NCBI GenBank assembly: GCA_038040505.1
Contig: JBBPID010000014.1
Location: 8,588 to 72,587, forward strand
DNA length: 64,000 nucleotides
Source: Acidobacteriota bacterium
GTDB taxonomy: Bacteria; Acidobacteriota; Blastocatellia; Pyrinomonadales; Pyrinomonadaceae
Reading direction: 5' to 3'
Shown: positions 1 to 64,000 of the stretch, piece by piece
How the letters are laid out: the number at the start of each line of letters is the position of its first letter
How positions within the stretch are numbered: position 1 is the first letter of the stretch
The notes under the pieces: generated by a model
Seen by the model: the letters and a program-made list of their open reading frames with translations, nothing else
Told to the model about the DNA's origin: nothing
Databases searched by the model: none
Position numbers and translations under genes: made by a program

Positions 1-98
1 TGACCGTGAATATCGAAGGGGGCCGCGCCGCGAGTCTCTCTGTGAAGCAGGGAACCAATACCACAATTTTCAAGCGTGTCGAAGAAACGAAACAGTAG
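1..98 (+). CDS. 3' end of an unidentified CDS entering from the left edge (partial)
   Basis: Open frame phased from nt 3 reads TVNIEGGRAASLSVKQGTNTTIFKRVEETKQ, then TAG at 96-98. No start lies in the window, and the product is not recognisable from 31 residues. Confidence 0.3.
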   Translation, partial: TVNIEGGRAASLSVKQGTNTTIFKRVEETKQ

Positions 99-100
99 TA

Positions 101-171
101 GTGGGCGGTTGGCAGTGAGCAGTGAGCAGTCGGCAGTGGGCAGTGGGCAGTGAGCAGTGAGCAGTGAGCAG
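101..171. repeat. Tandem heptamer array, about 10 units of GTGAGCA/GTGGGCA
   Basis: Read directly: gtgggcg gttggca gtgagca gtgagca gtcggca gtgggca gtgggca gtgagca gtgagca gtgagca. It lies between the upstream stop (96-98) and the next start (216). Confidence 0.9.
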
Positions 172-215
172 TTTCGAAAAGCGGCATAGCCGAATCCTAT
201 TCCAGGAAACAAATT

Positions 216-1577
216 ATGAAGCGACTAACTCTCTTTCTCCTGATTCTATCTTTCGGTTCTCTTGACGCGCGCGCGCAAAACTGGTCGCAGTTTCGCGGGC
301 CGGGCGCCTCAGGCGTAGTCGAAGGGCAGCCCACTTCGGTCAACTGGAACGCGGAAAAATCCGTCAATATGCGTTGGAAGATTTCGGTGCCCGGCCTGGG
401 ACACTCGAGCCCGATCGTCTGGGGAAACAAAATATTCGTTACCACTGCGGTGACGAGCGCGGCCAAGGACGAGACTCGCTATGGTCTCTTCGGCGACGTG
501 GCGCCCGTAAAAAATGATCCAAAGCACACCTGGAAGGTTTATGCCCTTGATAAGCAGACCGGGAAAATCCTGTGGGAGCGAATAGCTTACGAAGGATTGC
601 CGAAGGTCAAAAGGCATCCTAAATCCACTCATGCTGATTCCACGCCGGTCACGGATGGAAAATACCTGATCGCTCTGTTCGGATCGCACGGCCTCTATGC
701 TTACGACCTGAACGGAAAGCTTTTGTGGAAACAGGATCTGGGCGTGCTCGACGCGGGCTGGTTCTACGATCCCGACTATCAGTGGGAATACGGAAGCTCG
801 CCGATCATCTATCGCGATCTGATCATCATCCAGGCGGACGTTCAGAAAGATTCTTTCATAGCCGCCTACCACATCAAGACCGGGAAGCTCGCCTGGAAAA
901 CGCCGCGCGAAGAGATTTCGAGTTGGGGGACGCCCACGGTCTACGAAGGGAAAACCCGGGCTGAACTGATCACCAACGGCTCGAAAGCCATCCGTGGCTA
1001 CGATCCTTTAACCGGTAAAGAGTTGTGGCGACTGACTCCGAATTCAGAGGTCACCACCCCAACTCCGATTGTGGCGCACGATCTTATATACGTGACTAGT
1101 GGCTATCGCCCGATTCAACCGATCTATGCAATCCGGCTGGGTGCGTCGGGAGATATCACGCTCAAGGACGGAAAAGAATCGTCCGAACAAATCGCGTGGA
1201 GCAAAACCCGTGGTGGCCCCTACATGCCGACGCCAATTGTGTATGGCGATGTTTTTTACACATGCTCAAATCAGGGCGTGCTGACGGCTTACAACGCCAA
1301 GACCGGCGAGCGACTCTATCAGGAGAGACTTGGCGGCAAGGGCGGCGCGTTTACCGCCTCGCCGATCGCCTCGGATGGCAAGATTTATTTGTCGAGCGAG
1401 GACGGCGACATCTTTGTGGTGAAGGCTGGTCCCAAGTATGAGCTCTTGTCGACCAACGCCGTTGGTGAGGTGATGATGGCGACGCCGGCGATCTCCGACG
1501 GGCTGGTGATCGTGAGAGGAGTCAATCACCTCTTCGCCTTCGGCGAAGGAACGAAAAAAGCCTCTAACCCGGAATAG
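216..1577 (+). CDS. Secreted PQQ-like (BamB-like) beta-propeller repeat protein, paralog 1
   Basis: 453-aa ORF. Signal peptide MKRLTLFLLILSFGSLDARA is followed at once by QNWSQFRGPG. Recurring blade motifs: VYALDKQTGKILWE, LYAYDLNGKLLWK, IAAYHIKTGKLAWK, IRGYDPLTGKELWR, LTAYNAKTGERLY. Confidence 0.85.
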   Translation: MKRLTLFLLILSFGSLDARAQNWSQFRGPGASGVVEGQPTSVNWNAEKSVNMRWKISVPGLGHSSPIVWGNKIFVTTAVTSAAKDETRYGLFGDVAPVKNDPKHTWKVYALDKQTGKILWERIAYEGLPKVKRHPKSTHADSTPVTDGKYLIALFGSHGLYAYDLNGKLLWKQDLGVLDAGWFYDPDYQWEYGSSPIIYRDLIIIQADVQKDSFIAAYHIKTGKLAWKTPREEISSWGTPTVYEGKTRAELITNGSKAIRGYDPLTGKELWRLTPNSEVTTPTPIVAHDLIYVTSGYRPIQPIYAIRLGASGDITLKDGKESSEQIAWSKTRGGPYMPTPIVYGDVFYTCSNQGVLTAYNAKTGERLYQERLGGKGGAFTASPIASDGKIYLSSEDGDIFVVKAGPKYELLSTNAVGEVMMATPAISDGLVIVRGVNHLFAFGEGTKKASNPE

Positions 1578-1668
1578 ATTGATCGAGATGGGCTCCGAGT
1601 CGCTGGCGTATCGGAGGCAAGGAGCGCCGCTAGTACGCTGATTGGAAAATTTGTGTTTGTCCGCTTGG

Positions 1669-1747
1669 GGTAAGAACGATCCACGAAATCACACGAAACG
1701 GCACGAACAAGCAACTCGCGGTTCGTGTATTTCGTGGATATCTTACC
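1669..1747. repeat. Palindromic intergenic element, family A copy 1 (GATCCACGAAA..CACACGAA / TTCGTG..TTTCGTGGATC)
   Basis: Arms ggtaagaacgatccacgaaatcacacgaa and ttcgtgtatttcgtggatatcttacc are inverted complements. Related copies lie at 5081, 17745, 19589 and 60716. Confidence 0.85.
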
Positions 1748-1856
1748 GCCGGCAAAAGCAAAATAGGGCATTGACTCGCGCGGCGAATACAGGGCTTCCG
1801 GTTGGTCCGCAGTCTTACTTGAATGTTAATCCGATAAGAACAAAAGGAACCGCATA

Positions 1857-3194
1857 ATGAAAACTTCTTCGACACTCAGAATTCCCCTCGTGATCGCTCT
1901 TATTTCGTCTCTGACGTTCTTAAGCACAACTGCCTGGGCTGCTAATTGGCCGCAATGGCGAGGCCCGGGAGGCATGGGTGTCTCAACCGAAAAGAACCTG
2001 CCTGCCGAATGGAGCACCACCAAGAACATCAAGTGGAAAACGCCCATCGCTGGGCGCGCCCACTCTTCGCCGGTCGTTTGGGGAAACCGAATCTTTTTGA
2101 CCACCGCGATTGAAGGACCAGTGGTGCCGGGCGCCAAGGCCGTCAAGCACATGGATGGAGACAAGGAATTTCTGCATCCCGACAGCATCGGCGCCGATCG
2201 CAAACACACCTTTAAGGTGATTTGCCTTAGCGCCACCAACGGCAAAGTTCTCTGGGAACAAACCGCGTTCGAGGGAACGCCTTACGACAATTACCACCGC
2301 AAGAGCTCCTTTGCCGCTTCAACTCCGGCGACGGACGGCAAACTTGTCTTCGCCTTTTTCGGGACCGAAGGGCTCTATGCCTATGACATGAACGGGAAGC
2401 TGGCCTGGAAGGCCGACCTCGGCAAGCTGGGCACAGTCGGGATGGGGACGGGAACCTCGCCCATCCTGTCGGACAATTTCGTCATCGTGCAATGCGACGA
2501 AGAGAATGGCGCAGCTTCGTTCATCGTGGCGCTTGATAAGAAAACGGGCAAAGAGGCATGGCGCTCACCGCGCAAAATCCAGGTGAGTTGGGCCACGCCG
2601 ATTCTGGTGACGACGGCCAAGCGATCGGAACTAATCACCAGCGGCACGGAAGCCATCATTGCCTATGATCCGGCCACCGGGAAAGAGCTCTGGCGGCACA
2701 AAGGCGTCGAGAGCAACGCCATTCCTTCGCCGGTGGCGAACCAGGAACTAGTCTTTGTCAGCGCGGGCTTTCCGGCCAAGATCGCGATGGCGATTCGCCT
2801 CGGCGAGTCCGGAGATCTGACTGATTCCAAGAACGTCATCTGGAAGTATGCCAAGGGCACTGCTTATGTGCCGTCGCCAATTTTGTATGGCGACTATCTC
2901 TACCTGACGACTGATCGGGGAATCCTGACCTGTCTCGACGCAAAAACCGGCGAGGTGAAATACGAAGGAGGCCGCATTCCGATTCCGGCCACCTTCACCG
3001 CGTCACCCGTCGCTTTCGACGGCAAGATTCTTTTGACCAGTGAGGACGGGGACACGTTTATTGTGAAAGCCGGGCCGAAACACGAGATTTTGGGGACCAA
3101 TTCTGTGGGCGAGCCGGTCTATGCCTCGCCGGCGATTTCGGATCAAAAGATCTTTATTCGCGGCGAGCACAATCTCTACGCCATCGGGAATTGA
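1857..3194 (+). CDS. Secreted PQQ-like beta-propeller repeat protein, paralog 2
   Basis: 445-aa ORF. Signal peptide ends TTAWA, then [13 protein letters not shown]. Blades: [67 protein letters not shown]. Collinear with paralog 1. Confidence 0.85.
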   Translation: MKTSSTLRIPLVIALISSLTFLSTTAWAANWPQWRGPGGMGVSTEKNLPAEWSTTKNIKWKTPIAGRAHSSPVVWGNRIFLTTAIEGPVVPGAKAVKHMDGDKEFLHPDSIGADRKHTFKVICLSATNGKVLWEQTAFEGTPYDNYHRKSSFAASTPATDGKLVFAFFGTEGLYAYDMNGKLAWKADLGKLGTVGMGTGTSPILSDNFVIVQCDEENGAASFIVALDKKTGKEAWRSPRKIQVSWATPILVTTAKRSELITSGTEAIIAYDPATGKELWRHKGVESNAIPSPVANQELVFVSAGFPAKIAMAIRLGESGDLTDSKNVIWKYAKGTAYVPSPILYGDYLYLTTDRGILTCLDAKTGEVKYEGGRIPIPATFTASPVAFDGKILLTSEDGDTFIVKAGPKHEILGTNSVGEPVYASPAISDQKIFIRGEHNLYAIGN

Positions 3195-3213
3195 GGAGTG
3201 GCACTGGCCCCAA

Positions 3214-3300
3214 ATTTCACGGCGCATAGAGTACCGACTTTTAGTTGGGTTCTTCTCGTCGTCAGGACAAAGCCCGACTAAAGTCGGTACTCTAAAACCG
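3214..3300. repeat. Palindromic intergenic element, family B copy 1 (AGAGTACCGACTTTAGTCGGGC core)
   Basis: Its reverse complement is nearly identical over about 87 nt to 31024-31112. Each end is itself a small hairpin (ccgac-tttt-agttgg / cccgac-taaa-gtcgg). Confidence 0.85.
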
Positions 3301-3485
3301 CTTTTTCAAGTCGAGGTCGTTAATACAGTGGCGAGCCTTTTTTGTGGCAACCAGATTGCGACCGGTTCCCGGCGGAACATTTGGGGATCTCGGTACGTCT
3401 AACCAGTTAATAGATTTCCCGCTACAGCGTTAATAGGTTAGGTGCTATTGTGTTTGAATTAGGAATAGAGTGACACGGGCCCCCC

Positions 3486-5051
3486 GTGAACCACGCGCCA
3501 GATGCGCGGGCTACAAATAGAGTAAGTACTGCCATGTTTGAATCTCAAGAATCAACGCCCTGGTACCGTTCGGTTGCCGGCTTGATCGGCGCCTCAATCT
3601 TATTGCCGCCGGTTGGAATAGTTTTGCTGTGGACGCGACGGGGTACCGCACCTGCCGTAAAAGCTCTGGTGACGCTGGGCCTGGTGGCGCTCAGCGCCGG
3701 CTACGTCTTTCTCTTCATGCAACTGAGCCGGCGTTCGACCAACGCCCACTATGACGCGCTTGAGGCGAATCGCGCCCAGCAGGCTGCCCAGGCCGGCGCC
3801 TCTACGCAAACCGCTGCGGTTCCCGGTCAGCAAGCCGCGACTGCGACTGGTTCTCCGACCTTAAATCCGAACGAGACCGCCGCGGCGCACGCCGTCCGCA
3901 ACTACTGGACTAATTTTCGCGGTCCCAATCGGGATGGCCGTTACGATGAAATGGAGGTACTAACCACGTGGCCCGCGCAGGGTCCGCCGCTGCTATGGAA
4001 ACAGCCGATTGGGATCGGGTACGCCTCGTTTGTGGTCGCCGACGGTCGCGCGTACACGATTGAGCAACGACGCGGTAAAGAAGTGGCCGCGGCTTACGAC
4101 ATTAATACCGGACGAGAACTGTGGACGCAGAGCTGGAACGCCGACTACCGGGACTCAACGGGCGATGGTCCGCGCGCGACGCCCACCTGGGATGATGGCC
4201 GCCTATATGCGCTCGGCGCGACCGGTGAGCTGCGCGCTCTCGACGCCAAGACGGGCGCGGTGATCTGGGGAAAGAACATTCTTAGCGAAAACCAGGCTTC
4301 GAATTTGCCGTGGGCGATGGCTGCGTCACCGCTCGTGGTCGACGATAAGGTGATCGTGCTCCCCGGAGGGTCTTCGAACAATTCGGTTGTGGCCTATAAC
4401 AAAATGACGGGCGCGCCGGTCTGGAAATCACAGGGCGATCGCGCGGCCTATGTTTCGCCGATGCTGGTGACGCTGGCCGGTCACCGGCAGGTCATCGTAG
4501 TCAGCGCGTCGCGCGTGTTTGGACTCGAACCCGGCGACGGCTCTCTGTTATGGAGCTACAGTTGGGGAACAGACATGGGAATCAACGTTTCCCAGCCGAT
4601 CATCGTTGATAACAATCGCTTTTTCATTTCTTCTGGCTACGGCAAGGGCGCGGCCCTGGTCGAAGTTACCGGCAGCGGCAAGACCTTCAACGCCAAAACA
4701 ATCTGGGAAAACGTGAACATGAAGAACAAGTTCAATAGTTCCGTTCTTCACCAGGGCTTTGTTTACGGTTTGGACGAGGGAATTTTGGTGTGCGTCGATG
4801 TCAACACCGGCGAACGCAAATGGAAAGGCGGCCGGTATGGATACGGACAAGTAGTCCTGGCCAGTGGCCACTTGATTATTTCGACGGACCAGGGTGAGTT
4901 AGTGCTGGTCCGGGCCACTCCCGATCAACTTGCTGAAGTTGCACGCTTCTCAGCCCTCCAGGGCCAGACGTGGAACTACCCAGCCATTGCCGGCGGACGT
5001 CTGCTGGTGCGTAACGGGACCGAAATGGCTGCCTACAATATCGCGCGCTAA
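3486..5051 (+). CDS. Membrane-anchored PQQ-like beta-propeller repeat protein, paralog 3
   Basis: 521-aa ORF from GTG 3486; ATG 3534 is an alternative start. Two hydrophobic helices (LIGASILLPPVGIVLLW, LVTLGLVALSAGYVFLFM) and a Q/A-rich linker precede NYWTNFRGPNRDG. Blades: LRALDAKTGAVIWG, VVAYNKMTGAPVWK, VFGLEPGDGSLLWS, LVCVDVNTGERKWK. Confidence 0.8.
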   Translation: MNHAPDARATNRVSTAMFESQESTPWYRSVAGLIGASILLPPVGIVLLWTRRGTAPAVKALVTLGLVALSAGYVFLFMQLSRRSTNAHYDALEANRAQQAAQAGASTQTAAVPGQQAATATGSPTLNPNETAAAHAVRNYWTNFRGPNRDGRYDEMEVLTTWPAQGPPLLWKQPIGIGYASFVVADGRAYTIEQRRGKEVAAAYDINTGRELWTQSWNADYRDSTGDGPRATPTWDDGRLYALGATGELRALDAKTGAVIWGKNILSENQASNLPWAMAASPLVVDDKVIVLPGGSSNNSVVAYNKMTGAPVWKSQGDRAAYVSPMLVTLAGHRQVIVVSASRVFGLEPGDGSLLWSYSWGTDMGINVSQPIIVDNNRFFISSGYGKGAALVEVTGSGKTFNAKTIWENVNMKNKFNSSVLHQGFVYGLDEGILVCVDVNTGERKWKGGRYGYGQVVLASGHLIISTDQGELVLVRATPDQLAEVARFSALQGQTWNYPAIAGGRLLVRNGTEMAAYNIAR

Positions 5052-5080
5052 AGAGAATCCGCAGATTACGCTGATTAAGA

Positions 5081-5164
5081 AAAAAGCAATCCACGAATCC
5101 ACACGAAAGGCGCCTTTTCAGCGACTATTCGTGTTGTTTCGTGTGATTTAGTGGATCGCTTTTT
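5081..5164. repeat. Family A copy 2, nested inside a 14-bp outer inverted repeat (5058-5071 / 5218-5231)
   Basis: Arms are aaaaagcaatccacgaatccacacgaaa and tttcgtgtgatttagtggatcgcttttt. Outer arms tccgcagattacgc / gcgtaatctgcgga are perfect complements. Confidence 0.85.
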
Positions 5165-5234
5165 ACCTGGCTCAAAAGGAGTCCGAAAAGACTCTTAGCC
5201 ATTTCTGAGTCTTATCTGCGTAATCTGCGGATAG

Positions 5235-5726
5235 CTACTTCCTGGTAAAGATCCGCTTAGCCTCGTACGAAGCATTAGGGCTGTCGACGTACATGGCGAT
5301 GACCAGCTCGCCATTTGTAATTGTCCACTTACGCACCACCTGAGTAGTGGCCGGACCCTTAGGTGTTTCCGCGGTGGTCAGTTCGGTGATCAGAAACCCC
5401 TTGCCGTCCGGCATCCAACTGATCGTCCGCTTACCCTTCGGCGGCGTCTGTCCCGGGGGCGCCTGCGGCGTGAATTCCCGCTCCTGTCCGTCGAGCAGGT
5501 AAGTGTCCTTCACAGTCCTTTCGTTTCCCGGCTGAACCAGCTTCGTCTCAATAGTAATTTCGTTCGCCGTCTGAGTGACTGTCATCGTCTGGTTCATGTT
5601 GCCGGGCAGGCCGAAGCTTCTGGCCCGGTCCATCGACCACGACCCGTTGAAATCCGGTTTCTGCGCGAAGCTGACGCCGCACGCGAGTAGTAGTACCAGG
5701 GTTCCAAAAAGGGATTTCGTATTCAT
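5235..5726 (-). CDS. Small secreted beta-rich protein of unknown function
   Basis: 163-aa ORF with signal peptide MNTKSLFGTLVLLLACGVSFA. No catalytic motif recognised. Similar size and style to the ORF at 40057-40521. Confidence 0.55.
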   Translation of the reverse strand: MNTKSLFGTLVLLLACGVSFAQKPDFNGSWSMDRARSFGLPGNMNQTMTVTQTANEITIETKLVQPGNERTVKDTYLLDGQEREFTPQAPPGQTPPKGKRTISWMPDGKGFLITELTTAETPKGPATTQVVRKWTITNGELVIAMYVDSPNASYEAKRIFTRK

Positions 5727-5855
5727 GTTTTCAACTCCTGATTAAGACGTAAACACTCCTGGAAAGACCGTGTCTATTATCGCCAGCAACCCTCGTGCTG
5801 TCGACTTTTGCTGTCGTTTTTTCAGCCCGATTCATCGCTAAACGTGCACTGCGTA

Positions 5856-5912
5856 CCCAGCCGTAAAACGGCTGGGCTAGTAATCATTCAGGAAAGCCGC
5901 ATGAATGCGGCT
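5856..5912 (-). terminator. Two hairpins downstream of the antiporter gene (possible terminator)
   Basis: cccagccg-taaaa-cggctggg (5856-5876) and agccgcat-ga-atgcggct (5895-5912) lie just 3' of the stop at 5951 on the minus strand. The T-tract is only weak. Confidence 0.3.
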
Positions 5913-5950
5913 CGCGGCAAACGACTCTTTGATTTCTTCCTTGGACCACT

Positions 5951-7420
5951 TCAGACACGAAGGGGTTGGCCCTTTCTTTCAATTTTGACTAGCGCCAGCA
6001 GCGGCCCGGTCATGAAGGTCGTCACCAGCGCCATCAAGACCAGCATGGCGAATGCTCGCGCCGACAAGATGCCCGAATCATATCCGATGTTGAGCACGAT
6101 GAGTTCCACCAAACCACGCGTGTTCATCAACACTCCCAACGCAAATGAATCCTGCCAGTTCATTCCGGTCCAGCGCGCCATCAGCATGCTCGCTCCCAGC
6201 TTTCCGGCAACGGCGACGATGATGATTACTGCGCACATCAGCCAGCTTTGCCAATCGTTCAACAGGCTGATTTGCATGCGCAGACCAGTAAAGGCAAAGA
6301 AAAGCGGTAGCAGCGCCGCCGCGCTAAACGCTTCGAGCTTGTCTTTGAGCAGGTTGCACAGCCCCGATACTGATGACAACACCACTCCTGCCAGGAACGC
6401 GCCAAACAAAGCATGAATACCGATCGCTTCGGTGAGCAGCGCGCAGGCAAATACGAACGCGAGGGTGGCAGCGACCACACCTCGAGTGCGTTCGGACCAG
6501 TTCGGCCTCGCCGATAAAAGGCGACCCAGCTGCGGCTTGATGAACAGGAGCATGACGCCGATGAAGACCAGCGCCAGCGCAATCGTGAGAAACGCTGCGG
6601 CAAGTCCGTCTGATTTCGCGACTGCGATTACCAGAGCCAGCAGGCACCAGGCGGTGACGTCATCAACCGCCGCGCAGGTCAGCGCGATGATTCCGAGTTG
6701 TGTCTGGGACATTCCCCGATCGTCGAGAATGCGCGCCAGCACCGGAAAGGCTGTGATGCTCATCGCGATTCCCATAAACAGCGCAAACGCCGTGAAGGAA
6801 GTTTGCGCGGGCGCCACTGAGCGATAGAGCCAGAGCGCCAGCGCCGCGCCCAGGAAAAATGGGACCACGATGCTGGCGTGGCTAACCATTATCGCCGTGC
6901 GCGCTCGCTGGCGCAGTTGCCCCACATTCAGGTCCATCCCGACGACGAACATGAACAGGACTACCCCGATTTGACTGAGCAGCTTTAGCGCCTCCATCGA
7001 AGAAGCCGGAAAAAGAAAAGCCATCGTGCCGGGTGATATCAGTCCCAGCAGAGATGGGCCCAGGACAATTCCCGCGACGATCTCGCCCAGGACTGGAGGC
7101 TGACCCATCATTCGAAACAATCGCCCGATGAGCCGGGCCGAGACAATGATGACTACCAACTGCAGTAGCAGGATGCTGAGAGAGCTCCGCAGATTGTCGT
7201 GCAGGATTTTTTCAAGGAAGGTGAAAGTCGTTTCGGACTTTCCTGCCGCCGGCGCAAGCGAATCGTTTGATGCGGAAGTCTGGGCCTGCGACGGTGCGAC
7301 TGGTTGCGGCGAATTCTGACGCGAGCCAAGCGTCAAAATCAGCCAGACGCCCGCGACAAACAGCAGCAGCAGAGCGAAGTAGCCGAGATAATGCCCGGTG
7401 GTGAATCGAGTCTTTTCCAA
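5951..7420 (-). CDS. Cation:proton antiporter, CPA2 (Kef/NapA-like) family
   Basis: 489-aa ORF with TTG start and many hydrophobic helices. The motif PPVLGEIVAGIVLGPSLLG near the first core helix is typical of Na+(K+)/H+ exchangers. Confidence 0.85.
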   Translation of the reverse strand: MEKTRFTTGHYLGYFALLLLFVAGVWLILTLGSRQNSPQPVAPSQAQTSASNDSLAPAAGKSETTFTFLEKILHDNLRSSLSILLLQLVVIIVSARLIGRLFRMMGQPPVLGEIVAGIVLGPSLLGLISPGTMAFLFPASSMEALKLLSQIGVVLFMFVVGMDLNVGQLRQRARTAIMVSHASIVVPFFLGAALALWLYRSVAPAQTSFTAFALFMGIAMSITAFPVLARILDDRGMSQTQLGIIALTCAAVDDVTAWCLLALVIAVAKSDGLAAAFLTIALALVFIGVMLLFIKPQLGRLLSARPNWSERTRGVVAATLAFVFACALLTEAIGIHALFGAFLAGVVLSSVSGLCNLLKDKLEAFSAAALLPLFFAFTGLRMQISLLNDWQSWLMCAVIIIVAVAGKLGASMLMARWTGMNWQDSFALGVLMNTRGLVELIVLNIGYDSGILSARAFAMLVLMALVTTFMTGPLLALVKIERKGQPLRV

Positions 7421-7511
7421 TCAGCGCCTCGCGCATCTTCGAAACAATTGCCGGTCTATACGGCAAAAAGCTATTACCAGAAATATTCGAGGGTTACAAC
7501 AGAGTTTTGAT

Positions 7512-7557
7512 CCCTTCTCCATTTGGGAGAAGGGCCGGGGATGAGGGCGTAGGTGAG
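7512..7557. repeat. Short hairpin repeat, family G (CCCTTCTCC-loop-GGAGAAGGG followed by GGGGATGAGGGCGTAGGTGAGG)
   Basis: 9-bp stem read directly. An inverted, related copy lies at 36553-36588 (gccctcaccctaa ccctctccc agc gggagaggg). Confidence 0.7.
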
Positions 7558-7808
7558 GAACTCTGTTTTTTCCTTTGTGCCCGGCGGTGGCGAGTGCCAT
7601 TCACAGACGAATATCCATCCGAGGCCACGCCGCCGTAAAGCCCTGCATTGCTCACCAGGCGCCCCAGATGTTAATTTTTAATGGCCAATGAAACTAAGTA
7701 GTTAGCCGCGTCGTCTTATCAAGTTGAGCAACCGGCAGTGGCCAATCCCCAGAATCTCAAGCCGACTTTGAGTGAAGTTTCGAAGATACGCGTGCGCGAA
7801 CGAAGAGT

Positions 7809-9122
7809 ATGACGATCGAAGGGTCCGGAACCGGCACTGAAGTCGGCAATTATTTCGTCTCGAACTATCCACCGTTCTCGCAGTGGAAACCCGAGTTCGT
7901 CGGCGAAGCGCTGGCTGCCCTCGGCGAGCCGCCCAGGGTTAACGATCCGCTTGGTCTCTATATTCACATTCCGTTCTGTCGCAAGCGCTGCAAATTCTGC
8001 TACTTCAAAGTCTATACCGACAAAAACGCTTCAGAGATCGAGATCTATCTGGATGCGCTGATCAAAGAGAACGAGCTATATAGCCGCACGCGCGCCCTCC
8101 AGGGCAGGCAACTTCGGTTTGCGTACTTCGGTGGCGGCACTCCTTCGTACGTTAGTGAGAAGCAGCTTCATTACCTGGTTGATGGCCTCAATCGCCACGT
8201 GAGTTGGGCCAACGCCGAAGAGGTCACCTTCGAATGCGAGCCGGGCACTCTGCAAAAATCGAAACTTCAGACCTTGAAGGAAATTGGCGTAACCCGTCTC
8301 AGCCTCGGTATCGAACACTTCGACGATCAGATTCTGGAAGCAAATGGCCGCGCGCACCTTTCGCCGGAGATTTATCGCGCCTACGAATGGGCCCGCGAAA
8401 TAGATTTCCCTCAGATCAACATCGATCTGATCGCGGGCATGATGGGCGAGTCGGAAGCAAAATGGCGCGACACCGTGCGGCGGGCGATTGAGCTCGAGCC
8501 TGACTCAGTCACGATCTACCAGATGGAGCTGCCTTACAACACGGTCATTTCCCAGGAGATGATCAAGCAGGGCGTGGCTTCCCCCATCGCCGGTTGGGAA
8601 ACGAAGCGTCGCTGGTTGGATTACGCTTTCGAGCAGTTTCAAGAGCGCGGTTTCGTCATTGCCAGCGCCACTACCGTCGCGACGACGAAGAAGCCCTGCC
8701 GGTTTATTTATACTGACGCGCTCTGGCATGGCGGCGACATGATCGGGCTCGGCGTTTCGTCGTTCTCGCATTTCGGCGGCGTGAATTTTCAGAACGCGCA
8801 CAACTTCGAAGAATACGTGCGCCTCCTTAACAGCGATCGACTGCCGCTGTTGCGGGCCGTCTCGTTGACGCCCAAGCAAAGGTTGATTCGGGAAATGATT
8901 CTGCAGCTAAAGACGGGCTCGCTTGATACGAAATACTTTTTAACTAAGTTCGGAGTCGATGTCTGGCAGGAGTTTCAGCCGGTCTATGATCGACTAAGAA
9001 AAGAAGGGCTGCTTGACCGCAACAACGGCAACGTCGAGCTGTCGCGGCGCGGACTGCTCGAAGTAGAGCAGTTCCTCTGGGAGTTTTTTGAACCTGAAAT
9101 AAGAAGTGTTCGCTACGCCTAA
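7809..9122 (+). CDS. Radical SAM enzyme, HemN-like (coproporphyrinogen III oxidase family / class C type)
   Basis: 437 aa. LYIHIPFCRKRCKFCYF carries the CxxxCxxC cluster motif in HemN context. Also has FGGGTPS and a HemN_C-like tail. Confidence 0.85.
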   Translation: MTIEGSGTGTEVGNYFVSNYPPFSQWKPEFVGEALAALGEPPRVNDPLGLYIHIPFCRKRCKFCYFKVYTDKNASEIEIYLDALIKENELYSRTRALQGRQLRFAYFGGGTPSYVSEKQLHYLVDGLNRHVSWANAEEVTFECEPGTLQKSKLQTLKEIGVTRLSLGIEHFDDQILEANGRAHLSPEIYRAYEWAREIDFPQINIDLIAGMMGESEAKWRDTVRRAIELEPDSVTIYQMELPYNTVISQEMIKQGVASPIAGWETKRRWLDYAFEQFQERGFVIASATTVATTKKPCRFIYTDALWHGGDMIGLGVSSFSHFGGVNFQNAHNFEEYVRLLNSDRLPLLRAVSLTPKQRLIREMILQLKTGSLDTKYFLTKFGVDVWQEFQPVYDRLRKEGLLDRNNGNVELSRRGLLEVEQFLWEFFEPEIRSVRYA

Positions 9123-9128
9123 TATCTG

Positions 9129-10478
9129 ATGGAAACGAATAATAACAATTACGATGTCATTGTAATGGGCGGTGGTCCCGCCGGCAGCACCATAGCCAGC
9201 ATCTTGTCGCGCGAAGGGCGCCGGGTGGTGCTCTTTGAGAAAGAGGAGTTTCCGCGCCATCACATCGGCGAATCGCTGATGACTGACACCTACTGGACCT
9301 TCAAGCGGATGGGCCTGCTGGAAAAACTCAAGGAAAGCCCGTTCGTGCGCAAGTACAGTGTGCAGTTCGCCAACTCCGCCGGCCGTGAGTCGCGCCCTTT
9401 CTATTTTTTCGAAGCCATGCACCACGAGAGCGCCGTTACCTGGCAGGTGACGCGCGCCGTTTTCGACAAGATGCTGATCGAGCATGCGGCGGAACAGGGC
9501 GCTGCAGTGCATCAGGGAAGCGCAGTTAAGCAGGTGCTGTTTGAAGGAGATCGCGCCGTTGGTGTCGAGGTGCAGATGAAAGACGGTCGGCGGGAAACCT
9601 TTCGCGCGAAAGTGGTCGTTGATGCCACCGGACAGAGCGCCATGCTGTCCAATAAATTCCGCTGGCGGGTTCGCGATCCCAAGCTCAAGAAAGCAGTGCT
9701 TTATTCCTACTTCAAAGGCGCTCACCGCGAACCCGATCTCAACGGCGGGGCGACGCTGGTGCTGCGCACGCCGCCGGGCAGCAACGGGTGGTTCTGGTAC
9801 ATCCCACTCGAGGATGACGTGACGAGCGTCGGCATCGTCGCCGATCCTGAGTACCTGTTGAAAAACCGCGGGCAGGATCTGGCCAAGATTTTCGAGGAAG
9901 AAATTGAGAGGTGCGAGGCCTGCCACAAGCGCGTTGCCGAGGGCACGCGCATCGATAAGATCTATTCCATCCTTGACTACTCTTACCGCTCAAAACGGAA
10001 TTCAGGCGATGGCTTCATCATCATCGGCGACGCCTACGGGTTTCTTGATCCGATTTATTCTTCGGGAGTCTTGCTGGCGCTTAAGATGGCCGAGCTCGCG
10101 GCTGATGCGATTCATGATGCCTTCAAGCACGAAGACTTTTCCGCCGAGCGTTTGGGGCAGTTCCAATCCAAACTGGATCAGGGCATCGAGTCGATGCGCA
10201 AACTGGTTTACGCGTTCTACAACGAGGGTTTCAGCTTTGCGGGCTTCCTGAGAAAACATCCCGACCAGCGCACAAACATAATCAACTTGCTGATTGGCGA
10301 CGTGTTCCGCGACGGCGTGGATGAGGTCTATGGGCCGATGGCGGACTTTGCCGAGATTCCCCCGCCGCTTTATGAACAGATTGACGCTGCGCTTACCAAG
10401 ACCGATCCGGAGGAAGTGCTCTCCGCCAAGTACATGTATTTCGAGGATCGCGTTGCTGTCCCAGAGTCGGCGGATTGA
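9129..10478 (+). CDS. FAD-dependent oxidoreductase with flavin-dependent halogenase signature
   Basis: 449 aa, starting 6 nt after the radical SAM stop. Motifs: YDVIVMGGGPAGS (GxGxxG), FPRHHIGESL, GWFWYIPL (WxWxIP) and GDAYGFLDPIYSSG. Confidence 0.8.
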   Translation: METNNNNYDVIVMGGGPAGSTIASILSREGRRVVLFEKEEFPRHHIGESLMTDTYWTFKRMGLLEKLKESPFVRKYSVQFANSAGRESRPFYFFEAMHHESAVTWQVTRAVFDKMLIEHAAEQGAAVHQGSAVKQVLFEGDRAVGVEVQMKDGRRETFRAKVVVDATGQSAMLSNKFRWRVRDPKLKKAVLYSYFKGAHREPDLNGGATLVLRTPPGSNGWFWYIPLEDDVTSVGIVADPEYLLKNRGQDLAKIFEEEIERCEACHKRVAEGTRIDKIYSILDYSYRSKRNSGDGFIIIGDAYGFLDPIYSSGVLLALKMAELAADAIHDAFKHEDFSAERLGQFQSKLDQGIESMRKLVYAFYNEGFSFAGFLRKHPDQRTNIINLLIGDVFRDGVDEVYGPMADFAEIPPPLYEQIDAALTKTDPEEVLSAKYMYFEDRVAVPESAD

Positions 10479-10552
10479 AGACCGAACTCGCGTGGCGGCA
10501 AAGCCGCAAATTGTCATAACCTTTCGATCATTCTCCTGGTAACAACGCGCGG

Positions 10553-10975
10553 ATGATCCGGCTGAATATGAATTCCCATCGACTACAAGCGTGGTTGCTG
10601 CGATTGGCTGGTTCAGTCGAAATTCTTGCTTTCATAGCGGTGATTATGCCGCGCGACTGGATGGAAGTTGCCCATGCCTGGCTGGGGATGGGCGAGATGC
10701 CGGGCGGTCCCCTCATCATGTTCATGATCCGCCAGGCTTCCTACACCTATGGTATGCATGGGATTTCGCTTTGGGTTTTGGCTTCAGACGTGGTGAGATT
10801 TCGAACGCTCGTCCTGCTCAACAGCATTGCCTATCTACTCGCCGCGCCGGCGTTCTTTCTAATTGACTACACGTCGGGCATGCCCTGGTACTGGACGGTG
10901 ATGGATTCTCTTGGCTGTGGATTCTTTGGAGCAGCGCTGCTTCTGCTCAACCGAATTAATAAACCTGAAGTGTAA
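10553..10975 (+). CDS. Small integral membrane protein, unknown function
   Basis: 140-aa ORF with about 4 hydrophobic helices, on the same strand 74 nt downstream of the halogenase-like gene. Confidence 0.5.
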   Translation: MIRLNMNSHRLQAWLLRLAGSVEILAFIAVIMPRDWMEVAHAWLGMGEMPGGPLIMFMIRQASYTYGMHGISLWVLASDVVRFRTLVLLNSIAYLLAAPAFFLIDYTSGMPWYWTVMDSLGCGFFGAALLLLNRINKPEV

Positions 10976-10994
10976 CCAGGCGTTCTTCCACGTT

Positions 10995-12248
10995 CTACTT
11001 ACCCTCAATCGCCAGCGATCTCAAAGTCGTTTCATCCTTAATCAGAATCCGCTTACCAAGCACCAGTGGATGGGCCCAGGTCGGACTGGCGGCGACGGTG
11101 TACTGCGCCACCGGTGAATAAGTTTTAGCGCCCGCCGGCTGGACGATGAGGTTGCCATCGTTGGTTAAGAACAGCAGGGCCTTGCCGGCGAGATTCAGGA
11201 TCGCCGCGTTCTCTCCCATGCGGCCGGGACTTTGCCAAACGGTCTTTCCAGTGTCCGCATCGATCGCAAAGAACTGACCCTTCTGTCTCGCCGTCATGCC
11301 AAACAGAACATTTCCTTCCAGCACCGGCGTGTTCAAATACAACTCGGCGTCTTTGTTGACCCACACCTGCTGCGGAACGATCTCCGCGCCCTGTTTCACC
11401 AAACGAAATGCTGACAGACCCTGCTCTTCCCGGGAGATGATCACCATGTCTTTGTAAGGGACGACCGTGTTCGAGTTCTCGTCGTATTGGGTTTTGGACG
11501 GGAGCTTCCACAGGATCTTTCCGGTCGCAAAGTCGACGCCCACCACGTCCTTTTGCATGAAGGTAACAATCTGTTTCGTACCGGCCGCGGTGATGATGAT
11601 CGGCGAAGCGTAAGCCGGGCCATCAGCATTGTTCGACCATTTGGTCACGCCGGTTTGAGCGTCGAAAGCAGTGAGCGCGCCTTTGTCGTGGCCGCCAACA
11701 TGCGCGATCACTAGTCCGCTATCAACGACCGGAGACATTGCGGTGCCAAAGAGTGGCGAAGTCTTCGGGTAGTCCTTCGAGAATTCACGCCGCCATTTAA
11801 GCTTGCCAGTGGCCGCATCGTGAGCTGAAAGAACGCCGGAGATACCAAAGGTGTAAACCATACCATTGGCAACCACTGGTGTAGCCTTCGGACCTTTGCC
11901 GTGGGCGACGGCAGCGGGATGCATTTCATAGGCAATTGGCTGGGCCCCCGATCTCCAAATCTCTTTTCCGCTGGTGGCATCGAGGCACATCAATAGTTCC
12001 TCTTCACCCTGGCGCGCGAAGACATAAATGCGGCCGTTCGACTCGACCGGCGAAGCGTGACCGACGCCCACCGTTACTTTCCATTGTTCAGTCAGAGTCT
12101 TGGGCCAGACTTCAGGCACAAAAGCGTCCTTCACCATCCCGTCGCGGTTGGGACCGCGCCACTGCGGCCAGTCGCCCGCCACTGAAAGCAGCGAAGCCAG
12201 GAGTGTGATCACAAGAAGGGTGCACTTGAATGACGTTCGCAATCGCAT
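10995..12248 (-). CDS. Secreted PQQ-like beta-propeller repeat protein, paralog 4
   Basis: 417 aa. Signal peptide ends LLSVAG, then DWPQWRGPNRDG. Blades: LMCLDATSGKEIWR, LSAHDAATGKLKWR, LTAFDAQTGVTKWS, VVGVDFATGKILWK, FFAIDADTGKTVWQ. AGGAGA RBS; the start lies 18 nt after the TonB-receptor stop. Confidence 0.85.
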   Translation of the reverse strand: MRLRTSFKCTLLVITLLASLLSVAGDWPQWRGPNRDGMVKDAFVPEVWPKTLTEQWKVTVGVGHASPVESNGRIYVFARQGEEELLMCLDATSGKEIWRSGAQPIAYEMHPAAVAHGKGPKATPVVANGMVYTFGISGVLSAHDAATGKLKWRREFSKDYPKTSPLFGTAMSPVVDSGLVIAHVGGHDKGALTAFDAQTGVTKWSNNADGPAYASPIIITAAGTKQIVTFMQKDVVGVDFATGKILWKLPSKTQYDENSNTVVPYKDMVIISREEQGLSAFRLVKQGAEIVPQQVWVNKDAELYLNTPVLEGNVLFGMTARQKGQFFAIDADTGKTVWQSPGRMGENAAILNLAGKALLFLTNDGNLIVQPAGAKTYSPVAQYTVAASPTWAHPLVLGKRILIKDETTLRSLAIEGK

Positions 12249-12266
12249 TTGAAGTCTCCTGATAAA

Positions 12267-15200
12267 TCAGAACAGAAGTTTGACTCCGAACTGGATGTGC
12301 CGCGGGTCGCGCGCCGACGTGATGCGGCCGAAAGTCGGCGAACCCAGAAAGTTGTCCGGCAAATTAAGGTTCGGATGATTGAAAAGGTTAAATGCCTCGG
12401 CCCGCAGCTGAAGCTTGAGGCTTTCAGTCAACGGGGTGTTTTTGACCAGCGACACATTCACGTTGTGATAGCCGGGGCCCTCGAGAATATTACGGCCGGC
12501 GTTGCCAAACGTACCTGGGGCCGGGAAAACAAACGCGGCGGTGTTGAACCATCGTTCCGGCGAACGCGCGGCCAGATTGGCGTCGCCGGTCAGGTTCGGC
12601 CTATCGTTGGCGCCAAAGCCAAGCGCTGAACGTCCGGTGCCGCTGTTGTCGAACTCCGGAACCAGCGCGACCGTGAAAGGCCGGCCCGTTTGCATCGTGA
12701 CAATTCCGAGAGTCTGCCAGCCACTCAGGAAGCTCGAGATCCAACCGCTGTCCGCCAGATACGCTTTTCCCTTTCCGAATGGCAGGTCATAGCTGTAACT
12801 CACTGATAGCCGGTGGCGCACATCGAAATTGGAACGGCCCCGTTCCGCCGCCGGGTTGTTGCTGTCCTGGGGGAAATTCGGATCGCCCGCGCTGCTGAAG
12901 AAATTCGAAGCGTCATCGGTCGACTTTGACCAGGTGTAGGAACCCAGAGCTGTCAGCCCAAAATCAAGGCGCTGCTGAAAACGTACTTGTAGACTGTCAT
13001 AGCGCGAGCTGGCCCGCGATTCGAGTTCCGTGATGTCGTCAAAAAATGGATTCGGCCGCGGCACAAACGGCAAACCGGGAGGCAGAACACTCGGCGGCGG
13101 CTGATTGATGTCGCGGGCTGATAAAAGATTACTGCCTTTCGACCCAACATAGGCTATCTCGAGCACACGGCTCTTGCCGAGCTGCTGCTGAACATTCGCG
13201 CTCCAATGCTGCATGTACGCCGTCTTCAGGTCGCGCTGAATCGCCAGCGCCGAATCGGGCAAAGGAAAGGGAAAGAACGCCGGGAACGGATTGTTCAGAG
13301 TCAGGGGCAGTCCGGGCAAAGAGAAGAATAGGTTGAAGTCAAAGTAAGGCGCGTTGAAATAGAGCGCTTCGCCGGGCGCCAGCGCTGACTGGTCGTAGTA
13401 AACGCCATAGCCCGCGCGGACGACAGTGTTTCCCCGGTCGCCGATAGTCCACGCCAGCCCGACGCGCGGCGCAAAGTTGTTTCGATCCGGGTGAAAGCCG
13501 CTGCGCGGTACACCCGCGGTCCCGACGGGCACGAGCCTTCGCGTCGTCGGGTCGTAGATGTTGGCGCGGTCAAAAGCATCAACCGGCGGCGAGTTGTATT
13601 CGTAGCGGAGTCCGCCGATCAGAGTCAGGTTTCGGCTCACTCTAAAGCTGTCGTTGACGAAGAAGTTGTAACTGTTGCTGCGCAAGTGTTGCGCGTTATC
13701 GACTCTCGCTCCGCCGGTCACCAGCGGAAATCCCAGCAGCAGATCACCCAGGGCATTGAAGGTGATTTGGCCGAAGGGCGAGAACTGAATCAAGCCGCGT
13801 GACTGCACGTCGCGAAAAGCATTCTGCTGCACAAAGCGAATGTCAGCCCCGAACTTCAGCAAATGCTTGCCACGCGAGTAAGTCGCCGTGTCGAGAATCT
13901 GAAAAGTATTCGTGACGCTGTTCTGCGGATTGTTGCCTTCGTGGCCCAGCGGCGAGAAGCCACTCACCGTGATGAAGCTCAGGCCAAAGTCGCGCGGATT
14001 CGATGATAGCTCAGGCAGACCGACAGCCCGGTTGATGCTCGTTGGCGATCCTTCCTGACTAACCGCTGAGGCGACGCGATTGAACGCAAAGCGCAAATCA
14101 TTGACCAGCGTTGGCGAAAAGACGTGGGTCTCGCTGATCATCGCGTTCTGACTGCGTCGAGTCACGTCGTTGCCATACCCGGGCACTACCGAAAAACCTG
14201 ATCCGGCAAAAGGCTCAAACAGAGTGCGATCGCCGAAGCTGTAACGAAAAGCCAGAGACGATTTTGAATTGCGCAGGTGATCGACGCGCACGTCAAAGTG
14301 ATCATCGCGGTCACGCTGGACCGGCGAAGAAACAAAGTTGGCGAACGGAGTCGCCCGGTTAGGTGCTGGATACAGGGCCGCGATCCGGCGGCCGATGTCA
14401 TTGATGCGAAAGTCGGGAATCCGGCCGCCAGGAAACGGCAAACCCGTGAAGGGATCTATCGGTACACCGAAAAAACTCCCGTTAAAGTTGCCCGAGCGCT
14501 CGGCCAAAGTCGGAACATTGGTTACCCGGGTAATTCCTTCACGCGCTCGAGTGCCTTCATAGTCAGTAAAGAAGAAGGTCTGGTCTTTTCGAATCGGCCC
14601 GCCCAGCGAAAAGCCGAACTGGTTGCGCAGGTACTTGGGCGCTGGTTCATTTGCCGGCGCAAAGAAGTTCTTCGCGTCCAGCGCGCCGTTACGATGAAAC
14701 TCGTAGATGCTGCCGTGCAGGTCGTTCGAGCCTGACTTGAGCACGACGTTAACCTGGGCGCCGGCGCTCCGGCCAAACGACGCGTCGTAGGTGCTCGTCA
14801 GAGTTTCGAATTCGCGGATTGCATCCACCGGCGGCCGAACGCCGAAGGTATTTAGTTTCGGATCGACGTTGTAAACGCCGTCGAGCAAAAAGTTGTTGCT
14901 GTCTTCGCGCGCGCCGTTGACGCTGAAAGAGAAGTCGCCACGCACTGAACCGGCTGAGCCCTGGGCTGCGGGCACAGCGCCGGGAACCAGCAGTGCTAAC
15001 TCAAAAAAGTTCCGACCGTCGAGCGGCAGTCCTTCGACCTGGCGGTTTTCAATGACAACACCGAGTGAAGCCGAGTCTTTCTTTAGTGAGGCTTCGGCGG
15101 TCGAATCAATTTCAATCACGTCAGGACCACTTAATGTCAACGTGACATTGATTCTCTGTTCCTGGTTAACAAGGACTTCAATCCTCTCGTCATGTTTCTT

Positions 15201-15461
15201 AAATAATTGCACCACTACTGAGAGACGGTAGATACCGGGAGCCAACCCGGCTATCGTGTATTCCCCCTCAGAGGTGCTAAGTGCGGTTCGCATCTCGCCG
15301 GTAGCGACGTTAGTAATCGTCACTTGTGCTCCCGGTATGGCCGCTTGATTGGGATCATAGACAGTTCCGCGCACCGATCCGCGATACGTTTGAGCTAACG
15401 CCGTGCTGGCACCTAGAAAGATCAGCGTTGAGATAAAAGCGAGCGAAAGGATGGACTTCAA
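12267..15461 (-). CDS. TonB-dependent outer-membrane receptor with N-terminal carboxypeptidase-regulatory-like domain
   Basis: 1064 aa, TTG start preceded by GAGGAG, with a signal peptide. N-terminal domain [29 protein letters not shown]...[15 protein letters not shown], then a long beta-rich barrel. The C-terminus QFGVKLLF ends in an aromatic residue. Confidence 0.9.
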
Positions 15462-15781
15462 CTGTTTTCTCCTCGGTCGTTTAATGGCTGGTGCTGTTGC
15501 TAAGAGCGAACTGCCCGGGGTCCGCTCATTATCACTGAAACTGCCGTAATTGTCGCGGCGGAAAGCTTAGTGTAATGCAATGTCGCACGTTCGGTGTGCG
15601 CGGATCAAAAAATTTACAATTCTTAACAAATGACGAGCTTCGAATCGTCCCCTTCGATGGTAACCTCTCGACAAAGGATCGATGTCCGGGTGCAAAATCT
15701 TTCTTAATCGTAAGAGTGAACTGCTAGAATAACGGCCGTCTCAACGTTCATTACGATTAACTCGGTTGGAGGGTTGCACTA

Positions 15782-16231
15782 ATGCTCTGGATTCTCTTTG
15801 CTTTGGGCGCGGCGCTTTCCTGGGGACTCTACGGGCCGGTTTTGCACCGCGGCCAGGTGGCGCTGGGAAGTCCCATGCGCGCGCTGTTGTGCGTGGGAGT
15901 GGCGTATTTCCTGATTGGCGTGCTGGTTCCGCTCGGCAGTCTTTCAACTCAGGGCGGGTTGCAGGGATTCACGATGAAGGGCTCGATGTCGGCTGTACTC
16001 GGCGGCGCGCTCGGGGCGCTCGGGGCCATCTGCATCATCTTTGCTTTCAAATACGGCGGCCTTCCGACCTATGTCATGCCGCTGGTTTTCGCGGGCGCGC
16101 CGCTGGTGAACGTGCTTTTCTCAATGTGGCTGCACCCGCCCAAGACGGCCCCGAATCCGCTGATTTACGTGGGATTCCTTTTGGCGGCAGCCGGCGCCGG
16201 AATGGTTTTGTATTTCAAGCCACAGGCTTAG
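15782..16231 (+). CDS. Small multi-pass membrane protein (possibly half-size DMT/EamA-like)
   Basis: 149-aa ORF with 4-5 hydrophobic helices. The overlapping ORF in another frame (15766-16251) looks like a GC artefact. Confidence 0.55.
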   Translation: MLWILFALGAALSWGLYGPVLHRGQVALGSPMRALLCVGVAYFLIGVLVPLGSLSTQGGLQGFTMKGSMSAVLGGALGALGAICIIFAFKYGGLPTYVMPLVFAGAPLVNVLFSMWLHPPKTAPNPLIYVGFLLAAAGAGMVLYFKPQA

Positions 16232-16267
16232 GCTTGAGTGGTGAAGGTTGAGCTATCAATTCTTTTC

Positions 16268-16382
16268 ATTAACACCGTGGCTTTAGCCCGGTGACCCAGT
16301 TAGGTGGAAGGAAGTGAAACCGTTTAAACGGTTTCCCGTTTCGGGTGGCTCTAGATCACAGGGCTAAAGCCGCGGTGCTAAT
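16268..16382. repeat. MITE-like palindromic element, family C copy 1 (central GAAACCGTTTAAACGGTTTC)
   Basis: Ends attaacaccgtggctttagccc / gggctaaagccgcggtgctaat are inverted complements. It shares the central 20-nt palindrome with 20975-21096. Confidence 0.85.
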
Positions 16383-16507
16383 AAGACAACAGCGAAGGCG
16401 CATAACTTAACAAAGCGGCGGCGAACGCCAGAAGCCCATATTTGCATCCGCTTATCAATGCAGGTTGATCTCCCCGAGAGCGCGGAAACTTAACGGAGAA
16501 TATATCG

Positions 16508-17737
16508 ATGAAAAACCTACGCGTGATTTTGACCGGCAGCGCGATTCTTATTCTTTCATTTGCCTTTCAGGCATTCGGCCAGACCGGCGGCGAATGGCCG
16601 CAGTGGCGCGGCGCAAATCGTGACGGCATCTCGAAAGAGACGGGATTGTTAAAGCAATGGCCCACGGGTGGTCCACCGCTGGTTTGGAAAGCTGCGGGCG
16701 CGGGCGGTGGCTATTCCTCGTTTTCGATTTCCAAAGGCCGCTTGTACACGATGGGATTACGAGGCGACCGCGAATACGTCATCGCGTTTGACCTGGCCAA
16801 CGGGAAAGAAGTCTGGGCGACGGCGCACGGCGGCGCCTTTCGCAATGACCGCGGCGATGGACCACGCGGAACGCCTACCATTGATGGCGAGAAGCTATAC
16901 GCGCTGGGCGGCAAAGGCGACCTTTCGTCCCTGGATCTGAAAACCGGAAAAGTCATCTGGTCAGTGAACCTGCTGTCGAAATTTGGCGGCTCGAATATCC
17001 GGTGGGGCATCAGTGAGTCGCCGCTGGTGCTGGGAGATAAGGTGATCGTGAACGCCGGCGGACCGGGCGCTTCGATCATGGCCCTCAAGAAAACGGATGG
17101 TTCGTTGATCTGGAAGAGTCAGAGCGACGAGGCCGGATATTCTTCCGGCATACCGCTGGAGATTGGCGGCACGACGCAGGTCGTTTTCTTTACGGCTACG
17201 CGGGGGTTGGGTCTTGATTCTCGTGACGGCCGCTTGTTGTGGGAATACACGCGTCCATCCAACGATGTCGCCAACATTGCGACGCCGGTGGTACGCGGCA
17301 ACCGCGTGTGGATCTCTTCGGACTATGGCACCGGCGGCGGCGTGGTTGAGATCAAAGCCGACGGTAAGGCCCAGGAAGTTTATTTCACCAAGGAGATGCG
17401 CAACCATCACGCGACTTCAATTCTGATCGGCGATCATCTCTATGGTTTCTCAAGCAGCATTCTCACGGCCATGCGCTTTGATACCGGCGAGGTGGCCTGG
17501 CGTGATCGCAGTGTGGGCAAGGGCTCGCTCACTTACGCCGACGGCAACCTTTATGCTTTCAGTGAAAACGGTGTGGTGGGTCTGGTCGAGGCGAACCCAA
17601 CGGCTTATAAAGAGAAGGGCAGGTTCCAAATCCAGCAGGGGTCGCTACCCACCTGGACGCATCCGGTAGTTGCGGGCGGCCGGCTTTACCTGCGCGACCA
17701 GGACACGATTTATGCGTTTGATGTGAAAGCTAAGTAG
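16508..17737 (+). CDS. Secreted PQQ-like beta-propeller repeat protein, paralog 5
   Basis: 409 aa. Signal peptide precedes GGEWPQWRGANRDG. Blades: VIAFDLANGKEVWA, LSSLDLKTGKVIWS, IMALKKTDGSLIWK, GLGLDSRDGRLLWE, LTAMRFDTGEVAWR. GGAGA RBS. Confidence 0.85.
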   Translation: MKNLRVILTGSAILILSFAFQAFGQTGGEWPQWRGANRDGISKETGLLKQWPTGGPPLVWKAAGAGGGYSSFSISKGRLYTMGLRGDREYVIAFDLANGKEVWATAHGGAFRNDRGDGPRGTPTIDGEKLYALGGKGDLSSLDLKTGKVIWSVNLLSKFGGSNIRWGISESPLVLGDKVIVNAGGPGASIMALKKTDGSLIWKSQSDEAGYSSGIPLEIGGTTQVVFFTATRGLGLDSRDGRLLWEYTRPSNDVANIATPVVRGNRVWISSDYGTGGGVVEIKADGKAQEVYFTKEMRNHHATSILIGDHLYGFSSSILTAMRFDTGEVAWRDRSVGKGSLTYADGNLYAFSENGVVGLVEANPTAYKEKGRFQIQQGSLPTWTHPVVAGGRLYLRDQDTIYAFDVKAK

Positions 17738-17744
17738 TAACGAA

Positions 17745-17840
17745 AGCAGCGGATAAGGACGATCCACGAAAACACACGAAATTAGAAATCATTGTTCGTG
17801 AAGCTTCGCGTGTTTTGGTGGATCGTTCTTGTCCGCTGCT
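17745..17840. repeat. Family A copy 3
   Basis: Arms agcagcggataaggacgatccacgaaaacacacgaa and ttcgcgtgttttggtggatcgttcttgtccgctgct are inverted complements. Confidence 0.85.
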
Positions 17841-17868
17841 GGACAAAACAAATCGGGGCACGAGCGTC

Positions 17869-19557
17869 CTAGAATCTCGCTTGCTTTAGAAAATTCCGTG
17901 CCTCAACTAACTCACCCAATTCCTTGTCAGCGTCGCGCCATTGCTCCAGGAGCCTGGCGTAGGACGCAGCTGCGCCGCGCTGATCTCCGCTTTGGGCCGC
18001 CGCTCGCGCCGCCCCCAGCAGTGAACGCGCCCGATTCGGCTGTCTCAATAACGTAATCCTGAATTGTTCGGCGGCCGCTTCTGGCTTGCCGGCCCGCAAT
18101 AAAATCTCGCCATAAAGTTCATACGCCGGTTTGATTAAGTTCGGAGGGCCCGAAGGTGGACCCAGCTGTTCTTCGAGCGCGACGGCTCTCTTCATCAATT
18201 CGATCGCCTGATCGTGGTTCTTCTTCATCGAGGCAGCGACCGCTGCGATCTCCAAATCACCAATTGCCTGGTGGGTGCCTGCAGTCTTGGCGTCCTGCTG
18301 GTCCGGAGCCGATCCTTCAGTCGCACCCTTAAACGCCGCTGACAATCCCCGTACGTAGCGGGGCAATCTTTGCCCGGCGTTTGAAGAGCGCACCGTCATC
18401 GGTGCGCTGCTCGAGGTGGCCGGCGAAGCGGCGCCATGCGACCCGTGACTGGCGGTCGCCGAAGATCCGGTTGCGGCTGATTCGGTGACAGCGGACTGAG
18501 GGAAGAGAACTGTGGCCAGGTCCCAGCGCTCAGTCTCAACCACAAACGCCGCGGCCATGTTGGCATAAGCGTTTTCGTAATAGCCGGGCCGCAGCTTATT
18601 GTCGTAAGTCGTTTCCGACATGGTCTTCTTCATCAGCGTGAGCAATTCTTCGGCCTTGCTGTACCGGCCCTGCTGCAAATACACATAGAGGAGCCAGTGC
18701 AGGCTGTGATAGTCGCGCACGTTGGGCGAGAGATGCTTTCGTTTCATCCACGCGTCCGAAGATTCCCAGGCTGATTCGTTCGAGGCCGCGGCTTCGGGCC
18801 ACATCCCCAGTTGCAGAAAGATATGCGACGGCATGTGACGCGCGTGGTGCGCTTCCGGAGCTATGCTCGCATAGCGTCGCGCGGCGGGCAGCGCGAGAAT
18901 CGCGTGTTCCGGATCGTCAAAAGCGTGAATGATGTAGTGAGCCGCGCCCGGATGATTCGGGTTCTTCTGATAGACGTCGAGGGCGATTGCGCCCGCGCGC
19001 GCTTGCAGCCGATAACCCTTGTCCGATAATTGCATTAGCCCCAGCAGCGACAAGGAGTAAAAGGCGGCGGCATCAAGGTCGTTCGGAAAGTCGAGATAAA
19101 CCTTTTCCATCGCTGCCGAATAAGCGATGTCGCGGGCGCGCTTATCGCCTTCGCCGTACAGCACTTTGACGGCATTTAGATAAGCACGCTCTCGAGGGGT
19201 CAGCTTTGGCGTGTCTTTGATTTTCGCGATTACTTCGCGCGCGGCGGGTGTGTCTTGCTCGGACCAAAGCGGATGATTCTGGGCCATGGCCTCGCCCCAA
19301 TAGCCCATCATAAAGTCAGGTTCGATTTTGGTTGATTCGCGAAAGGCGTCGAGCGCTTCTTCGTACCAGAAGGAATGCAGGGCAGCCAGACCGCGAAGAA
19401 AGTGTGCCTGCGCTTTCTCGGAACCTGAGGTGGGGAATTGGACATTACCTAGTTGCGAGGACTGGGCGCTGGCGGCCGGCGCGGCGTTCAAGGCAAAAAC
19501 CGCAAATAAAACGACGATGAGAAAGCGCGAGCACCATGGACGTGGTTTAAGGGACAT
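17869..19557 (-). CDS. Secreted TPR-repeat protein
   Basis: 562 aa with a signal peptide (FLIVVLFAVFALNAAPAASA). Helical TPR-like repeats run throughout, with an S/A-rich low-complexity insert and C-terminal TPRs. Confidence 0.7.
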   Translation of the reverse strand: MSLKPRPWCSRFLIVVLFAVFALNAAPAASAQSSQLGNVQFPTSGSEKAQAHFLRGLAALHSFWYEEALDAFRESTKIEPDFMMGYWGEAMAQNHPLWSEQDTPAAREVIAKIKDTPKLTPRERAYLNAVKVLYGEGDKRARDIAYSAAMEKVYLDFPNDLDAAAFYSLSLLGLMQLSDKGYRLQARAGAIALDVYQKNPNHPGAAHYIIHAFDDPEHAILALPAARRYASIAPEAHHARHMPSHIFLQLGMWPEAAASNESAWESSDAWMKRKHLSPNVRDYHSLHWLLYVYLQQGRYSKAEELLTLMKKTMSETTYDNKLRPGYYENAYANMAAAFVVETERWDLATVLFPQSAVTESAATGSSATASHGSHGAASPATSSSAPMTVRSSNAGQRLPRYVRGLSAAFKGATEGSAPDQQDAKTAGTHQAIGDLEIAAVAASMKKNHDQAIELMKRAVALEEQLGPPSGPPNLIKPAYELYGEILLRAGKPEAAAEQFRITLLRQPNRARSLLGAARAAAQSGDQRGAAASYARLLEQWRDADKELGELVEARNFLKQARF

Positions 19558-19588
19558 GGTTCATATCTCCGAAATAGGGTTTGTGCCG

Positions 19589-19649
19589 TTTCGTGTGATT
19601 TGGTGGATCGTGCCTTTGCGCGGAATACGATCCACTAAGTCACACAAAA
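19589..19649. repeat. Family A copy 4, arms in permuted order
   Basis: tttcgtgtgatttggtggatcgt - loop - acgatccactaagtcacacaaaa. The GATCC ends face inward here, whereas they face outward in copies 1-3. Confidence 0.8.
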
Positions 19650-19674
19650 GAACACTAAACTAGAATAACTGACT

Positions 19675-20934
19675 TCACTTCTTCCCGATGCAATAAAGAT
19701 TCGTCGCCGTCCGGATGAAAATCTGACCCTCAGAGATAGCCGGCGAGCTCAGGCAGTAATCGTTCAAAGGGTTTTCAGCCAGCACTTCGAATTTTGGTCC
19801 AGCCTTAATCACGGTTGTCAGACCTTCCTCGTTCGTTATGTAGAGCTTGTCATCAGCCAGCACCAAAGATCCGCTGTAAGTACCCGGCTTCAGCCGCTGC
19901 TGCCCATAAATCTCGGCCCCGGTTTTGGCGTCGAGGCACCACATAATCCCGCGGTCGTTGACGATGTAGAAATACTTTCCGTCAGTGACCGGCGTGGGCA
20001 CGTCCGGGCCATTCACCGTCGACCAGAGCAGATGCGAAGTGGTGATATCGCCGCGGCCGCCGGCGCGCAACGCCAGCAGTGGTTTAACTCGCGTGGGCGC
20101 ATAGATGACGTCGTTGAAAATTATGGGCGACGCCACAATCCGATAATTAGGATTGTTGTCCGGATTGAGCCCGTTTGCGCGCCAGAGTTCTTTTCCGGTG
20201 GCCGGATCATGGCCGGTAACACAGTCGCCTCCGGTGACCACAATCTCGGTCGTCTTGCCGTATCGCAGCAAAGCGGGGGTGGTGTATGAATCGGGCGACT
20301 CGCGAATCGCGTTCGTCGGGCGCTCGACTTTCCAGAGAGTTTTTCCGGTCTGCTTGTTGATTCGCATTACGTAAGAAGCATCATCCGTTTTCATTCCGTG
20401 AAGCACCTGCACGTAAAGCGAGTCTTCGAAAAGCAAAGGCGACGAGGCATAACCCCAGTTCAGACCGAACTGCCCGTAATCTTTCTGCACGTCACGCGAC
20501 CAGAGTTCTTTGCCTGCGAAATCAAATCCCTTAAGGATGCCGGTACCCGTCATCACGTAGACAGTCTTGCCGTCGGTAACCGGCGAGGGCGAAGACATGT
20601 TCTGCTTGCGCATTTTGACGTCGCCGCCGCTGAGCAGTTTCTTCCAGAGCATTTTTCCGCTGGCTCGATCCACACACCACAGGTAGATGTTGGCGTCAGT
20701 CTCAGCTACGTTTAGAAAGATCCGGTCGCGCCAGATGATGGGGGTTGAGCCGCTCCAGGCCGGCATTGCGAGTTTCCAGGCGACGTTCTCTTCCGTGGTC
20801 CATTTCGAAGGAAGATTCCTCTCGCTGCTGACCCCGTTAAGAGCAGGGCCCCGCCACTGCGGCCAGTTTTCGGCGCGGGCAACGTTGATCGAGAGGATGA
20901 TCACCGCCAAAATCTGTATGCTGCGTACTCTCAT
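19675..20934 (-). CDS. Secreted PQQ-like beta-propeller repeat protein, paralog 6
   Basis: Start moved to ATG 20934 ([21 protein letters not shown] then [13 protein letters not shown]), which follows a GAGGAGG RBS. The longer ORF start at 20985 runs into repeat C2. Collinear with paralogs 1 and 2. Confidence 0.85.
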
Positions 20935-20974
20935 ATCTTGCCTCCTCATTGAAGGTTTGTTCACCCGGTACCCT

Positions 20975-21096
20975 CTCATTAGCACCGAGCTTCAGCTCGG
21001 TGAGCTAGTGCCGCGAAAGTTTCGGAAACCGTTTAAACGGTTTCAGTCGACGATGAGAGCGCGTACCCCCTGGCTGAAGCCAGGGGTTAATGAGAG
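20975..21096. repeat. MITE-like palindromic element, family C copy 2
   Basis: Ends ctctcattagcaccgagcttcagctcggtga and ccccctggctgaagccaggggttaatgagag, with the central ggaaaccgtttaaacggtttc. Confidence 0.85.
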
Positions 21097-21176
21097 CTGC
21101 TCGAGTCTAACTAGACTCTTCAAGCCACGCCCATCTTTGGCGTGTGACTCACCGGCGGGACGCTTGTGCACTCTCT

Positions 21177-22430
21177 TCAACTCAAGTCCACGGCCATGAT
21201 CGTTTGACGATCACGCAGATAGAGTTTTGTGCCAATCAACGTCGGCACCGTCCAGGCCAGGTTCTTCAACAGACTAACCTTTGAAATGACTTTCAAACCC
21301 GCCGGCGACACTGTGGCCAGCGCCAGGTTTCCATCTTCATCAAGGATGATTAGCTTTCCGTCCGCGTAAAGAAAATTAGTCTTGGGAAAGCTGCGATCCT
21401 GAAACGCGATTTCACCCGTCTTGACATTCACCGCCGCGAAAAACGCCGGCCCGAAGTCTCCGCTCGAGGCGTACACATGATCGCCGATGCGAATCGCCGT
21501 GCTGTGGTGAACGCGTAGACGATTGTTGAACCAAACTTCGGTCACAGTTGTCTTGCCGCCCGCTTGAGTGAGTTTCAGCACGCGGCTGCCGCCACTGTAG
21601 GCCGAAGAAAGAAAGAGGAGATTGTCAGGTCCCCAGACCGGCGTGCTGATATTCAACCCCCAGTCGGTGACGTGCGGATGACTCCAGAGCAATTCGCCAT
21701 TGTTTGGATCAACTCCCGCAATCACTTTCCCCATAAACGCGACCATCTGCTCCTGCCCATCGACATTAATAATGATGAGAGAAGCGGGAGAAAGATCCAG
21801 GGTCTGTTTCTTCCATACCACCTTGCCGTCTTTTTGATTCAACGCGACCAGGGTCTGTCCCTCACCGCCCAGAGTCAGAATGATCGTGTTCTTATAAGCC
21901 AGAGGGCTGCATGAATAGCCGCGGCCCATCTTGCGGCCTCCCAGATCTTTGTAGAGATCGACAGTCCATACGACCTTTCCCGTTTTCTTATCCAGGGCGT
22001 GGAGTTTTCCGACCGCGCCAACCGTGTAGAGCAGATCGCCGACCAGAAGCGGAGTCGAATGCGGGCCAAGTCCTTCTTCATAGTTTATGCCCGCGGTCGG
22101 CGCGTCGTACTTGAATTCCCAGGTGGTTTTTCCGGTGTCGGCAGCGAGGGCGACAACAACCTCCTGCTCACCCTGGCTGTACATGGTATAGAGCGTGGTC
22201 CCCGATGCCACAATCGCTGAGTGCCCCTGGCCAAGCGGCCGGCTCCAGAGCTGTCGCGGTCCTTTCTCAGGCCAGGAAGCTGCGAGACCTTTCGACGTCG
22301 AAATGAAATTGCGAGTTGGGCCGCCCCATTGCAGCCAGTCGGTCTGGGCCGGTGAGTCAGTCGAAAAAATCAGCAGCAGGAAAACCGATAATAGGCCCAG
22401 GTATTGAGTTCGTTTGAGGGGAAGTGCCAT
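21177..22430 (-). CDS. Secreted PQQ-like beta-propeller repeat protein, paralog 7
   Basis: Start set at ATG 22430 ([22 protein letters not shown]...[15 protein letters not shown]), after a GAGGAGG RBS. Blades: [56 protein letters not shown]. Confidence 0.85.
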
Positions 22431-22499
22431 GGTGCCTCCTCGTCTAATCGCCAATGCGGCCCGGCCGCCTGATGGAAAAGGGGAGTTAGCTTGAGTTCC

Positions 22500-22650
22500 G
22501 TCAGGAGCCAGATGTTTATAGAGCCGCGCTAAGAATAAAGGAAAGCTCCTTTAAGAGCGAAATTGTTTGAATCAAAGATCCAGTGACGCCCCTGGAAGGG
22601 GCTGGTATTTCTTAACGCGGACTGATCTATAAACATCTGGCCCCTCCCGG
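22500..22650. repeat. About 150-nt MITE-like element with terminal inverted repeats, family D
   Basis: ggagccagatgtttatagagccgcgctaagaa ... ttcttaacgcggactgatctataaacatctggcccc are terminal inverted repeats read directly. Confidence 0.8.
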
Positions 22651-22678
22651 GGCCAATTCACACTGATCTCAGGGCGCC

Positions 22679-25600
22679 CTATTCCGCTCTCAACGCAGGC
22701 AACAAAGGAGATCTCAGCGCCGCCCAGGTAGCCACCAGCGACGCGGTCAGGCCCGAGATTATTACGGCCAACAACAGGAAACCCATAGAAAGATTCGGTA
22801 GCGAGCCGCCGCGCGCGGAAAATACGGGCGCGATTGCCAGCAGCGCGCAGACGGCGCCGGTTGCCAAACCGGCGAAAAGCAGCAGAGCATTTTCCGCGAC
22901 CACCATCAGCGTGAAGTGCCCTGAGTTATAACCCACCGCGCGCAACAGCGCCAGCTCTTTTCGTCGTTCGAAGACATTGCGCAATAACACTGCCGCCATG
23001 CCCAGCGTCCCTAACACAAGCCCCAAACCACCGAGCATTTGAAAAGTTGAGAGATACGTGTTTTCGACCCGATGAAAGTTAGCCAGCCGCTCACCCGTGG
23101 TCACCGCGTCAAAGCCGTAGTCTGACAGCCGCTCCTCCAGCGTCGCGGTCACCGCCGCCACGTTGGGCTGAGGCGCATCGATCAGGAAAAAGCGATAACC
23201 CTGCTGGTCGGGAAAAAGTCGCAGGAAATTCTTTTCCGACATCAACAGGTCGCTCTGAAAAACGCTGTCGGCAAGCGCGGCCATTACTCGCAAACGAACC
23301 GGGCCTTCGTTCCGATTCAGGACGAACTCGTCCCCCACCTGGAGGTGGAGGACATAGGCGATCGAGTTGGCGTCAGCGATGATTGGCACGACGCCGTTTT
23401 CCAGATCACGATTCAGCAACAGCCAGGGATTATCTTTCTCATCACTGGCGCCGGCCAGCGAAGTTTGAAAGCCGAAGCGATTGCTCTTAATAAAATCGTC
23501 GGTGGCGCCCAGGATGCGAGGATTGCGCGGCTGATAGAGATTCAAACAACTGGCATCATCGCCGGGCCGCAGACGGAAGCGCGTGAACGTGGCGTTGCCC
23601 AGCGACTCTGCGTCGTTTGGCAGGTTCAGTGCCTCGAGGCCGGCCGGTGTGTTCGGATCCTGTACCAGCGGCAGAAGCGACTCAGCCAGCAGCGAAAATC
23701 CGCCACTACCTGATTTAAGATCCTGGCTCAAGCTTCGATCGTCACGTCTGAAAGCATCGACGGCCACGATGATGAAGGTTGAAAACGCGATTAGCGCAAT
23801 GCAGAGAACGCTGCGACCAGGCCGGTGCGTGGCATTTCTGAATCCCAGTCGAGCTACTGACGGCCAGCCAGTTCCCTGAATCGATTTTCGGCGCGGACTG
23901 CTCAGCCATGCGGACTGGAAACAAAGCATCGCCACCAGCAGCAAGGCGCCGCCTCCGAAAAAGCCGCCGGTTTGGCCGATCAGATGAAAGGAAGCCGCGA
24001 GCAGAACGAGAACCGCAGCCAGGGTGAGTCCACCAGCGATCAAGAGACGCGGAGACACGGAGACACGGCGACGCGAGGGAGTTCCCGTGTCCCCGCGTCT
24101 CTGTGTCCCCGTGTCCAAAGTTGCCGTTCCCATCAAAAGGCTACGCGTTGACGCTCTGCGCAGTCGTCGCAACGTCAGCAGGATGCACACCAAAGCCGCC
24201 ACGACACCTCCAGCTCCGCCCAGCAAGAGCGAAAGCGGCGAAACGTGCAGTCTCAATAACGTGGTGCCGACGGCATCCACCCACCACGTTCGCAAACCCA
24301 TCAAAATCAGATAACCGTAAGCTACGGCGCCAATCAGGCCGAGAAGACTTCCGGCTACCGATAAAACTAAACCCTCAGTAAGAAAAAGGGCGCGAATCTT
24401 CCGCGCCGAGAAGCCGACGGCTTGCAGGGTCCCGATCTCGCGCAGACGCTGTTCGATTCCGAGTTTGAAAAAGAGCGCGGCCAGCATTAACGCTGAAACG
24501 ACCAGAAAGAAACTGAAGTAAAGAAAGTACTCTCCAAAGTCAGTCGCGCCGCGCGACGCTTCCAGACCCTGCTGGTGCACCGCAGCGATATTGAAACCTC
24601 TGGCCGATGGTTCGAGCGCGGCTCGCAATCCTTGTTGATACTTGTCGAGAGTCTGATCGAGTGAGGCTCCGGTCGGATTCAAAAGCCGAATCGAAGTCGA
24701 TCTGCCAAAGCGGGACTGCCAAAGCTTCTGACCGGCTTCGAGCGGAATGAACGCCTTGGGCGTCGTTCGATACTGATTCCAGTAATCCTCATCCTGCTTG
24801 CGAATTCGGTCCAGAGCTACCGGGAAAGGCGGGTCCCAATCGGAAAGACTGGGCGAATCGCTGATGCCTGGATAAACCGGCACGAGGTCGCGATCAGCCG
24901 CCGGGCCAGACAGGGGAACGATCGCATCCAGATGAAATTGAGCAGTCCTGGTCTCGAGGCGGCCGTCGGTCTGCCACAGGTAATATTCAAGCGTGACCGG
25001 ATCGCCGCGGCGAATTCCCAGATCACGAGCCGCCCATTCGTTGAGGATTATCGGATTAGTTGAGCTGGCAGTTTGTGGCGCAACACCTCCACCATCCAGC
25101 TCTCGCAAAGCCTGAAATGCCTGATCGTCAAGAGCCGTAACCAGCGAATACGGTATTGAATGGCCGCCGGCGTTGATGCCGTTGGCGAGATACGACAGCA
25201 CCGGCGCTGTGCGCATCTTTAAGCTTTCGGCAACGGCCCGGGCCGTTTCCTCGAGCGGTGCGTCGACCAGGGTGCTGGTTCTTTCGAGAGAGAGACTCTC
25301 CTGTGACGGCAATGCCCGCAGACGAATTCCATAGTCATCGAGCGTCGCCGTCTCTTTGAGGATTTTCTTGAGTGCGCCTTCTGAGGAAACTGAGTTGCGA
25401 CGCTCAGGAAGTGCCGAGATCAGAATCGTGTTGACCTTGTTGTCCTGCTCCAACTCTTTTTGCAGCAACTTCAGTGAAACGAAAACTGCATGCACCGGAG
25501 TTTGCTGCGGCTGGACCGAAAACTCTCCGAGCGCATCAGCCGTGACGACTTCACTCATCGTCAAGCGCAGCGTGCTGCCAAGATCCTCCCGGCGTCCGTG

Positions 25601-26113
25601 CAGAGACTCAACCGGAATGGCCGAAGGCTTTTCGATTCTCAGGATGAGTGAGTCGCCCACGCGGCTTTCCAATTCGCGCGAGAGGCTGTCGCTGACAAAT
25701 ATTTCCCGACTCTGCGGGGCGGCCTTACCGTTTCGCCCGTGGAAATTCCAAAACCTTTCGTCAACGCCATAAACCCGCACGGCCCCGGCGCGCCGGCCGC
25801 TGGCGGCGTGACTGACATTTCCCTCGAGAGCAATCAGCGGACAGGTTGAGGCGAAGCCAGTGGAGGCAAACTGCTGGTTGTTTTGTACTTCCCCGGCAAG
25901 TTGTTCACGAAAGAACTCGCCCGACGAGATAACGTGTTCAGTGTTTCCGAGCCGTTGCAGGAAAAGATCTCGGAGACTCGCACGCACTGAGTCACCGACC
26001 AGCAAGGCCCCGGAGAGGACAGCTACCGCGGTCCCGACTCCCAGGACTACCGCCAGATTTGTGCGCCAATAATAGGTAAGGTTGCGTTTGACGAGCTGTG
26101 TAGTTCGCATCAC
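22679..26113 (-). CDS. ABC transporter permease, tandem FtsX/MacB-type
   Basis: 1144 aa. Two FtsX-type helix bundles, each preceded by a large extracytoplasmic domain. The start overlaps the upstream ATPase stop (ATGA at 26110-26113). Confidence 0.9.
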   Translation of the reverse strand: MMRTTQLVKRNLTYYWRTNLAVVLGVGTAVAVLSGALLVGDSVRASLRDLFLQRLGNTEHVISSGEFFREQLAGEVQNNQQFASTGFASTCPLIALEGNVSHAASGRRAGAVRVYGVDERFWNFHGRNGKAAPQSREIFVSDSLSRELESRVGDSLILRIEKPSAIPVESLHGRREDLGSTLRLTMSEVVTADALGEFSVQPQQTPVHAVFVSLKLLQKELEQDNKVNTILISALPERRNSVSSEGALKKILKETATLDDYGIRLRALPSQESLSLERTSTLVDAPLEETARAVAESLKMRTAPVLSYLANGINAGGHSIPYSLVTALDDQAFQALRELDGGGVAPQTASSTNPIILNEWAARDLGIRRGDPVTLEYYLWQTDGRLETRTAQFHLDAIVPLSGPAADRDLVPVYPGISDSPSLSDWDPPFPVALDRIRKQDEDYWNQYRTTPKAFIPLEAGQKLWQSRFGRSTSIRLLNPTGASLDQTLDKYQQGLRAALEPSARGFNIAAVHQQGLEASRGATDFGEYFLYFSFFLVVSALMLAALFFKLGIEQRLREIGTLQAVGFSARKIRALFLTEGLVLSVAGSLLGLIGAVAYGYLILMGLRTWWVDAVGTTLLRLHVSPLSLLLGGAGGVVAALVCILLTLRRLRRASTRSLLMGTATLDTGTQRRGDTGTPSRRRVSVSPRLLIAGGLTLAAVLVLLAASFHLIGQTGGFFGGGALLLVAMLCFQSAWLSSPRRKSIQGTGWPSVARLGFRNATHRPGRSVLCIALIAFSTFIIVAVDAFRRDDRSLSQDLKSGSGGFSLLAESLLPLVQDPNTPAGLEALNLPNDAESLGNATFTRFRLRPGDDASCLNLYQPRNPRILGATDDFIKSNRFGFQTSLAGASDEKDNPWLLLNRDLENGVVPIIADANSIAYVLHLQVGDEFVLNRNEGPVRLRVMAALADSVFQSDLLMSEKNFLRLFPDQQGYRFFLIDAPQPNVAAVTATLEERLSDYGFDAVTTGERLANFHRVENTYLSTFQMLGGLGLVLGTLGMAAVLLRNVFERRKELALLRAVGYNSGHFTLMVVAENALLLFAGLATGAVCALLAIAPVFSARGGSLPNLSMGFLLLAVIISGLTASLVATWAALRSPLLPALRAE
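24043..24116. repeat. Octamer array plus complementary octamer array inside the permease CDS
   Basis: agagacgc ggagacac ggagacac ggcgacgc - gagggagttccc - gtgtcccc gcgtctct gtgtcccc gtgtcc. Translated on the minus strand it reads LDTGTQRRGDTGTPSRRRVSVSP, and the frame is kept open. Confidence 0.85.
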
Positions 26114-26775
26114 ACCTCGTGGAGCTGCTGCTCTCTCAATTGAAACCGGCGGGAAAACCGCGAGGCCAGTTCCGTGTTATGCGTTACTACGATCAGGATT
26201 GTTTCCTGGCGCTGGTGCAGCTCAAGAAGAAGGGAAGCGACTGTGTCCGCCGATTTTTGATCGAGATTTCCGGTGGGTTCGTCACACAACAACAGTTGCG
26301 GCTTCATGATGAGGGCCCGCGCCAGTGCCACGCGCTGCTTTTCCCCGCCCGACAGTTCAGCCGGACGATGATCAAGCCGATCGCGCAGGCCAACCCGTTC
26401 GAGTAAAGCCTGAGCTCGTTCACCGGCATTCCCGTCGACATCCGCGACCAGGGTTGGAGTCAGCACATTCTCGATCACCGAACATTGCGGCAAGAGGCAG
26501 TGGTCCTGAAAGACGAAGCCAATCTCCTTGTTTCTGAACGCTGCCAGCTCACGAGCATTGAGCTGAAAGGGGTTCTGCTTGCCCAGGGTTACGCTGCCGC
26601 TGGTTGGGGGTTCGAGTGCGCCGATGATGTACAGCAGCGTGCTTTTGCCACTGCCGGAGGGACCCATGATCGAAACTGCTTCGCCTTGCTCGAGGGAAAG
26701 GGAAACGTCGGAAAGGATCTCGATTGTTCCGCGCGGCGCGGGATATTGCTTTGAGATGTTTTCGACGTTGAGCAT
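26110..26775 (-). CDS. ABC transporter ATP-binding protein (LolD/MacB type)
   Basis: 221 aa. Walker [10 protein letters not shown], signature LSGGEKQRV, Walker [13 protein letters not shown]. Confidence 0.92.
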
Positions 26776-26840
26776 TCGATATCTTTATCGTTTTGCTGAT
26801 GCCTTGCGACAGATCGCTTGTGAATGCAGATAATCCGCCT

Positions 26841-26990
26841 TAATTACGGCTATGCCGCTTTGATGCGCGTCAAGTCTCTGACTGCCGGCAAAGCCATTTA
26901 CCATTAATAGGGTCTAAGACCCTATCCTATTCCGCGAACGTTTTCGGCAAGTCACAGACTTGCCGCGCATCAGAGTGGCATAGCCATTAC
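26841..26990. repeat. 150-nt long-hairpin MITE-like element, family E
   Basis: taattacggctatgccgctttgatgcgcgtcaagtctctgact pairs with agtcacagacttgccgcgcatcagagtggcatagccattac. The centre holds the palindrome tagggtctaagacccta. Confidence 0.8.
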
Positions 26991-27019
26991 AAAGCGCCGT
27001 CGCTTGCTCAGCGGGCTCG

Positions 27020-28306
27020 TTAATTCATCACACTCTCGTAAGCTTCCAACGCGCGATCGGCCATGTGGGCGGCGCTGTAATGTTCACGCACGCCGCGCGC
27101 TCCGGCGCGCCCTAACGCTTCCGCCAGAGATCTGTCTTGAAAGATTTGTAGCAGACCCTGGGCCAGGCTCTCAGCGTCATCCGGTTCGACCAGGAGGCCG
27201 CCGGAAGTCTTTTCCACAATTTCGGTAAACGCTCCGCGCCGCGGTTGGACCACCGGTACTCCGCAAGCCATCGCCTCCAGCAGAGACACTCCCTTGGGCT
27301 CGTCATAGGTGGCGGGCACTGAGAACACGTCCACGCCTCTCAGAAACTTTATCTTCTCAACTCGATCTAAAACTCCTCGGTAGGTGAACTCGGCGCCGAG
27401 CCCCGCATCGTCTAAACGCTTCTTGATTTCGCCGAGATAAGACTTACAGTCAGCGGCCATGTAACCCGCGACTTCCAGACGCGCGTCAGTCACGCCCAGA
27501 TCTTTGCGCAAAATACGGTAGGCTTCAGCCAACAAATCAAGTCCTTTTTCCGGAGCGATGCGGGCGAGATAACCCACCACAAAAGGCTTGCTGCCGTTTG
27601 GTTCTTTCTCGTCAAAGCCGGCGACGTTTATTCCCAAAGGCACTACGCTGATTTTGTCACGGGGAATCCCCAGATAGCCCGGCGTGAATTCTGCGTAGAA
27701 TTCGCTGACCGGCAGAAAGGCGTCGACGTGCTGAATGTGACTCCGAATCAGGTCCAGAGCCTGGGTCCGGTAAGGTTGCTGAAGGCCATCAAGGAAGAGG
27801 TCTTCTCCCTGCAGCGTACAGCAAATGGGACGATTCAATTCGCGTTTGAGCGGACCGGCCAGTCCCAGTAATAGCGAATACGGCAGGCTGATTACGTCCG
27901 GAAGCGGTTGGCTCTTCAGCCATTCGATGAGCTTGTGTATTTCTTTGCGTTGGAATCCGTCCTCACCCTTGAGCACTGAGACAGTCATCTCGCCCAGCAT
28001 CTTCGGGTTAGTCGAAATCGAACCGCGCGAGGCGAAGCTGAGGACCGCTTTGGAGTCCCAGAGGCGATCCAACCAGGCCGGCGTCCTGCGAAAAAAGGGA
28101 ACGTATTGCTGAAGGTAGGCGCTGATGCCGCCAAGCACGACGTGGTTCTGACTTACGTTCGGTTCGTCTGTATGCGTAGGGGTGTAGACCGGCAGGAGCA
28201 ACACTTCGTGTCCGCGCGCAATCAGCTCGGTGGCCAAAGCGTTGTCACGGAGACAACTGCCACAATACATCCTTCCGGCGCCGCCGGTGAGATAAAGGAT
28301 TCTCAC
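27020..28306 (-). CDS. Glycosyltransferase, GT4-type (GT-B fold)
   Basis: 428 aa. N-terminus MRILYLTGGAGRMYCGSC. The C-terminal donor-binding region VFSVPATYDEPKGVSLLEAMACGVPVV is typical of GT4/GT1 enzymes. It begins 9 nt after the upstream stop. Confidence 0.85.
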   Translation of the reverse strand: MRILYLTGGAGRMYCGSCLRDNALATELIARGHEVLLLPVYTPTHTDEPNVSQNHVVLGGISAYLQQYVPFFRRTPAWLDRLWDSKAVLSFASRGSISTNPKMLGEMTVSVLKGEDGFQRKEIHKLIEWLKSQPLPDVISLPYSLLLGLAGPLKRELNRPICCTLQGEDLFLDGLQQPYRTQALDLIRSHIQHVDAFLPVSEFYAEFTPGYLGIPRDKISVVPLGINVAGFDEKEPNGSKPFVVGYLARIAPEKGLDLLAEAYRILRKDLGVTDARLEVAGYMAADCKSYLGEIKKRLDDAGLGAEFTYRGVLDRVEKIKFLRGVDVFSVPATYDEPKGVSLLEAMACGVPVVQPRRGAFTEIVEKTSGGLLVEPDDAESLAQGLLQIFQDRSLAEALGRAGARGVREHYSAAHMADRALEAYESVMN

Positions 28307-28315
28307 AGAATGACC

Positions 28316-29740
28316 TCAGAGCGAAGCGGCGCGCTGAAAAGCCCGGCGGGCGTACAAGTGTTCAAAGAGATTGCCTTCATGCGGTTGATCCCAGCTTACC
28401 TGGTTCGTCGGCACGGCCCCGATGTTAAGACGATCGACGTGTGGCGATACGATCAGTTTCTGAATTAGTTTCGGATCGTTGGTAATGGCCGTCACCACCA
28501 GGCTTGGTCCCAGCTTTTCGGGGATCTCATCCTGATCGACTTTCACCACGCTGGCGAAAGGGAAGAGAAACTCGCGATTGGCCAGCGGATGCGACGGCTG
28601 ATCGCACCGAATTATCGTCGGGAGCAGATAGGAGCAATTTTCCCAATTGACGAGTCGCTCGGGCCGGGCTGAGGCGCTGACGTCCGTTGCGCCGGTTTCG
28701 TTCAAGCCCTGATCGATCATTGCTGAGATGCGGGCGGCCACGCCGGCGTCTGCAAACGGAGCCAGTCCCGCCGCTTCGTCTTCAGCATCTCGGGGGACGA
28801 TTTGGGCCAGCCGTTCCGCCAGCGCGTGGCTTATCTCCTCAGCATGGCGGGGCACCCAGACTCCCGACGCGTTGATGCAGGAGCGGCCGCCGTTCTCGGC
28901 GATCGACGCCACCATTACATCCAGATATTGCTCCCAGTTGTCGACGCAGTCTTCGCCGAGGATGACCTTGCTGTAACCGGGCCCATGAACTTCGATACGC
29001 GCATCGTTCGACCACCCGCCCGTGGTGGAAGCGTCGCCGAAAATGATTCCGCGTCCGCAGGTGCGCAGAACTTCTCCTGCTCCCGCATGGTCAGCGGGGT
29101 AAAAACTAAAGGCCTCAGGAGGCGCTCCCGCTTTAATCAAAGCCTGGATGATTCGGTAGGGTGTCCACGGTTCAGCGCTGCCCGGCTTGAGCACGAGGGG
29201 AATCTTGAGCGGAAATGCCGGAATCCAGAGTGAGTGGACACCCGGCGAGTTGTTCGGCAATACGACGCCAAGCGATTGTCCGCGGGGAAAGAAACTCAGG
29301 GCATGGCCTTCGAAGTCACCGAACCCACTGTCGAGAATCTTCCAATCAAGATTTCTGGTAAGACCGTCCAGGACGTTGGCCATCTCTGCCAGCATCATCC
29401 GGATTTTTTGCATGTTCCGGCGCACCAGAACATAAGGCAAGCCGGTGGTCGCGGACACCTGCTGAACATAATCTTCAGGCGTTTGCGTTTCGTCACCCAG
29501 CACCAGCGACCCATTCAGAAAATGATCCGCTGCCTGGCTGCACATCTCGACCAGGTCAGCAGTGGAGAATTTGTTCAGCAGCGCGTGGCTTGATCCCTGG
29601 TCGCGCAAGTCGCGACGGATTAGTCCGACGTTGGCCTGGCTGATCTCGACGAACGGTTCACGGGTGCGATGATGCGCCACCCGGGCGACGTCAAGACTCT
29701 GGTAGGGTTGGCCCCTGCGAAGTATGGGGATATGGAGCAT
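28316..29740 (-). CDS. Aldehyde dehydrogenase superfamily protein, LuxC-like acyl-CoA reductase candidate
   Basis: 474 aa. The putative catalytic Cys lies in ENGGRSCINASG, with R-x-C-x-x-A spacing. Other segments, GVVLPNNSPG...VLKPGSAEP and IEVHGPGYSKVILGEDCVD, align by eye with LuxC as I recall it. Confidence 0.75.
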   Translation of the reverse strand: MLHIPILRRGQPYQSLDVARVAHHRTREPFVEISQANVGLIRRDLRDQGSSHALLNKFSTADLVEMCSQAADHFLNGSLVLGDETQTPEDYVQQVSATTGLPYVLVRRNMQKIRMMLAEMANVLDGLTRNLDWKILDSGFGDFEGHALSFFPRGQSLGVVLPNNSPGVHSLWIPAFPLKIPLVLKPGSAEPWTPYRIIQALIKAGAPPEAFSFYPADHAGAGEVLRTCGRGIIFGDASTTGGWSNDARIEVHGPGYSKVILGEDCVDNWEQYLDVMVASIAENGGRSCINASGVWVPRHAEEISHALAERLAQIVPRDAEDEAAGLAPFADAGVAARISAMIDQGLNETGATDVSASARPERLVNWENCSYLLPTIIRCDQPSHPLANREFLFPFASVVKVDQDEIPEKLGPSLVVTAITNDPKLIQKLIVSPHVDRLNIGAVPTNQVSWDQPHEGNLFEHLYARRAFQRAASL

Positions 29741-29746
29741 AGGCTA

Positions 29747-29840
29747 GAATTGCGAATTGCGAATTTTGAATTGCGGATTTCCGAAAACCAACTCTGATAG
29801 TTTTTTCAATTCGCAATTCGAAATTCGAATTTCGAAATCC
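29747..29840. repeat. Heptamer array (GAATTGC)n followed by its complementary array (GCAATTC/GAAATTC)n
   Basis: gaattgc gaattgc gaatttt gaattgc ggatttcc ... tcaattc gcaattc gaaattc gaatttc gaaatcc. It fills the whole 104-nt gap between two co-directional genes. Confidence 0.9.
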
Positions 29841-29844
29841 CACA

Positions 29845-30933
29845 TCAGTACACTCCTTCGACCACAGTCGTGTTCAATTTTGAAAATGGCCTGACGTTGC
29901 GCACGCCGTCCCACGGATAAGGGTCGCAAGGCGGTTCGCGTTCCGCCTGATCGCGCTCCAGAAAGCGCGGCATAAAGAATTCTTTCGTCAAAGTCGTCAG
30001 ACGCACGCGGCCCGTGTCGCCATATCCCACCAGTGTTTCAGGATTGTCCGGGTCAACCACCTCAATCATTGCGCGCGGCAACGGCGGGTAATAGATGATT
30101 GCAAAGTTGTCTTCCGGCCGGCGCGGTTTGTGCACGGCCAGACCCATCAGCGTGTTGCCATAGGTCGCAGCGAAATAAGCTCCTTCCAACAGCTCTTCAA
30201 CCGCGAAGCGATGAAACTGCGGAGTCATCTCAGTCCCACCACAGAAGACGCCGGTGATACCCAGCTTCTTGAGCGAAACCTTTTCGCAGAGCGCCTCCAA
30301 AAGTTTTGGCGTCGTAAAAATGCAGCGAATGTTTTCGTGCGCGCGCAGTTGGGTGAGTCCCTGTTCGATGACGTGCTGCTTGTACTCTTCGGCCATTTTG
30401 GGCTGACCTTGTTTGATGAGTTTGATGACCCAACGCGGATCGAGATCCACCATAAAGCACATGCCGCCACGGAACTGGGCCAGGTGCTCCACCGCCAGGC
30501 GCAAACGACGCGGGCCGGTTGGCCCGAGGGACAACCAATCACCGCCTGGGGGAAAGAATTCGTCGGGCAGCGTGGCGCTGAAGGCTTCATAGTCCAGCCG
30601 GAAATCCTCGATGTTGATCCGAGATTTCGGCACGCCGGTGCTGCCACCGGTTTCAAAAGTGTAGACGGGCCGGCCGGCGTATCCACGCGGCACCCAACGG
30701 CGGACCGGGCCGCCGCGCAGCCACTCGTCTTCAAAAAAACCGAAGCGCGAGAGATCGTCGTAACTCTGAATTTCCTGCCGCGGATCCCAGGAAAGATTCT
30801 GCGCGTAATCCAACCAGAACGGGCAGCCGGTCGCGGGATCGAAATGCCATTGAATGACTTCGCGAACCCAGGCGTCCAACACTCCTCGCGATTGCGCGAT
30901 GTCGGTCTGAAGTTTAGTTTCGGGTGAAGCCAT
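29845..30933 (-). CDS. Adenylate-forming enzyme, PaaK/LuxE-like, lacking a C-terminal lid domain
   Basis: 362 aa. Motifs: FETGGSTGVPKS (phosphate-binding loop), VFCGGTEM, and GRVRLTTLTKEFFMPRFLERD, which resembles the PaaK motif GELVxTxLTKExxPxxRYRTxD. The protein ends about 40 aa after this motif. Confidence 0.75.
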   Translation of the reverse strand: MASPETKLQTDIAQSRGVLDAWVREVIQWHFDPATGCPFWLDYAQNLSWDPRQEIQSYDDLSRFGFFEDEWLRGGPVRRWVPRGYAGRPVYTFETGGSTGVPKSRINIEDFRLDYEAFSATLPDEFFPPGGDWLSLGPTGPRRLRLAVEHLAQFRGGMCFMVDLDPRWVIKLIKQGQPKMAEEYKQHVIEQGLTQLRAHENIRCIFTTPKLLEALCEKVSLKKLGITGVFCGGTEMTPQFHRFAVEELLEGAYFAATYGNTLMGLAVHKPRRPEDNFAIIYYPPLPRAMIEVVDPDNPETLVGYGDTGRVRLTTLTKEFFMPRFLERDQAEREPPCDPYPWDGVRNVRPFSKLNTTVVEGVY

Positions 30934-31023
30934 AATGTCGATTAGCGTCTCTTATCAGCCTAAAATACCAGACGAAGTTTTCAAAAGATAACCGCGAAGC
31001 GGGGTAATGTCTTGATTTGATAG

Positions 31024-31112
31024 CGGTGTTTTAGAGTACCGACTTTAGTCGGGCTTTGTGCTCACGGAGAAAAGAACCCAACTAAAGTTGGTACTCTGTA
31101 CGCCCGTGAAAT
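31024..31112. repeat. Family B copy 2 (inverted relative to copy 1)
   Basis: cggtgttttagagtaccgactttagtcgggctttgtgctcacggagaaaagaacccaactaaagttggtactctgtacgcccgtgaaat. Confidence 0.85.
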
Positions 31113-31135
31113 CTCTATGCTGTCCACCGACCGCT

Positions 31136-31543
31136 CTAAACAGAAAATACCGTCTCACTCTCAAGCGCGGCCCTCAGTGACGCTGGAATCTCAGCCGGCT
31201 TGCCATTCTGCACCACCACGATCGTCATGGTGCCTTCGATGGCCAGCTCTCCGTCGCCTTTAACGACCTGATAGTCGTAACGAATTGACGTGCGTCCGAG
31301 TTTCCCCACCGCCAGCCGCAGCCGGAACGGATCGTCCAGCGCCAGCACGCGCAGGAACTTGCATTCCAAATGCACGCGCGGGAAATCGTAACCCATGCTG
31401 CGATTCATCGGCCACTTAATGGCGCGCACAAGTTCGCTCTCAGCCTCTTCGACGATTTCGAAAATACGGGGAAAGTGTAAACGTCCGGCAGCGTCGGCAT
31501 CAGCCCAGCGCAGCCGCCGCTGTAGTTCGATGGAAGCAGGCAT
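31136..31543 (-). CDS. Acyl-CoA thioesterase, hotdog fold (4HBT/YbgC-like)
   Basis: 135 aa. The N-terminal signature LRWADADAAGRLHFPRIFEIVEEAESE is typical of YbgC/4HBT thioesterases. Confidence 0.8.
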   Translation of the reverse strand: MPASIELQRRLRWADADAAGRLHFPRIFEIVEEAESELVRAIKWPMNRSMGYDFPRVHLECKFLRVLALDDPFRLRLAVGKLGRTSIRYDYQVVKGDGELAIEGTMTIVVVQNGKPAEIPASLRAALESETVFSV

Positions 31544-31696
31544 GAAAGTTTATGAACCTTTTCTAATCCGGTATTAGTTAGAGCGCATCGTCCGTATCGG
31601 CCGAGCTTAGTGGTTGGAGTTAGAGACGTCAAATACCACGTTTGAGGCCGCGGGATTACTTGGTAGAGTTACCTGGCAATTGAAATACTACGGAAG

Positions 31697-32632
31697 ATGA
31701 CTGTCGAACTTTACGATTGTATTGTCATTGGCGCCGGACCCGCCGGCCTCTCGGCCTCGCTTTTTCTCGCACGTTATCGCCATCGCACTCTGACTTTTCA
31801 TCACAACAGTCCGCGCAACGAATACGCTCATGGCATTCACGGTTTTCTCGGACATCACGGAATTTCGCCGGCAGAGCTTTTGGCGCGCGGACGCGACGAA
31901 GTCACTCAGCACGGCGGGCTGATCATGGAAGCCTGCGTGACCAGCGTCGAGCAAGTTTCCAGAGATCGTTTTCGCGTCCTGGTCGACGACGAACATTCCG
32001 GTGAACGAACCTTCGAAGGATCTCGCTTACTGCTGGCAACCGGGTTACGCGACCTGACGCCGAACTGCCCGGGATTTCGCGAATTCTACGGCGTCAGCGT
32101 TCACCATTGTCCCGATTGCGATGGTTACGAATGCCGGGACAAATCTGTGGCTGTGTTGGGGGGCGGCCGCAAGACCGTAGGCTTTGCCCTGGGTCTGTTG
32201 ACGTGGACAGACAAGGTAACTCTGCTCACCGACGGTGATGCCGGCGATATCGGTGACGATGAGCGCGCAAAACTAGCGAGTTTCAGTATTCAAATCCGGG
32301 AGGAGAAAGTTATCGCCCTGGAAGGTGATGAAGAATCGAAACAACTGCAACGAGTTTGCTTCGCCGAAGGAGCAGCCCTCGAGTGCGAAGGACTCTTTTT
32401 CAATCTGGGTATCGAACCCGCGAGTAATCTACACGAGGCGCTGGGCTGCAAGCTGGATGCGGAGAGCGGCCTGGTCTGGGTGGATCCTGATCAGCAAACC
32501 AGCGTCGAGGGTGTATATGCCGCAGGCGACGTCACGCCAAATTCTCAACTGGCCATTGTCGCCGCTGCCGAAGGCGCCATGGCGGCGATTCACATTCACC
32601 AGTCGCTTATTCCCGTTGAGCGTAAGATTTGA
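31697..32632 (+). CDS. Thioredoxin-reductase-like NAD(P)/FAD-dependent oxidoreductase
   Basis: 311 aa. Motifs: YDCIVIGAGPAGLSASL, redox CxxC in VHHCPDCDGYE, AVLGGGRKTVG and YAAGDV. Confidence 0.85.
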   Translation: MTVELYDCIVIGAGPAGLSASLFLARYRHRTLTFHHNSPRNEYAHGIHGFLGHHGISPAELLARGRDEVTQHGGLIMEACVTSVEQVSRDRFRVLVDDEHSGERTFEGSRLLLATGLRDLTPNCPGFREFYGVSVHHCPDCDGYECRDKSVAVLGGGRKTVGFALGLLTWTDKVTLLTDGDAGDIGDDERAKLASFSIQIREEKVIALEGDEESKQLQRVCFAEGAALECEGLFFNLGIEPASNLHEALGCKLDAESGLVWVDPDQQTSVEGVYAAGDVTPNSQLAIVAAAEGAMAAIHIHQSLIPVERKI

Positions 32633-32679
32633 TCGAGAAGAGTGTGAATTGATTAAGCTGACCGAAGTAGTAATGTTCT

Positions 32680-32862
32680 AGTCGGCACAAACAGGCCCGA
32701 AGGGCCGACATTCAATAGCCGCGACCGTTTCGCGGTTCGCGTGTTGATACGAAAGCGAGGCCCGAAGGGCCGACATGAGTTGCTAGTCATGCCGGTCCGT
32801 CGGACCTCCAATGCATTTACACTTCCCTGACCACGACCTTACGGTCGTGGCTATTTCCTGAC
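32680..32862. repeat. Cluster of short GC hairpins, family F
   Basis: aggcccgaagggccgaca occurs twice (32693-32710 and 32758-32775). Also present are aatagccgcgaccgtttcgcggt and its inverted relative ccacgaccttacggtcgtggctatt. Confidence 0.75.
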
Positions 32863-32882
32863 AGCCCTTCGCGCTTCCTCGC

Positions 32883-33086
32883 CTAACGTTTCGAATTGAG
32901 GAGGTCGGTCTCTTTGCGTTTTTCCCACTCGGCCTTCGCCTCTGGGCTAAGGTCGCCTGGCAGACAATCGGGCGCAATACCCTGGTCAGCGCAGAATTGC
33001 CGCCATAAATTGAAGCGGGGATCGAACTTGCCCGTTTCCTCAGATACCTTATTCGACAAAGACCCTTCTTCGGGTAACTCGGCCAT
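32883..33086 (-). CDS. Small hypothetical protein (67 aa)
   Basis: ORF only: MAELPEEGSLSNKVSEETGKFDPRFNLWRQFCADQG... with a weak RBS and no recognisable motif. Confidence 0.3.
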   Translation of the reverse strand: MAELPEEGSLSNKVSEETGKFDPRFNLWRQFCADQGIAPDCLPGDLSPEAKAEWEKRKETDLLNSKR

Positions 33087-33217
33087 CTCTTCTTAGCCTC
33101 AAAGCCTTTTGTTAAGGCAAGAGCGGCGGCCTGGCCGCCGCCCCGCCTGGGCTTCTCCGGTCGAGTTTTGGTCGACCGAACTATTAATCGCCAAAGCGAT
33201 TTTTCTTTCTGAACAGG

Positions 33218-33424
33218 CTAGGGCCTATTCGCGTTAGCGTTAGCGTTAATCGGACGAACACCAGCCGTGTTCTGATTTCCGTTATCGTTGGTGACGACGC
33301 CCACATTTGCCGGCGCATTGTTCGCGTTCAGGTTTCTGTTGGCGTTCGTCTCGACGGCGTTACTGCAGGCCTGGACCAAGCCGGCAATCGCCAGACAGCC
33401 CAGGAATATTAGAGTTCGTTTCAT
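33218..33424 (-). CDS. Small Asn-rich putative lipoprotein
   Basis: Start moved to the internal ATG at 33424: MKRTLIFLGCLAIAGLVQAC (lipobox-like), then an N/A-rich tail ending NANANANRP. It lies 23 nt downstream of the preceding gene. Confidence 0.5.
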   Translation of the reverse strand: MKRTLIFLGCLAIAGLVQACSNAVETNANRNLNANNAPANVGVVTNDNGNQNTAGVRPINANANANRP

Positions 33425-33447
33425 GTTTGTTTCCTTGTCTGCCGGCG

Positions 33448-33984
33448 TTAGCTGCGAACTTCTTCGCCGCGGTTCTTCTTCCACTCCTGCGCAAAGTACT
33501 CGGCATCTTCCGAGTTGCGCGGTGTCACGCCCATTACGATGCCGCCCTTCTTGAGGCCTTCCTCGTAATCCTTGACGCGTTCTTCAGGAATTCCGGCGCC
33601 GACGAGAAGACCGATCAGGCCACCTGTTGCGCCGCCCGCGCCTGCTCCTGCCAATGCCGCTGCGATTGGGCCGGCGACGAGCAGTCCGAGGCCCGGTAAT
33701 GCCAAAGTCGTTCCGACTGCGGCGATCGCTGCGAGGGTCGCACCCACCGTGCCGCCGATAGCCGCGCCGGTGCCGGCACCCTTCAAAGCCTTATTCCCGA
33801 GTTCTGTTTCGCGTTTGTCCACCACAAAATGCTTATTGCGGGTTTCATCCGACATCACCAGATTTACGTCGTCCTGACCATAACCACGTTGCTCCAGCGA
33901 CCCGTAAGCGCGCTCGGCGCTCTCTCGATCGTTAAAAAGGCCGGTAACCATACCTGACCGCTTCGTTCCTGTTGTTTCTGCCAT
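33448..33984 (-). CDS. General-stress-type protein with Gly/Ala-zipper membrane segment
   Basis: 178 aa. N-terminus GLFNDRESAERAYGSLEQRGYGQDDVNLVMSDE. Central GAGTGAAIGGTVGATLAAIAAVG...GLIGLLVGAG. CAGGAGAAC RBS. Confidence 0.6.
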   Translation of the reverse strand: MAETTGTKRSGMVTGLFNDRESAERAYGSLEQRGYGQDDVNLVMSDETRNKHFVVDKRETELGNKALKGAGTGAAIGGTVGATLAAIAAVGTTLALPGLGLLVAGPIAAALAGAGAGGATGGLIGLLVGAGIPEERVKDYEEGLKKGGIVMGVTPRNSEDAEYFAQEWKKNRGEEVRS

Positions 33985-34430
33985 ATATGTTCTCCTGTGT
34001 TCTGATTAAGTTGTGAAAATTGCAGACCGAGATATATCGGTCGCATCGGTTCCCTGGTTCGACTGGCTCTCCCGTTATTAACTCGTGCACTGAGTTGTGC
34101 ATGCGATTCAATCCTTGGGCAGTGCCGTTGACCGTGTGTGCAACGGCCGTGCCGCTTATTGATCTGCATTCCAATCAACTACTCATTCTTGAGTTTTCTT
34201 GCGGGTCCTCTGCGATTAGTTCTCAAGTGTTCAAAGGGCGCGAATGACTCCCGCGCAGGTGCTGGACGATCTCGAATGACTTCTTCAATCGACAGAAACT
34301 GATTGCCGGAGTTTTCGAAATCGTTCCCTTTTGAAGTTACATCAGCGATTGCTGACTAGAATTAGTACATCGGAAGGCCGCTGAGTTTTAGTCTTAGCGG
34401 AAACTCAACGAATGGTGTTTCTAGAGAAGA

Positions 34431-35444
34431 TTAGTTTCGGGGGGCGGCGGGGCGGCTCGATTGAGAGCTCAAGTCAGTTGGCGCTTTATGCTTGCGCCGG
34501 AATTGCGCCGGCGGAGATTCGAACGCCCGCTTGAACGCGCGGTCGAATGATACTTCTGAGCCATAACCGACCGCTGCGGCGACTTCGGCGACGCTGTTCT
34601 CTGTCGACTGAAGCATTTCCGCTCCCAGCTTCAAACGCCATTGGGCGAGGTAAGCCATCGGGGACTCGCCCAGAAAATGGCGGAATCGCTCGGCGAGCCG
34701 GGTGCGTGACAGACCAACCCGTCGCGCCAGATTTGAGACGGTCCAGGGATCGGCCGGCTCTTTGTGAAGCAGCGCCAGGGCCTGACTGACGACTGGATCG
34801 CGAGCGCCGGCGAGCCAGCCAACCTGATCCGAAGGTAACGCGTTGATGTATCGCCGCAGGGTCTCGACGAAAAGGAGCTCAGACAACTTGGTGAACACCA
34901 ACCCGCTGCCGGCATCGGCCCCGCTGTCTTCGCCGGCCGAGAATCGAATTGAGTTGGCGAGCCATTCGCCTGACGGCCCATCAGCGACATGCACTCTGAG
35001 GATTTTAGGCAAGCCCGCCAGAAAGATTTCACTCAGTCGCGCCTCACAGGCCATGAAGCCACATACAAACCTGGTGATCTCGCCGCCGCCGCCAAAGCGG
35101 GAGACCTTAAATCCTTTGGTTAGATTTTTGGCAAATGTCTGGAACGAGTCGACTGGTTTTGCCGGTTCGCCATTGCCGAGAAAATGATCGTCTCCATGCG
35201 GGAAGATTATGATGTCGCCGGCGGTTAATTGCTGCCGCTGTCCGTCCGGGAGCCGGGCGTATGCCTGACCTTCGATTAGGTAATGGTAGAGGATGACGTG
35301 TCCCGCTTTGGCAGAGAGATACTTGGCCGCGTCATTTGATCGGGCTGTCCAAATACACCAGGGAGCGGAAAACTCGCCGTTAAAGAAGAGTGCGCCCTCA
35401 AGCTTAAAGGCGCTCAAAACCTCAGAGAGCACATCCATTTTCAT
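34431..35444 (-). CDS. AraC-family transcriptional regulator (cupin-like N-terminus plus HTH)
   Basis: 337 aa. The C-terminal double HTH is VSNLARRVGLSRTRLAERFRHFLGESPMAYLAQWRLKLGAEML...VAEVAAAVGYGSEVSFDRAFKRAF. Confidence 0.88.
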   Translation of the reverse strand: MKMDVLSEVLSAFKLEGALFFNGEFSAPWCIWTARSNDAAKYLSAKAGHVILYHYLIEGQAYARLPDGQRQQLTAGDIIIFPHGDDHFLGNGEPAKPVDSFQTFAKNLTKGFKVSRFGGGGEITRFVCGFMACEARLSEIFLAGLPKILRVHVADGPSGEWLANSIRFSAGEDSGADAGSGLVFTKLSELLFVETLRRYINALPSDQVGWLAGARDPVVSQALALLHKEPADPWTVSNLARRVGLSRTRLAERFRHFLGESPMAYLAQWRLKLGAEMLQSTENSVAEVAAAVGYGSEVSFDRAFKRAFESPPAQFRRKHKAPTDLSSQSSRPAAPRN

Positions 35445-35576
35445 ATGGTTTGCCGAACGGGCGTCTCAGTTAAGAATACGGTACGGTCGATTAAGTCTTC
35501 AAGCCCCCTTCGCACGTATGGTATCGGTGGATCCCCAATGAACCATCGTTCGAAACAGTAGAAGGAGCTAAATCAA

Positions 35577-36122
35577 ATGAGTGCGATTGCAAGTGGAACA
35601 CAAGTAAGCAAAGAATTCGACCAACAGAAGAGTCTCGAGCGCCGCCGGGCTGAAGCTTTGGCGGACCGGATCGAGGAAGGCGCGGTGTTACTGGCTGCCT
35701 TCGCCGAGAATCTTACCGAAGCCGAGTGGCAGACGCCGGTATCCAGCACCGACCGCCGTCCGGTGGGCGTGATCGTGCATCATGTAGCCAGTGCCTATCC
35801 GGTTGAGATCGATCTGGCCAGGGCTATCGGCAGCGGAAAAGAGGTTACACAAGTTACCTGGGACGCGGTGGCGCAAATGAATGCCGGCCACGCGCAAGAA
35901 CACGAAGGGGTAACGAAGGCCGCTGCGCTTGAACTGCTGCGCCAGAACAGCCGCCAGGCGGCGGCCGCTGTGCGCGCGTTCACGGATGACGAGTTGGACA
36001 CGGCAGCGCCCTTTTCACTGAGCTTTGGCGCGCCGGTCACAGCGCAGTTCGTTATCGAGGACCATGCCCTGCGACACAGCTGGCATCACCTGGCGCGCAT
36101 TCGCAAGGCGGTCGGACGGTGA
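35577..36122 (+). CDS. DinB-family (four-helix, metal-binding) protein
   Basis: 181 aa. GAAGGAG RBS. His-containing helices (VIVHHVASAY, GHAQEHEG, RHSWHHLARI) are consistent with the DinB_2 type. Confidence 0.7.
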   Translation: MSAIASGTQVSKEFDQQKSLERRRAEALADRIEEGAVLLAAFAENLTEAEWQTPVSSTDRRPVGVIVHHVASAYPVEIDLARAIGSGKEVTQVTWDAVAQMNAGHAQEHEGVTKAAALELLRQNSRQAAAAVRAFTDDELDTAAPFSLSFGAPVTAQFVIEDHALRHSWHHLARIRKAVGR

Positions 36123-36269
36123 CCAGGTGAGTAGCCGGCGTTTGGAGGCCAGTCGCCAAATAAACTGGATGGCGTCCAGTTGAAAGGTGCGACGGGTTTG
36201 GGCATGAGCGCGCGGCTTTGAAATACCGCGATTGTCGTTCGCCGTTACGTGAGGTAGATTCGCGGCTCT

Positions 36270-36414
36270 GCCGCAGCACATAGCGGTAAGCCTCTGGCTT
36301 ACCGCAGCTGCGGTTCTAGATTCTGCGGCTACGCCGCCGCTGTTCGAGGCGCAGCCTCGAACTCTTTGAAAAGATTCGCCGGAAAGGCAGAGCCTTTCCG
36401 CAATGTGCTGCGGC
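36270..36414. other. Multi-hairpin element closed by a 12-bp helix (structured RNA or composite palindromic repeat)
   Basis: gccgcagcacat (36270-81) pairs with atgtgctgcggc (36403-14). Inside are perfect hairpins at 36283-36305 (10 bp), 36342-36362 (8 bp) and 36380-36400 (9 bp). Confidence 0.6.
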
Positions 36415-36552
36415 AAAGCCGCTCCTGAGCGCCGAAGCGTCGGGCCGCCGACATCGGAATGACGACCGGATTGCCGCCTTCCCGATCATTTTGAAACTGG
36501 CCGTGAGTGGCGTTCAAAGACAAAAAGCATCAAGTAGAGTCGACGCAGCGGT

Positions 36553-36588
36553 AAGCCCTCACCCTAACCCTCTCCCAGCGGGAGAGGG
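36553..36588. repeat. Family G copy 2 (inverted)
   Basis: gccctcaccctaa ccctctccc agc gggagaggg. Confidence 0.7.
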
Positions 36589-36723
36589 AATAGTTATCCA
36601 TTTGTGAGGAAGCCGCGATGAGTACGAGCGTGGAGACACGAATGTGACTGGTGCTCATGCGGATCTCCTATGTCTCGGCCACGGCCAATGTCGCGCTTGA
36701 GCTCGAGAGGGAGAGGACAGCTC

Positions 36724-37158
36724 CTACCACCTCCACTTTATGTAGTATCCGTTCGCTAACCGGTTTAGATCGTTTCTAACTCTGGCCCAATCGGCTTCGG
36801 CGTCCCCGCGCAGCCGGTGGGTACGCATGAACCCGTTAATCGTGCGGCCACGAGTCAGGACCTCGTTCGCGGCGCCGGGGGCGATCTTCTCGTCCTCAGC
36901 CCGGTCCTTTAGCCGGTCGGTCGCCTCCTCAAACCGCTTCACATACTCGTTGATCTCGTCTTCTGCACGAGTGCCATCCAGGCGGCTGTCATCCAGGGCG
37001 TGGTCCAGTGAGCTTTTGAAACGATCGGTATCCGTCTCAAGCTGCCGAATAATCTCGCGCAGGTTACCGCGATACCATGGCCTCTGTGCGCCCGAGTTGT
37101 TGCCCGAAACCGCCATGACCATCGCGGCCAGGACCGTCAGAATGAGAATCCTTTTCAT
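36724..37158 (-). CDS. Small secreted helical protein, unknown function
   Basis: 144 aa. Signal peptide MKRILILTVLAAMVMAVSG, followed by charged helical sequence. No motif recognised. Confidence 0.55.
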   Translation of the reverse strand: MKRILILTVLAAMVMAVSGNNSGAQRPWYRGNLREIIRQLETDTDRFKSSLDHALDDSRLDGTRAEDEINEYVKRFEEATDRLKDRAEDEKIAPGAANEVLTRGRTINGFMRTHRLRGDAEADWARVRNDLNRLANGYYIKWRW

Positions 37159-37507
37159 CGGTTTACCTCCGAGTTCAATTGGTTATTGTTGGTTAATGTC
37201 CGAAGCGCGACCGCTTGGTCACGGGGACAATTGATTTTGAGGCACACAGGTGAGAGGGCGACGAACCATGTTGCCGTTCGCAAGAGAGTAGATTTATCTA
37301 TCGGCGATTTTTTGCCGAGCTTCATGGCTTCCCCTTAGTTAAGCCTATGGTCGGTGACCTTCCGAAATTATGGCGAAGTGTACGCCTCGATTGTGGTGGG
37401 TTCAACATCTAAACGGGCATCAGCAATTGCAACGGAAATAGTAGAAGAACGAAGGGTACGAGCCAACCGTTCTGAGCACCGACCTTGTCGGGCTTTTGTT
37501 AACCAAA

Positions 37508-37545
37508 CAAAGACCCAACTAAAGTTGGTATCTAAACGCCGCTAA
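37508..37545. repeat. Family B half-copy
   Basis: caaagacccaactaaagttggtatctaaacgcc matches the right half of 31024-31112. Confidence 0.65.
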
Positions 37546-37786
37546 ATTAGAACACCATTCGCCGACGACGCCGGTTGACACGAAAGAGCGAATCCTTTTT
37601 AATCATGATTCCCCTTGAATTCCATCTGATTGCTTCGAGGCTTCGGCGGCCGGCCTTGAACCTGGATGGAAGAGTAATAACGCACATCCCCATTTCTCTC
37701 GTTCCCTCCGGTTTTTTATTAGCCTCCTGATGACTACTACTTAGGTGCAATAACTTCGACGCACCGGGTTTTCGATTGATTAAGGT

Positions 37787-39955
37787 ATGACTAAGAATTC
37801 TGTCGCTCCAATCCAAAGCGAGGATTTGGCCGCGCCCTGGCTGTCGGCCATCATTGAATCGGCCGACGATGCCATCATCTCCAAGACGCTGGAAGGGATC
37901 ATCACCAGTTGGAACCGCGGAGCTGAACGCATCTTCGGTTATACGGCTGACGAAGTAGTTGGGAAGCCGGTAACGATTTTGATTCCTCCCGATCACCTTG
38001 ACGAGGAGCCGGAGATTCTTGGAAAAATCAAAGCCGGCGAACGGGTTGAGCACTACGAAACAGTGCGATTACGCAAAGACGGAAGCCCGATTGATATCTC
38101 GCTAACCGTGTCGCCCATCAGAGCGGCCGATGGCAAAATTATTGGCGCTTCAAAGATTGCGCGGGACATCGGCGAGCGAAAGCGTGCGGAAGCGGCGTTT
38201 GCCGAGCAAAGCGAGATCATCGAAACCGTTAATCGCCTCGGTCAAGTTCTCGCCGCCGAGCTTGATTTATCTAAACTAGTGCAAGCGGTAATCGAAGCTG
38301 CCACGGAAATTTGCGGTGCGCGTTTTGGGGCTTTTTTCTATGACGTTCTGAACGAGCAGGGCCAACCCGAATTACTTTATGCGCTCTCACGAGTGCCGGC
38401 GGAAGCTTTCGCACACCTCTCAATGACGCGCAACGATGGACTCCTCAACTCTACCTTCAAACGCGCCGGCACAGTGCTCGTGGACGACGCAAAGAAAGAC
38501 CCAAGGTATGGCGCGAATTCTCCGTACTTTGGAACGCCGCAAGAACACTTGACGGTTACCAGCTATCTGGCCGTACCGGTCGTCTCTCGTTCAGGTGAGG
38601 TGTACGGAGGTTTGTTCTTCGGCCATCCCGGGGAAGGCATGTTTACTGAACGCGGCGCGCGAATCGTCGAGGGAATCGCCGCCCAGGCGGCAATTGCCAT
38701 GGACAACGCCCACCTTTACGAAGCGGCCCAACTGGCCCGCGTCGAGGCTGAACGTTCTGCGAAGGAAACCGAGCGACTGTATCGGCAGGCGCAGGAATCA
38801 AGCCAGTTGAAGGAAGAGTTTCTGGCAACCGTTTCACATGAGCTGCGAAATCCTCTTAATGCGATCCTCGGCTGGTCGCGTATGCTCCGCGGCGGACAAA
38901 TACCTCCGGACGGCGTCTCGAAGGCTCTCGACACAATCGAGCGGAATGCGCGCGCGCAGGCGCAACTGATAGATGACCTGCTCGATGTCTCGAGGATCAT
39001 TACCGGCAAGCTGCGTATGGATGTTCGCCCGGCCGACCCGAACCAATTCATCGAGGCTGCAATCGAAGCGGTCAAACCGGCGGCCGAAGCCAAGGGTGTC
39101 CGGATGCAGAAAGTGATGGATACCGGCGTTCTTTCTGTTCCCGGGGACCCGGTCCGCCTGCAACAGGTTGTCTGGAATCTCTTGTCGAATGCGATCAAGT
39201 TCACGCCCCGAGGCGGTCATGTGCAGGTGCGGCTTGAGAGAGTGAATTCACATGTCGAGATAATAGTCAGCGATACCGGACAGGGGATTTCGCCGGAATT
39301 TTTGCCGCACGTGTTTGACCGGTTCCGGCAAGCTGACCAGCGCAGCGCACGCGAACACGGTGGCATGGGACTTGGGTTGGCGATCGTGAAGCATTTGATT
39401 GAACTTCATGGCGGCACAGTGGGGGCGACGAGTCCGGGTGCGGGACAGGGAGCGACCTTCACTATCCGACTGCCGTTTGTTCCGGTCTATCAAGTGGATG
39501 CCGACGGGGGCCGGATTCATCCAGCAGCGCGCGATTTGCTGCCGGAAACCGAATGTCCCGAACGTCTGGATGGATTAAAGATACTGGTGGTTGACGACGA
39601 ACCGGACACCAGAGAGTTGTTACGAACCGGCCTGGAAAACTGCGGCGCGAAAGTCAGCGTGGCTGCCTCAGTCGTGGCAGCCCTGGGAGCGATCAAGACC
39701 TCGAAGCCCGACTTGGTGATTAGTGATATCGGCATGCCCGGTGAGGACGGTTACGACCTGATTCGCAAGTTACGATCGTCTCCGGCGGAAAACGGAAGCT
39801 CCATTCCCGCGATCGCCCTCACGGCCTACGCGCGCGTCGAAGATCGCCTCAAGGCACTCCGTTCTGGCTATCAGATGCACGTGCCCAAGCCGGTGGAATT
39901 GGCGGAACTGGTGGCGGTTGCCGACAGCCTGGTGAAGCGGTCAGGTGGATCTTGA
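37787..39955 (+). CDS. Hybrid sensor histidine kinase (PAS-GAF-HisKA-HATPase-REC)
   Basis: 722 aa. PAS region (ESADDAIISKTLEGIITSWNRGAERIFGY), H-box LATVSHELRNPLNAIL, N-box WNLLSNAIKFTP, G1 DTGQGI, G2 GGMGLGLAIVKHLIELHGG, and receiver ILVVDDEPD...DLVISDIGMPGEDG. Confidence 0.92.
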   Translation: MTKNSVAPIQSEDLAAPWLSAIIESADDAIISKTLEGIITSWNRGAERIFGYTADEVVGKPVTILIPPDHLDEEPEILGKIKAGERVEHYETVRLRKDGSPIDISLTVSPIRAADGKIIGASKIARDIGERKRAEAAFAEQSEIIETVNRLGQVLAAELDLSKLVQAVIEAATEICGARFGAFFYDVLNEQGQPELLYALSRVPAEAFAHLSMTRNDGLLNSTFKRAGTVLVDDAKKDPRYGANSPYFGTPQEHLTVTSYLAVPVVSRSGEVYGGLFFGHPGEGMFTERGARIVEGIAAQAAIAMDNAHLYEAAQLARVEAERSAKETERLYRQAQESSQLKEEFLATVSHELRNPLNAILGWSRMLRGGQIPPDGVSKALDTIERNARAQAQLIDDLLDVSRIITGKLRMDVRPADPNQFIEAAIEAVKPAAEAKGVRMQKVMDTGVLSVPGDPVRLQQVVWNLLSNAIKFTPRGGHVQVRLERVNSHVEIIVSDTGQGISPEFLPHVFDRFRQADQRSAREHGGMGLGLAIVKHLIELHGGTVGATSPGAGQGATFTIRLPFVPVYQVDADGGRIHPAARDLLPETECPERLDGLKILVVDDEPDTRELLRTGLENCGAKVSVAASVVAALGAIKTSKPDLVISDIGMPGEDGYDLIRKLRSSPAENGSSIPAIALTAYARVEDRLKALRSGYQMHVPKPVELAELVAVADSLVKRSGGS

Positions 39956-39961
39956 AGCCGC

Positions 39962-40045
39962 GAAGCAGTGAGCAGTGAGCAGTGGGCAGTGAGCAGTAAG
40001 ATCTGCGTCACTATGAATCTGCTCACTGCCTACTGCCCACTGCAG
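39962..40045. repeat. Heptamer array (GTGAGCA)n plus complementary array (TGCTCAC)n; a hairpin between convergent genes
   Basis: gaagca gtgagca gtgagca gtgggca gtgagca gtaag - atctgcgtcactatgaatc - tgctcac tgcctac tgcccac tgcag. It uses the same heptamer as 101-171. Confidence 0.9.
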
Positions 40046-40056
40046 TTCATCTGGAC

Positions 40057-40521
40057 CTACTGCTTATCGTAAACCGCCGTGTTCGTTACCCGTTTGCCTT
40101 TGGCGTTAGTTCCGGTCGTGGTTACCGTTCGGGTCTTGCCATCGGCTGAAACGACAACGCGACCGGTGAGAGTGACCTTGGCGCCTTTCTTAGCAGTTAA
40201 GGTTAAGGTGAGGCTGCCTATCTTCCGGTACGACCGCATATCGGACGTGGCGTCGCCGGTCACAGCGTAGAATTTCCCGTCAAACTTACCGGTCCATTCG
40301 TTGTGCGTCGGATTGCCTTCGCCGTCGGTTCCATCCACCGTTACCTTGGTGCTGTCGCCGGCAGCTTCGTAAACCACGGTGTGGTTCTTTTGTGCTCCCG
40401 GGCTGAACTTTGATTTGGCCTCATTCAGTTTCCAGTTACCCATCTGTGGGTTGTCGGTCTGCGCCGCGGCGACGCCAAAGCACAAGACGAGGAACGTCGC
40501 TAGAATCACTATTCGTTTCAT
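40057..40521 (-). CDS. Small secreted beta-rich protein, unknown function
   Basis: Start moved to the internal ATG at 40521 (MKRIVILATFLVLCFGVAAA). 154 aa, rich in T/K/G strands. Confidence 0.55.
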   Translation of the reverse strand: MKRIVILATFLVLCFGVAAAQTDNPQMGNWKLNEAKSKFSPGAQKNHTVVYEAAGDSTKVTVDGTDGEGNPTHNEWTGKFDGKFYAVTGDATSDMRSYRKIGSLTLTLTAKKGAKVTLTGRVVVSADGKTRTVTTTGTNAKGKRVTNTAVYDKQ

Positions 40522-40887
40522 ATCTTTCTCCTGACTGAAGTAGCAGATTGTTAAGAGCTGATGGCGCGCGATTCTAGTGCCATCCTCAGCTTTAAGCAAC
40601 TCATGCGCAGGGCGTCCAGAAGTCGAGTTCGGGCTAAGACGGGTGTCTAAATCGGCATCGGAGCGTCCGCCCGCCCCCCAGACAACCTCGGCGCCCGTGA
40701 GAGAGGCGGTGATTAAGTCATCCGCGCCGTTTGCGGACTGATAAATATGACCGGGGTTTAGGCGTAATATGCCTCACGCATCAGCGGTATTATCGCTCTT
40801 GGCGCATAATAAGTAGTCAAACGCTTCGTGAAATATTTTGCGTCGCGCTAGCACTAAGATTCCTGTTCGGCCTGATTACTTCCGATT

Positions 40888-42003
40888 GTGAGTCGCTACT
40901 TCCTTAATCAATCTGCGCGTTCCACCGCAAATCGTGGACTGTTCAGCACCGGAGAATATCGACAGGTGGAAGATTTCTTCGACACTCCACCGACTCCGCT
41001 CTGGCATTTGCGTCACCTCGCTGCCGAACTCGGTTTGGGAGACATCCTGCTAAAGGACGAATCGACGCGGATGGGTCTCAATTCTTTCAAGATTCTCGGA
41101 GTTTCATATGCAATCCATCGACTGCTCGAAGCCGGAGCGATCAATCGGACGGCGGTTCTTGCCTGTGCCACTGAAGGGAATCATGGTCTGGCGGTTGCCC
41201 GCGCAGCTCGCGAGCATAGTCTCAGCGCCATGGTTTATGTGCCCGGCGATTTAAAAGACGCGCGCGTGAAGACTCTCGAGCGAGAAGGTGCTCAGGTAGT
41301 TAAGGTAGATGGCGACTACGATGACGCGGTTCGTATGCTTTCGCGGGAAGCCAGCCTTAACCAGTGGACCATCATTTCGGACACTTCATGGCCAGGTTAT
41401 GAGGAGGTTCCTCATGCGATTATGGCTGGTTACACACACTTGATGGTGGAAGCCGTGCACCAGTTGTTGCCGGACTCACCGCCCGATGTCGTGATCGTGC
41501 AAGCCGGCGTTGGCGGTTTAGCTGGCGCGGTGATGAGCTGGCTATGCCATCGATATGGGACTGACCGACCTTTTACCATTCTGTGCGAACCCAAATCTGC
41601 GGACTGCTTCCTGGAATCTGCTTCAGCTGGAAACCTGGTTTTACGGCAGGGCCCGTTTGACACGATTATGGCGGGCCTCCGCTGCGGCGAGCCATCGGCC
41701 ATTGCCTGGCCGGTAATTGCATCTTCAGTCGACGCGTTTGTTTCGATCGAGGATGACTGGGTTAGGCGGGCAATGAAGTTTTTAGCGCATCCGTCGCATG
41801 ACGATCCTGTGGTAACCGCAGGCGCTTCGGGAGCCTGCGGCCTGGCGACCCTGCTGGCGATTCTTCAGGATAGCCAGCTTCGCCAGCTTTGTGAGGAATC
41901 CGGCATCGGACCCAAGTCTCGTGTACTTGTGGTAAATACTGAAGGGGCAACCGATCCGGAACTCTACGAGCGGATAATGAAAGCCGAATCAAATGAGATT
42001 TAA
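40888..42003 (+). CDS. Fold-type II PLP enzyme, diaminopropionate ammonia-lyase-like
   Basis: 371 aa, GTG start. KDESTRMGLNSFKILGVSYA carries the candidate Schiff-base Lys. Gly-rich loop VQAGVGGLAGAV. Confidence 0.7.
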   Translation: MSRYFLNQSARSTANRGLFSTGEYRQVEDFFDTPPTPLWHLRHLAAELGLGDILLKDESTRMGLNSFKILGVSYAIHRLLEAGAINRTAVLACATEGNHGLAVARAAREHSLSAMVYVPGDLKDARVKTLEREGAQVVKVDGDYDDAVRMLSREASLNQWTIISDTSWPGYEEVPHAIMAGYTHLMVEAVHQLLPDSPPDVVIVQAGVGGLAGAVMSWLCHRYGTDRPFTILCEPKSADCFLESASAGNLVLRQGPFDTIMAGLRCGEPSAIAWPVIASSVDAFVSIEDDWVRRAMKFLAHPSHDDPVVTAGASGACGLATLLAILQDSQLRQLCEESGIGPKSRVLVVNTEGATDPELYERIMKAESNEI

Positions 42004-42105
42004 GTCAATGGTAGGACCAGAGTATCATCGAATCTGTATCACTCACCACCAAACTAGTGTGGCTCATTCTTTCGGGTGGCTCATCACGATTGGAGAAGTG
42101 ACACG

Positions 42106-42588
42106 ATGAAGCAAGCAAAGAACACGATTTGCCTTTGGTACGATGGCGACGCCGAAGAGGCGGCGCGTTTCTACGCCAAGACCTTTCCCGATTCATCCGT
42201 TGGCGCGGTACACCGCGCACCGGGAGATTTTCCGTCCGGGAAGCAAGGGGATGTGTTGACGGTCGAGTTTACCGTGATGGGAATTCCTTGCCTCGGACTC
42301 AATGGCGGACCCACCTTCAAGCACAACGAAGCATTCTCGTTTCAGGTCGCAACCACTGACCAGGCCGAAACGGATCGTTACTGGAACGCGATCGTCGGCA
42401 ATGGCGGCGAAGAGAGTGCGTGTGGCTGGTGCAAGGACAAATGGGGCCTGTCCTGGCAGATTACGCCGGTGGCTCTGACAGAAGCGGTAACCGATCCCGA
42501 TCCCGCGGTCGCCAAGCGCGCTTTCGATGCGATGATGGAGATGAAAAAGATCGACATTGCTGCAATCGAGGCGGCGCGCCGCGGTTGA
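42106..42588 (+). CDS. VOC-superfamily protein (PhnB / 3-demethylubiquinone-9 3-methyltransferase-domain type)
   Basis: ATG 42106 is preceded by GGAGAAG. ICLWYDGDAEEAARFYAKTF ... CGWCKDKWGLSWQI is typical of this family. Confidence 0.78.
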   Translation: MKQAKNTICLWYDGDAEEAARFYAKTFPDSSVGAVHRAPGDFPSGKQGDVLTVEFTVMGIPCLGLNGGPTFKHNEAFSFQVATTDQAETDRYWNAIVGNGGEESACGWCKDKWGLSWQITPVALTEAVTDPDPAVAKRAFDAMMEMKKIDIAAIEAARRG

Positions 42589-42620
42589 GGCGAACAAACC
42601 TGCGAGCGGTTCTGTACCAA

Positions 42621-44480
42621 TCAGACACGCCCGGTAGGTTGCTCGCCCACAAACTCTAAAAGCTCCACGCCGTGGTCGAGAGCGACCAACTCCGCTGCCT
42701 TTTCGCCAATCATAATCGCCGCCGCGTTCGTGTTCCCGCTGACCACGTTGGGCATAACGCTCGCATCCGCCACGCGCAGGTTCCGGACACCTGATACGCG
42801 TAGTCGCGGATCGACGACACTGCCAATTCGGCAAGTGGAAGTCAGGTGATACACAGTGATTGAAAAATGCAGCGCAAGATCCTCGAGCAGGGCGTCGCTC
42901 AAAGTCCCGCCCTCCTGATAGCCGTGCTTCGCCGCGAGGAAGGGCGGCACTTGCAATGGTTCGATCGTGTTAGGCGCCGGCCAGTGCGCCACGACATCGA
43001 GGGCGCGACGCAGCACGGCGACCATCACCGTCATATCGTGCGCGTCTGCGAAATAGTTCATGCTAATGGCCGGGGCAACGGCGGGGTCCGCGCTTTCCAG
43101 TTGGATCTCGCCTTCACTGTGGGGCAACACCGGATTCGCCAGGACCAGCATGCTTTCGGCTTCGGTTGCCAAACGCTTTGAGACGTCGTCGAAATACCTC
43201 GCCGTATCGATGTTCAGGCACCAATGCCACAAGTCGTAATTGTATCCGCAGGGAATGTAAGCGATTTGCCCGTCGTGGCTGTGGTCGTCGCCGAGGCCGG
43301 TGGAAAACCAGGCGCCCGCTTCGTAAAGCGAGGAAGAAACCAGTCCGCAGCCGGTCGTTGCCCACTCAGCGAGGCGCCGCTCAGCCTCCTGCTTCAGGGC
43401 TTGCAGAGGAGCAGGCATCTGCTCGTCGTCCTGAGGATCAAGAGGCAAAGGTCCGGCGGGTTGGCGCAGAGCGCCAGGTCCCATCGACACTCCGACTTCA
43501 CCCATTGAGACGCCGACTCCCGGTGCCGGGAAGAATAGAGGCACTTGAATATGGTCCTTCAAATGCTTTCCCACATGAGGCGAATCGACGAGACACGAAA
43601 CCCCAATTGTTTCGAGTTCGCGGCGCGGCCCAACGCCGGACAGCAACAGCAGGTGCGGAGAACCGACGGCGCCTGCACTCAGGATCACTTCCTTGCTGGC
43701 GCGCGCAACGCCGATCTCGCCAGTCGCTTTGCGATACTCAACTCCCTTTGCCGCAATCCCTTCGGGCGAATCTTCCAGCAACACGCGCGTGGCTTGCGCC
43801 CCGGTAATGATCGTGAGGTTGGATCTGCTCTCCGGCTTTCCTTCCAGAAAGGCGCGATAGGTACTGGATCGCTTGCCCTGCCGAGTGTTGGTTTGAATCA
43901 GTGAAACGACACCAGTGGGTCCGCCGCGGTCGCGTCCGTTGTAATCTCCGCGCGGAATACCAGCCGCCTCGGCCGCTGCGACAAAGGCGCGAGCTCCCGG
44001 AAGAACCGGCGAGCGCACCGAAACTCCAAGCGGACCAGCGCTATTGTGCGCCGGCGCATCAACCACGATCTCTTCGCTGGGCACAAGCCCTTCGCTCTTC
44101 AGAAAATAAGGCAGTACCTCGGCGTAACTCCATCCGGTTGCGCCCTCTTCCGCCCACGAGTCAAAGTCCCGCGGGTGACCGCGCACATACGCCATGTAGT
44201 TAAGTCCGGAAGACCCACCGAGCATCTTGCCGCGCGGCACCGGAACGCGTCGCCCCCTCAGACCGAGCCCGGCCCTGCCGGGGTCCGCGGTAAACATCCA
44301 GTCCGTCGCCGGGTTCATCTGCATGCTCCCGCAGGCGACCGGCATCAGCTCTACATCGGGCGGCCGTTCTCCCGCCTCAATGAGCGCAACTCGGCAGCGC
44401 GGGTCTTCGGACAGCCGCGCCGCGATCACCGCGCCGGCTGATCCGCCGCCAACCACGACGAAATCAAAAACTTCGGGCAT
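42621..44480 (-). CDS. GMC-family FAD oxidoreductase (choline-dehydrogenase-like)
   Basis: Start set at ATG 44480 (MPEVFDFVVVGGGSAGAV), after GGAAAGG. Also GGSSGLNYMAYVRG, and the C-terminal HLTSTCRIG...LRVADASVMP. Confidence 0.88.
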   Translation of the reverse strand: MPEVFDFVVVGGGSAGAVIAARLSEDPRCRVALIEAGERPPDVELMPVACGSMQMNPATDWMFTADPGRAGLGLRGRRVPVPRGKMLGGSSGLNYMAYVRGHPRDFDSWAEEGATGWSYAEVLPYFLKSEGLVPSEEIVVDAPAHNSAGPLGVSVRSPVLPGARAFVAAAEAAGIPRGDYNGRDRGGPTGVVSLIQTNTRQGKRSSTYRAFLEGKPESRSNLTIITGAQATRVLLEDSPEGIAAKGVEYRKATGEIGVARASKEVILSAGAVGSPHLLLLSGVGPRRELETIGVSCLVDSPHVGKHLKDHIQVPLFFPAPGVGVSMGEVGVSMGPGALRQPAGPLPLDPQDDEQMPAPLQALKQEAERRLAEWATTGCGLVSSSLYEAGAWFSTGLGDDHSHDGQIAYIPCGYNYDLWHWCLNIDTARYFDDVSKRLATEAESMLVLANPVLPHSEGEIQLESADPAVAPAISMNYFADAHDMTVMVAVLRRALDVVAHWPAPNTIEPLQVPPFLAAKHGYQEGGTLSDALLEDLALHFSITVYHLTSTCRIGSVVDPRLRVSGVRNLRVADASVMPNVVSGNTNAAAIMIGEKAAELVALDHGVELLEFVGEQPTGRV

Positions 44481-44493
44481 GTCTACCTTTCCT

Positions 44494-45276
44494 CTACGCA
44501 GCCGTGTAGCCGCCGTCAATTAAGTAAGTTCCGCCGGAGCAATATGAAGAATCATCGCTCCCCAGAAACAACGCGAGCCGGGCGACTTCTTCATTGGTGC
44601 CGTATCGCTGCAAAGCGATCTTTGTGTTCAGGTCATCACGCACAACCTCGGGGTTATCCGGCGAGTATTGTGCTTCGAGTGAACGGATCATCCGGTTATC
44701 AATCGGCCCGGGCGCGATGGCATTGACTCGAATTTTCGACGGTCCCAATTCCAACGCGGCAGTCTTAACCAGACCGATGACCGCGTGTTTACTGGCAATG
44801 TAAGGAGCCATGGCCGGACTTCCAATTACGCCGGCTATTGAGGCCATGGCGATCATCGAACCGCCACCTCTTTGTTTCATCGGTTCGACGCAGTACTTCA
44901 TCGCCAGCCAGACGCCGATGACATTGGTGTTGAGCACCTGCTCAAAGTCGTTTCGGCTAAGGGCTTCAATGGGATTGAACTTTCCTTCGGTGCCCGCATT
45001 TGCCAGCAGGATATCCACGCCACCAAACGCGTCGATGGTTGCTTTCACTGCCGCCGCGGTGGCTTCTTCATCGCCGGCCTCGGCGACAAATTGGGCGAGT
45101 CCGGCGCCGGTGTTCAGGCGGTCGCGAGTTTGGCTGAGTTTGTCTGCGGAACGTCCCACCAGCATCACGCTCGCGCCCTCGCTCAGAAATAGTTTCGCGG
45201 TGGCCTCGCCGATACCGCCCGTCGCGCCGGTGACGATAGCGACTTTGCCCGACAGTCTTTTTTCATTTTGAGTCAT
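44494..45276 (-). CDS. Short-chain dehydrogenase/reductase (SDR)
   Basis: GKVAIVTGATGGIGEA (TGxxxGxG), NAG, and YIASKHAV (YxxxK). Start set at 45276 because the longer ORF start at 45303 reads through the octamer repeat. Confidence 0.9.
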   Translation of the reverse strand: MTQNEKRLSGKVAIVTGATGGIGEATAKLFLSEGASVMLVGRSADKLSQTRDRLNTGAGLAQFVAEAGDEEATAAAVKATIDAFGGVDILLANAGTEGKFNPIEALSRNDFEQVLNTNVIGVWLAMKYCVEPMKQRGGGSMIAMASIAGVIGSPAMAPYIASKHAVIGLVKTAALELGPSKIRVNAIAPGPIDNRMIRSLEAQYSPDNPEVVRDDLNTKIALQRYGTNEEVARLALFLGSDDSSYCSGGTYLIDGGYTAA

Positions 45277-45284
45277 AGTCTTGG

Positions 45285-45338
45285 AATTGATCCATTGATC
45301 CATTGAGTCATTGAATCAATGAGTCAATGAGCAACGGA
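45285..45338. repeat. Octamer array (CATTGANN)n followed by (CAATGANN)n
   Basis: aattgatc cattgatc cattgagt cattgaat caatgagt caatgagc aacgga. The 23-mer tcattgaatcaatgagtcaatga (45308-45330) is identical to 56920-56942. Confidence 0.9.
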
Positions 45339-45344
45339 TCAGTC

Positions 45345-46391
45345 TTAACGAACCACGACGCCGATGTTTGCTATGGTTGCGCCTTTCGTCATCGAAGGGA
45401 CTGCGCAAATGTACAGCACGACTCCCGCGACCGGCGCTCGGGCTTCGAAGATTACCCGGCCGAGATAATCGGTCACATAACCAACTTTCATTCCCTGCCC
45501 AACATACGTCCCGCGTTTGGCAAGCGGGTAGAACATGCCGGTTTGTTCGCTCGCCAGGGTCACAACTTTTTCGATCCAGACCGGATGCTCAATAACTGCT
45601 GGAGCGCCCGGTAGCATTTTCAAGTATCGCATCACGCTCAGGCAGCCGTTCACGAGGGCATTGAGATCGTCAGTCTCGACGGTGCCGGCGTGTCCGGCCT
45701 CGGCGGTGATCGATGGCTTGCCGCGCGTGGTGGCAGTGTTCTCCAGGTAGCGGGAAGCCTGCGGGTCTTTTGGCCGGTCGGCTGAGATAATGATGTGATC
45801 GAGACCGAACGCCAAAACCATCTCGCGCGAAATCTGATCCTGCTTTTCGTTTCCGGTCTTCGTCCAATAACTGTAAGGCCTTAGGCTCTCGTCCGTGTCT
45901 CCACCGTGTAAATCGATTAAGTGATCGCATTGCTCGACCACATGTTTGGTGATGAGATATGACGCACGTTCGGTCTGGGTGCCGTCGATCTTGCCGGGGT
46001 AGAAACGATTCATGCTCTTCTTGTCCACGGGGTTAATGTGCGGCACTTTTTGTTCGAAAGACTGAATATTGATGAGCGGCACGATGATGACCGTGCCCGA
46101 AACCTCCGCCGGATTGAGCATCCCGATCAGTTTCCCCAGCGCAATGATCGATGCGTATTCGGTTCCGTGCGAACCCGCAACCAGCGCCAGCACCGGTCCT
46201 GGCTTCGCGCCGTGAACTACAGCAACTGGAATGCTCAAGGCCGGGTCAACTCCCGCGGGAACCTCGATCGCGCCCGTCACCTTCTGCCCGCGCGCAGCGG
46301 TCACGGTACCAACGGTAAATGTCTGGCGATCCTGTGCCGGGGTTAGTACACCAGTAACCAGTAAGAAAAGTAATAGAAAAACTGATCGCAT
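45345..46391 (-). CDS. Secreted succinylglutamate desuccinylase/aspartoacylase (AstE/AspA, M14-like) family protein
   Basis: 348 aa with a signal peptide. Zn-ligand-like motifs AGSHGTEYAS and LIDLHGGD. Confidence 0.78.
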   Translation of the reverse strand: MRSVFLLLFLLVTGVLTPAQDRQTFTVGTVTAARGQKVTGAIEVPAGVDPALSIPVAVVHGAKPGPVLALVAGSHGTEYASIIALGKLIGMLNPAEVSGTVIIVPLINIQSFEQKVPHINPVDKKSMNRFYPGKIDGTQTERASYLITKHVVEQCDHLIDLHGGDTDESLRPYSYWTKTGNEKQDQISREMVLAFGLDHIIISADRPKDPQASRYLENTATTRGKPSITAEAGHAGTVETDDLNALVNGCLSVMRYLKMLPGAPAVIEHPVWIEKVVTLASEQTGMFYPLAKRGTYVGQGMKVGYVTDYLGRVIFEARAPVAGVVLYICAVPSMTKGATIANIGVVVR

Positions 46392-46436
46392 TTTCTCGTC
46401 CTTTGCTTTCGCGAATCTGAAACAGAATTATTCGAC

Positions 46437-47798
46437 TCAGCGCGTCCATCTTCCATTCGGAATGCGTACGGGGCCCGGATGAAAGAACTTCTCAGGCGTC
46501 ATGACTCCATCTTTCTTGAAGACCATTCCGTTCTTCATGACAAACTGAACGTTGCGCAATGCGTCAATGTCGGTGAGCGGGTCGCCCGAAACGGCGATTA
46601 AATCGGCAAAGAGTCCCGGTTTGATTGGGCCACGTTGGCTGATAACGTCAGCCGCCTTGTAGCCGTTTATGGTTATTGCGTACAGGATGTCGCGCGCTGG
46701 AATGTTCGCGGCTTTCCATGTGTCCAGAAACGCAATCGTCATTTCGCCGCGGGTCAGCCATTCTCCGGTTTTCTCGTCCTTCATCCGATCGTTCCAGTAA
46801 TCGAAGTCGGTTGAAAATGTCAGCGGCGTCTTTTTCTCCCAAGCATCGCGCAGTTTGGCGACGGTAACCTTGAAGGCTGCCTCGCTGCCACGATATTTGG
46901 TGAAAGGCGTATCCGTGCCGGCAAGGAAAATTCCTTTCTCCGCCATCTGCCGGTGGTGCTCCGGCGTCAATGCGTTACCGTGAGCGATGATATAGATGCC
47001 TGCGTCGATCGCTCGCTGCGCGCCCTCAGGTGTTTGGACGTGGCCTTCAACTTTGCAACCACCCTTGGCAGCTTCTCTGATCGCCAGTCTGATATCCTCA
47101 GTCGAATAGCCCCAGGGTTTGCAGTCAATGCACAGCTTTATGGTGCGGGCGCCGAACAACATGTTCTGTCGAATTGCTTTGACGATTTCGTCAGGACTGT
47201 CCGCATCGATGTACTCGGGGAACATGATGTTGTGCTGTTTGTACATTTCCGGCGTCGGCCAAAACTGGCCGCCGGTGCTGCCTATCATGGGCCCAGACGG
47301 GATCACCGTTGGTCCGGGCAGCCAACCCTGCTCGATAGCCTGGCGCAGCGCGGTGTCAGCATAGAAAGCGTTATTTCCTACGTCGCGAATCACGGTGAAA
47401 CCCGAACTGAGGAGCTGAATGCCGTTGGACGCAGCTTGAATCGCGCGTAGCGGCGAAGACTCCATTACGTAGGTGAGGTAGTAGTAATTGTTCTCCGGCT
47501 GCTCCTTGTAGGTGATCGCCATATGCGTGTGCGCATCGACCAGGCCGGGCAGCACCGTCAGCTTTGACAGATCGATTACCGTGGCGCCGGCAGGAATGGC
47601 GAGATTGGCGCCGACGGCCTTTATTTTTTCGCCTTCAATAATGATTACCTGGTTGGCTGCGGCGGTTCCGGTTTCCGGATCGATCAGGCGACCGGCCTTG
47701 ATCGCAGTCACTGGCGCCGATTGAGTTTGGGCAAGAGCTGCCTCTGCGAGCGTCATGCCCACGAGCAGGCACGTCAGTCTGACAATAAGCTTGCGCAC
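46437..47798 (-). CDS. Secreted metal-dependent amidohydrolase
   Basis: 453 aa, GTG start after AAGGAGG, with a signal peptide. LPGLVDAHTHM is the HxH metal motif of the amidohydrolase superfamily. Confidence 0.85.
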   Translation of the reverse strand: MRKLIVRLTCLLVGMTLAEAALAQTQSAPVTAIKAGRLIDPETGTAAANQVIIIEGEKIKAVGANLAIPAGATVIDLSKLTVLPGLVDAHTHMAITYKEQPENNYYYLTYVMESSPLRAIQAASNGIQLLSSGFTVIRDVGNNAFYADTALRQAIEQGWLPGPTVIPSGPMIGSTGGQFWPTPEMYKQHNIMFPEYIDADSPDEIVKAIRQNMLFGARTIKLCIDCKPWGYSTEDIRLAIREAAKGGCKVEGHVQTPEGAQRAIDAGIYIIAHGNALTPEHHRQMAEKGIFLAGTDTPFTKYRGSEAAFKVTVAKLRDAWEKKTPLTFSTDFDYWNDRMKDEKTGEWLTRGEMTIAFLDTWKAANIPARDILYAITINGYKAADVISQRGPIKPGLFADLIAVSGDPLTDIDALRNVQFVMKNGMVFKKDGVMTPEKFFHPGPVRIPNGRWTR

Positions 47799-47887
47799 GG
47801 CTTTACCTCCTTTGTGAATACGAGCGTGTCGTCGGTCTCAACTCGATGGCATCGGGGGCAGCGTCTCATAGACGTGGAGCGCTTGCG

Positions 47888-49636
47888 CTACTTGCTGATC
47901 CCCACACGTCGTTCCAGAGCGCTCCAGCGCGGGTCACTATGCAGTGACTCCATTAAGGGTTCGAGCTTTAGGAACACAAGAAAAACACTGCGATCCTCAA
48001 AAGCCTTTTCCAGCCAGGCGAACGCTTTTTCTCTATCATCCAGACCTGCGTAGACTACGACCAGGTCACGACCATCGGCTTGCCTGTCCGCATGTCGTTT
48101 TTCCAGTTCTTTGATGACTGAGTCGGCCTCGCTTCGCTGTCCCAACCTGGCATAGACATGTCCTAATAAAGCCAAAGAGGCATTGGATCTGCCGGCCAGT
48201 TGGGTGCTTTTTTGAGCTTCCGACAGCGCCTCTGCATAACGCCCTTGCTTGATCAGCACGATCCCCAGTGTTTGGTGCGCCGCCCAAAAAGCAGGATCGA
48301 GATCGATCATTCGCTGACATTCCCTGGTAGCCGAATTCAGGTCGCCTCGATCGATGTATTGCTCCGCGAGATTGTTGATGATCACCAGCGACAATGGATC
48401 GAGTTCTTCTGCCCGTTTAATCTCACGAAAGGCCTCGTCCGTTCGTCCGAGGCCGCGGAGATGGCGTGAATACCAGTGGTGGGCCGTTGGATAATTTGGA
48501 TTAAGCCCAATCGCCCGGCGAAACTCTTTTTCCGCGGTCGCCTGGTCCCAGTCCAATAACCAGATAACGAATCCAAGGGTGGCGTGCGGTTCCGCCAGCG
48601 TCGGATCGAGCTCGATGGCCTTGGCCGCATAAGTTTTTGCCAGGGGCATTAGTTCGCGAGGGCGCTCACCAACGTAGTAATAAGAGACGGCATAGCAGTC
48701 GGCCAGCCCGGCATATGCGAGGGCGAAATTCGGGTCCTTTTCGGTAGCTGCTTTCAGGAGCTCAGTAGCTTTTTTCAGGTTTCCCGACGACCGCTTGTTC
48801 CAGAAATACCGGCCCTGAAGATAAAGCTGGTAAGCCTCGTTGTTGCTCGTATATTGCGTCGCGATTCCTTTCCCACCCTCACCGGAAAGTCGCACCCGAA
48901 GCTTGTCGGCAATCGCCGCCGTAATCTCCTGTTGGGTGGCCAGCAGGTCCGACATCTTTCGCTGAAACTGGTCTCCCCAGAGCGTCTTCTTATTCCTGAC
49001 GTCGATCAGATCCACGCTGATCACCAGGTCGTCTCCGCGCTGAATCAACCGGCCAGTCATGACGGCATCGACGCCCAACTCTTCGCCAATTTTCTCGGGG
49101 TCCATTTGCTTCCCTTTGTAACGGAATACTGAGCTGCGTGGCGTGACCTTGAGATTTGACACCTGAGAGAGGCGGTAGATGAGCGATTCCGCCAGACCAT
49201 CCGACAGATATTCCGATTCGGCGTTGCCACTCGCGTTTTCAAAGGGCAGGACCGCAACCGACTCGATGCCGTGGTCGCTTCTTGAAGCGCTGAGTCTTCT
49301 GGCGATGAAAACCCCACCGACGCCTATGGCGAGCAGCACAACTGCTGCGATGGCCACGAGCACAGCTTTCCGGGACCGCGGTTTTGACAATTCGCGCGTG
49401 TCGCCCATCGACGGTTGAGGAAGGGAAGTCGTTGGTCCCGTCGCGCGGCCGGCGTTGGCCTGAGTGTGGTGAGGAAGAATACTTGTATGAACTTCACTTG
49501 AATCAGCAGCGAGCTGCGCCGTTCCTGCTTCGGTTGCGATCGGTGCTGAGTCGCTAACCAACGTCGCGCCGTCAGCTCGACAGAACTTCAGCGCTTCGTC
49601 TGTTTCAATGCGATGACATTGGGGGCAGCGTTTCAT
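47888..49636 (-). CDS. Zinc-ribbon-like / TM / TolB-N-like / TPR sensor-type protein
   Basis: 582 aa. N-terminus MKRCPQCHRIETDEALKFCRADG, TM helix AVLVAIAAVVLLAIGVGGVFIA, then IAVLPFENASGNAESEYLSDGLAESLIYRLS...VDLIDVRNKKTLW, then TPRs. Confidence 0.8.
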   Translation of the reverse strand: MKRCPQCHRIETDEALKFCRADGATLVSDSAPIATEAGTAQLAADSSEVHTSILPHHTQANAGRATGPTTSLPQPSMGDTRELSKPRSRKAVLVAIAAVVLLAIGVGGVFIARRLSASRSDHGIESVAVLPFENASGNAESEYLSDGLAESLIYRLSQVSNLKVTPRSSVFRYKGKQMDPEKIGEELGVDAVMTGRLIQRGDDLVISVDLIDVRNKKTLWGDQFQRKMSDLLATQQEITAAIADKLRVRLSGEGGKGIATQYTSNNEAYQLYLQGRYFWNKRSSGNLKKATELLKAATEKDPNFALAYAGLADCYAVSYYYVGERPRELMPLAKTYAAKAIELDPTLAEPHATLGFVIWLLDWDQATAEKEFRRAIGLNPNYPTAHHWYSRHLRGLGRTDEAFREIKRAEELDPLSLVIINNLAEQYIDRGDLNSATRECQRMIDLDPAFWAAHQTLGIVLIKQGRYAEALSEAQKSTQLAGRSNASLALLGHVYARLGQRSEADSVIKELEKRHADRQADGRDLVVVYAGLDDREKAFAWLEKAFEDRSVFLVFLKLEPLMESLHSDPRWSALERRVGISK

Positions 49637-49645
49637 AGTTTACTG

Positions 49646-49680
49646 AATCATTGCATCATTACATCATTGACTCAATGATT
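49646..49680. repeat. Short octamer array (ATCATTNN)3 with a complementary unit
   Basis: aatcattg catcatta catcattg ac tcaatgat t. It overlaps the stop codon of the 49672 gene. Confidence 0.75.
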
Positions 49681-50035
49681 CCCTTCTGATTCCGTGTCCC
49701 ACAGTTTGCTGACGATCCACCATCGCTCCCCATGCTTTAGTAAATGGAAGTAATCAATCACCGCCTCCTCGTGTGTTTCGCGAACTTTTGCCGACGCTAC
49801 TCGGCCGGTGATCTCTAACGACAGAGTTTCGCAGTCGAAAGCCTCTCCAGTTGTGACAGGCGCGGGATTTGAGTTGACCCATTCATACAATCCCTCGATG
49901 GGTGCCGCAATCATCTCATCGCCGAGGTAACCGCAGAGTACCGCTTGCTGATGAAAGCCTTGTCTCAGTACTTCAACGTTGCCCGTTCTCATTCCTTCAA
50001 TGTAGTAGTTTATCGCTTCGCGAATGCCATTCTCG

Positions 50036-50052
<17 letters not shown>
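49672..50052 (-). CDS. NTF2/SnoaL-like fold protein
   Basis: 126 aa, with a pattern typical of small NTF2-like (lumazine-binding/SnoaL-like) proteins. The start overlaps the 3' end of the giant kinase gene by 17 nt. Confidence 0.65.
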
Positions 50053-56164
<6,112 letters not shown>

Positions 56165-56295
56165 CGACCTGTCGAATTCATTTCGGTATTCCCATTATTT
56201 TTCGCTAAATCCTTGAATCGCGACAGCCCATAAACCGATCACATCGGGACGCCTGTGGTGAGCTTTTCGCAAGGACTCGTGTAGATTTCCAGTCC

Positions 56296-56862
56296 TCAGT
56301 TCATTCCATGCGCCTCAGGGATTGGCGACGCCGGACCCACTGGCATCGTCAGCAGTTGTTGCTCCGGAACGCCGCTGCGGTACTGTGCGAGCAGACTCTC
56401 AGGATCAATTTCTACCCCGGCGGGATTCGCGGCGAAGGCTTCAGTCTGCATGTAGGCGTTGGCCTCTTCCACACTGCAAGCATCGACTTGAAACTCCATT
56501 CGATTGCCGTCCGGGTCCTGGTAATAGAGCGAGACCGTGATTCCGTGGTGGATGCGCCAGTAAGGCAGCACGCCCATCTCTTTAAGTCGCTCGTAGGTCG
56601 TCAACAGATCCCCCAGATTCGCGTAGGTGTAAGCGACGTGGTTTACGCCTTCCTTGCCGCGCGGTGCGACCGCGCTGGCCGGACTGAGCAGGGACAAGTT
56701 AGCGAACGCGAAGCGATGATGTTCGTCGTCGTAGGTAAGAAAAGCGAATGCCGGATTTTGATATGCCACTTTCGCCTCGAAGACTGTCTGATACCAGTCA
56801 ACCATTTCCTCGAACCGCCGGGTGCTGTAAACGACGTGTGCGAATTTCGAAGGCTTTGCCAT
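56296..56862 (-). CDS. VOC-superfamily protein (glyoxalase / small extradiol-dioxygenase-like)
   Basis: 188 aa. FAHVVYSTRRFEEMVDWYQTVFEA ... GVNHVAYTY ... SLYYQDPDGNRMEF is the paired beta-alpha-beta-beta-beta pattern with His/Glu metal ligand candidates. Confidence 0.78.
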   Translation of the reverse strand: MAKPSKFAHVVYSTRRFEEMVDWYQTVFEAKVAYQNPAFAFLTYDDEHHRFAFANLSLLSPASAVAPRGKEGVNHVAYTYANLGDLLTTYERLKEMGVLPYWRIHHGITVSLYYQDPDGNRMEFQVDACSVEEANAYMQTEAFAANPAGVEIDPESLLAQYRSGVPEQQLLTMPVGPASPIPEAHGMN

Positions 56863-56895
56863 TATTCTTCCTTTCTCATCGAGTTAAGTGTCATG

Positions 56896-56981
56896 AAATT
56901 GATTCATTGATCCATTAGTTCATTGAATCAATGAGTCAATGAACCAATGGATCAATGAACCAATGAACCAATGAATCAATG
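56896..56981. repeat. Octamer array (CATTGANN)4 followed by (CAATGANN)7
   Basis: aaattgat tcattgat ccattagt tcattgaa tcaatgag tcaatgaa ccaatgga tcaatgaa ccaatgaa ccaatgaa tcaatg. It fills the gap between two co-directional genes. Confidence 0.9.
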
Positions 56982-56983
56982 TT

Positions 56984-59965
56984 TCACTTGAGTTTTTCTT
57001 GCTCTCGCCTGGCCTCTTGTAGCAAAGGAAGGTCGGGGTCTGCATCTTTCCAGAGCGCGAATAAATCCTGGTATGCGTGGCGCGCGCGATCGGTGTCCCC
57101 GTTGAGCGCGGCGGCGCGGGCGAGTCCTAAATGCGCGAGCGCGTATAAAGGAGAGGTCGGCTGCGAGCCCCGGTGGTCCAGGATCTTTTGAAATTCGGCT
57201 GCCGCCTCTGTCCCCTTTTTCTGATTGAGGAATGACTGACCGCGCAGGTAGGCGATCTGGAAAAGGGCGTATCCTTCGTAGGGCCTGGTTGTCTCTAATA
57301 ACTGAATTGCCTCAGCCGGGTTGTTCCTCTGCAATTCAATGCGGGCCTGGACCAGCGGAATCAGAACTTTATGGAGCACGGTGTCTGTCGGAGAGCGCTT
57401 GCCCAATTCCGCGATAACACTTTGGGCCTGAGTAAATTCGCCGCAGGCCGCCAGTGCGTTCGCCACATTGGCCAGCGTCACTTCCCGGCGCGTGAGCTCG
57501 ACCGCCTTCGTAGTCTCGGCTTTCACCCGCGCGCAATCACCGAAAAGAGCGTCCCGACCCGCAGCCGCCACAGCGATCTGAGCCGCAACGTCTTTCAGTT
57601 CGCGACCCTCAGCAGATTCCCGGGCGCTCTGCGAAAACTGCTGGGACTTTTGCAATTGGCCTGAGAACGCAGCAGTCTCAGATTGCCAACCCTGGCCAAG
57701 ATACTCGTCCGGCTTTCCGTTCAACCAGTCGATCTGTTGCTGCATCGTCGCCGGATCACCCTGAACAAAAGCAATTCGATAGAGGGTTCGGCGCATGGCC
57801 GTGGTTTCCAGCTTCTGCGATTGTGCCTGGCTGATTATCTGCTTAGCCTCGTCAAAGCGATTGAGGCCAACGAGGGCCGCAGCCAAAAGCGAGTAGCCGG
57901 AAGCCGAACTGGGGTTGAGGCGCATTGCCGCCCGCGCCTCTGGGTCAGCTTTTTCGAACTGGCCCAGCTCGTTGTATTTGACAGCGAGATTGTTAGGGGG
58001 TGATGCATCGCGCGGATACGTCTGCTTCCAGAGCTCCAACGTCTCGATATATTTTTCTACCTCTCCGGTCACGTTGTCGTAATGACCGGCCGAAATGTAG
58101 AGTTTTTCGCGCTCGCTGACTCGATCGCGCAACTCGAAAGCTTTCTGCGACGCCGCGGCGGCAAGGTCATACTGCCTCAGCGTGTAGTACATCGACGACA
58201 TCCGGGCATAAGCGAGTGCGAAATTAGGATCTATTTCCGTCGCGCGTTTAAGCATGGGAATAGCATCGAGGTATTTGCCTTTCAATTGCTGCTCAACTCC
58301 CAGCGAGAAGGCTTTGAGGGCTTCCAGCGAAGAGGTGGTGCCCTGTTCAATCGGCGCGTCGAACTTCTGAATTGACTGCAGCGACTCGCCCAGCCTTTCT
58401 CTTAACTGCGTCGCTGCTTCGCCAAGGGCATGAAGCACTTGCTCCTTGTTTTCAGCTTCCGCCTGTTCGTGGGCTATTACGTCACCTGTCTGGGCGTTGA
58501 TCGCTTCCAGCGTGATCACGTAATGGTTTCCCAGACTAACGATCGAACCTGCCAGGAGTGCTTTTAATCCCTGACGCTGGGAAATTTCCCGGGCCACGTC
58601 TTTCGTCACTCGCTCGTCAGGTGAGCGACCCATGAACCTGAGCGCTTCCCGCACCCGTTCTTCTGATAAAATGTTGAGAAAAGGGGACTGGGCGAGTTGG
58701 ACCGCCAGGGCCTGCCTGAGCGTTCCGTCAAAGACCGGATCGCCGGTAGTGTTCACAAAGTCAGCCAGAAGAACCGTGTCCCTGTCGGTCAGGGTGGCGC
58801 CTTTGCGAGAAGGCCAGAAGAAGATGATCGCCACCACGATTAAGGCCAGGGCCAGCGCGATAATCGCAAATCGGGTTTTATGCCGTTTGATCTTTGCGAC
58901 GATGTCTTCTGCGCTCGAGGCGCGGGTATGTTCAGCGACGGGCGGGACACTCGGCTTGGTCTGCCCGGGAATCATCGTGTCGAACTGCGGCAGCGTGCGG
59001 GTAGTGCCGGTGTCGGTTAGCGCTGACCCCGGCACACTCAGCGAGCCCGTCAAACTGTCGGGGGCCATCGAGCGCTCAAGCTCGGTTTCAAACTCGAGCC
59101 TTTGTCTCAGCTTCCTTAGATCGGTTTCCAGCTCCCTGACAGTCTGATAGCGCTCGTCGGCGTTTTTCCGCAACGCTTTCGTTACAATCCAATCAAACTC
59201 AGCCGGCACGCTGGGAGCGAAGCGCGCGATCGGCAGCGGATCGCTTTTCGCAATCGCCACGATGACATCGGTCCTGGTGACGCCGCCGAACGGCTTTCGG
59301 CCAGCTGCCATTTCGTACAGCACGACCCCCAGACTCCAGATATCGGTGCGCGCATCTATCTGTCTGCCGCGCGTCTGTTCAGGAGACATGTATTGCGATG
59401 TTCCTACCACGATCCCGGCATCGGTTTGCACCCGGACGCGCGTCACCGCTTCGGTGTCAGGTTCGTCCGCTGAGAGAGACGCTTCAGTCAGTTTGGCAAG
59501 GCCAAAGTCGAGTACCTTCACGTGACCGTTGCGCCGGACCATTATGTTCTCAGGTTTGATGTCGCGATGAATGATGCCCGCCGCGTGCGCTTCCTCTAAG
59601 GCGGCGGCTATTTGAATCGCGATATTCATAACCTCCGGGAAATCCATGGGCGCGCCTTTGAGATGTTCCCTGAGCGTCACCCCGTCAATGAATTCGGTGG
59701 CAATGAAGTGCCGGCCATCTTCGTCGCCCATTTCATAAATCGTGATGATGTTCGGGTGATTGAGCGCCGAAGCAGACTGCGCTTCCTGATCGAAACGGGT
59801 TAGCCGAGCGCGGTTCTTGGTCAATTCTTCGGCCAGCACTTTCAATGCGACCTTACGACCGAGTTGCTTGTCTTCAGCCAGGTACACCTCGCCCATGCCG
59901 CCGGCCCCGATTTTCGAGACGATGCGATAATGGGAAAGAGTTGTGTCAGGCGATAGTTCGTCCAT
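56984..59965 (-). CDS. Membrane Ser/Thr protein kinase with extracytoplasmic TolB-N-like/TPR sensor
   Basis: 993 aa. Kinase motifs GAGGMGEVYLA, VALKVL, HRDIKPENIM, DFGLA and YMSPEQ. TM helix FAIIALALALIVVAIIFFW, then VLLADFVNTTGDPVFDGTLRQALAVQLAQS...LEAINAQTGDVIA, then TPRs. Confidence 0.9.
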   Translation of the reverse strand: MDELSPDTTLSHYRIVSKIGAGGMGEVYLAEDKQLGRKVALKVLAEELTKNRARLTRFDQEAQSASALNHPNIITIYEMGDEDGRHFIATEFIDGVTLREHLKGAPMDFPEVMNIAIQIAAALEEAHAAGIIHRDIKPENIMVRRNGHVKVLDFGLAKLTEASLSADEPDTEAVTRVRVQTDAGIVVGTSQYMSPEQTRGRQIDARTDIWSLGVVLYEMAAGRKPFGGVTRTDVIVAIAKSDPLPIARFAPSVPAEFDWIVTKALRKNADERYQTVRELETDLRKLRQRLEFETELERSMAPDSLTGSLSVPGSALTDTGTTRTLPQFDTMIPGQTKPSVPPVAEHTRASSAEDIVAKIKRHKTRFAIIALALALIVVAIIFFWPSRKGATLTDRDTVLLADFVNTTGDPVFDGTLRQALAVQLAQSPFLNILSEERVREALRFMGRSPDERVTKDVAREISQRQGLKALLAGSIVSLGNHYVITLEAINAQTGDVIAHEQAEAENKEQVLHALGEAATQLRERLGESLQSIQKFDAPIEQGTTSSLEALKAFSLGVEQQLKGKYLDAIPMLKRATEIDPNFALAYARMSSMYYTLRQYDLAAAASQKAFELRDRVSEREKLYISAGHYDNVTGEVEKYIETLELWKQTYPRDASPPNNLAVKYNELGQFEKADPEARAAMRLNPSSASGYSLLAAALVGLNRFDEAKQIISQAQSQKLETTAMRRTLYRIAFVQGDPATMQQQIDWLNGKPDEYLGQGWQSETAAFSGQLQKSQQFSQSARESAEGRELKDVAAQIAVAAAGRDALFGDCARVKAETTKAVELTRREVTLANVANALAACGEFTQAQSVIAELGKRSPTDTVLHKVLIPLVQARIELQRNNPAEAIQLLETTRPYEGYALFQIAYLRGQSFLNQKKGTEAAAEFQKILDHRGSQPTSPLYALAHLGLARAAALNGDTDRARHAYQDLFALWKDADPDLPLLQEARREQEKLK

Positions 59966-60004
59966 CAGCTTTTGATCGCCGAGCGTCGACCCGCGGTTCG
60001 ACCT

Positions 60005-60682
60005 CTAGACTGTTTCGACCGCCGTTTGCTGCCGGTTCTGGTTTATTGTTACAGGTGATCTGGCCGGGGCCGAAATGGCGGCGCGCAATTCCATCCAATT
60101 GTTGGCAATGTCTGCCAAAAGAATTGACATCGCGAGGCAAGTCCAAATGATGGCCTGCGCAATCTCGATGCTCAAAAGTTCCCAGCCGGTAACGCCCATA
60201 ACAAAGCGCCCGGTAATGAAGACCAGCGCGACGGCGTAACTTCGGGTCACCCACTGGCGATGTTGAAGAATCTTTCGCTTGTAAGCGAAGAGAAAGGCAA
60301 TGGCGGTGGTGACCATCAGCATGACGGCGTCTGTTGCCGCCAGAATTGAAAAGGAGCGGGGAAATCCCATGCGCTCCTGGTAGTACTGAATGTAAGCTCC
60401 CAACGGCGCCAGACCGAACGCTCCTACCACGTAAACCCTTCCAACGATGCGGTGCATACGGGTGAATCGCCGTCGCAGACGGTCAGAGAATTGCAGCGGG
60501 GCCAGCAACAGAACGGTCGCGCCAAAGATACCGTGTGGCAGCAGCCACCATTTGAAAGGCGCGTAGTGTGCCCAGATAGGATTCCCTGGTTCGATTAGAA
60601 AGCGTTCATTGTGATACAGCACATAGGCCATCATCACCGCAATCACGCCAAAGACAACATACTTCGCTTTGAATCTCGTCAT
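60005..60682 (-). CDS. Multi-pass membrane protein (DUF2306-like)
   Basis: Start set at ATG 60682, after GAGGAG; the longer ORF start runs into repeat A5. 225 aa with about 6 helices and the motif RMHRIVGRVY. Confidence 0.6.
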   Translation of the reverse strand: MTRFKAKYVVFGVIAVMMAYVLYHNERFLIEPGNPIWAHYAPFKWWLLPHGIFGATVLLLAPLQFSDRLRRRFTRMHRIVGRVYVVGAFGLAPLGAYIQYYQERMGFPRSFSILAATDAVMLMVTTAIAFLFAYKRKILQHRQWVTRSYAVALVFITGRFVMGVTGWELLSIEIAQAIIWTCLAMSILLADIANNWMELRAAISAPARSPVTINQNRQQTAVETV

Positions 60683-60715
60683 CAGCAACTCCTCTTTGCC
60701 ATTTCCATCTCCAGC

Positions 60716-60788
60716 AAGAACGATCCGCGAAATCCGAAACGTTCGAATCAACCACTTCTGCTTCGTGTAGTTTCGTGGATCGTCTTAT
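60716..60788. repeat. Family A copy 5 (degenerate)
   Basis: Arms aagaacgatccgcgaaatccgaaacg ... cttcgtgtagtttcgtggatcgtcttatc. Confidence 0.7.
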
Positions 60789-61072
60789 CTGAAGAAGGGC
60801 AACTCTCAGAATCAGACAGTAACATCAAGGCCGGCGGCGTGCCTCGTACTCTATCGACTCGGCAATCCGGTATTACTTGCCAGGGCCAGGAGCGCGCGAA
60901 TCTCTTTCGAAAAAGATTTGCTGAAGATGGCGGCTTGGAGATCGAGAAAAGGGAAGACCTCATAAGGGGGAAGGCCAATTAACGAAACATGCAAAATTAC
61001 AGGGGGATTCTAGCTGAGTTTCGACACTGAGCGCTAGCCAGTTTCCGCGAAGAATCGCTCCTGCCCTTGCGA

Positions 61073-62460
61073 TTAACCTTGCAACGGCAAATCGACCCTG
61101 AAGACGCTACCTTTTCCGGGTTGGCTCTCTACCTGAATCTGTCCCGCATGAGCTTCGACGATCCAGCGGACAATCGAAAGTCCCAGGCCCGCCCCCCGAG
61201 GGCGCGAGATCGAGCTTTGTCCACGCGATAGAAACGATCAAAGATTTTGGACTGATCGTCCTTTGGAATGCCGATCCCGGTGTCGCTGACAGTCAGCCGC
61301 GCATTTCCGTTTTGCGATGACAGCTCCAGGCGAATCTCGCCGCCCTCAGGCGTGTACTTCACCGCGTTATCCAAGAGGTTCAGAAGCATTCGCTTGAGCA
61401 ACTCCTCATCGCCGCGCATGGTTAACGACCTGGACTGTTCATCAAAAGCCATTCGCAGATCCTTTCGCTTTGCGAGCACCTGGGCGGCTCGCACACAATC
61501 TCCGGCAATCTGATTCAACGAGACTGGCTCGTTCATTAGTTTTGCAGGCGCATCGATTGGCTGCCGCGCGAGAACAAACAGGTCTTCAACTATCCGCGAA
61601 AGCCGTTCAGCTTCATCCTTAATCAGCGCCAGAGACTCTTTGTACTCGTCAATTTCGCGCGGCTGGCTGAGTGCCACCTCAGTCTCGCCGCGAAGCACTG
61701 CCAGCGGCGTGCGCAGCTCATGAGAAGCGTCAGCGACGAACCGCTGCTGTTCGCTGAATGATGCCTCAAGTCGAGTCAGCAGATCGTTGATAGTTGTTGC
61801 CAACCCTCCCAATTCGTCGCGTGGGTTCTGAACGTCCAGGCGCGAAGACAAACGCTCAGCCGTGATCCGCCGCGTCTGCATGTTCATCAGAGAAATCGGC
61901 GAGAGACTCTTGCGCGCGAGAAAATAGCCGCCGGCTGAAGTCAGCAACAGGATCAAGGGAACTCCGGCATATAAGTAACGCCGCAGGCGGCGCAGTCCTT
62001 CTTCAACCACGCTCACCGGCTCAGCGACCGCGGCGAACCCAAGCTCTTGAGCTGCTGAAAGAGGGACGATTGCAACTCTCAGATTATTGATCCTTACAAA
62101 GCCAACGCCGTTTCGCCGGGCATCAGTCAGAGTCTGCGACTGGAGCGAGAACACACCGTTTGAAAGATTGCGCGACCAGGCCGTCGCCCGTCCACTGCTG
62201 TCGGTAAGCTCGAGATATCGATCGGGAAAGGCCGTTTCGGTTAGCACGACTTCGGTAGCCTTAAGCGCGGATTGCTCTTCTTCCAGCTCTTCGATGTAGA
62301 CGCTGGCCACAGTTCGCGCTGTGGAATGCAAAGACTCGTCCTGTCGTTCATGAAAGACGGCAGCTGCCGCATAGTAAAGGATCATGGCAAACGCGATTAG
62401 GGACAGGCTGAGCACGGCAGCGTACCAGAGAGTGAGTCTTATGCGAACGGAATCAAACAT
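61073..62460 (-). pseudogene. Sensor histidine kinase (TM-HAMP-HisKA-HATPase) interrupted by a 1-nt frameshift in a G6 run
   Basis: H-box VADASHELRTPLAVL, N-box LLNLLDNAVKYTP, G1 DTGIGI. After ...SRALGG the annotated frame gives nonsense (RAWDFRLSAGSSKLMRDRFR, stop 61129). The neighbouring frame reads GAGLGLSIVRWIVEAHAGQIQVESQPGKGSVFRVDLPLQG to a stop at 61073. The span is 1388 nt, one short of a multiple of 3. Confidence 0.8.
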
Positions 62461-62484
62461 AGAACTTAAGAGCGAGTGGCGAAC

Positions 62485-63369
62485 CTAGAAGCTCCACGTC
62501 AGTGCGGCTCCATACTGGCGCGCGCGCCGGTTGTATTGAGGCGCGATCACCAGCTGCCGGGACTCGCTCACTCCCTCGTCATCGTGACTTGAATATGACT
62601 TCTTGCGGTGATGGGCGTGATAGATATACTTTCCAATTCCGTATCCCAGGGCACTCCCTGCCAGCACATCGGAAAGGTAGTGCTTTCCTCCCGTAAAGCG
62701 AGCCACGCTAACCGCGCTCGCGACCCCGTAGGCCGCGATCTGAACTGCGCGATGATCGCGGTATTCGTTCGCGATGATGGTAGCCACTGACCACACCTGA
62801 ATGCTATGACCGGAAGGAAACGAATCACCGCCGTCGAAAAACTCGCTGCGCTCAGGGCCGGTTCGAGGCCGGCCCCGTTGCGTGATCCCCTTCAGCGCGT
62901 GCACGACGATTAGAGTATCAACAAATGCCTCAGCCGTAAGCATTCCTGTTTCTCTGGCGCGGGCGTCGTTCCTCTTGCGGCCAATGAAATAGAAAGTGGC
63001 GGCCACCGCCCCGACACTGTAGGTCGAGCCGGCCTGACTAATAATCTTACTTGGTTTCACCAGCCGATTGAACTCACTTATCTTGTCCCCGGTGATCCGA
63101 TCGGTGGTGAATAGGGCCATCAAGCCGATACCCGAGGGAACCATCCATTTTGCATCGCCCCGATGAACGCGGAGCGGCGCGGTCCAAATCGCTTTCTGGT
63201 CCCGTAGAATGTTTTTGAAGAATTCTCTTTCGAGGGAAGGCGCCTTTCGAACTGCCGGCGTCGCTGAAGGTGTTGGAGGTGTTTGCGCCCGGCCTGCTAG
63301 TCCTGCCGAGAACATGACGGCCAACTGAATGATGCTGAAGAGGCAATACCGTAATACGTTTCTTCGCAT
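62485..63369 (-). CDS. PAP2-family acid phosphatase (phosphatidic acid phosphatase type 2 / haloperoxidase fold)
   Basis: Start set at ATG 63369 (MRRNVLRYCLFSIIQLAVMF...). PAP2 motifs KGITQRGRP, FPSGHS and SVARFTGGKHYLSDVLAG. Confidence 0.85.
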   Translation of the reverse strand: MRRNVLRYCLFSIIQLAVMFSAGLAGRAQTPPTPSATPAVRKAPSLEREFFKNILRDQKAIWTAPLRVHRGDAKWMVPSGIGLMALFTTDRITGDKISEFNRLVKPSKIISQAGSTYSVGAVAATFYFIGRKRNDARARETGMLTAEAFVDTLIVVHALKGITQRGRPRTGPERSEFFDGGDSFPSGHSIQVWSVATIIANEYRDHRAVQIAAYGVASAVSVARFTGGKHYLSDVLAGSALGYGIGKYIYHAHHRKKSYSSHDDEGVSESRQLVIAPQYNRRARQYGAALTWSF

Positions 63370-63397
63370 GTACTCACCACCCTTTTCTAACTTAAAT

Positions 63398-64000
63398 CTA
63401 TTTGCTGACAACCAGGACCACGAACGAGCCGGGCTTAACGCTACGCTGCGGCCGTCCGTTTGGGGTTGCCGGTGGGCTCTCAATAATTTCGGCGGCGCTC
63501 AAAAATATCTTTTTCGTTTTCGGATCGAAAGCCATCGTCCGGGCGCTCGGTTGAGTTTTCACCGCCCCCGCGTCTTCATACTCATCAGCCGATTTTTCGT
63601 GAAAGATATTCAACACACCTTCGCTGCAGGAAAAGAAGATCAATTTCGCTTGCGGGTCGAAACCAGCGTAATCCACGCCTCGGCCGATCGGTAAGCTGCT
63701 AATAACTTTTCCTGAGACCGCATCCATCACCACCATTTTGGGCTCGTTGCGGCAGCCGATGAAGAGCCGTTTTGTCTTTGCATCATAAGCTAACCCGGTC
63801 GGCGTCTTGGCTAAGCCGATTGGGAAACGCTTTTTCACTTCGAGCGTCTTCGGGTCGAACACCAGCACATCGTTGGTGTCCTCCATGTTGACGTAAACCA
63901 GGCCGCCGCCGCCGACCGCCGATTCGCCGTCTCCTGCGGCCTTCACAATGCCAACGACCTGACCCGTCTTCGCGTCGATCGCCGTAATGTCATGCGAGCC
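63398..64000 (-). CDS. YVTN/lactonase-type beta-propeller repeat protein, C-terminal part (partial; continues beyond the right edge)
   Basis: The frame stays open to nt 64000 (…GSHDITAIDAKTGQVVGIVKAAGDGES…). Repeated VxVxDxxTxxV blades: VLVFDPKTLEVKKRFPIG, MVVMDAVSGKVISSLPIG. Confidence 0.7.
   Translation of the reverse strand, partial: GSHDITAIDAKTGQVVGIVKAAGDGESAVGGGGLVYVNMEDTNDVLVFDPKTLEVKKRFPIGLAKTPTGLAYDAKTKRLFIGCRNEPKMVVMDAVSGKVISSLPIGRGVDYAGFDPQAKLIFFSCSEGVLNIFHEKSADEYEDAGAVKTQPSARTMAFDPKTKKIFLSAAEIIESPPATPNGRPQRSVKPGSFVVLVVSK

Follow-up and report, generated by a model that had tools for sequence, protein, structure and literature searches.

Two neighbouring genes of a soil bacterium of the Acidobacteriota, which encode an adenylating enzyme of 362 aa and an ALDH-like protein of 474 aa, very probably convert a carboxylic acid to an aldehyde in the manner of EhpF and EhpG. 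Their arrangement is best explained, and with fair probability, as a two-component reductase of the EhpF/EhpG (GriC/GriD) type that is independent of CoA and of a carrier, the product of which would then be glycosylated and exported. This assignment is based on sequence homology, on catalytic residues that are conserved and on linkage of the genes in more than one phylum. The genes and spacers concerned, within the window (the whole stretch of 64,000 nucleotides analysed), are as follows.

19675..20985, minus strand: second tandem PQQ_2/BamB-type beta-propeller, 436 aa (Pfam PQQ_2, 108.3 bits)
21177..22454, minus strand: secreted PQQ_2/BamB-type beta-propeller, 425 aa, with an N-terminal signal-like sequence (Pfam PQQ_2, 100.4 bits)
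22679..26113, minus strand: double-FtsX permease of a type VII/MacB-like ABC exporter, 1144 aa (Pfam FtsX in two stretches, 88.1 bits)
26110..26775, minus strand: LolD/MacB/YbbA-type ABC ATPase, 221 aa (Pfam ABC_tran, 129.8 bits)
26776..27019, unstranded: spacer of 244 nt that contains an imperfect inverted repeat, 54-nt arms at 26839-26892 and 26941-26994 (repeat search)
27020..28306, minus strand: GT4 retaining glycosyltransferase of an unusual Cys-x-x-Cys subtype, 428 aa (Pfam and motifs)
28316..29740, minus strand: ALDH-superfamily partner of the EhpG type, 474 aa, which would act as acyl-enzyme reductase with NAD(P)H
29741..29844, unstranded: AT-rich 104-nt spacer with a hairpin of short GCAATTC/CGAATT repeats (RNA fold -31.5 kcal/mol; self-matching inverted segments)
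29845..30933, minus strand: EhpF-type lid-less ANL enzyme (adenylating), 362 aa, which would be the subunit that activates the carboxylate in the two-component carboxylate reductase
30934..31135, unstranded: spacer with a long hairpin (RNA fold -59.9 kcal/mol)
31136..31543, minus strand: 4HBT/YbgC-type hotdog thioesterase, 135 aa (Pfam 4HBT_2 42.6 and 4HBT 40.2 bits)

The layout given by an earlier note on this DNA was recovered in full. The thioesterase, adenylating enzyme, ALDH-like protein and GT4 are four minus-strand ORFs, with 9 nt (28307-28315) between the stop of the ALDH-like gene and the start of the GT4 gene, and the ABC ATPase and permease come next on the same strand after a gap of 244 nt. 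The RNA of this gap has a minimum free energy of -114.4 kcal/mol (z -8.1), and no Rfam family was found for it; the 104-nt spacer gave a single, sub-threshold match of hairpin type in Rfam. In the spacer upstream of the adenylating enzyme, 59 nt belong to a dispersed palindromic element, a second copy of which lies at positions 3240-3298 of the window (91.5% identity, BLASTN).

Residues 21-362 of the adenylating enzyme were matched by phmmer to residues 25-369 of EhpF (PDB 3hgu/3l2k, E 1.6e-44), beyond which the PDB held no other significant match, and the Pfam AMP-binding model scored weakly, below its threshold (26.7 bits). The protein had been likened to LuxE; no LuxE match was found in Pfam or NCBIfam at E ≤ 1, and it is a full-length homologue of EhpF instead. 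Its early end, with the C-terminus 37 residues past the ERD motif, was confirmed, and a truncated PaaK was ruled out, the protein being a member of a large natural lid-less family. It is 34-39% identical to EhpF-like proteins of Streptomyces, an E. coli plasmid and haloarchaea, and 56.5% identical to that of Limnoglobus; the Streptomyces homologues at 35% identity carry the NCBI name 'arylcarboxylate reductase'. Invariant features of the family are the P-loop E.GG..G.P, YG.T, ERD and GVY at the C-terminus, whereas a LuxE-type acyl-carrying Cys at the C-terminus is not conserved in it. In other proteins an EhpF-like domain is joined to an enzyme that consumes aldehydes, either a class-III aminotransferase (P0217) or a Zn-alcohol dehydrogenase (P0259).

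The segments of the ALDH-like protein and of the adenylating enzyme quoted earlier, GGRSCINASG (containing C288), FETGGSTGVPKS and LTKEFFMPRFLERD, are all present, but the resemblance to LuxC read from them did not hold, Pfam returning Aldedh alone (57 bits) and neither Pfam nor NCBIfam a LuxC match even at E ≤ 1. The protein scores 142 bits against EhpG and 35.6 bits against the best classical ALDH in the PDB; scores against other partner proteins are 127 (Streptomyces), 112 (haloarchaeal), 281 (locus L085) and 487 bits (Limnoglobus). Judged by these similarities, it belongs to a partner subfamily of the EhpG type, distinct from the classical ALDHs. N164, C288, GPG, E390 and H454 are invariant across this family. 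The catalytic Cys and Asn of ALDHs are thus kept, and the general-base (hydrolytic) Glu is replaced by His (H252), which is invariant in Acidobacteriota and Planctomycetota; the wider family, namely EhpG and the Streptomyces and haloarchaeal partners, carries Q, R or Y at this position. C288 is accordingly proposed as the catalytic residue and N164 as the oxyanion residue, with H252 standing at the general-base position. A review of ALDHs (PMC12041015) describes the loss of the triad in reductive clades and a His likewise in place of the triad Glu in gamma-glutamyl-phosphate reductase. An AF2 model (pLDDT 77.6) has the ALDH fold (TM 0.61-0.71); LuxC (7XC6) is missing from its top 50 fold matches, all of them classical ALDHs, as are the top 60 matches of a partner-ALDH profile searched against a library that included 7XC6.

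Linkage of the two genes extends well beyond the Acidobacteriota. A survey of 72,556 plasmids (7.3 Gb) yielded only 19 records with a partner ALDH, and an EhpF-like gene lies within 3.5 kb of it in all 19, directly adjacent in 17. Adjacent pairs also occur in Streptomyces, an ehp phenazine cluster, haloarchaea and a hydrothermal MAG. Across classes of the Acidobacteriota, at 74-87% identity, the order EhpF-like, ALDH, GT4, ABC ATPase, 1144-aa permease, PQQ-type propeller is kept; among 80 loci, many of them truncated, these genes were counted in 80, 68, 64, 46 and 36 cases for the first five, respectively, and three loci have the EhpF-like gene followed by GT4 without an intervening ALDH. All components are found in Limnoglobus roseus in one same-strand cluster of 20 kb (31-60% identity), to which an Fe-alcohol dehydrogenase is added. 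From Acidobacteriota to Planctomycetota the genes keep their order and strand. The Fe-alcohol dehydrogenase directly follows the reductase pair in three genera of Gemmataceae, which provides for the alcohol step suspected earlier; no alcohol dehydrogenase gene was found in the Acidobacteriota clusters. Genes upstream of the block are unrelated and variable among loci. The block is far beyond chance, given the hundreds to thousands of homologues that its proteins have, at 60-90% identity, and a gene order kept across classes and phyla. Synteny of the four genes was found in part: the reductase pair, GT4 and exporter stay together in relatives, and the thioesterase adjoins them in only 8 of the 80 Acidobacteriota loci.

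The GT4 protein matches Pfam Glycos_transf_1 (102 bits) and Glyco_transf_4 (53 bits) and no NCBIfam model at its cut-off, and solved GT4 structures match its C-terminal domain only. Its Cys-x-x-Cys lies in the acceptor-side N-domain, where C15 and C18 are invariant within MYCGSCLRDN; YTPTxTDExNV and CTLQGEDLFL are also conserved and the EX7E motif is intact. A motif scan located this subtype in Acidobacteriota, Planctomycetota and Verrucomicrobiota. The hotdog thioesterase scores 42.4 bits against the YbgC/FadM subfamily, below the cut-off, and shares 31% identity along its entire length with a hotdog protein encoded directly downstream of the Limnoglobus roseus GT4. Of 21 PVC loci, about 12 have a hotdog gene in this place, and in one of these GT4 and hotdog are apparently fused. 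The thioesterase is therefore peripheral in Acidobacteriota and a regular partner of the Cys-x-x-Cys GT4 in Planctomycetota and Verrucomicrobiota. In the Verrucomicrobiota the GT4-hotdog pair was seen with no reductase pair nearby, and both sub-modules can therefore work apart.

The ABC ATPase is 60% identical to that of Limnoglobus, and its NCBIfam scores (LolD 253.6, YbbA 204.8, MacB 188, DevA 167.7 bits) are all below cut-off. Its gene is overlapped by 4 nt by that of the permease, which has large extracytoplasmic regions, weak NCBIfam matches to ADOP, DevC and LolCE, and YtrF as its only PDB match (E 2.8e-4); the Limnoglobus homologue is of 1145 aa. Of the 20 loci with room for it, at least 11 have a homologue of the 425-aa propeller after the permease, three further loci having been missed by a start-coordinate filter, and PQQ_2 genes are interleaved with the reductase pair in three Gemmataceae genomes. 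This propeller is a probable sixth member of the module, to which the 436-aa propeller may belong by its position.

In the pathway that these features suggest, the lid-less ANL enzyme would use ATP to turn a free carboxylic acid into an acyl-adenylate, from which the acyl group would pass directly to C288 of the ALDH-like partner as a thioester. H252, where hydrolytic ALDHs have their general-base Glu, may help to activate the Cys; a water-activating base would be absent, and the thioester would be reduced to the aldehyde with NAD(P)H. The aldehyde would probably go on to an alcohol, by the in-cluster Fe-alcohol dehydrogenase in Gemmataceae and by an enzyme supplied from elsewhere in Acidobacteriota, where the lack of such a gene in the clusters leaves the source of the acceptor hydroxyl for GT4 not accounted for. 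A sugar would then be added by the dedicated Cys-x-x-Cys GT4, and the MacB-type transporter with the periplasmic PQQ_2 propellers would carry the product into or across the envelope. The hotdog thioesterase, where present, may free the acid from a CoA or ACP thioester. Candidate substrates would be aromatic, small polar or fatty acids, with aromatic acids the ones used by the characterised relatives of the pair.

EhpF and EhpG of Pantoea agglomerans, encoded in its gene cluster for the phenazine D-alanylgriseoluteic acid (EhpF structures 3HGU, 3HGV, 3L2K), are the closest known counterparts: EhpF is a lid-less ANL protein that is equal in length and aligns over its whole extent, with an adjacent downstream ALDH-family partner of the same subfamily that has the catalytic Cys and no general-base Glu, and the same route from acid through acyl-AMP to aldehyde is proposed for both systems. 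That reaction is itself no more than a proposal, reportedly drawn from the structure and from the accumulation of phenazine-1,6-dicarboxylate in a knockout (Bera 2010). Identity is only about 29-34% for EhpF and 26% for EhpG, in which the triad position is Gln and not His; moreover, the context there is phenazine synthesis with sporadic occurrence on plasmids, whereas here the pair is linked to GT4, a MacB-type exporter and PQQ_2 propellers, and its conservation is high throughout whole phyla. GriC/GriD of grixazone synthesis in Streptomyces griseus, compared by description only, are likewise an AMP-binding and an ALDH-like protein that reduce 3-amino-4-hydroxybenzoate, a different substrate in a different pathway context. 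According to the account of Suzuki 2007 in PMC10179220, GriC forms the acyl-AMP, from which GriD produces the aldehyde by reduction; on that account no other example of the two-protein logic has been demonstrated experimentally. Type I CAR (A-T-R) and alpha-aminoadipate reductase share the net conversion of acid to aldehyde with ATP and NADPH and ANL-type activation, but the present block has no phosphopantetheine carrier or SDR-type reductase domain and uses two polypeptides with an ALDH-fold reductase. In ProB/ProA a separate activating enzyme also feeds an ALDH-superfamily reductase with His for the triad Glu, although by phosphorylation instead of adenylation, in other subfamilies and on another substrate. 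The heterocyst glycolipid pathway with DevBCA, a functional analogy only, similarly proceeds from acyl thioester to alcohol, glycoside and MacB-family export; its synthesis is PKS-based with a different reductase, DevA and DevC are matched here only far below cut-off, and no gene for a membrane-fusion or outer-membrane partner was seen at the block.

A reductase of EhpF/EhpG type could also serve to make a glycoside that is small, soluble and either aromatic or polar, such as a benzyl-alcohol-type glucoside, as a secreted or compatible metabolite and not as an envelope lipid, which we consider rather unlikely. Every characterised or annotated relative uses aromatic acids (phenazine-1,6-dicarboxylate, 3-amino-4-hydroxybenzoate), the Streptomyces cluster of the pair includes DAHP synthase and PabB, and Gemmataceae clusters contain a PaaK-type aryl-acid CoA ligase, joined in Limnoglobus by an MFS transporter. 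The hotdog protein falls in the 4-hydroxybenzoyl-CoA thioesterase superfamily, the Gemmataceae Fe-alcohol dehydrogenase is nearest to enzymes of small polar alcohols (below cut-off), and a sodium:solute symporter adjoins the pair in a haloarchaeon and lies between both genes in locus L070. However, these subfamily matches are all far below curated cut-offs, MacB-type transporters with huge periplasmic domains and propellers are more typical of envelope-associated cargo, and the identity across Acidobacteriota classes resembles that of housekeeping genes and not of secondary metabolism.

The earlier note had instead proposed a LuxD/LuxE/LuxC-type system, in which a thioesterase frees a fatty acid that a self-acylating LuxE-like synthetase and a LuxC-like reductase turn into a fatty aldehyde, the precursor of a glycolipid or ether lipid. 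Its outline of acid-to-aldehyde logic with a glycosyltransferase and MacB-type exporter stands and its net chemistry equals that of the EhpF/EhpG-type reductase; LuxC is an ALDH-superfamily reductase retaining only the catalytic Cys and LuxE is adenylate-forming (PMC12041015), both systems making aldehyde with ATP and NADPH. A marginal LuxC match (21 bits) was obtained with EhpG itself, and the transporter family, with its sub-threshold LolD, DevA and DevC matches, includes lipid and glycolipid exporters. The family assignment is nevertheless refuted by the lack of any LuxC or LuxE model match and by EhpF and EhpG being the true closest relatives; the profile and fold searches retrieved classical ALDHs only, the C-terminal Cys for a LuxE-style relay is not conserved, and the thioesterase taken for a LuxD counterpart is a hotdog protein and not an alpha/beta hydrolase, which makes this scheme highly improbable. 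The lux system further differs in its LuxD-type transferase and its luciferase, both of which are lacking here. Least probable of all is an ordinary oxidative ALDH beside an unrelated ligase in a neighbourhood that is not one pathway, since, despite a match in Pfam to generic Aldedh alone, fold neighbours that are all oxidative ALDHs and the unrelated, variable upstream genes, the general-base Glu is missing, the partner subfamily occurs only beside EhpF-like genes in the plasmid survey, order and strand are kept between phyla and EhpF-like domains are fused to aldehyde-consuming enzymes.

The combination of a putative EhpF/EhpG-type reductase, a special GT4 and an export pump is a previously undescribed and highly conserved gene cluster common to the Acidobacteria and the Planctomycetes.

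The block runs from a hotdog thioesterase gene to an ABC exporter followed by propeller genes. The four minus-strand reading frames and the exporter proposed in the earlier note were confirmed in their coordinates and Pfam superfamilies, and the features are arranged as follows:

31136-31543, minus strand, hotdog protein of 135 aa (superfamily by Pfam)
29845-30933, minus strand, EhpF-like adenylating enzyme of 362 aa
28316-29740, minus strand, ALDH-like protein of 474 aa (Pfam Aldedh)
27020-28306, minus strand, GT4 glycosyltransferase of 428 aa (Pfam)
26110-26775, ABC ATPase, after a 244-nt spacer
22679-26113, permease of 1144 aa with two FtsX domains, its gene overlapping that of the ATPase by 4 nt
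21177-22454 and 19675-20985, PQQ_2/BamB-type propellers in tandem

A spacer of 104 nt separates the EhpF-like and ALDH genes and one of 9 nt the ALDH and GT4 genes; the nucleotide composition is even along the window. The gap between the GT4 and ATPase genes is indeed filled with repeats, as had been noted from the sequence, and contains an imperfect inverted repeat with 54-nt arms (fold z -8.1 against shuffled sequence). Each spacer of the block has its own long hairpin, a very stable one being located at 22455-22678 (-96 kcal/mol), and a 59-nt part of the hairpin between the thioesterase and EhpF-like genes (30934-31135) recurs inverted at 3240-3298, about 28 kb away, with 91.5% identity; this repeat is a dispersed palindromic (REP/MITE-like) element. 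No Rfam family was found above threshold in the block spacers, promoter and terminator scans showed no enrichment over shuffles and no RNA runs contain the window sequence, which originates from a permafrost metagenome.

A divergent thioredoxin-reductase-like gene (31697-32632) was weighed as a possible partner for the Cys-x-x-Cys GT4 but rejected, being missing from all 80 related loci compared. Just downstream of this gene the Rfam Acido-Lenti-1 sRNA is matched twice below threshold, at 32693-32735 (minus strand, 32.4 bits) and 32831-32876 (plus strand, 27.8 bits), the gathering score being 37. Elsewhere in the window, a HemN-like radical-SAM protein (7809-9122) and an FAD-dependent tryptophan-halogenase-like protein (9129-10478) have plus-strand genes separated by 7 nt, near a CarboxypepD_reg TonB-type outer-membrane barrel (12267-15461).

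A phmmer search of all PDB sequences gave EhpF (3HGU/3L2K) as the sole real match of the 362-aa protein (E 1.6e-44, residues 21-362 against 25-369). The protein is a full-length EhpF homologue and a lid-less ANL enzyme that ends 37 aa past the ERD hinge motif, and in Pfam it is matched by AMP-binding alone, sub-threshold at 26.7 bits. An exhaustive search of 1.84 billion representatives, clustered at 50% identity, identified 1,551 clusters of the EhpF-like family at E<=1e-3 and 314 at E<=1e-30; the Acidobacteriota clade collapses into one full-length representative at 71% identity, with the remaining full-length clades at 30-45%. Conserved throughout the family are the P-loop, YG.T, the ERD hinge and a C-terminal (E)GVY. 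The (E)GVY extreme C-terminus (window tail codons 29845-29856) is common to Pantoea EhpF and the Acidobacteriota proteins despite an overall identity of about 30%, and by analogy with the C-terminal loop of LuxE this conserved free tail might dock into the ALDH partner.

Natural fusions in the family offer a view of its function. One representative (P0217, 824 aa) joins a class-III aminotransferase and another (P0259, 725 aa) a Zn-alcohol dehydrogenase to the EhpF-like domain; both fusion partners consume aldehydes, which indirectly supports reduction of an acid to an aldehyde. A third representative (P0210, 687 aa) is extended at its N-terminus by 270 aa that match nothing in Pfam. For P0144 nothing was found in genome contigs, P0135 gave a single locus (L085, in the MAG 'BMS3Bbin05') and a seven-sequence outgroup alignment was too divergent as a query.

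Streptomyces homologues 35% identical to the 362-aa protein are named 'arylcarboxylate reductase' by NCBI, and EhpF-like genes so annotated occur on seven Streptomyces plasmids (L082:6989-8074 and six others), in whose records tblastn found no ALDH match. In L082 the gene lies directly upstream of a type I PKS that brings a loading A domain and an ACP of its own; this sub-clade may therefore pass the acyl-adenylate to a different acceptor. Because of these PKS domains, the context was set aside as uninformative about the mechanism considered here.

The 474-aa protein was found to be related to the proteins encoded beside EhpF-like genes. It matches EhpG from an E. coli ehp-type plasmid with 142 bits over 418 residues, the ALDHs beside the EhpF-like genes of Streptomyces sp. 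Mg1 and Halalkalicoccus with 127 and 112 bits, and the partner in 'BMS3Bbin05' over its full length with 32% identity and 281 bits. Scores against EhpG-type partners other than EhpG range from 112 to 487 bits, against 35.6 bits for the best classical ALDH in PDB. In 7.3 Gb of plasmid sequence (tblastn, E<=1e-15), 19 records match the partner ALDH, with no classical ALDH among them; an EhpF-like gene lies within 3.5 kb in all 19 and is directly adjacent in 17.

The earlier note had read the block as a candidate LuxC/LuxE-like fatty-aldehyde/glycolipid module without luciferase; the Lux-like logic is retained here, but the assignment to the LuxC and LuxE families is not. The 474-aa protein has no LuxC match at E<=1 (Pfam LuxC, NCBIfam NF052251), scoring 57 bits against Aldedh instead. 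An AF2 model (pLDDT 77.6, pTM 0.79), which was built after adding Planctomycetota sequences and replaced an earlier one from a shallow alignment that was too poor (pLDDT 59.6), gave only classical ALDHs among the best 50 Foldseek matches (TM 0.61-0.71, 14-18% identity), and a profile from six diverse partners likewise gave only classical ALDHs among its best 60 PDB matches. The LuxC structure 7XC6 is absent from both sets although it is in the fold library. Only classical ALDHs being retrieved, the 474-aa protein has no specific likeness to LuxC; no structure has been solved for any member of its subfamily. The 362-aa protein likewise has no LuxE match in Pfam, and the C-terminal Cys that carries the acyl group in LuxE is not conserved: within the Acidobacteriota C336 shows 90% conservation, but other EhpF-like members have Y, N, A, T or S at this site. 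The EhpF-like family is therefore not characterised by the LuxE-type Cys relay that PMC12041015 describes. A LuxD role for the thioesterase was rejected, the protein having a hotdog fold and not that of a LuxD-type alpha/beta-hydrolase acyltransferase. In line with the stated absence of luxAB, no ORF examined from 1 to 38 kb of the window is luciferase-like.

A classical hydrolytic ALDH is the alternative to which the fold would point. N164 (oxyanion hole), C288 (nucleophile), G253-P254-G255, E390 and H454 are invariant among the partners, and C288 aligns with the catalytic Cys of classical ALDHs. The Cys and Asn are thus present, but the Cys-Glu-Asn triad is broken by a change from Glu to His, since H252 occupies the site of the hydrolytic general base (Glu268 in ELGGK; VHGPGYSK against ELGGKS). 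His was found at this site in all 34 sequences from Acidobacteriota and Planctomycetota, the other partners having Q, R or Y there. According to a 2025 review of the ALDH superfamily, which leaves GriD and EhpG unmentioned, the reductive clades retain only the catalytic Cys, and in gamma-glutamyl-phosphate reductase a His in place of the triad Glu activates the Cys (PMC12041015). The active site of the 474-aa protein therefore bears the signature of an activated-acyl reductase and not of a hydrolytic dehydrogenase. Two further candidates were rejected: a PaaK phenylacetate-CoA ligase, the lid domain AMP-binding_C_2 being unmatched in the 362-aa protein and PaaK models being absent among its NCBIfam matches, whereas a true PaaK-type gene in Limnoglobus does carry AMP-binding_C_2; and a type I carboxylic acid reductase (A-T-R), as no protein of the block matches PP-binding or NAD_binding_4.

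As judged by sequence, the 362-aa and 474-aa proteins thus appear to be a pair of the little-known EhpF/EhpG (GriC/GriD) kind. EhpF is a lid-less ANL enzyme of the D-alanylgriseoluteic-acid phenazine cluster, and ehpG, immediately downstream of ehpF, is annotated in genomes as 'aldehyde dehydrogenase family protein'. In the work of Bera et al. 2010, deletion of ehpF reportedly led to accumulation of phenazine-1,6-dicarboxylate, and EhpF and EhpG are said to have been proposed to convert this compound to the 6-formyl compound via an adenylate. To our knowledge, carrier-free two-protein carboxylate reductases (EhpF/EhpG, GriC/GriD) have barely been studied. The Bera et al. 2010 study is cited in PMC3175449, and GriC/GriD of grixazone biosynthesis is, by PMC10179220 (citing Suzuki 2007), the experimentally shown case of the AMP-binding plus ALDH-like reductase logic. 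In sequence, the window pair has a putative link to GriC/GriD through the NCBI name of the 35%-identical Streptomyces proteins. Neither subunit is covered by Pfam or NCBIfam models, which is true even of genuine EhpF and EhpG.

The EhpF-like protein was found at no fewer than 590 loci (at least) among GTDB species genomes. The best 80 of these, at 74-87% identity, belong to Pyrinomonadaceae/Blastocatellia, Terriglobia, Bryobacterales and Vicinamibacteria, and were compared by tblastn for genes that keep both strand and order, many loci being cut by contig ends:

EhpF-like gene, 80 of 80 loci
ALDH gene adjoining it, 68 of 80
GT4 in order, 64 of 80
ABC ATPase in order, 46 of 80
Permease in order, 36 of 80
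Thioesterase in order, 8 of 80

The order and strand of the block thus recur in relatives within the Acidobacteriota, and a PQQ_2/BamB-type propeller lies 3' of the permease in most loci with room for one. Across the classes of Acidobacteriota, one EhpF-like clade is almost universal, with 74-87% conservation. In three Acidobacteriota loci (L054, L066 and L078) the EhpF-like gene is followed by GT4, with no ALDH gene between them or elsewhere in the locus. Upstream and inserted neighbours (Ser/Thr kinase-TPR, ECF sigma, peptidases, ProRS, formamidase) are generic and were rejected as clues to the substrate. In Halalkalicoccus the EhpF-like gene is directly preceded by a sodium:solute symporter gene (L083:5511-6950), and another is inserted between the EhpF-like and ALDH genes of a Vicinamibacterales MAG (L070:9329-11182); these symporters hint that the acid is imported in some lineages.

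The GT4 fits the retaining GT-B glycosyltransferases of this family, having a Glycos_transf_1 C-domain (Pfam, 102 bits) with a conserved EX7E motif EPKGVSLLEAMACG, and matches no specific curated NCBIfam subfamily at cut-off. Only its donor-side half is similar to solved GT4s; the acceptor-side N-domain carries the invariant C15 and C18 in MYCGSCLRDN together with other strongly conserved motifs, and has no match in plasmids. The exporter is of the MacB type (type VII), with a LolD/MacB-like ATPase and an FtsX permease having large periplasmic domains, and no adaptor (MFP) or outer-membrane gene was found near it. Seven PQQ_2/BamB-type propeller paralogues are encoded in the 64-kb window:

216-1577
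1857-3194
3486-5051
10995-12248
16508-17737
19675-20985
21177-22454

A scan for the GT4 motif with degenerate DNA identified at least 120 loci in Acidobacteriota, Planctomycetota and Verrucomicrobiota, those listed including Gemmata, Limnoglobus and Phycisphaerales (Planctomycetota) and Akkermansia (Verrucomicrobiota). Among the matches listed, the reductase pair is usually not near the GT4 in PVC loci; in about 12 of the 21 with enough flank, the GT4 is directly followed by a homologue of the window's hotdog protein. One of these cases, in a Gemmataceae MAG, is a single 738-aa ORF (L125:981-3197), an apparent fusion of the Cys-x-x-Cys GT4 and the hotdog protein that may instead stem from a frameshift or an error of assembly. 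The GT4 and hotdog genes of Gemmataceae are followed by those of the ABC ATPase and permease, and the complete genome of Limnoglobus roseus PX52 (CP042425.1) has 15 genes in about 20 kb (omitting a small SMR gene and a metallophosphoesterase gene, the sole strand exceptions; identities are to the window proteins):

Gene 1, PQQ_2
Gene 2, PaaK-type ligase with lid domain
Genes 3 and 4, PQQ_2 and PQQ_2
Gene 5, EhpF-like, 56.5% identical
Gene 6, partner ALDH, 48.5% identical
Gene 7, Fe-alcohol dehydrogenase (Fe-ADH)
Gene 8, PQQ_2
Gene 9, 140-aa ORF with no Pfam match
Gene 10, MFS transporter
Gene 11, Cys-x-x-Cys GT4, 43.6% identical
Gene 12, 135-aa hotdog protein, 31% identical
Gene 13, prenyltransferase-like protein
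Gene 14, ABC ATPase, 60% identical
Gene 15, 1145-aa FtsX permease

The first propeller of this cluster is best matched by 16508-17737 of the window (37%, 258 bits) and not by the two that adjoin the transporter. A sub-cluster of PaaK-type ligase, PQQ_2, EhpF-like, ALDH and Fe-ADH genes is common to Fimbriiglobus ruber and Urbifossiella limnaea, and the reductase pair is adjacent also in L085 and three Gemmataceae. The Fe-ADH, PaaK-type ligase and prenyltransferase-like genes are absent from the window and from the 80 Acidobacteriota loci. The parts of the window block are found also in Gemmataceae, and the window therefore holds the compact Acidobacteriota version of a system of two sub-modules, one comprising the reductase pair, with or without Fe-ADH and PaaK-type ligase, and propellers, and the other the GT4, hotdog protein and ABC exporter. 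The fixed association of the pair with a special GT4, a hotdog protein, a giant MacB-type exporter and PQQ_2 propellers in two or three phyla appears undescribed.

A route from acid through acyl-AMP and aldehyde to a glycoside and its export is best supported. Homology, catalytic residues and gene linkage are observed; the direction in which the enzymes work, the direct transfer of the acyl group, the sequence of the steps and the export are inferred, as follows. The hotdog thioesterase would supply the free acid from a thioester, the 362-aa enzyme would convert it to acyl-AMP, and the 474-aa enzyme would take the acyl group onto Cys288 as a thioester and reduce it to the aldehyde with NAD(P)H; the aldehyde may be reduced to an alcohol in some lineages. 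The GT4 would then form a glycoside, to be exported by the MacB-type transporter and periplasmic propellers. ATP- and NAD(P)H-dependent reduction of an acid to an aldehyde by the pair is thus predicted, with indirect support from the aldehyde-consuming fusions and the neighbouring genes.

Two classes of substrate were weighed. The known relatives, the PaaK-type ligase, the 4HBT superfamily, the nearest (sub-threshold) families of the Fe-ADH and, in two lineages, symporters next to the pair speak for an aromatic or small polar acid. The type of transporter, the propellers in the periplasm and conservation at a housekeeping level speak for a lipid. The 'fatty' part of the earlier reading is unproven. 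An extended lipid reading, which we regard as rather unlikely as a whole, is that the pair reduces an acyl or hydroxyacyl acid to an alcohol, the GT4 forms an alkyl-glycoside-type lipid, by analogy comparable to heterocyst glycolipids, and the 1145-aa MacB-type transporter and periplasmic 'empty' PQQ propellers insert it into the outer envelope; this would be an ancient, undescribed pathway of Acidobacteriota and Planctomycetota, and partly of Verrucomicrobiota, with the block as its compact form.

Reductases of the EhpF/EhpG and GriC/GriD types have so far been seen as rare enzymes that tailor aromatic antibiotics. As biocatalysts, carboxylate reductases without a need for phosphopantetheinylation would be attractive, and Limnoglobus roseus, Urbifossiella limnaea and Fimbriiglobus ruber are cultured carriers in which the product can be sought. 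The conservation of the system points to a conserved glycoconjugate in dominant soil bacteria, and the envelope glycolipid reading, if true, would add a new class of glycolipid to the envelope of phyla that are among the most abundant in soil.
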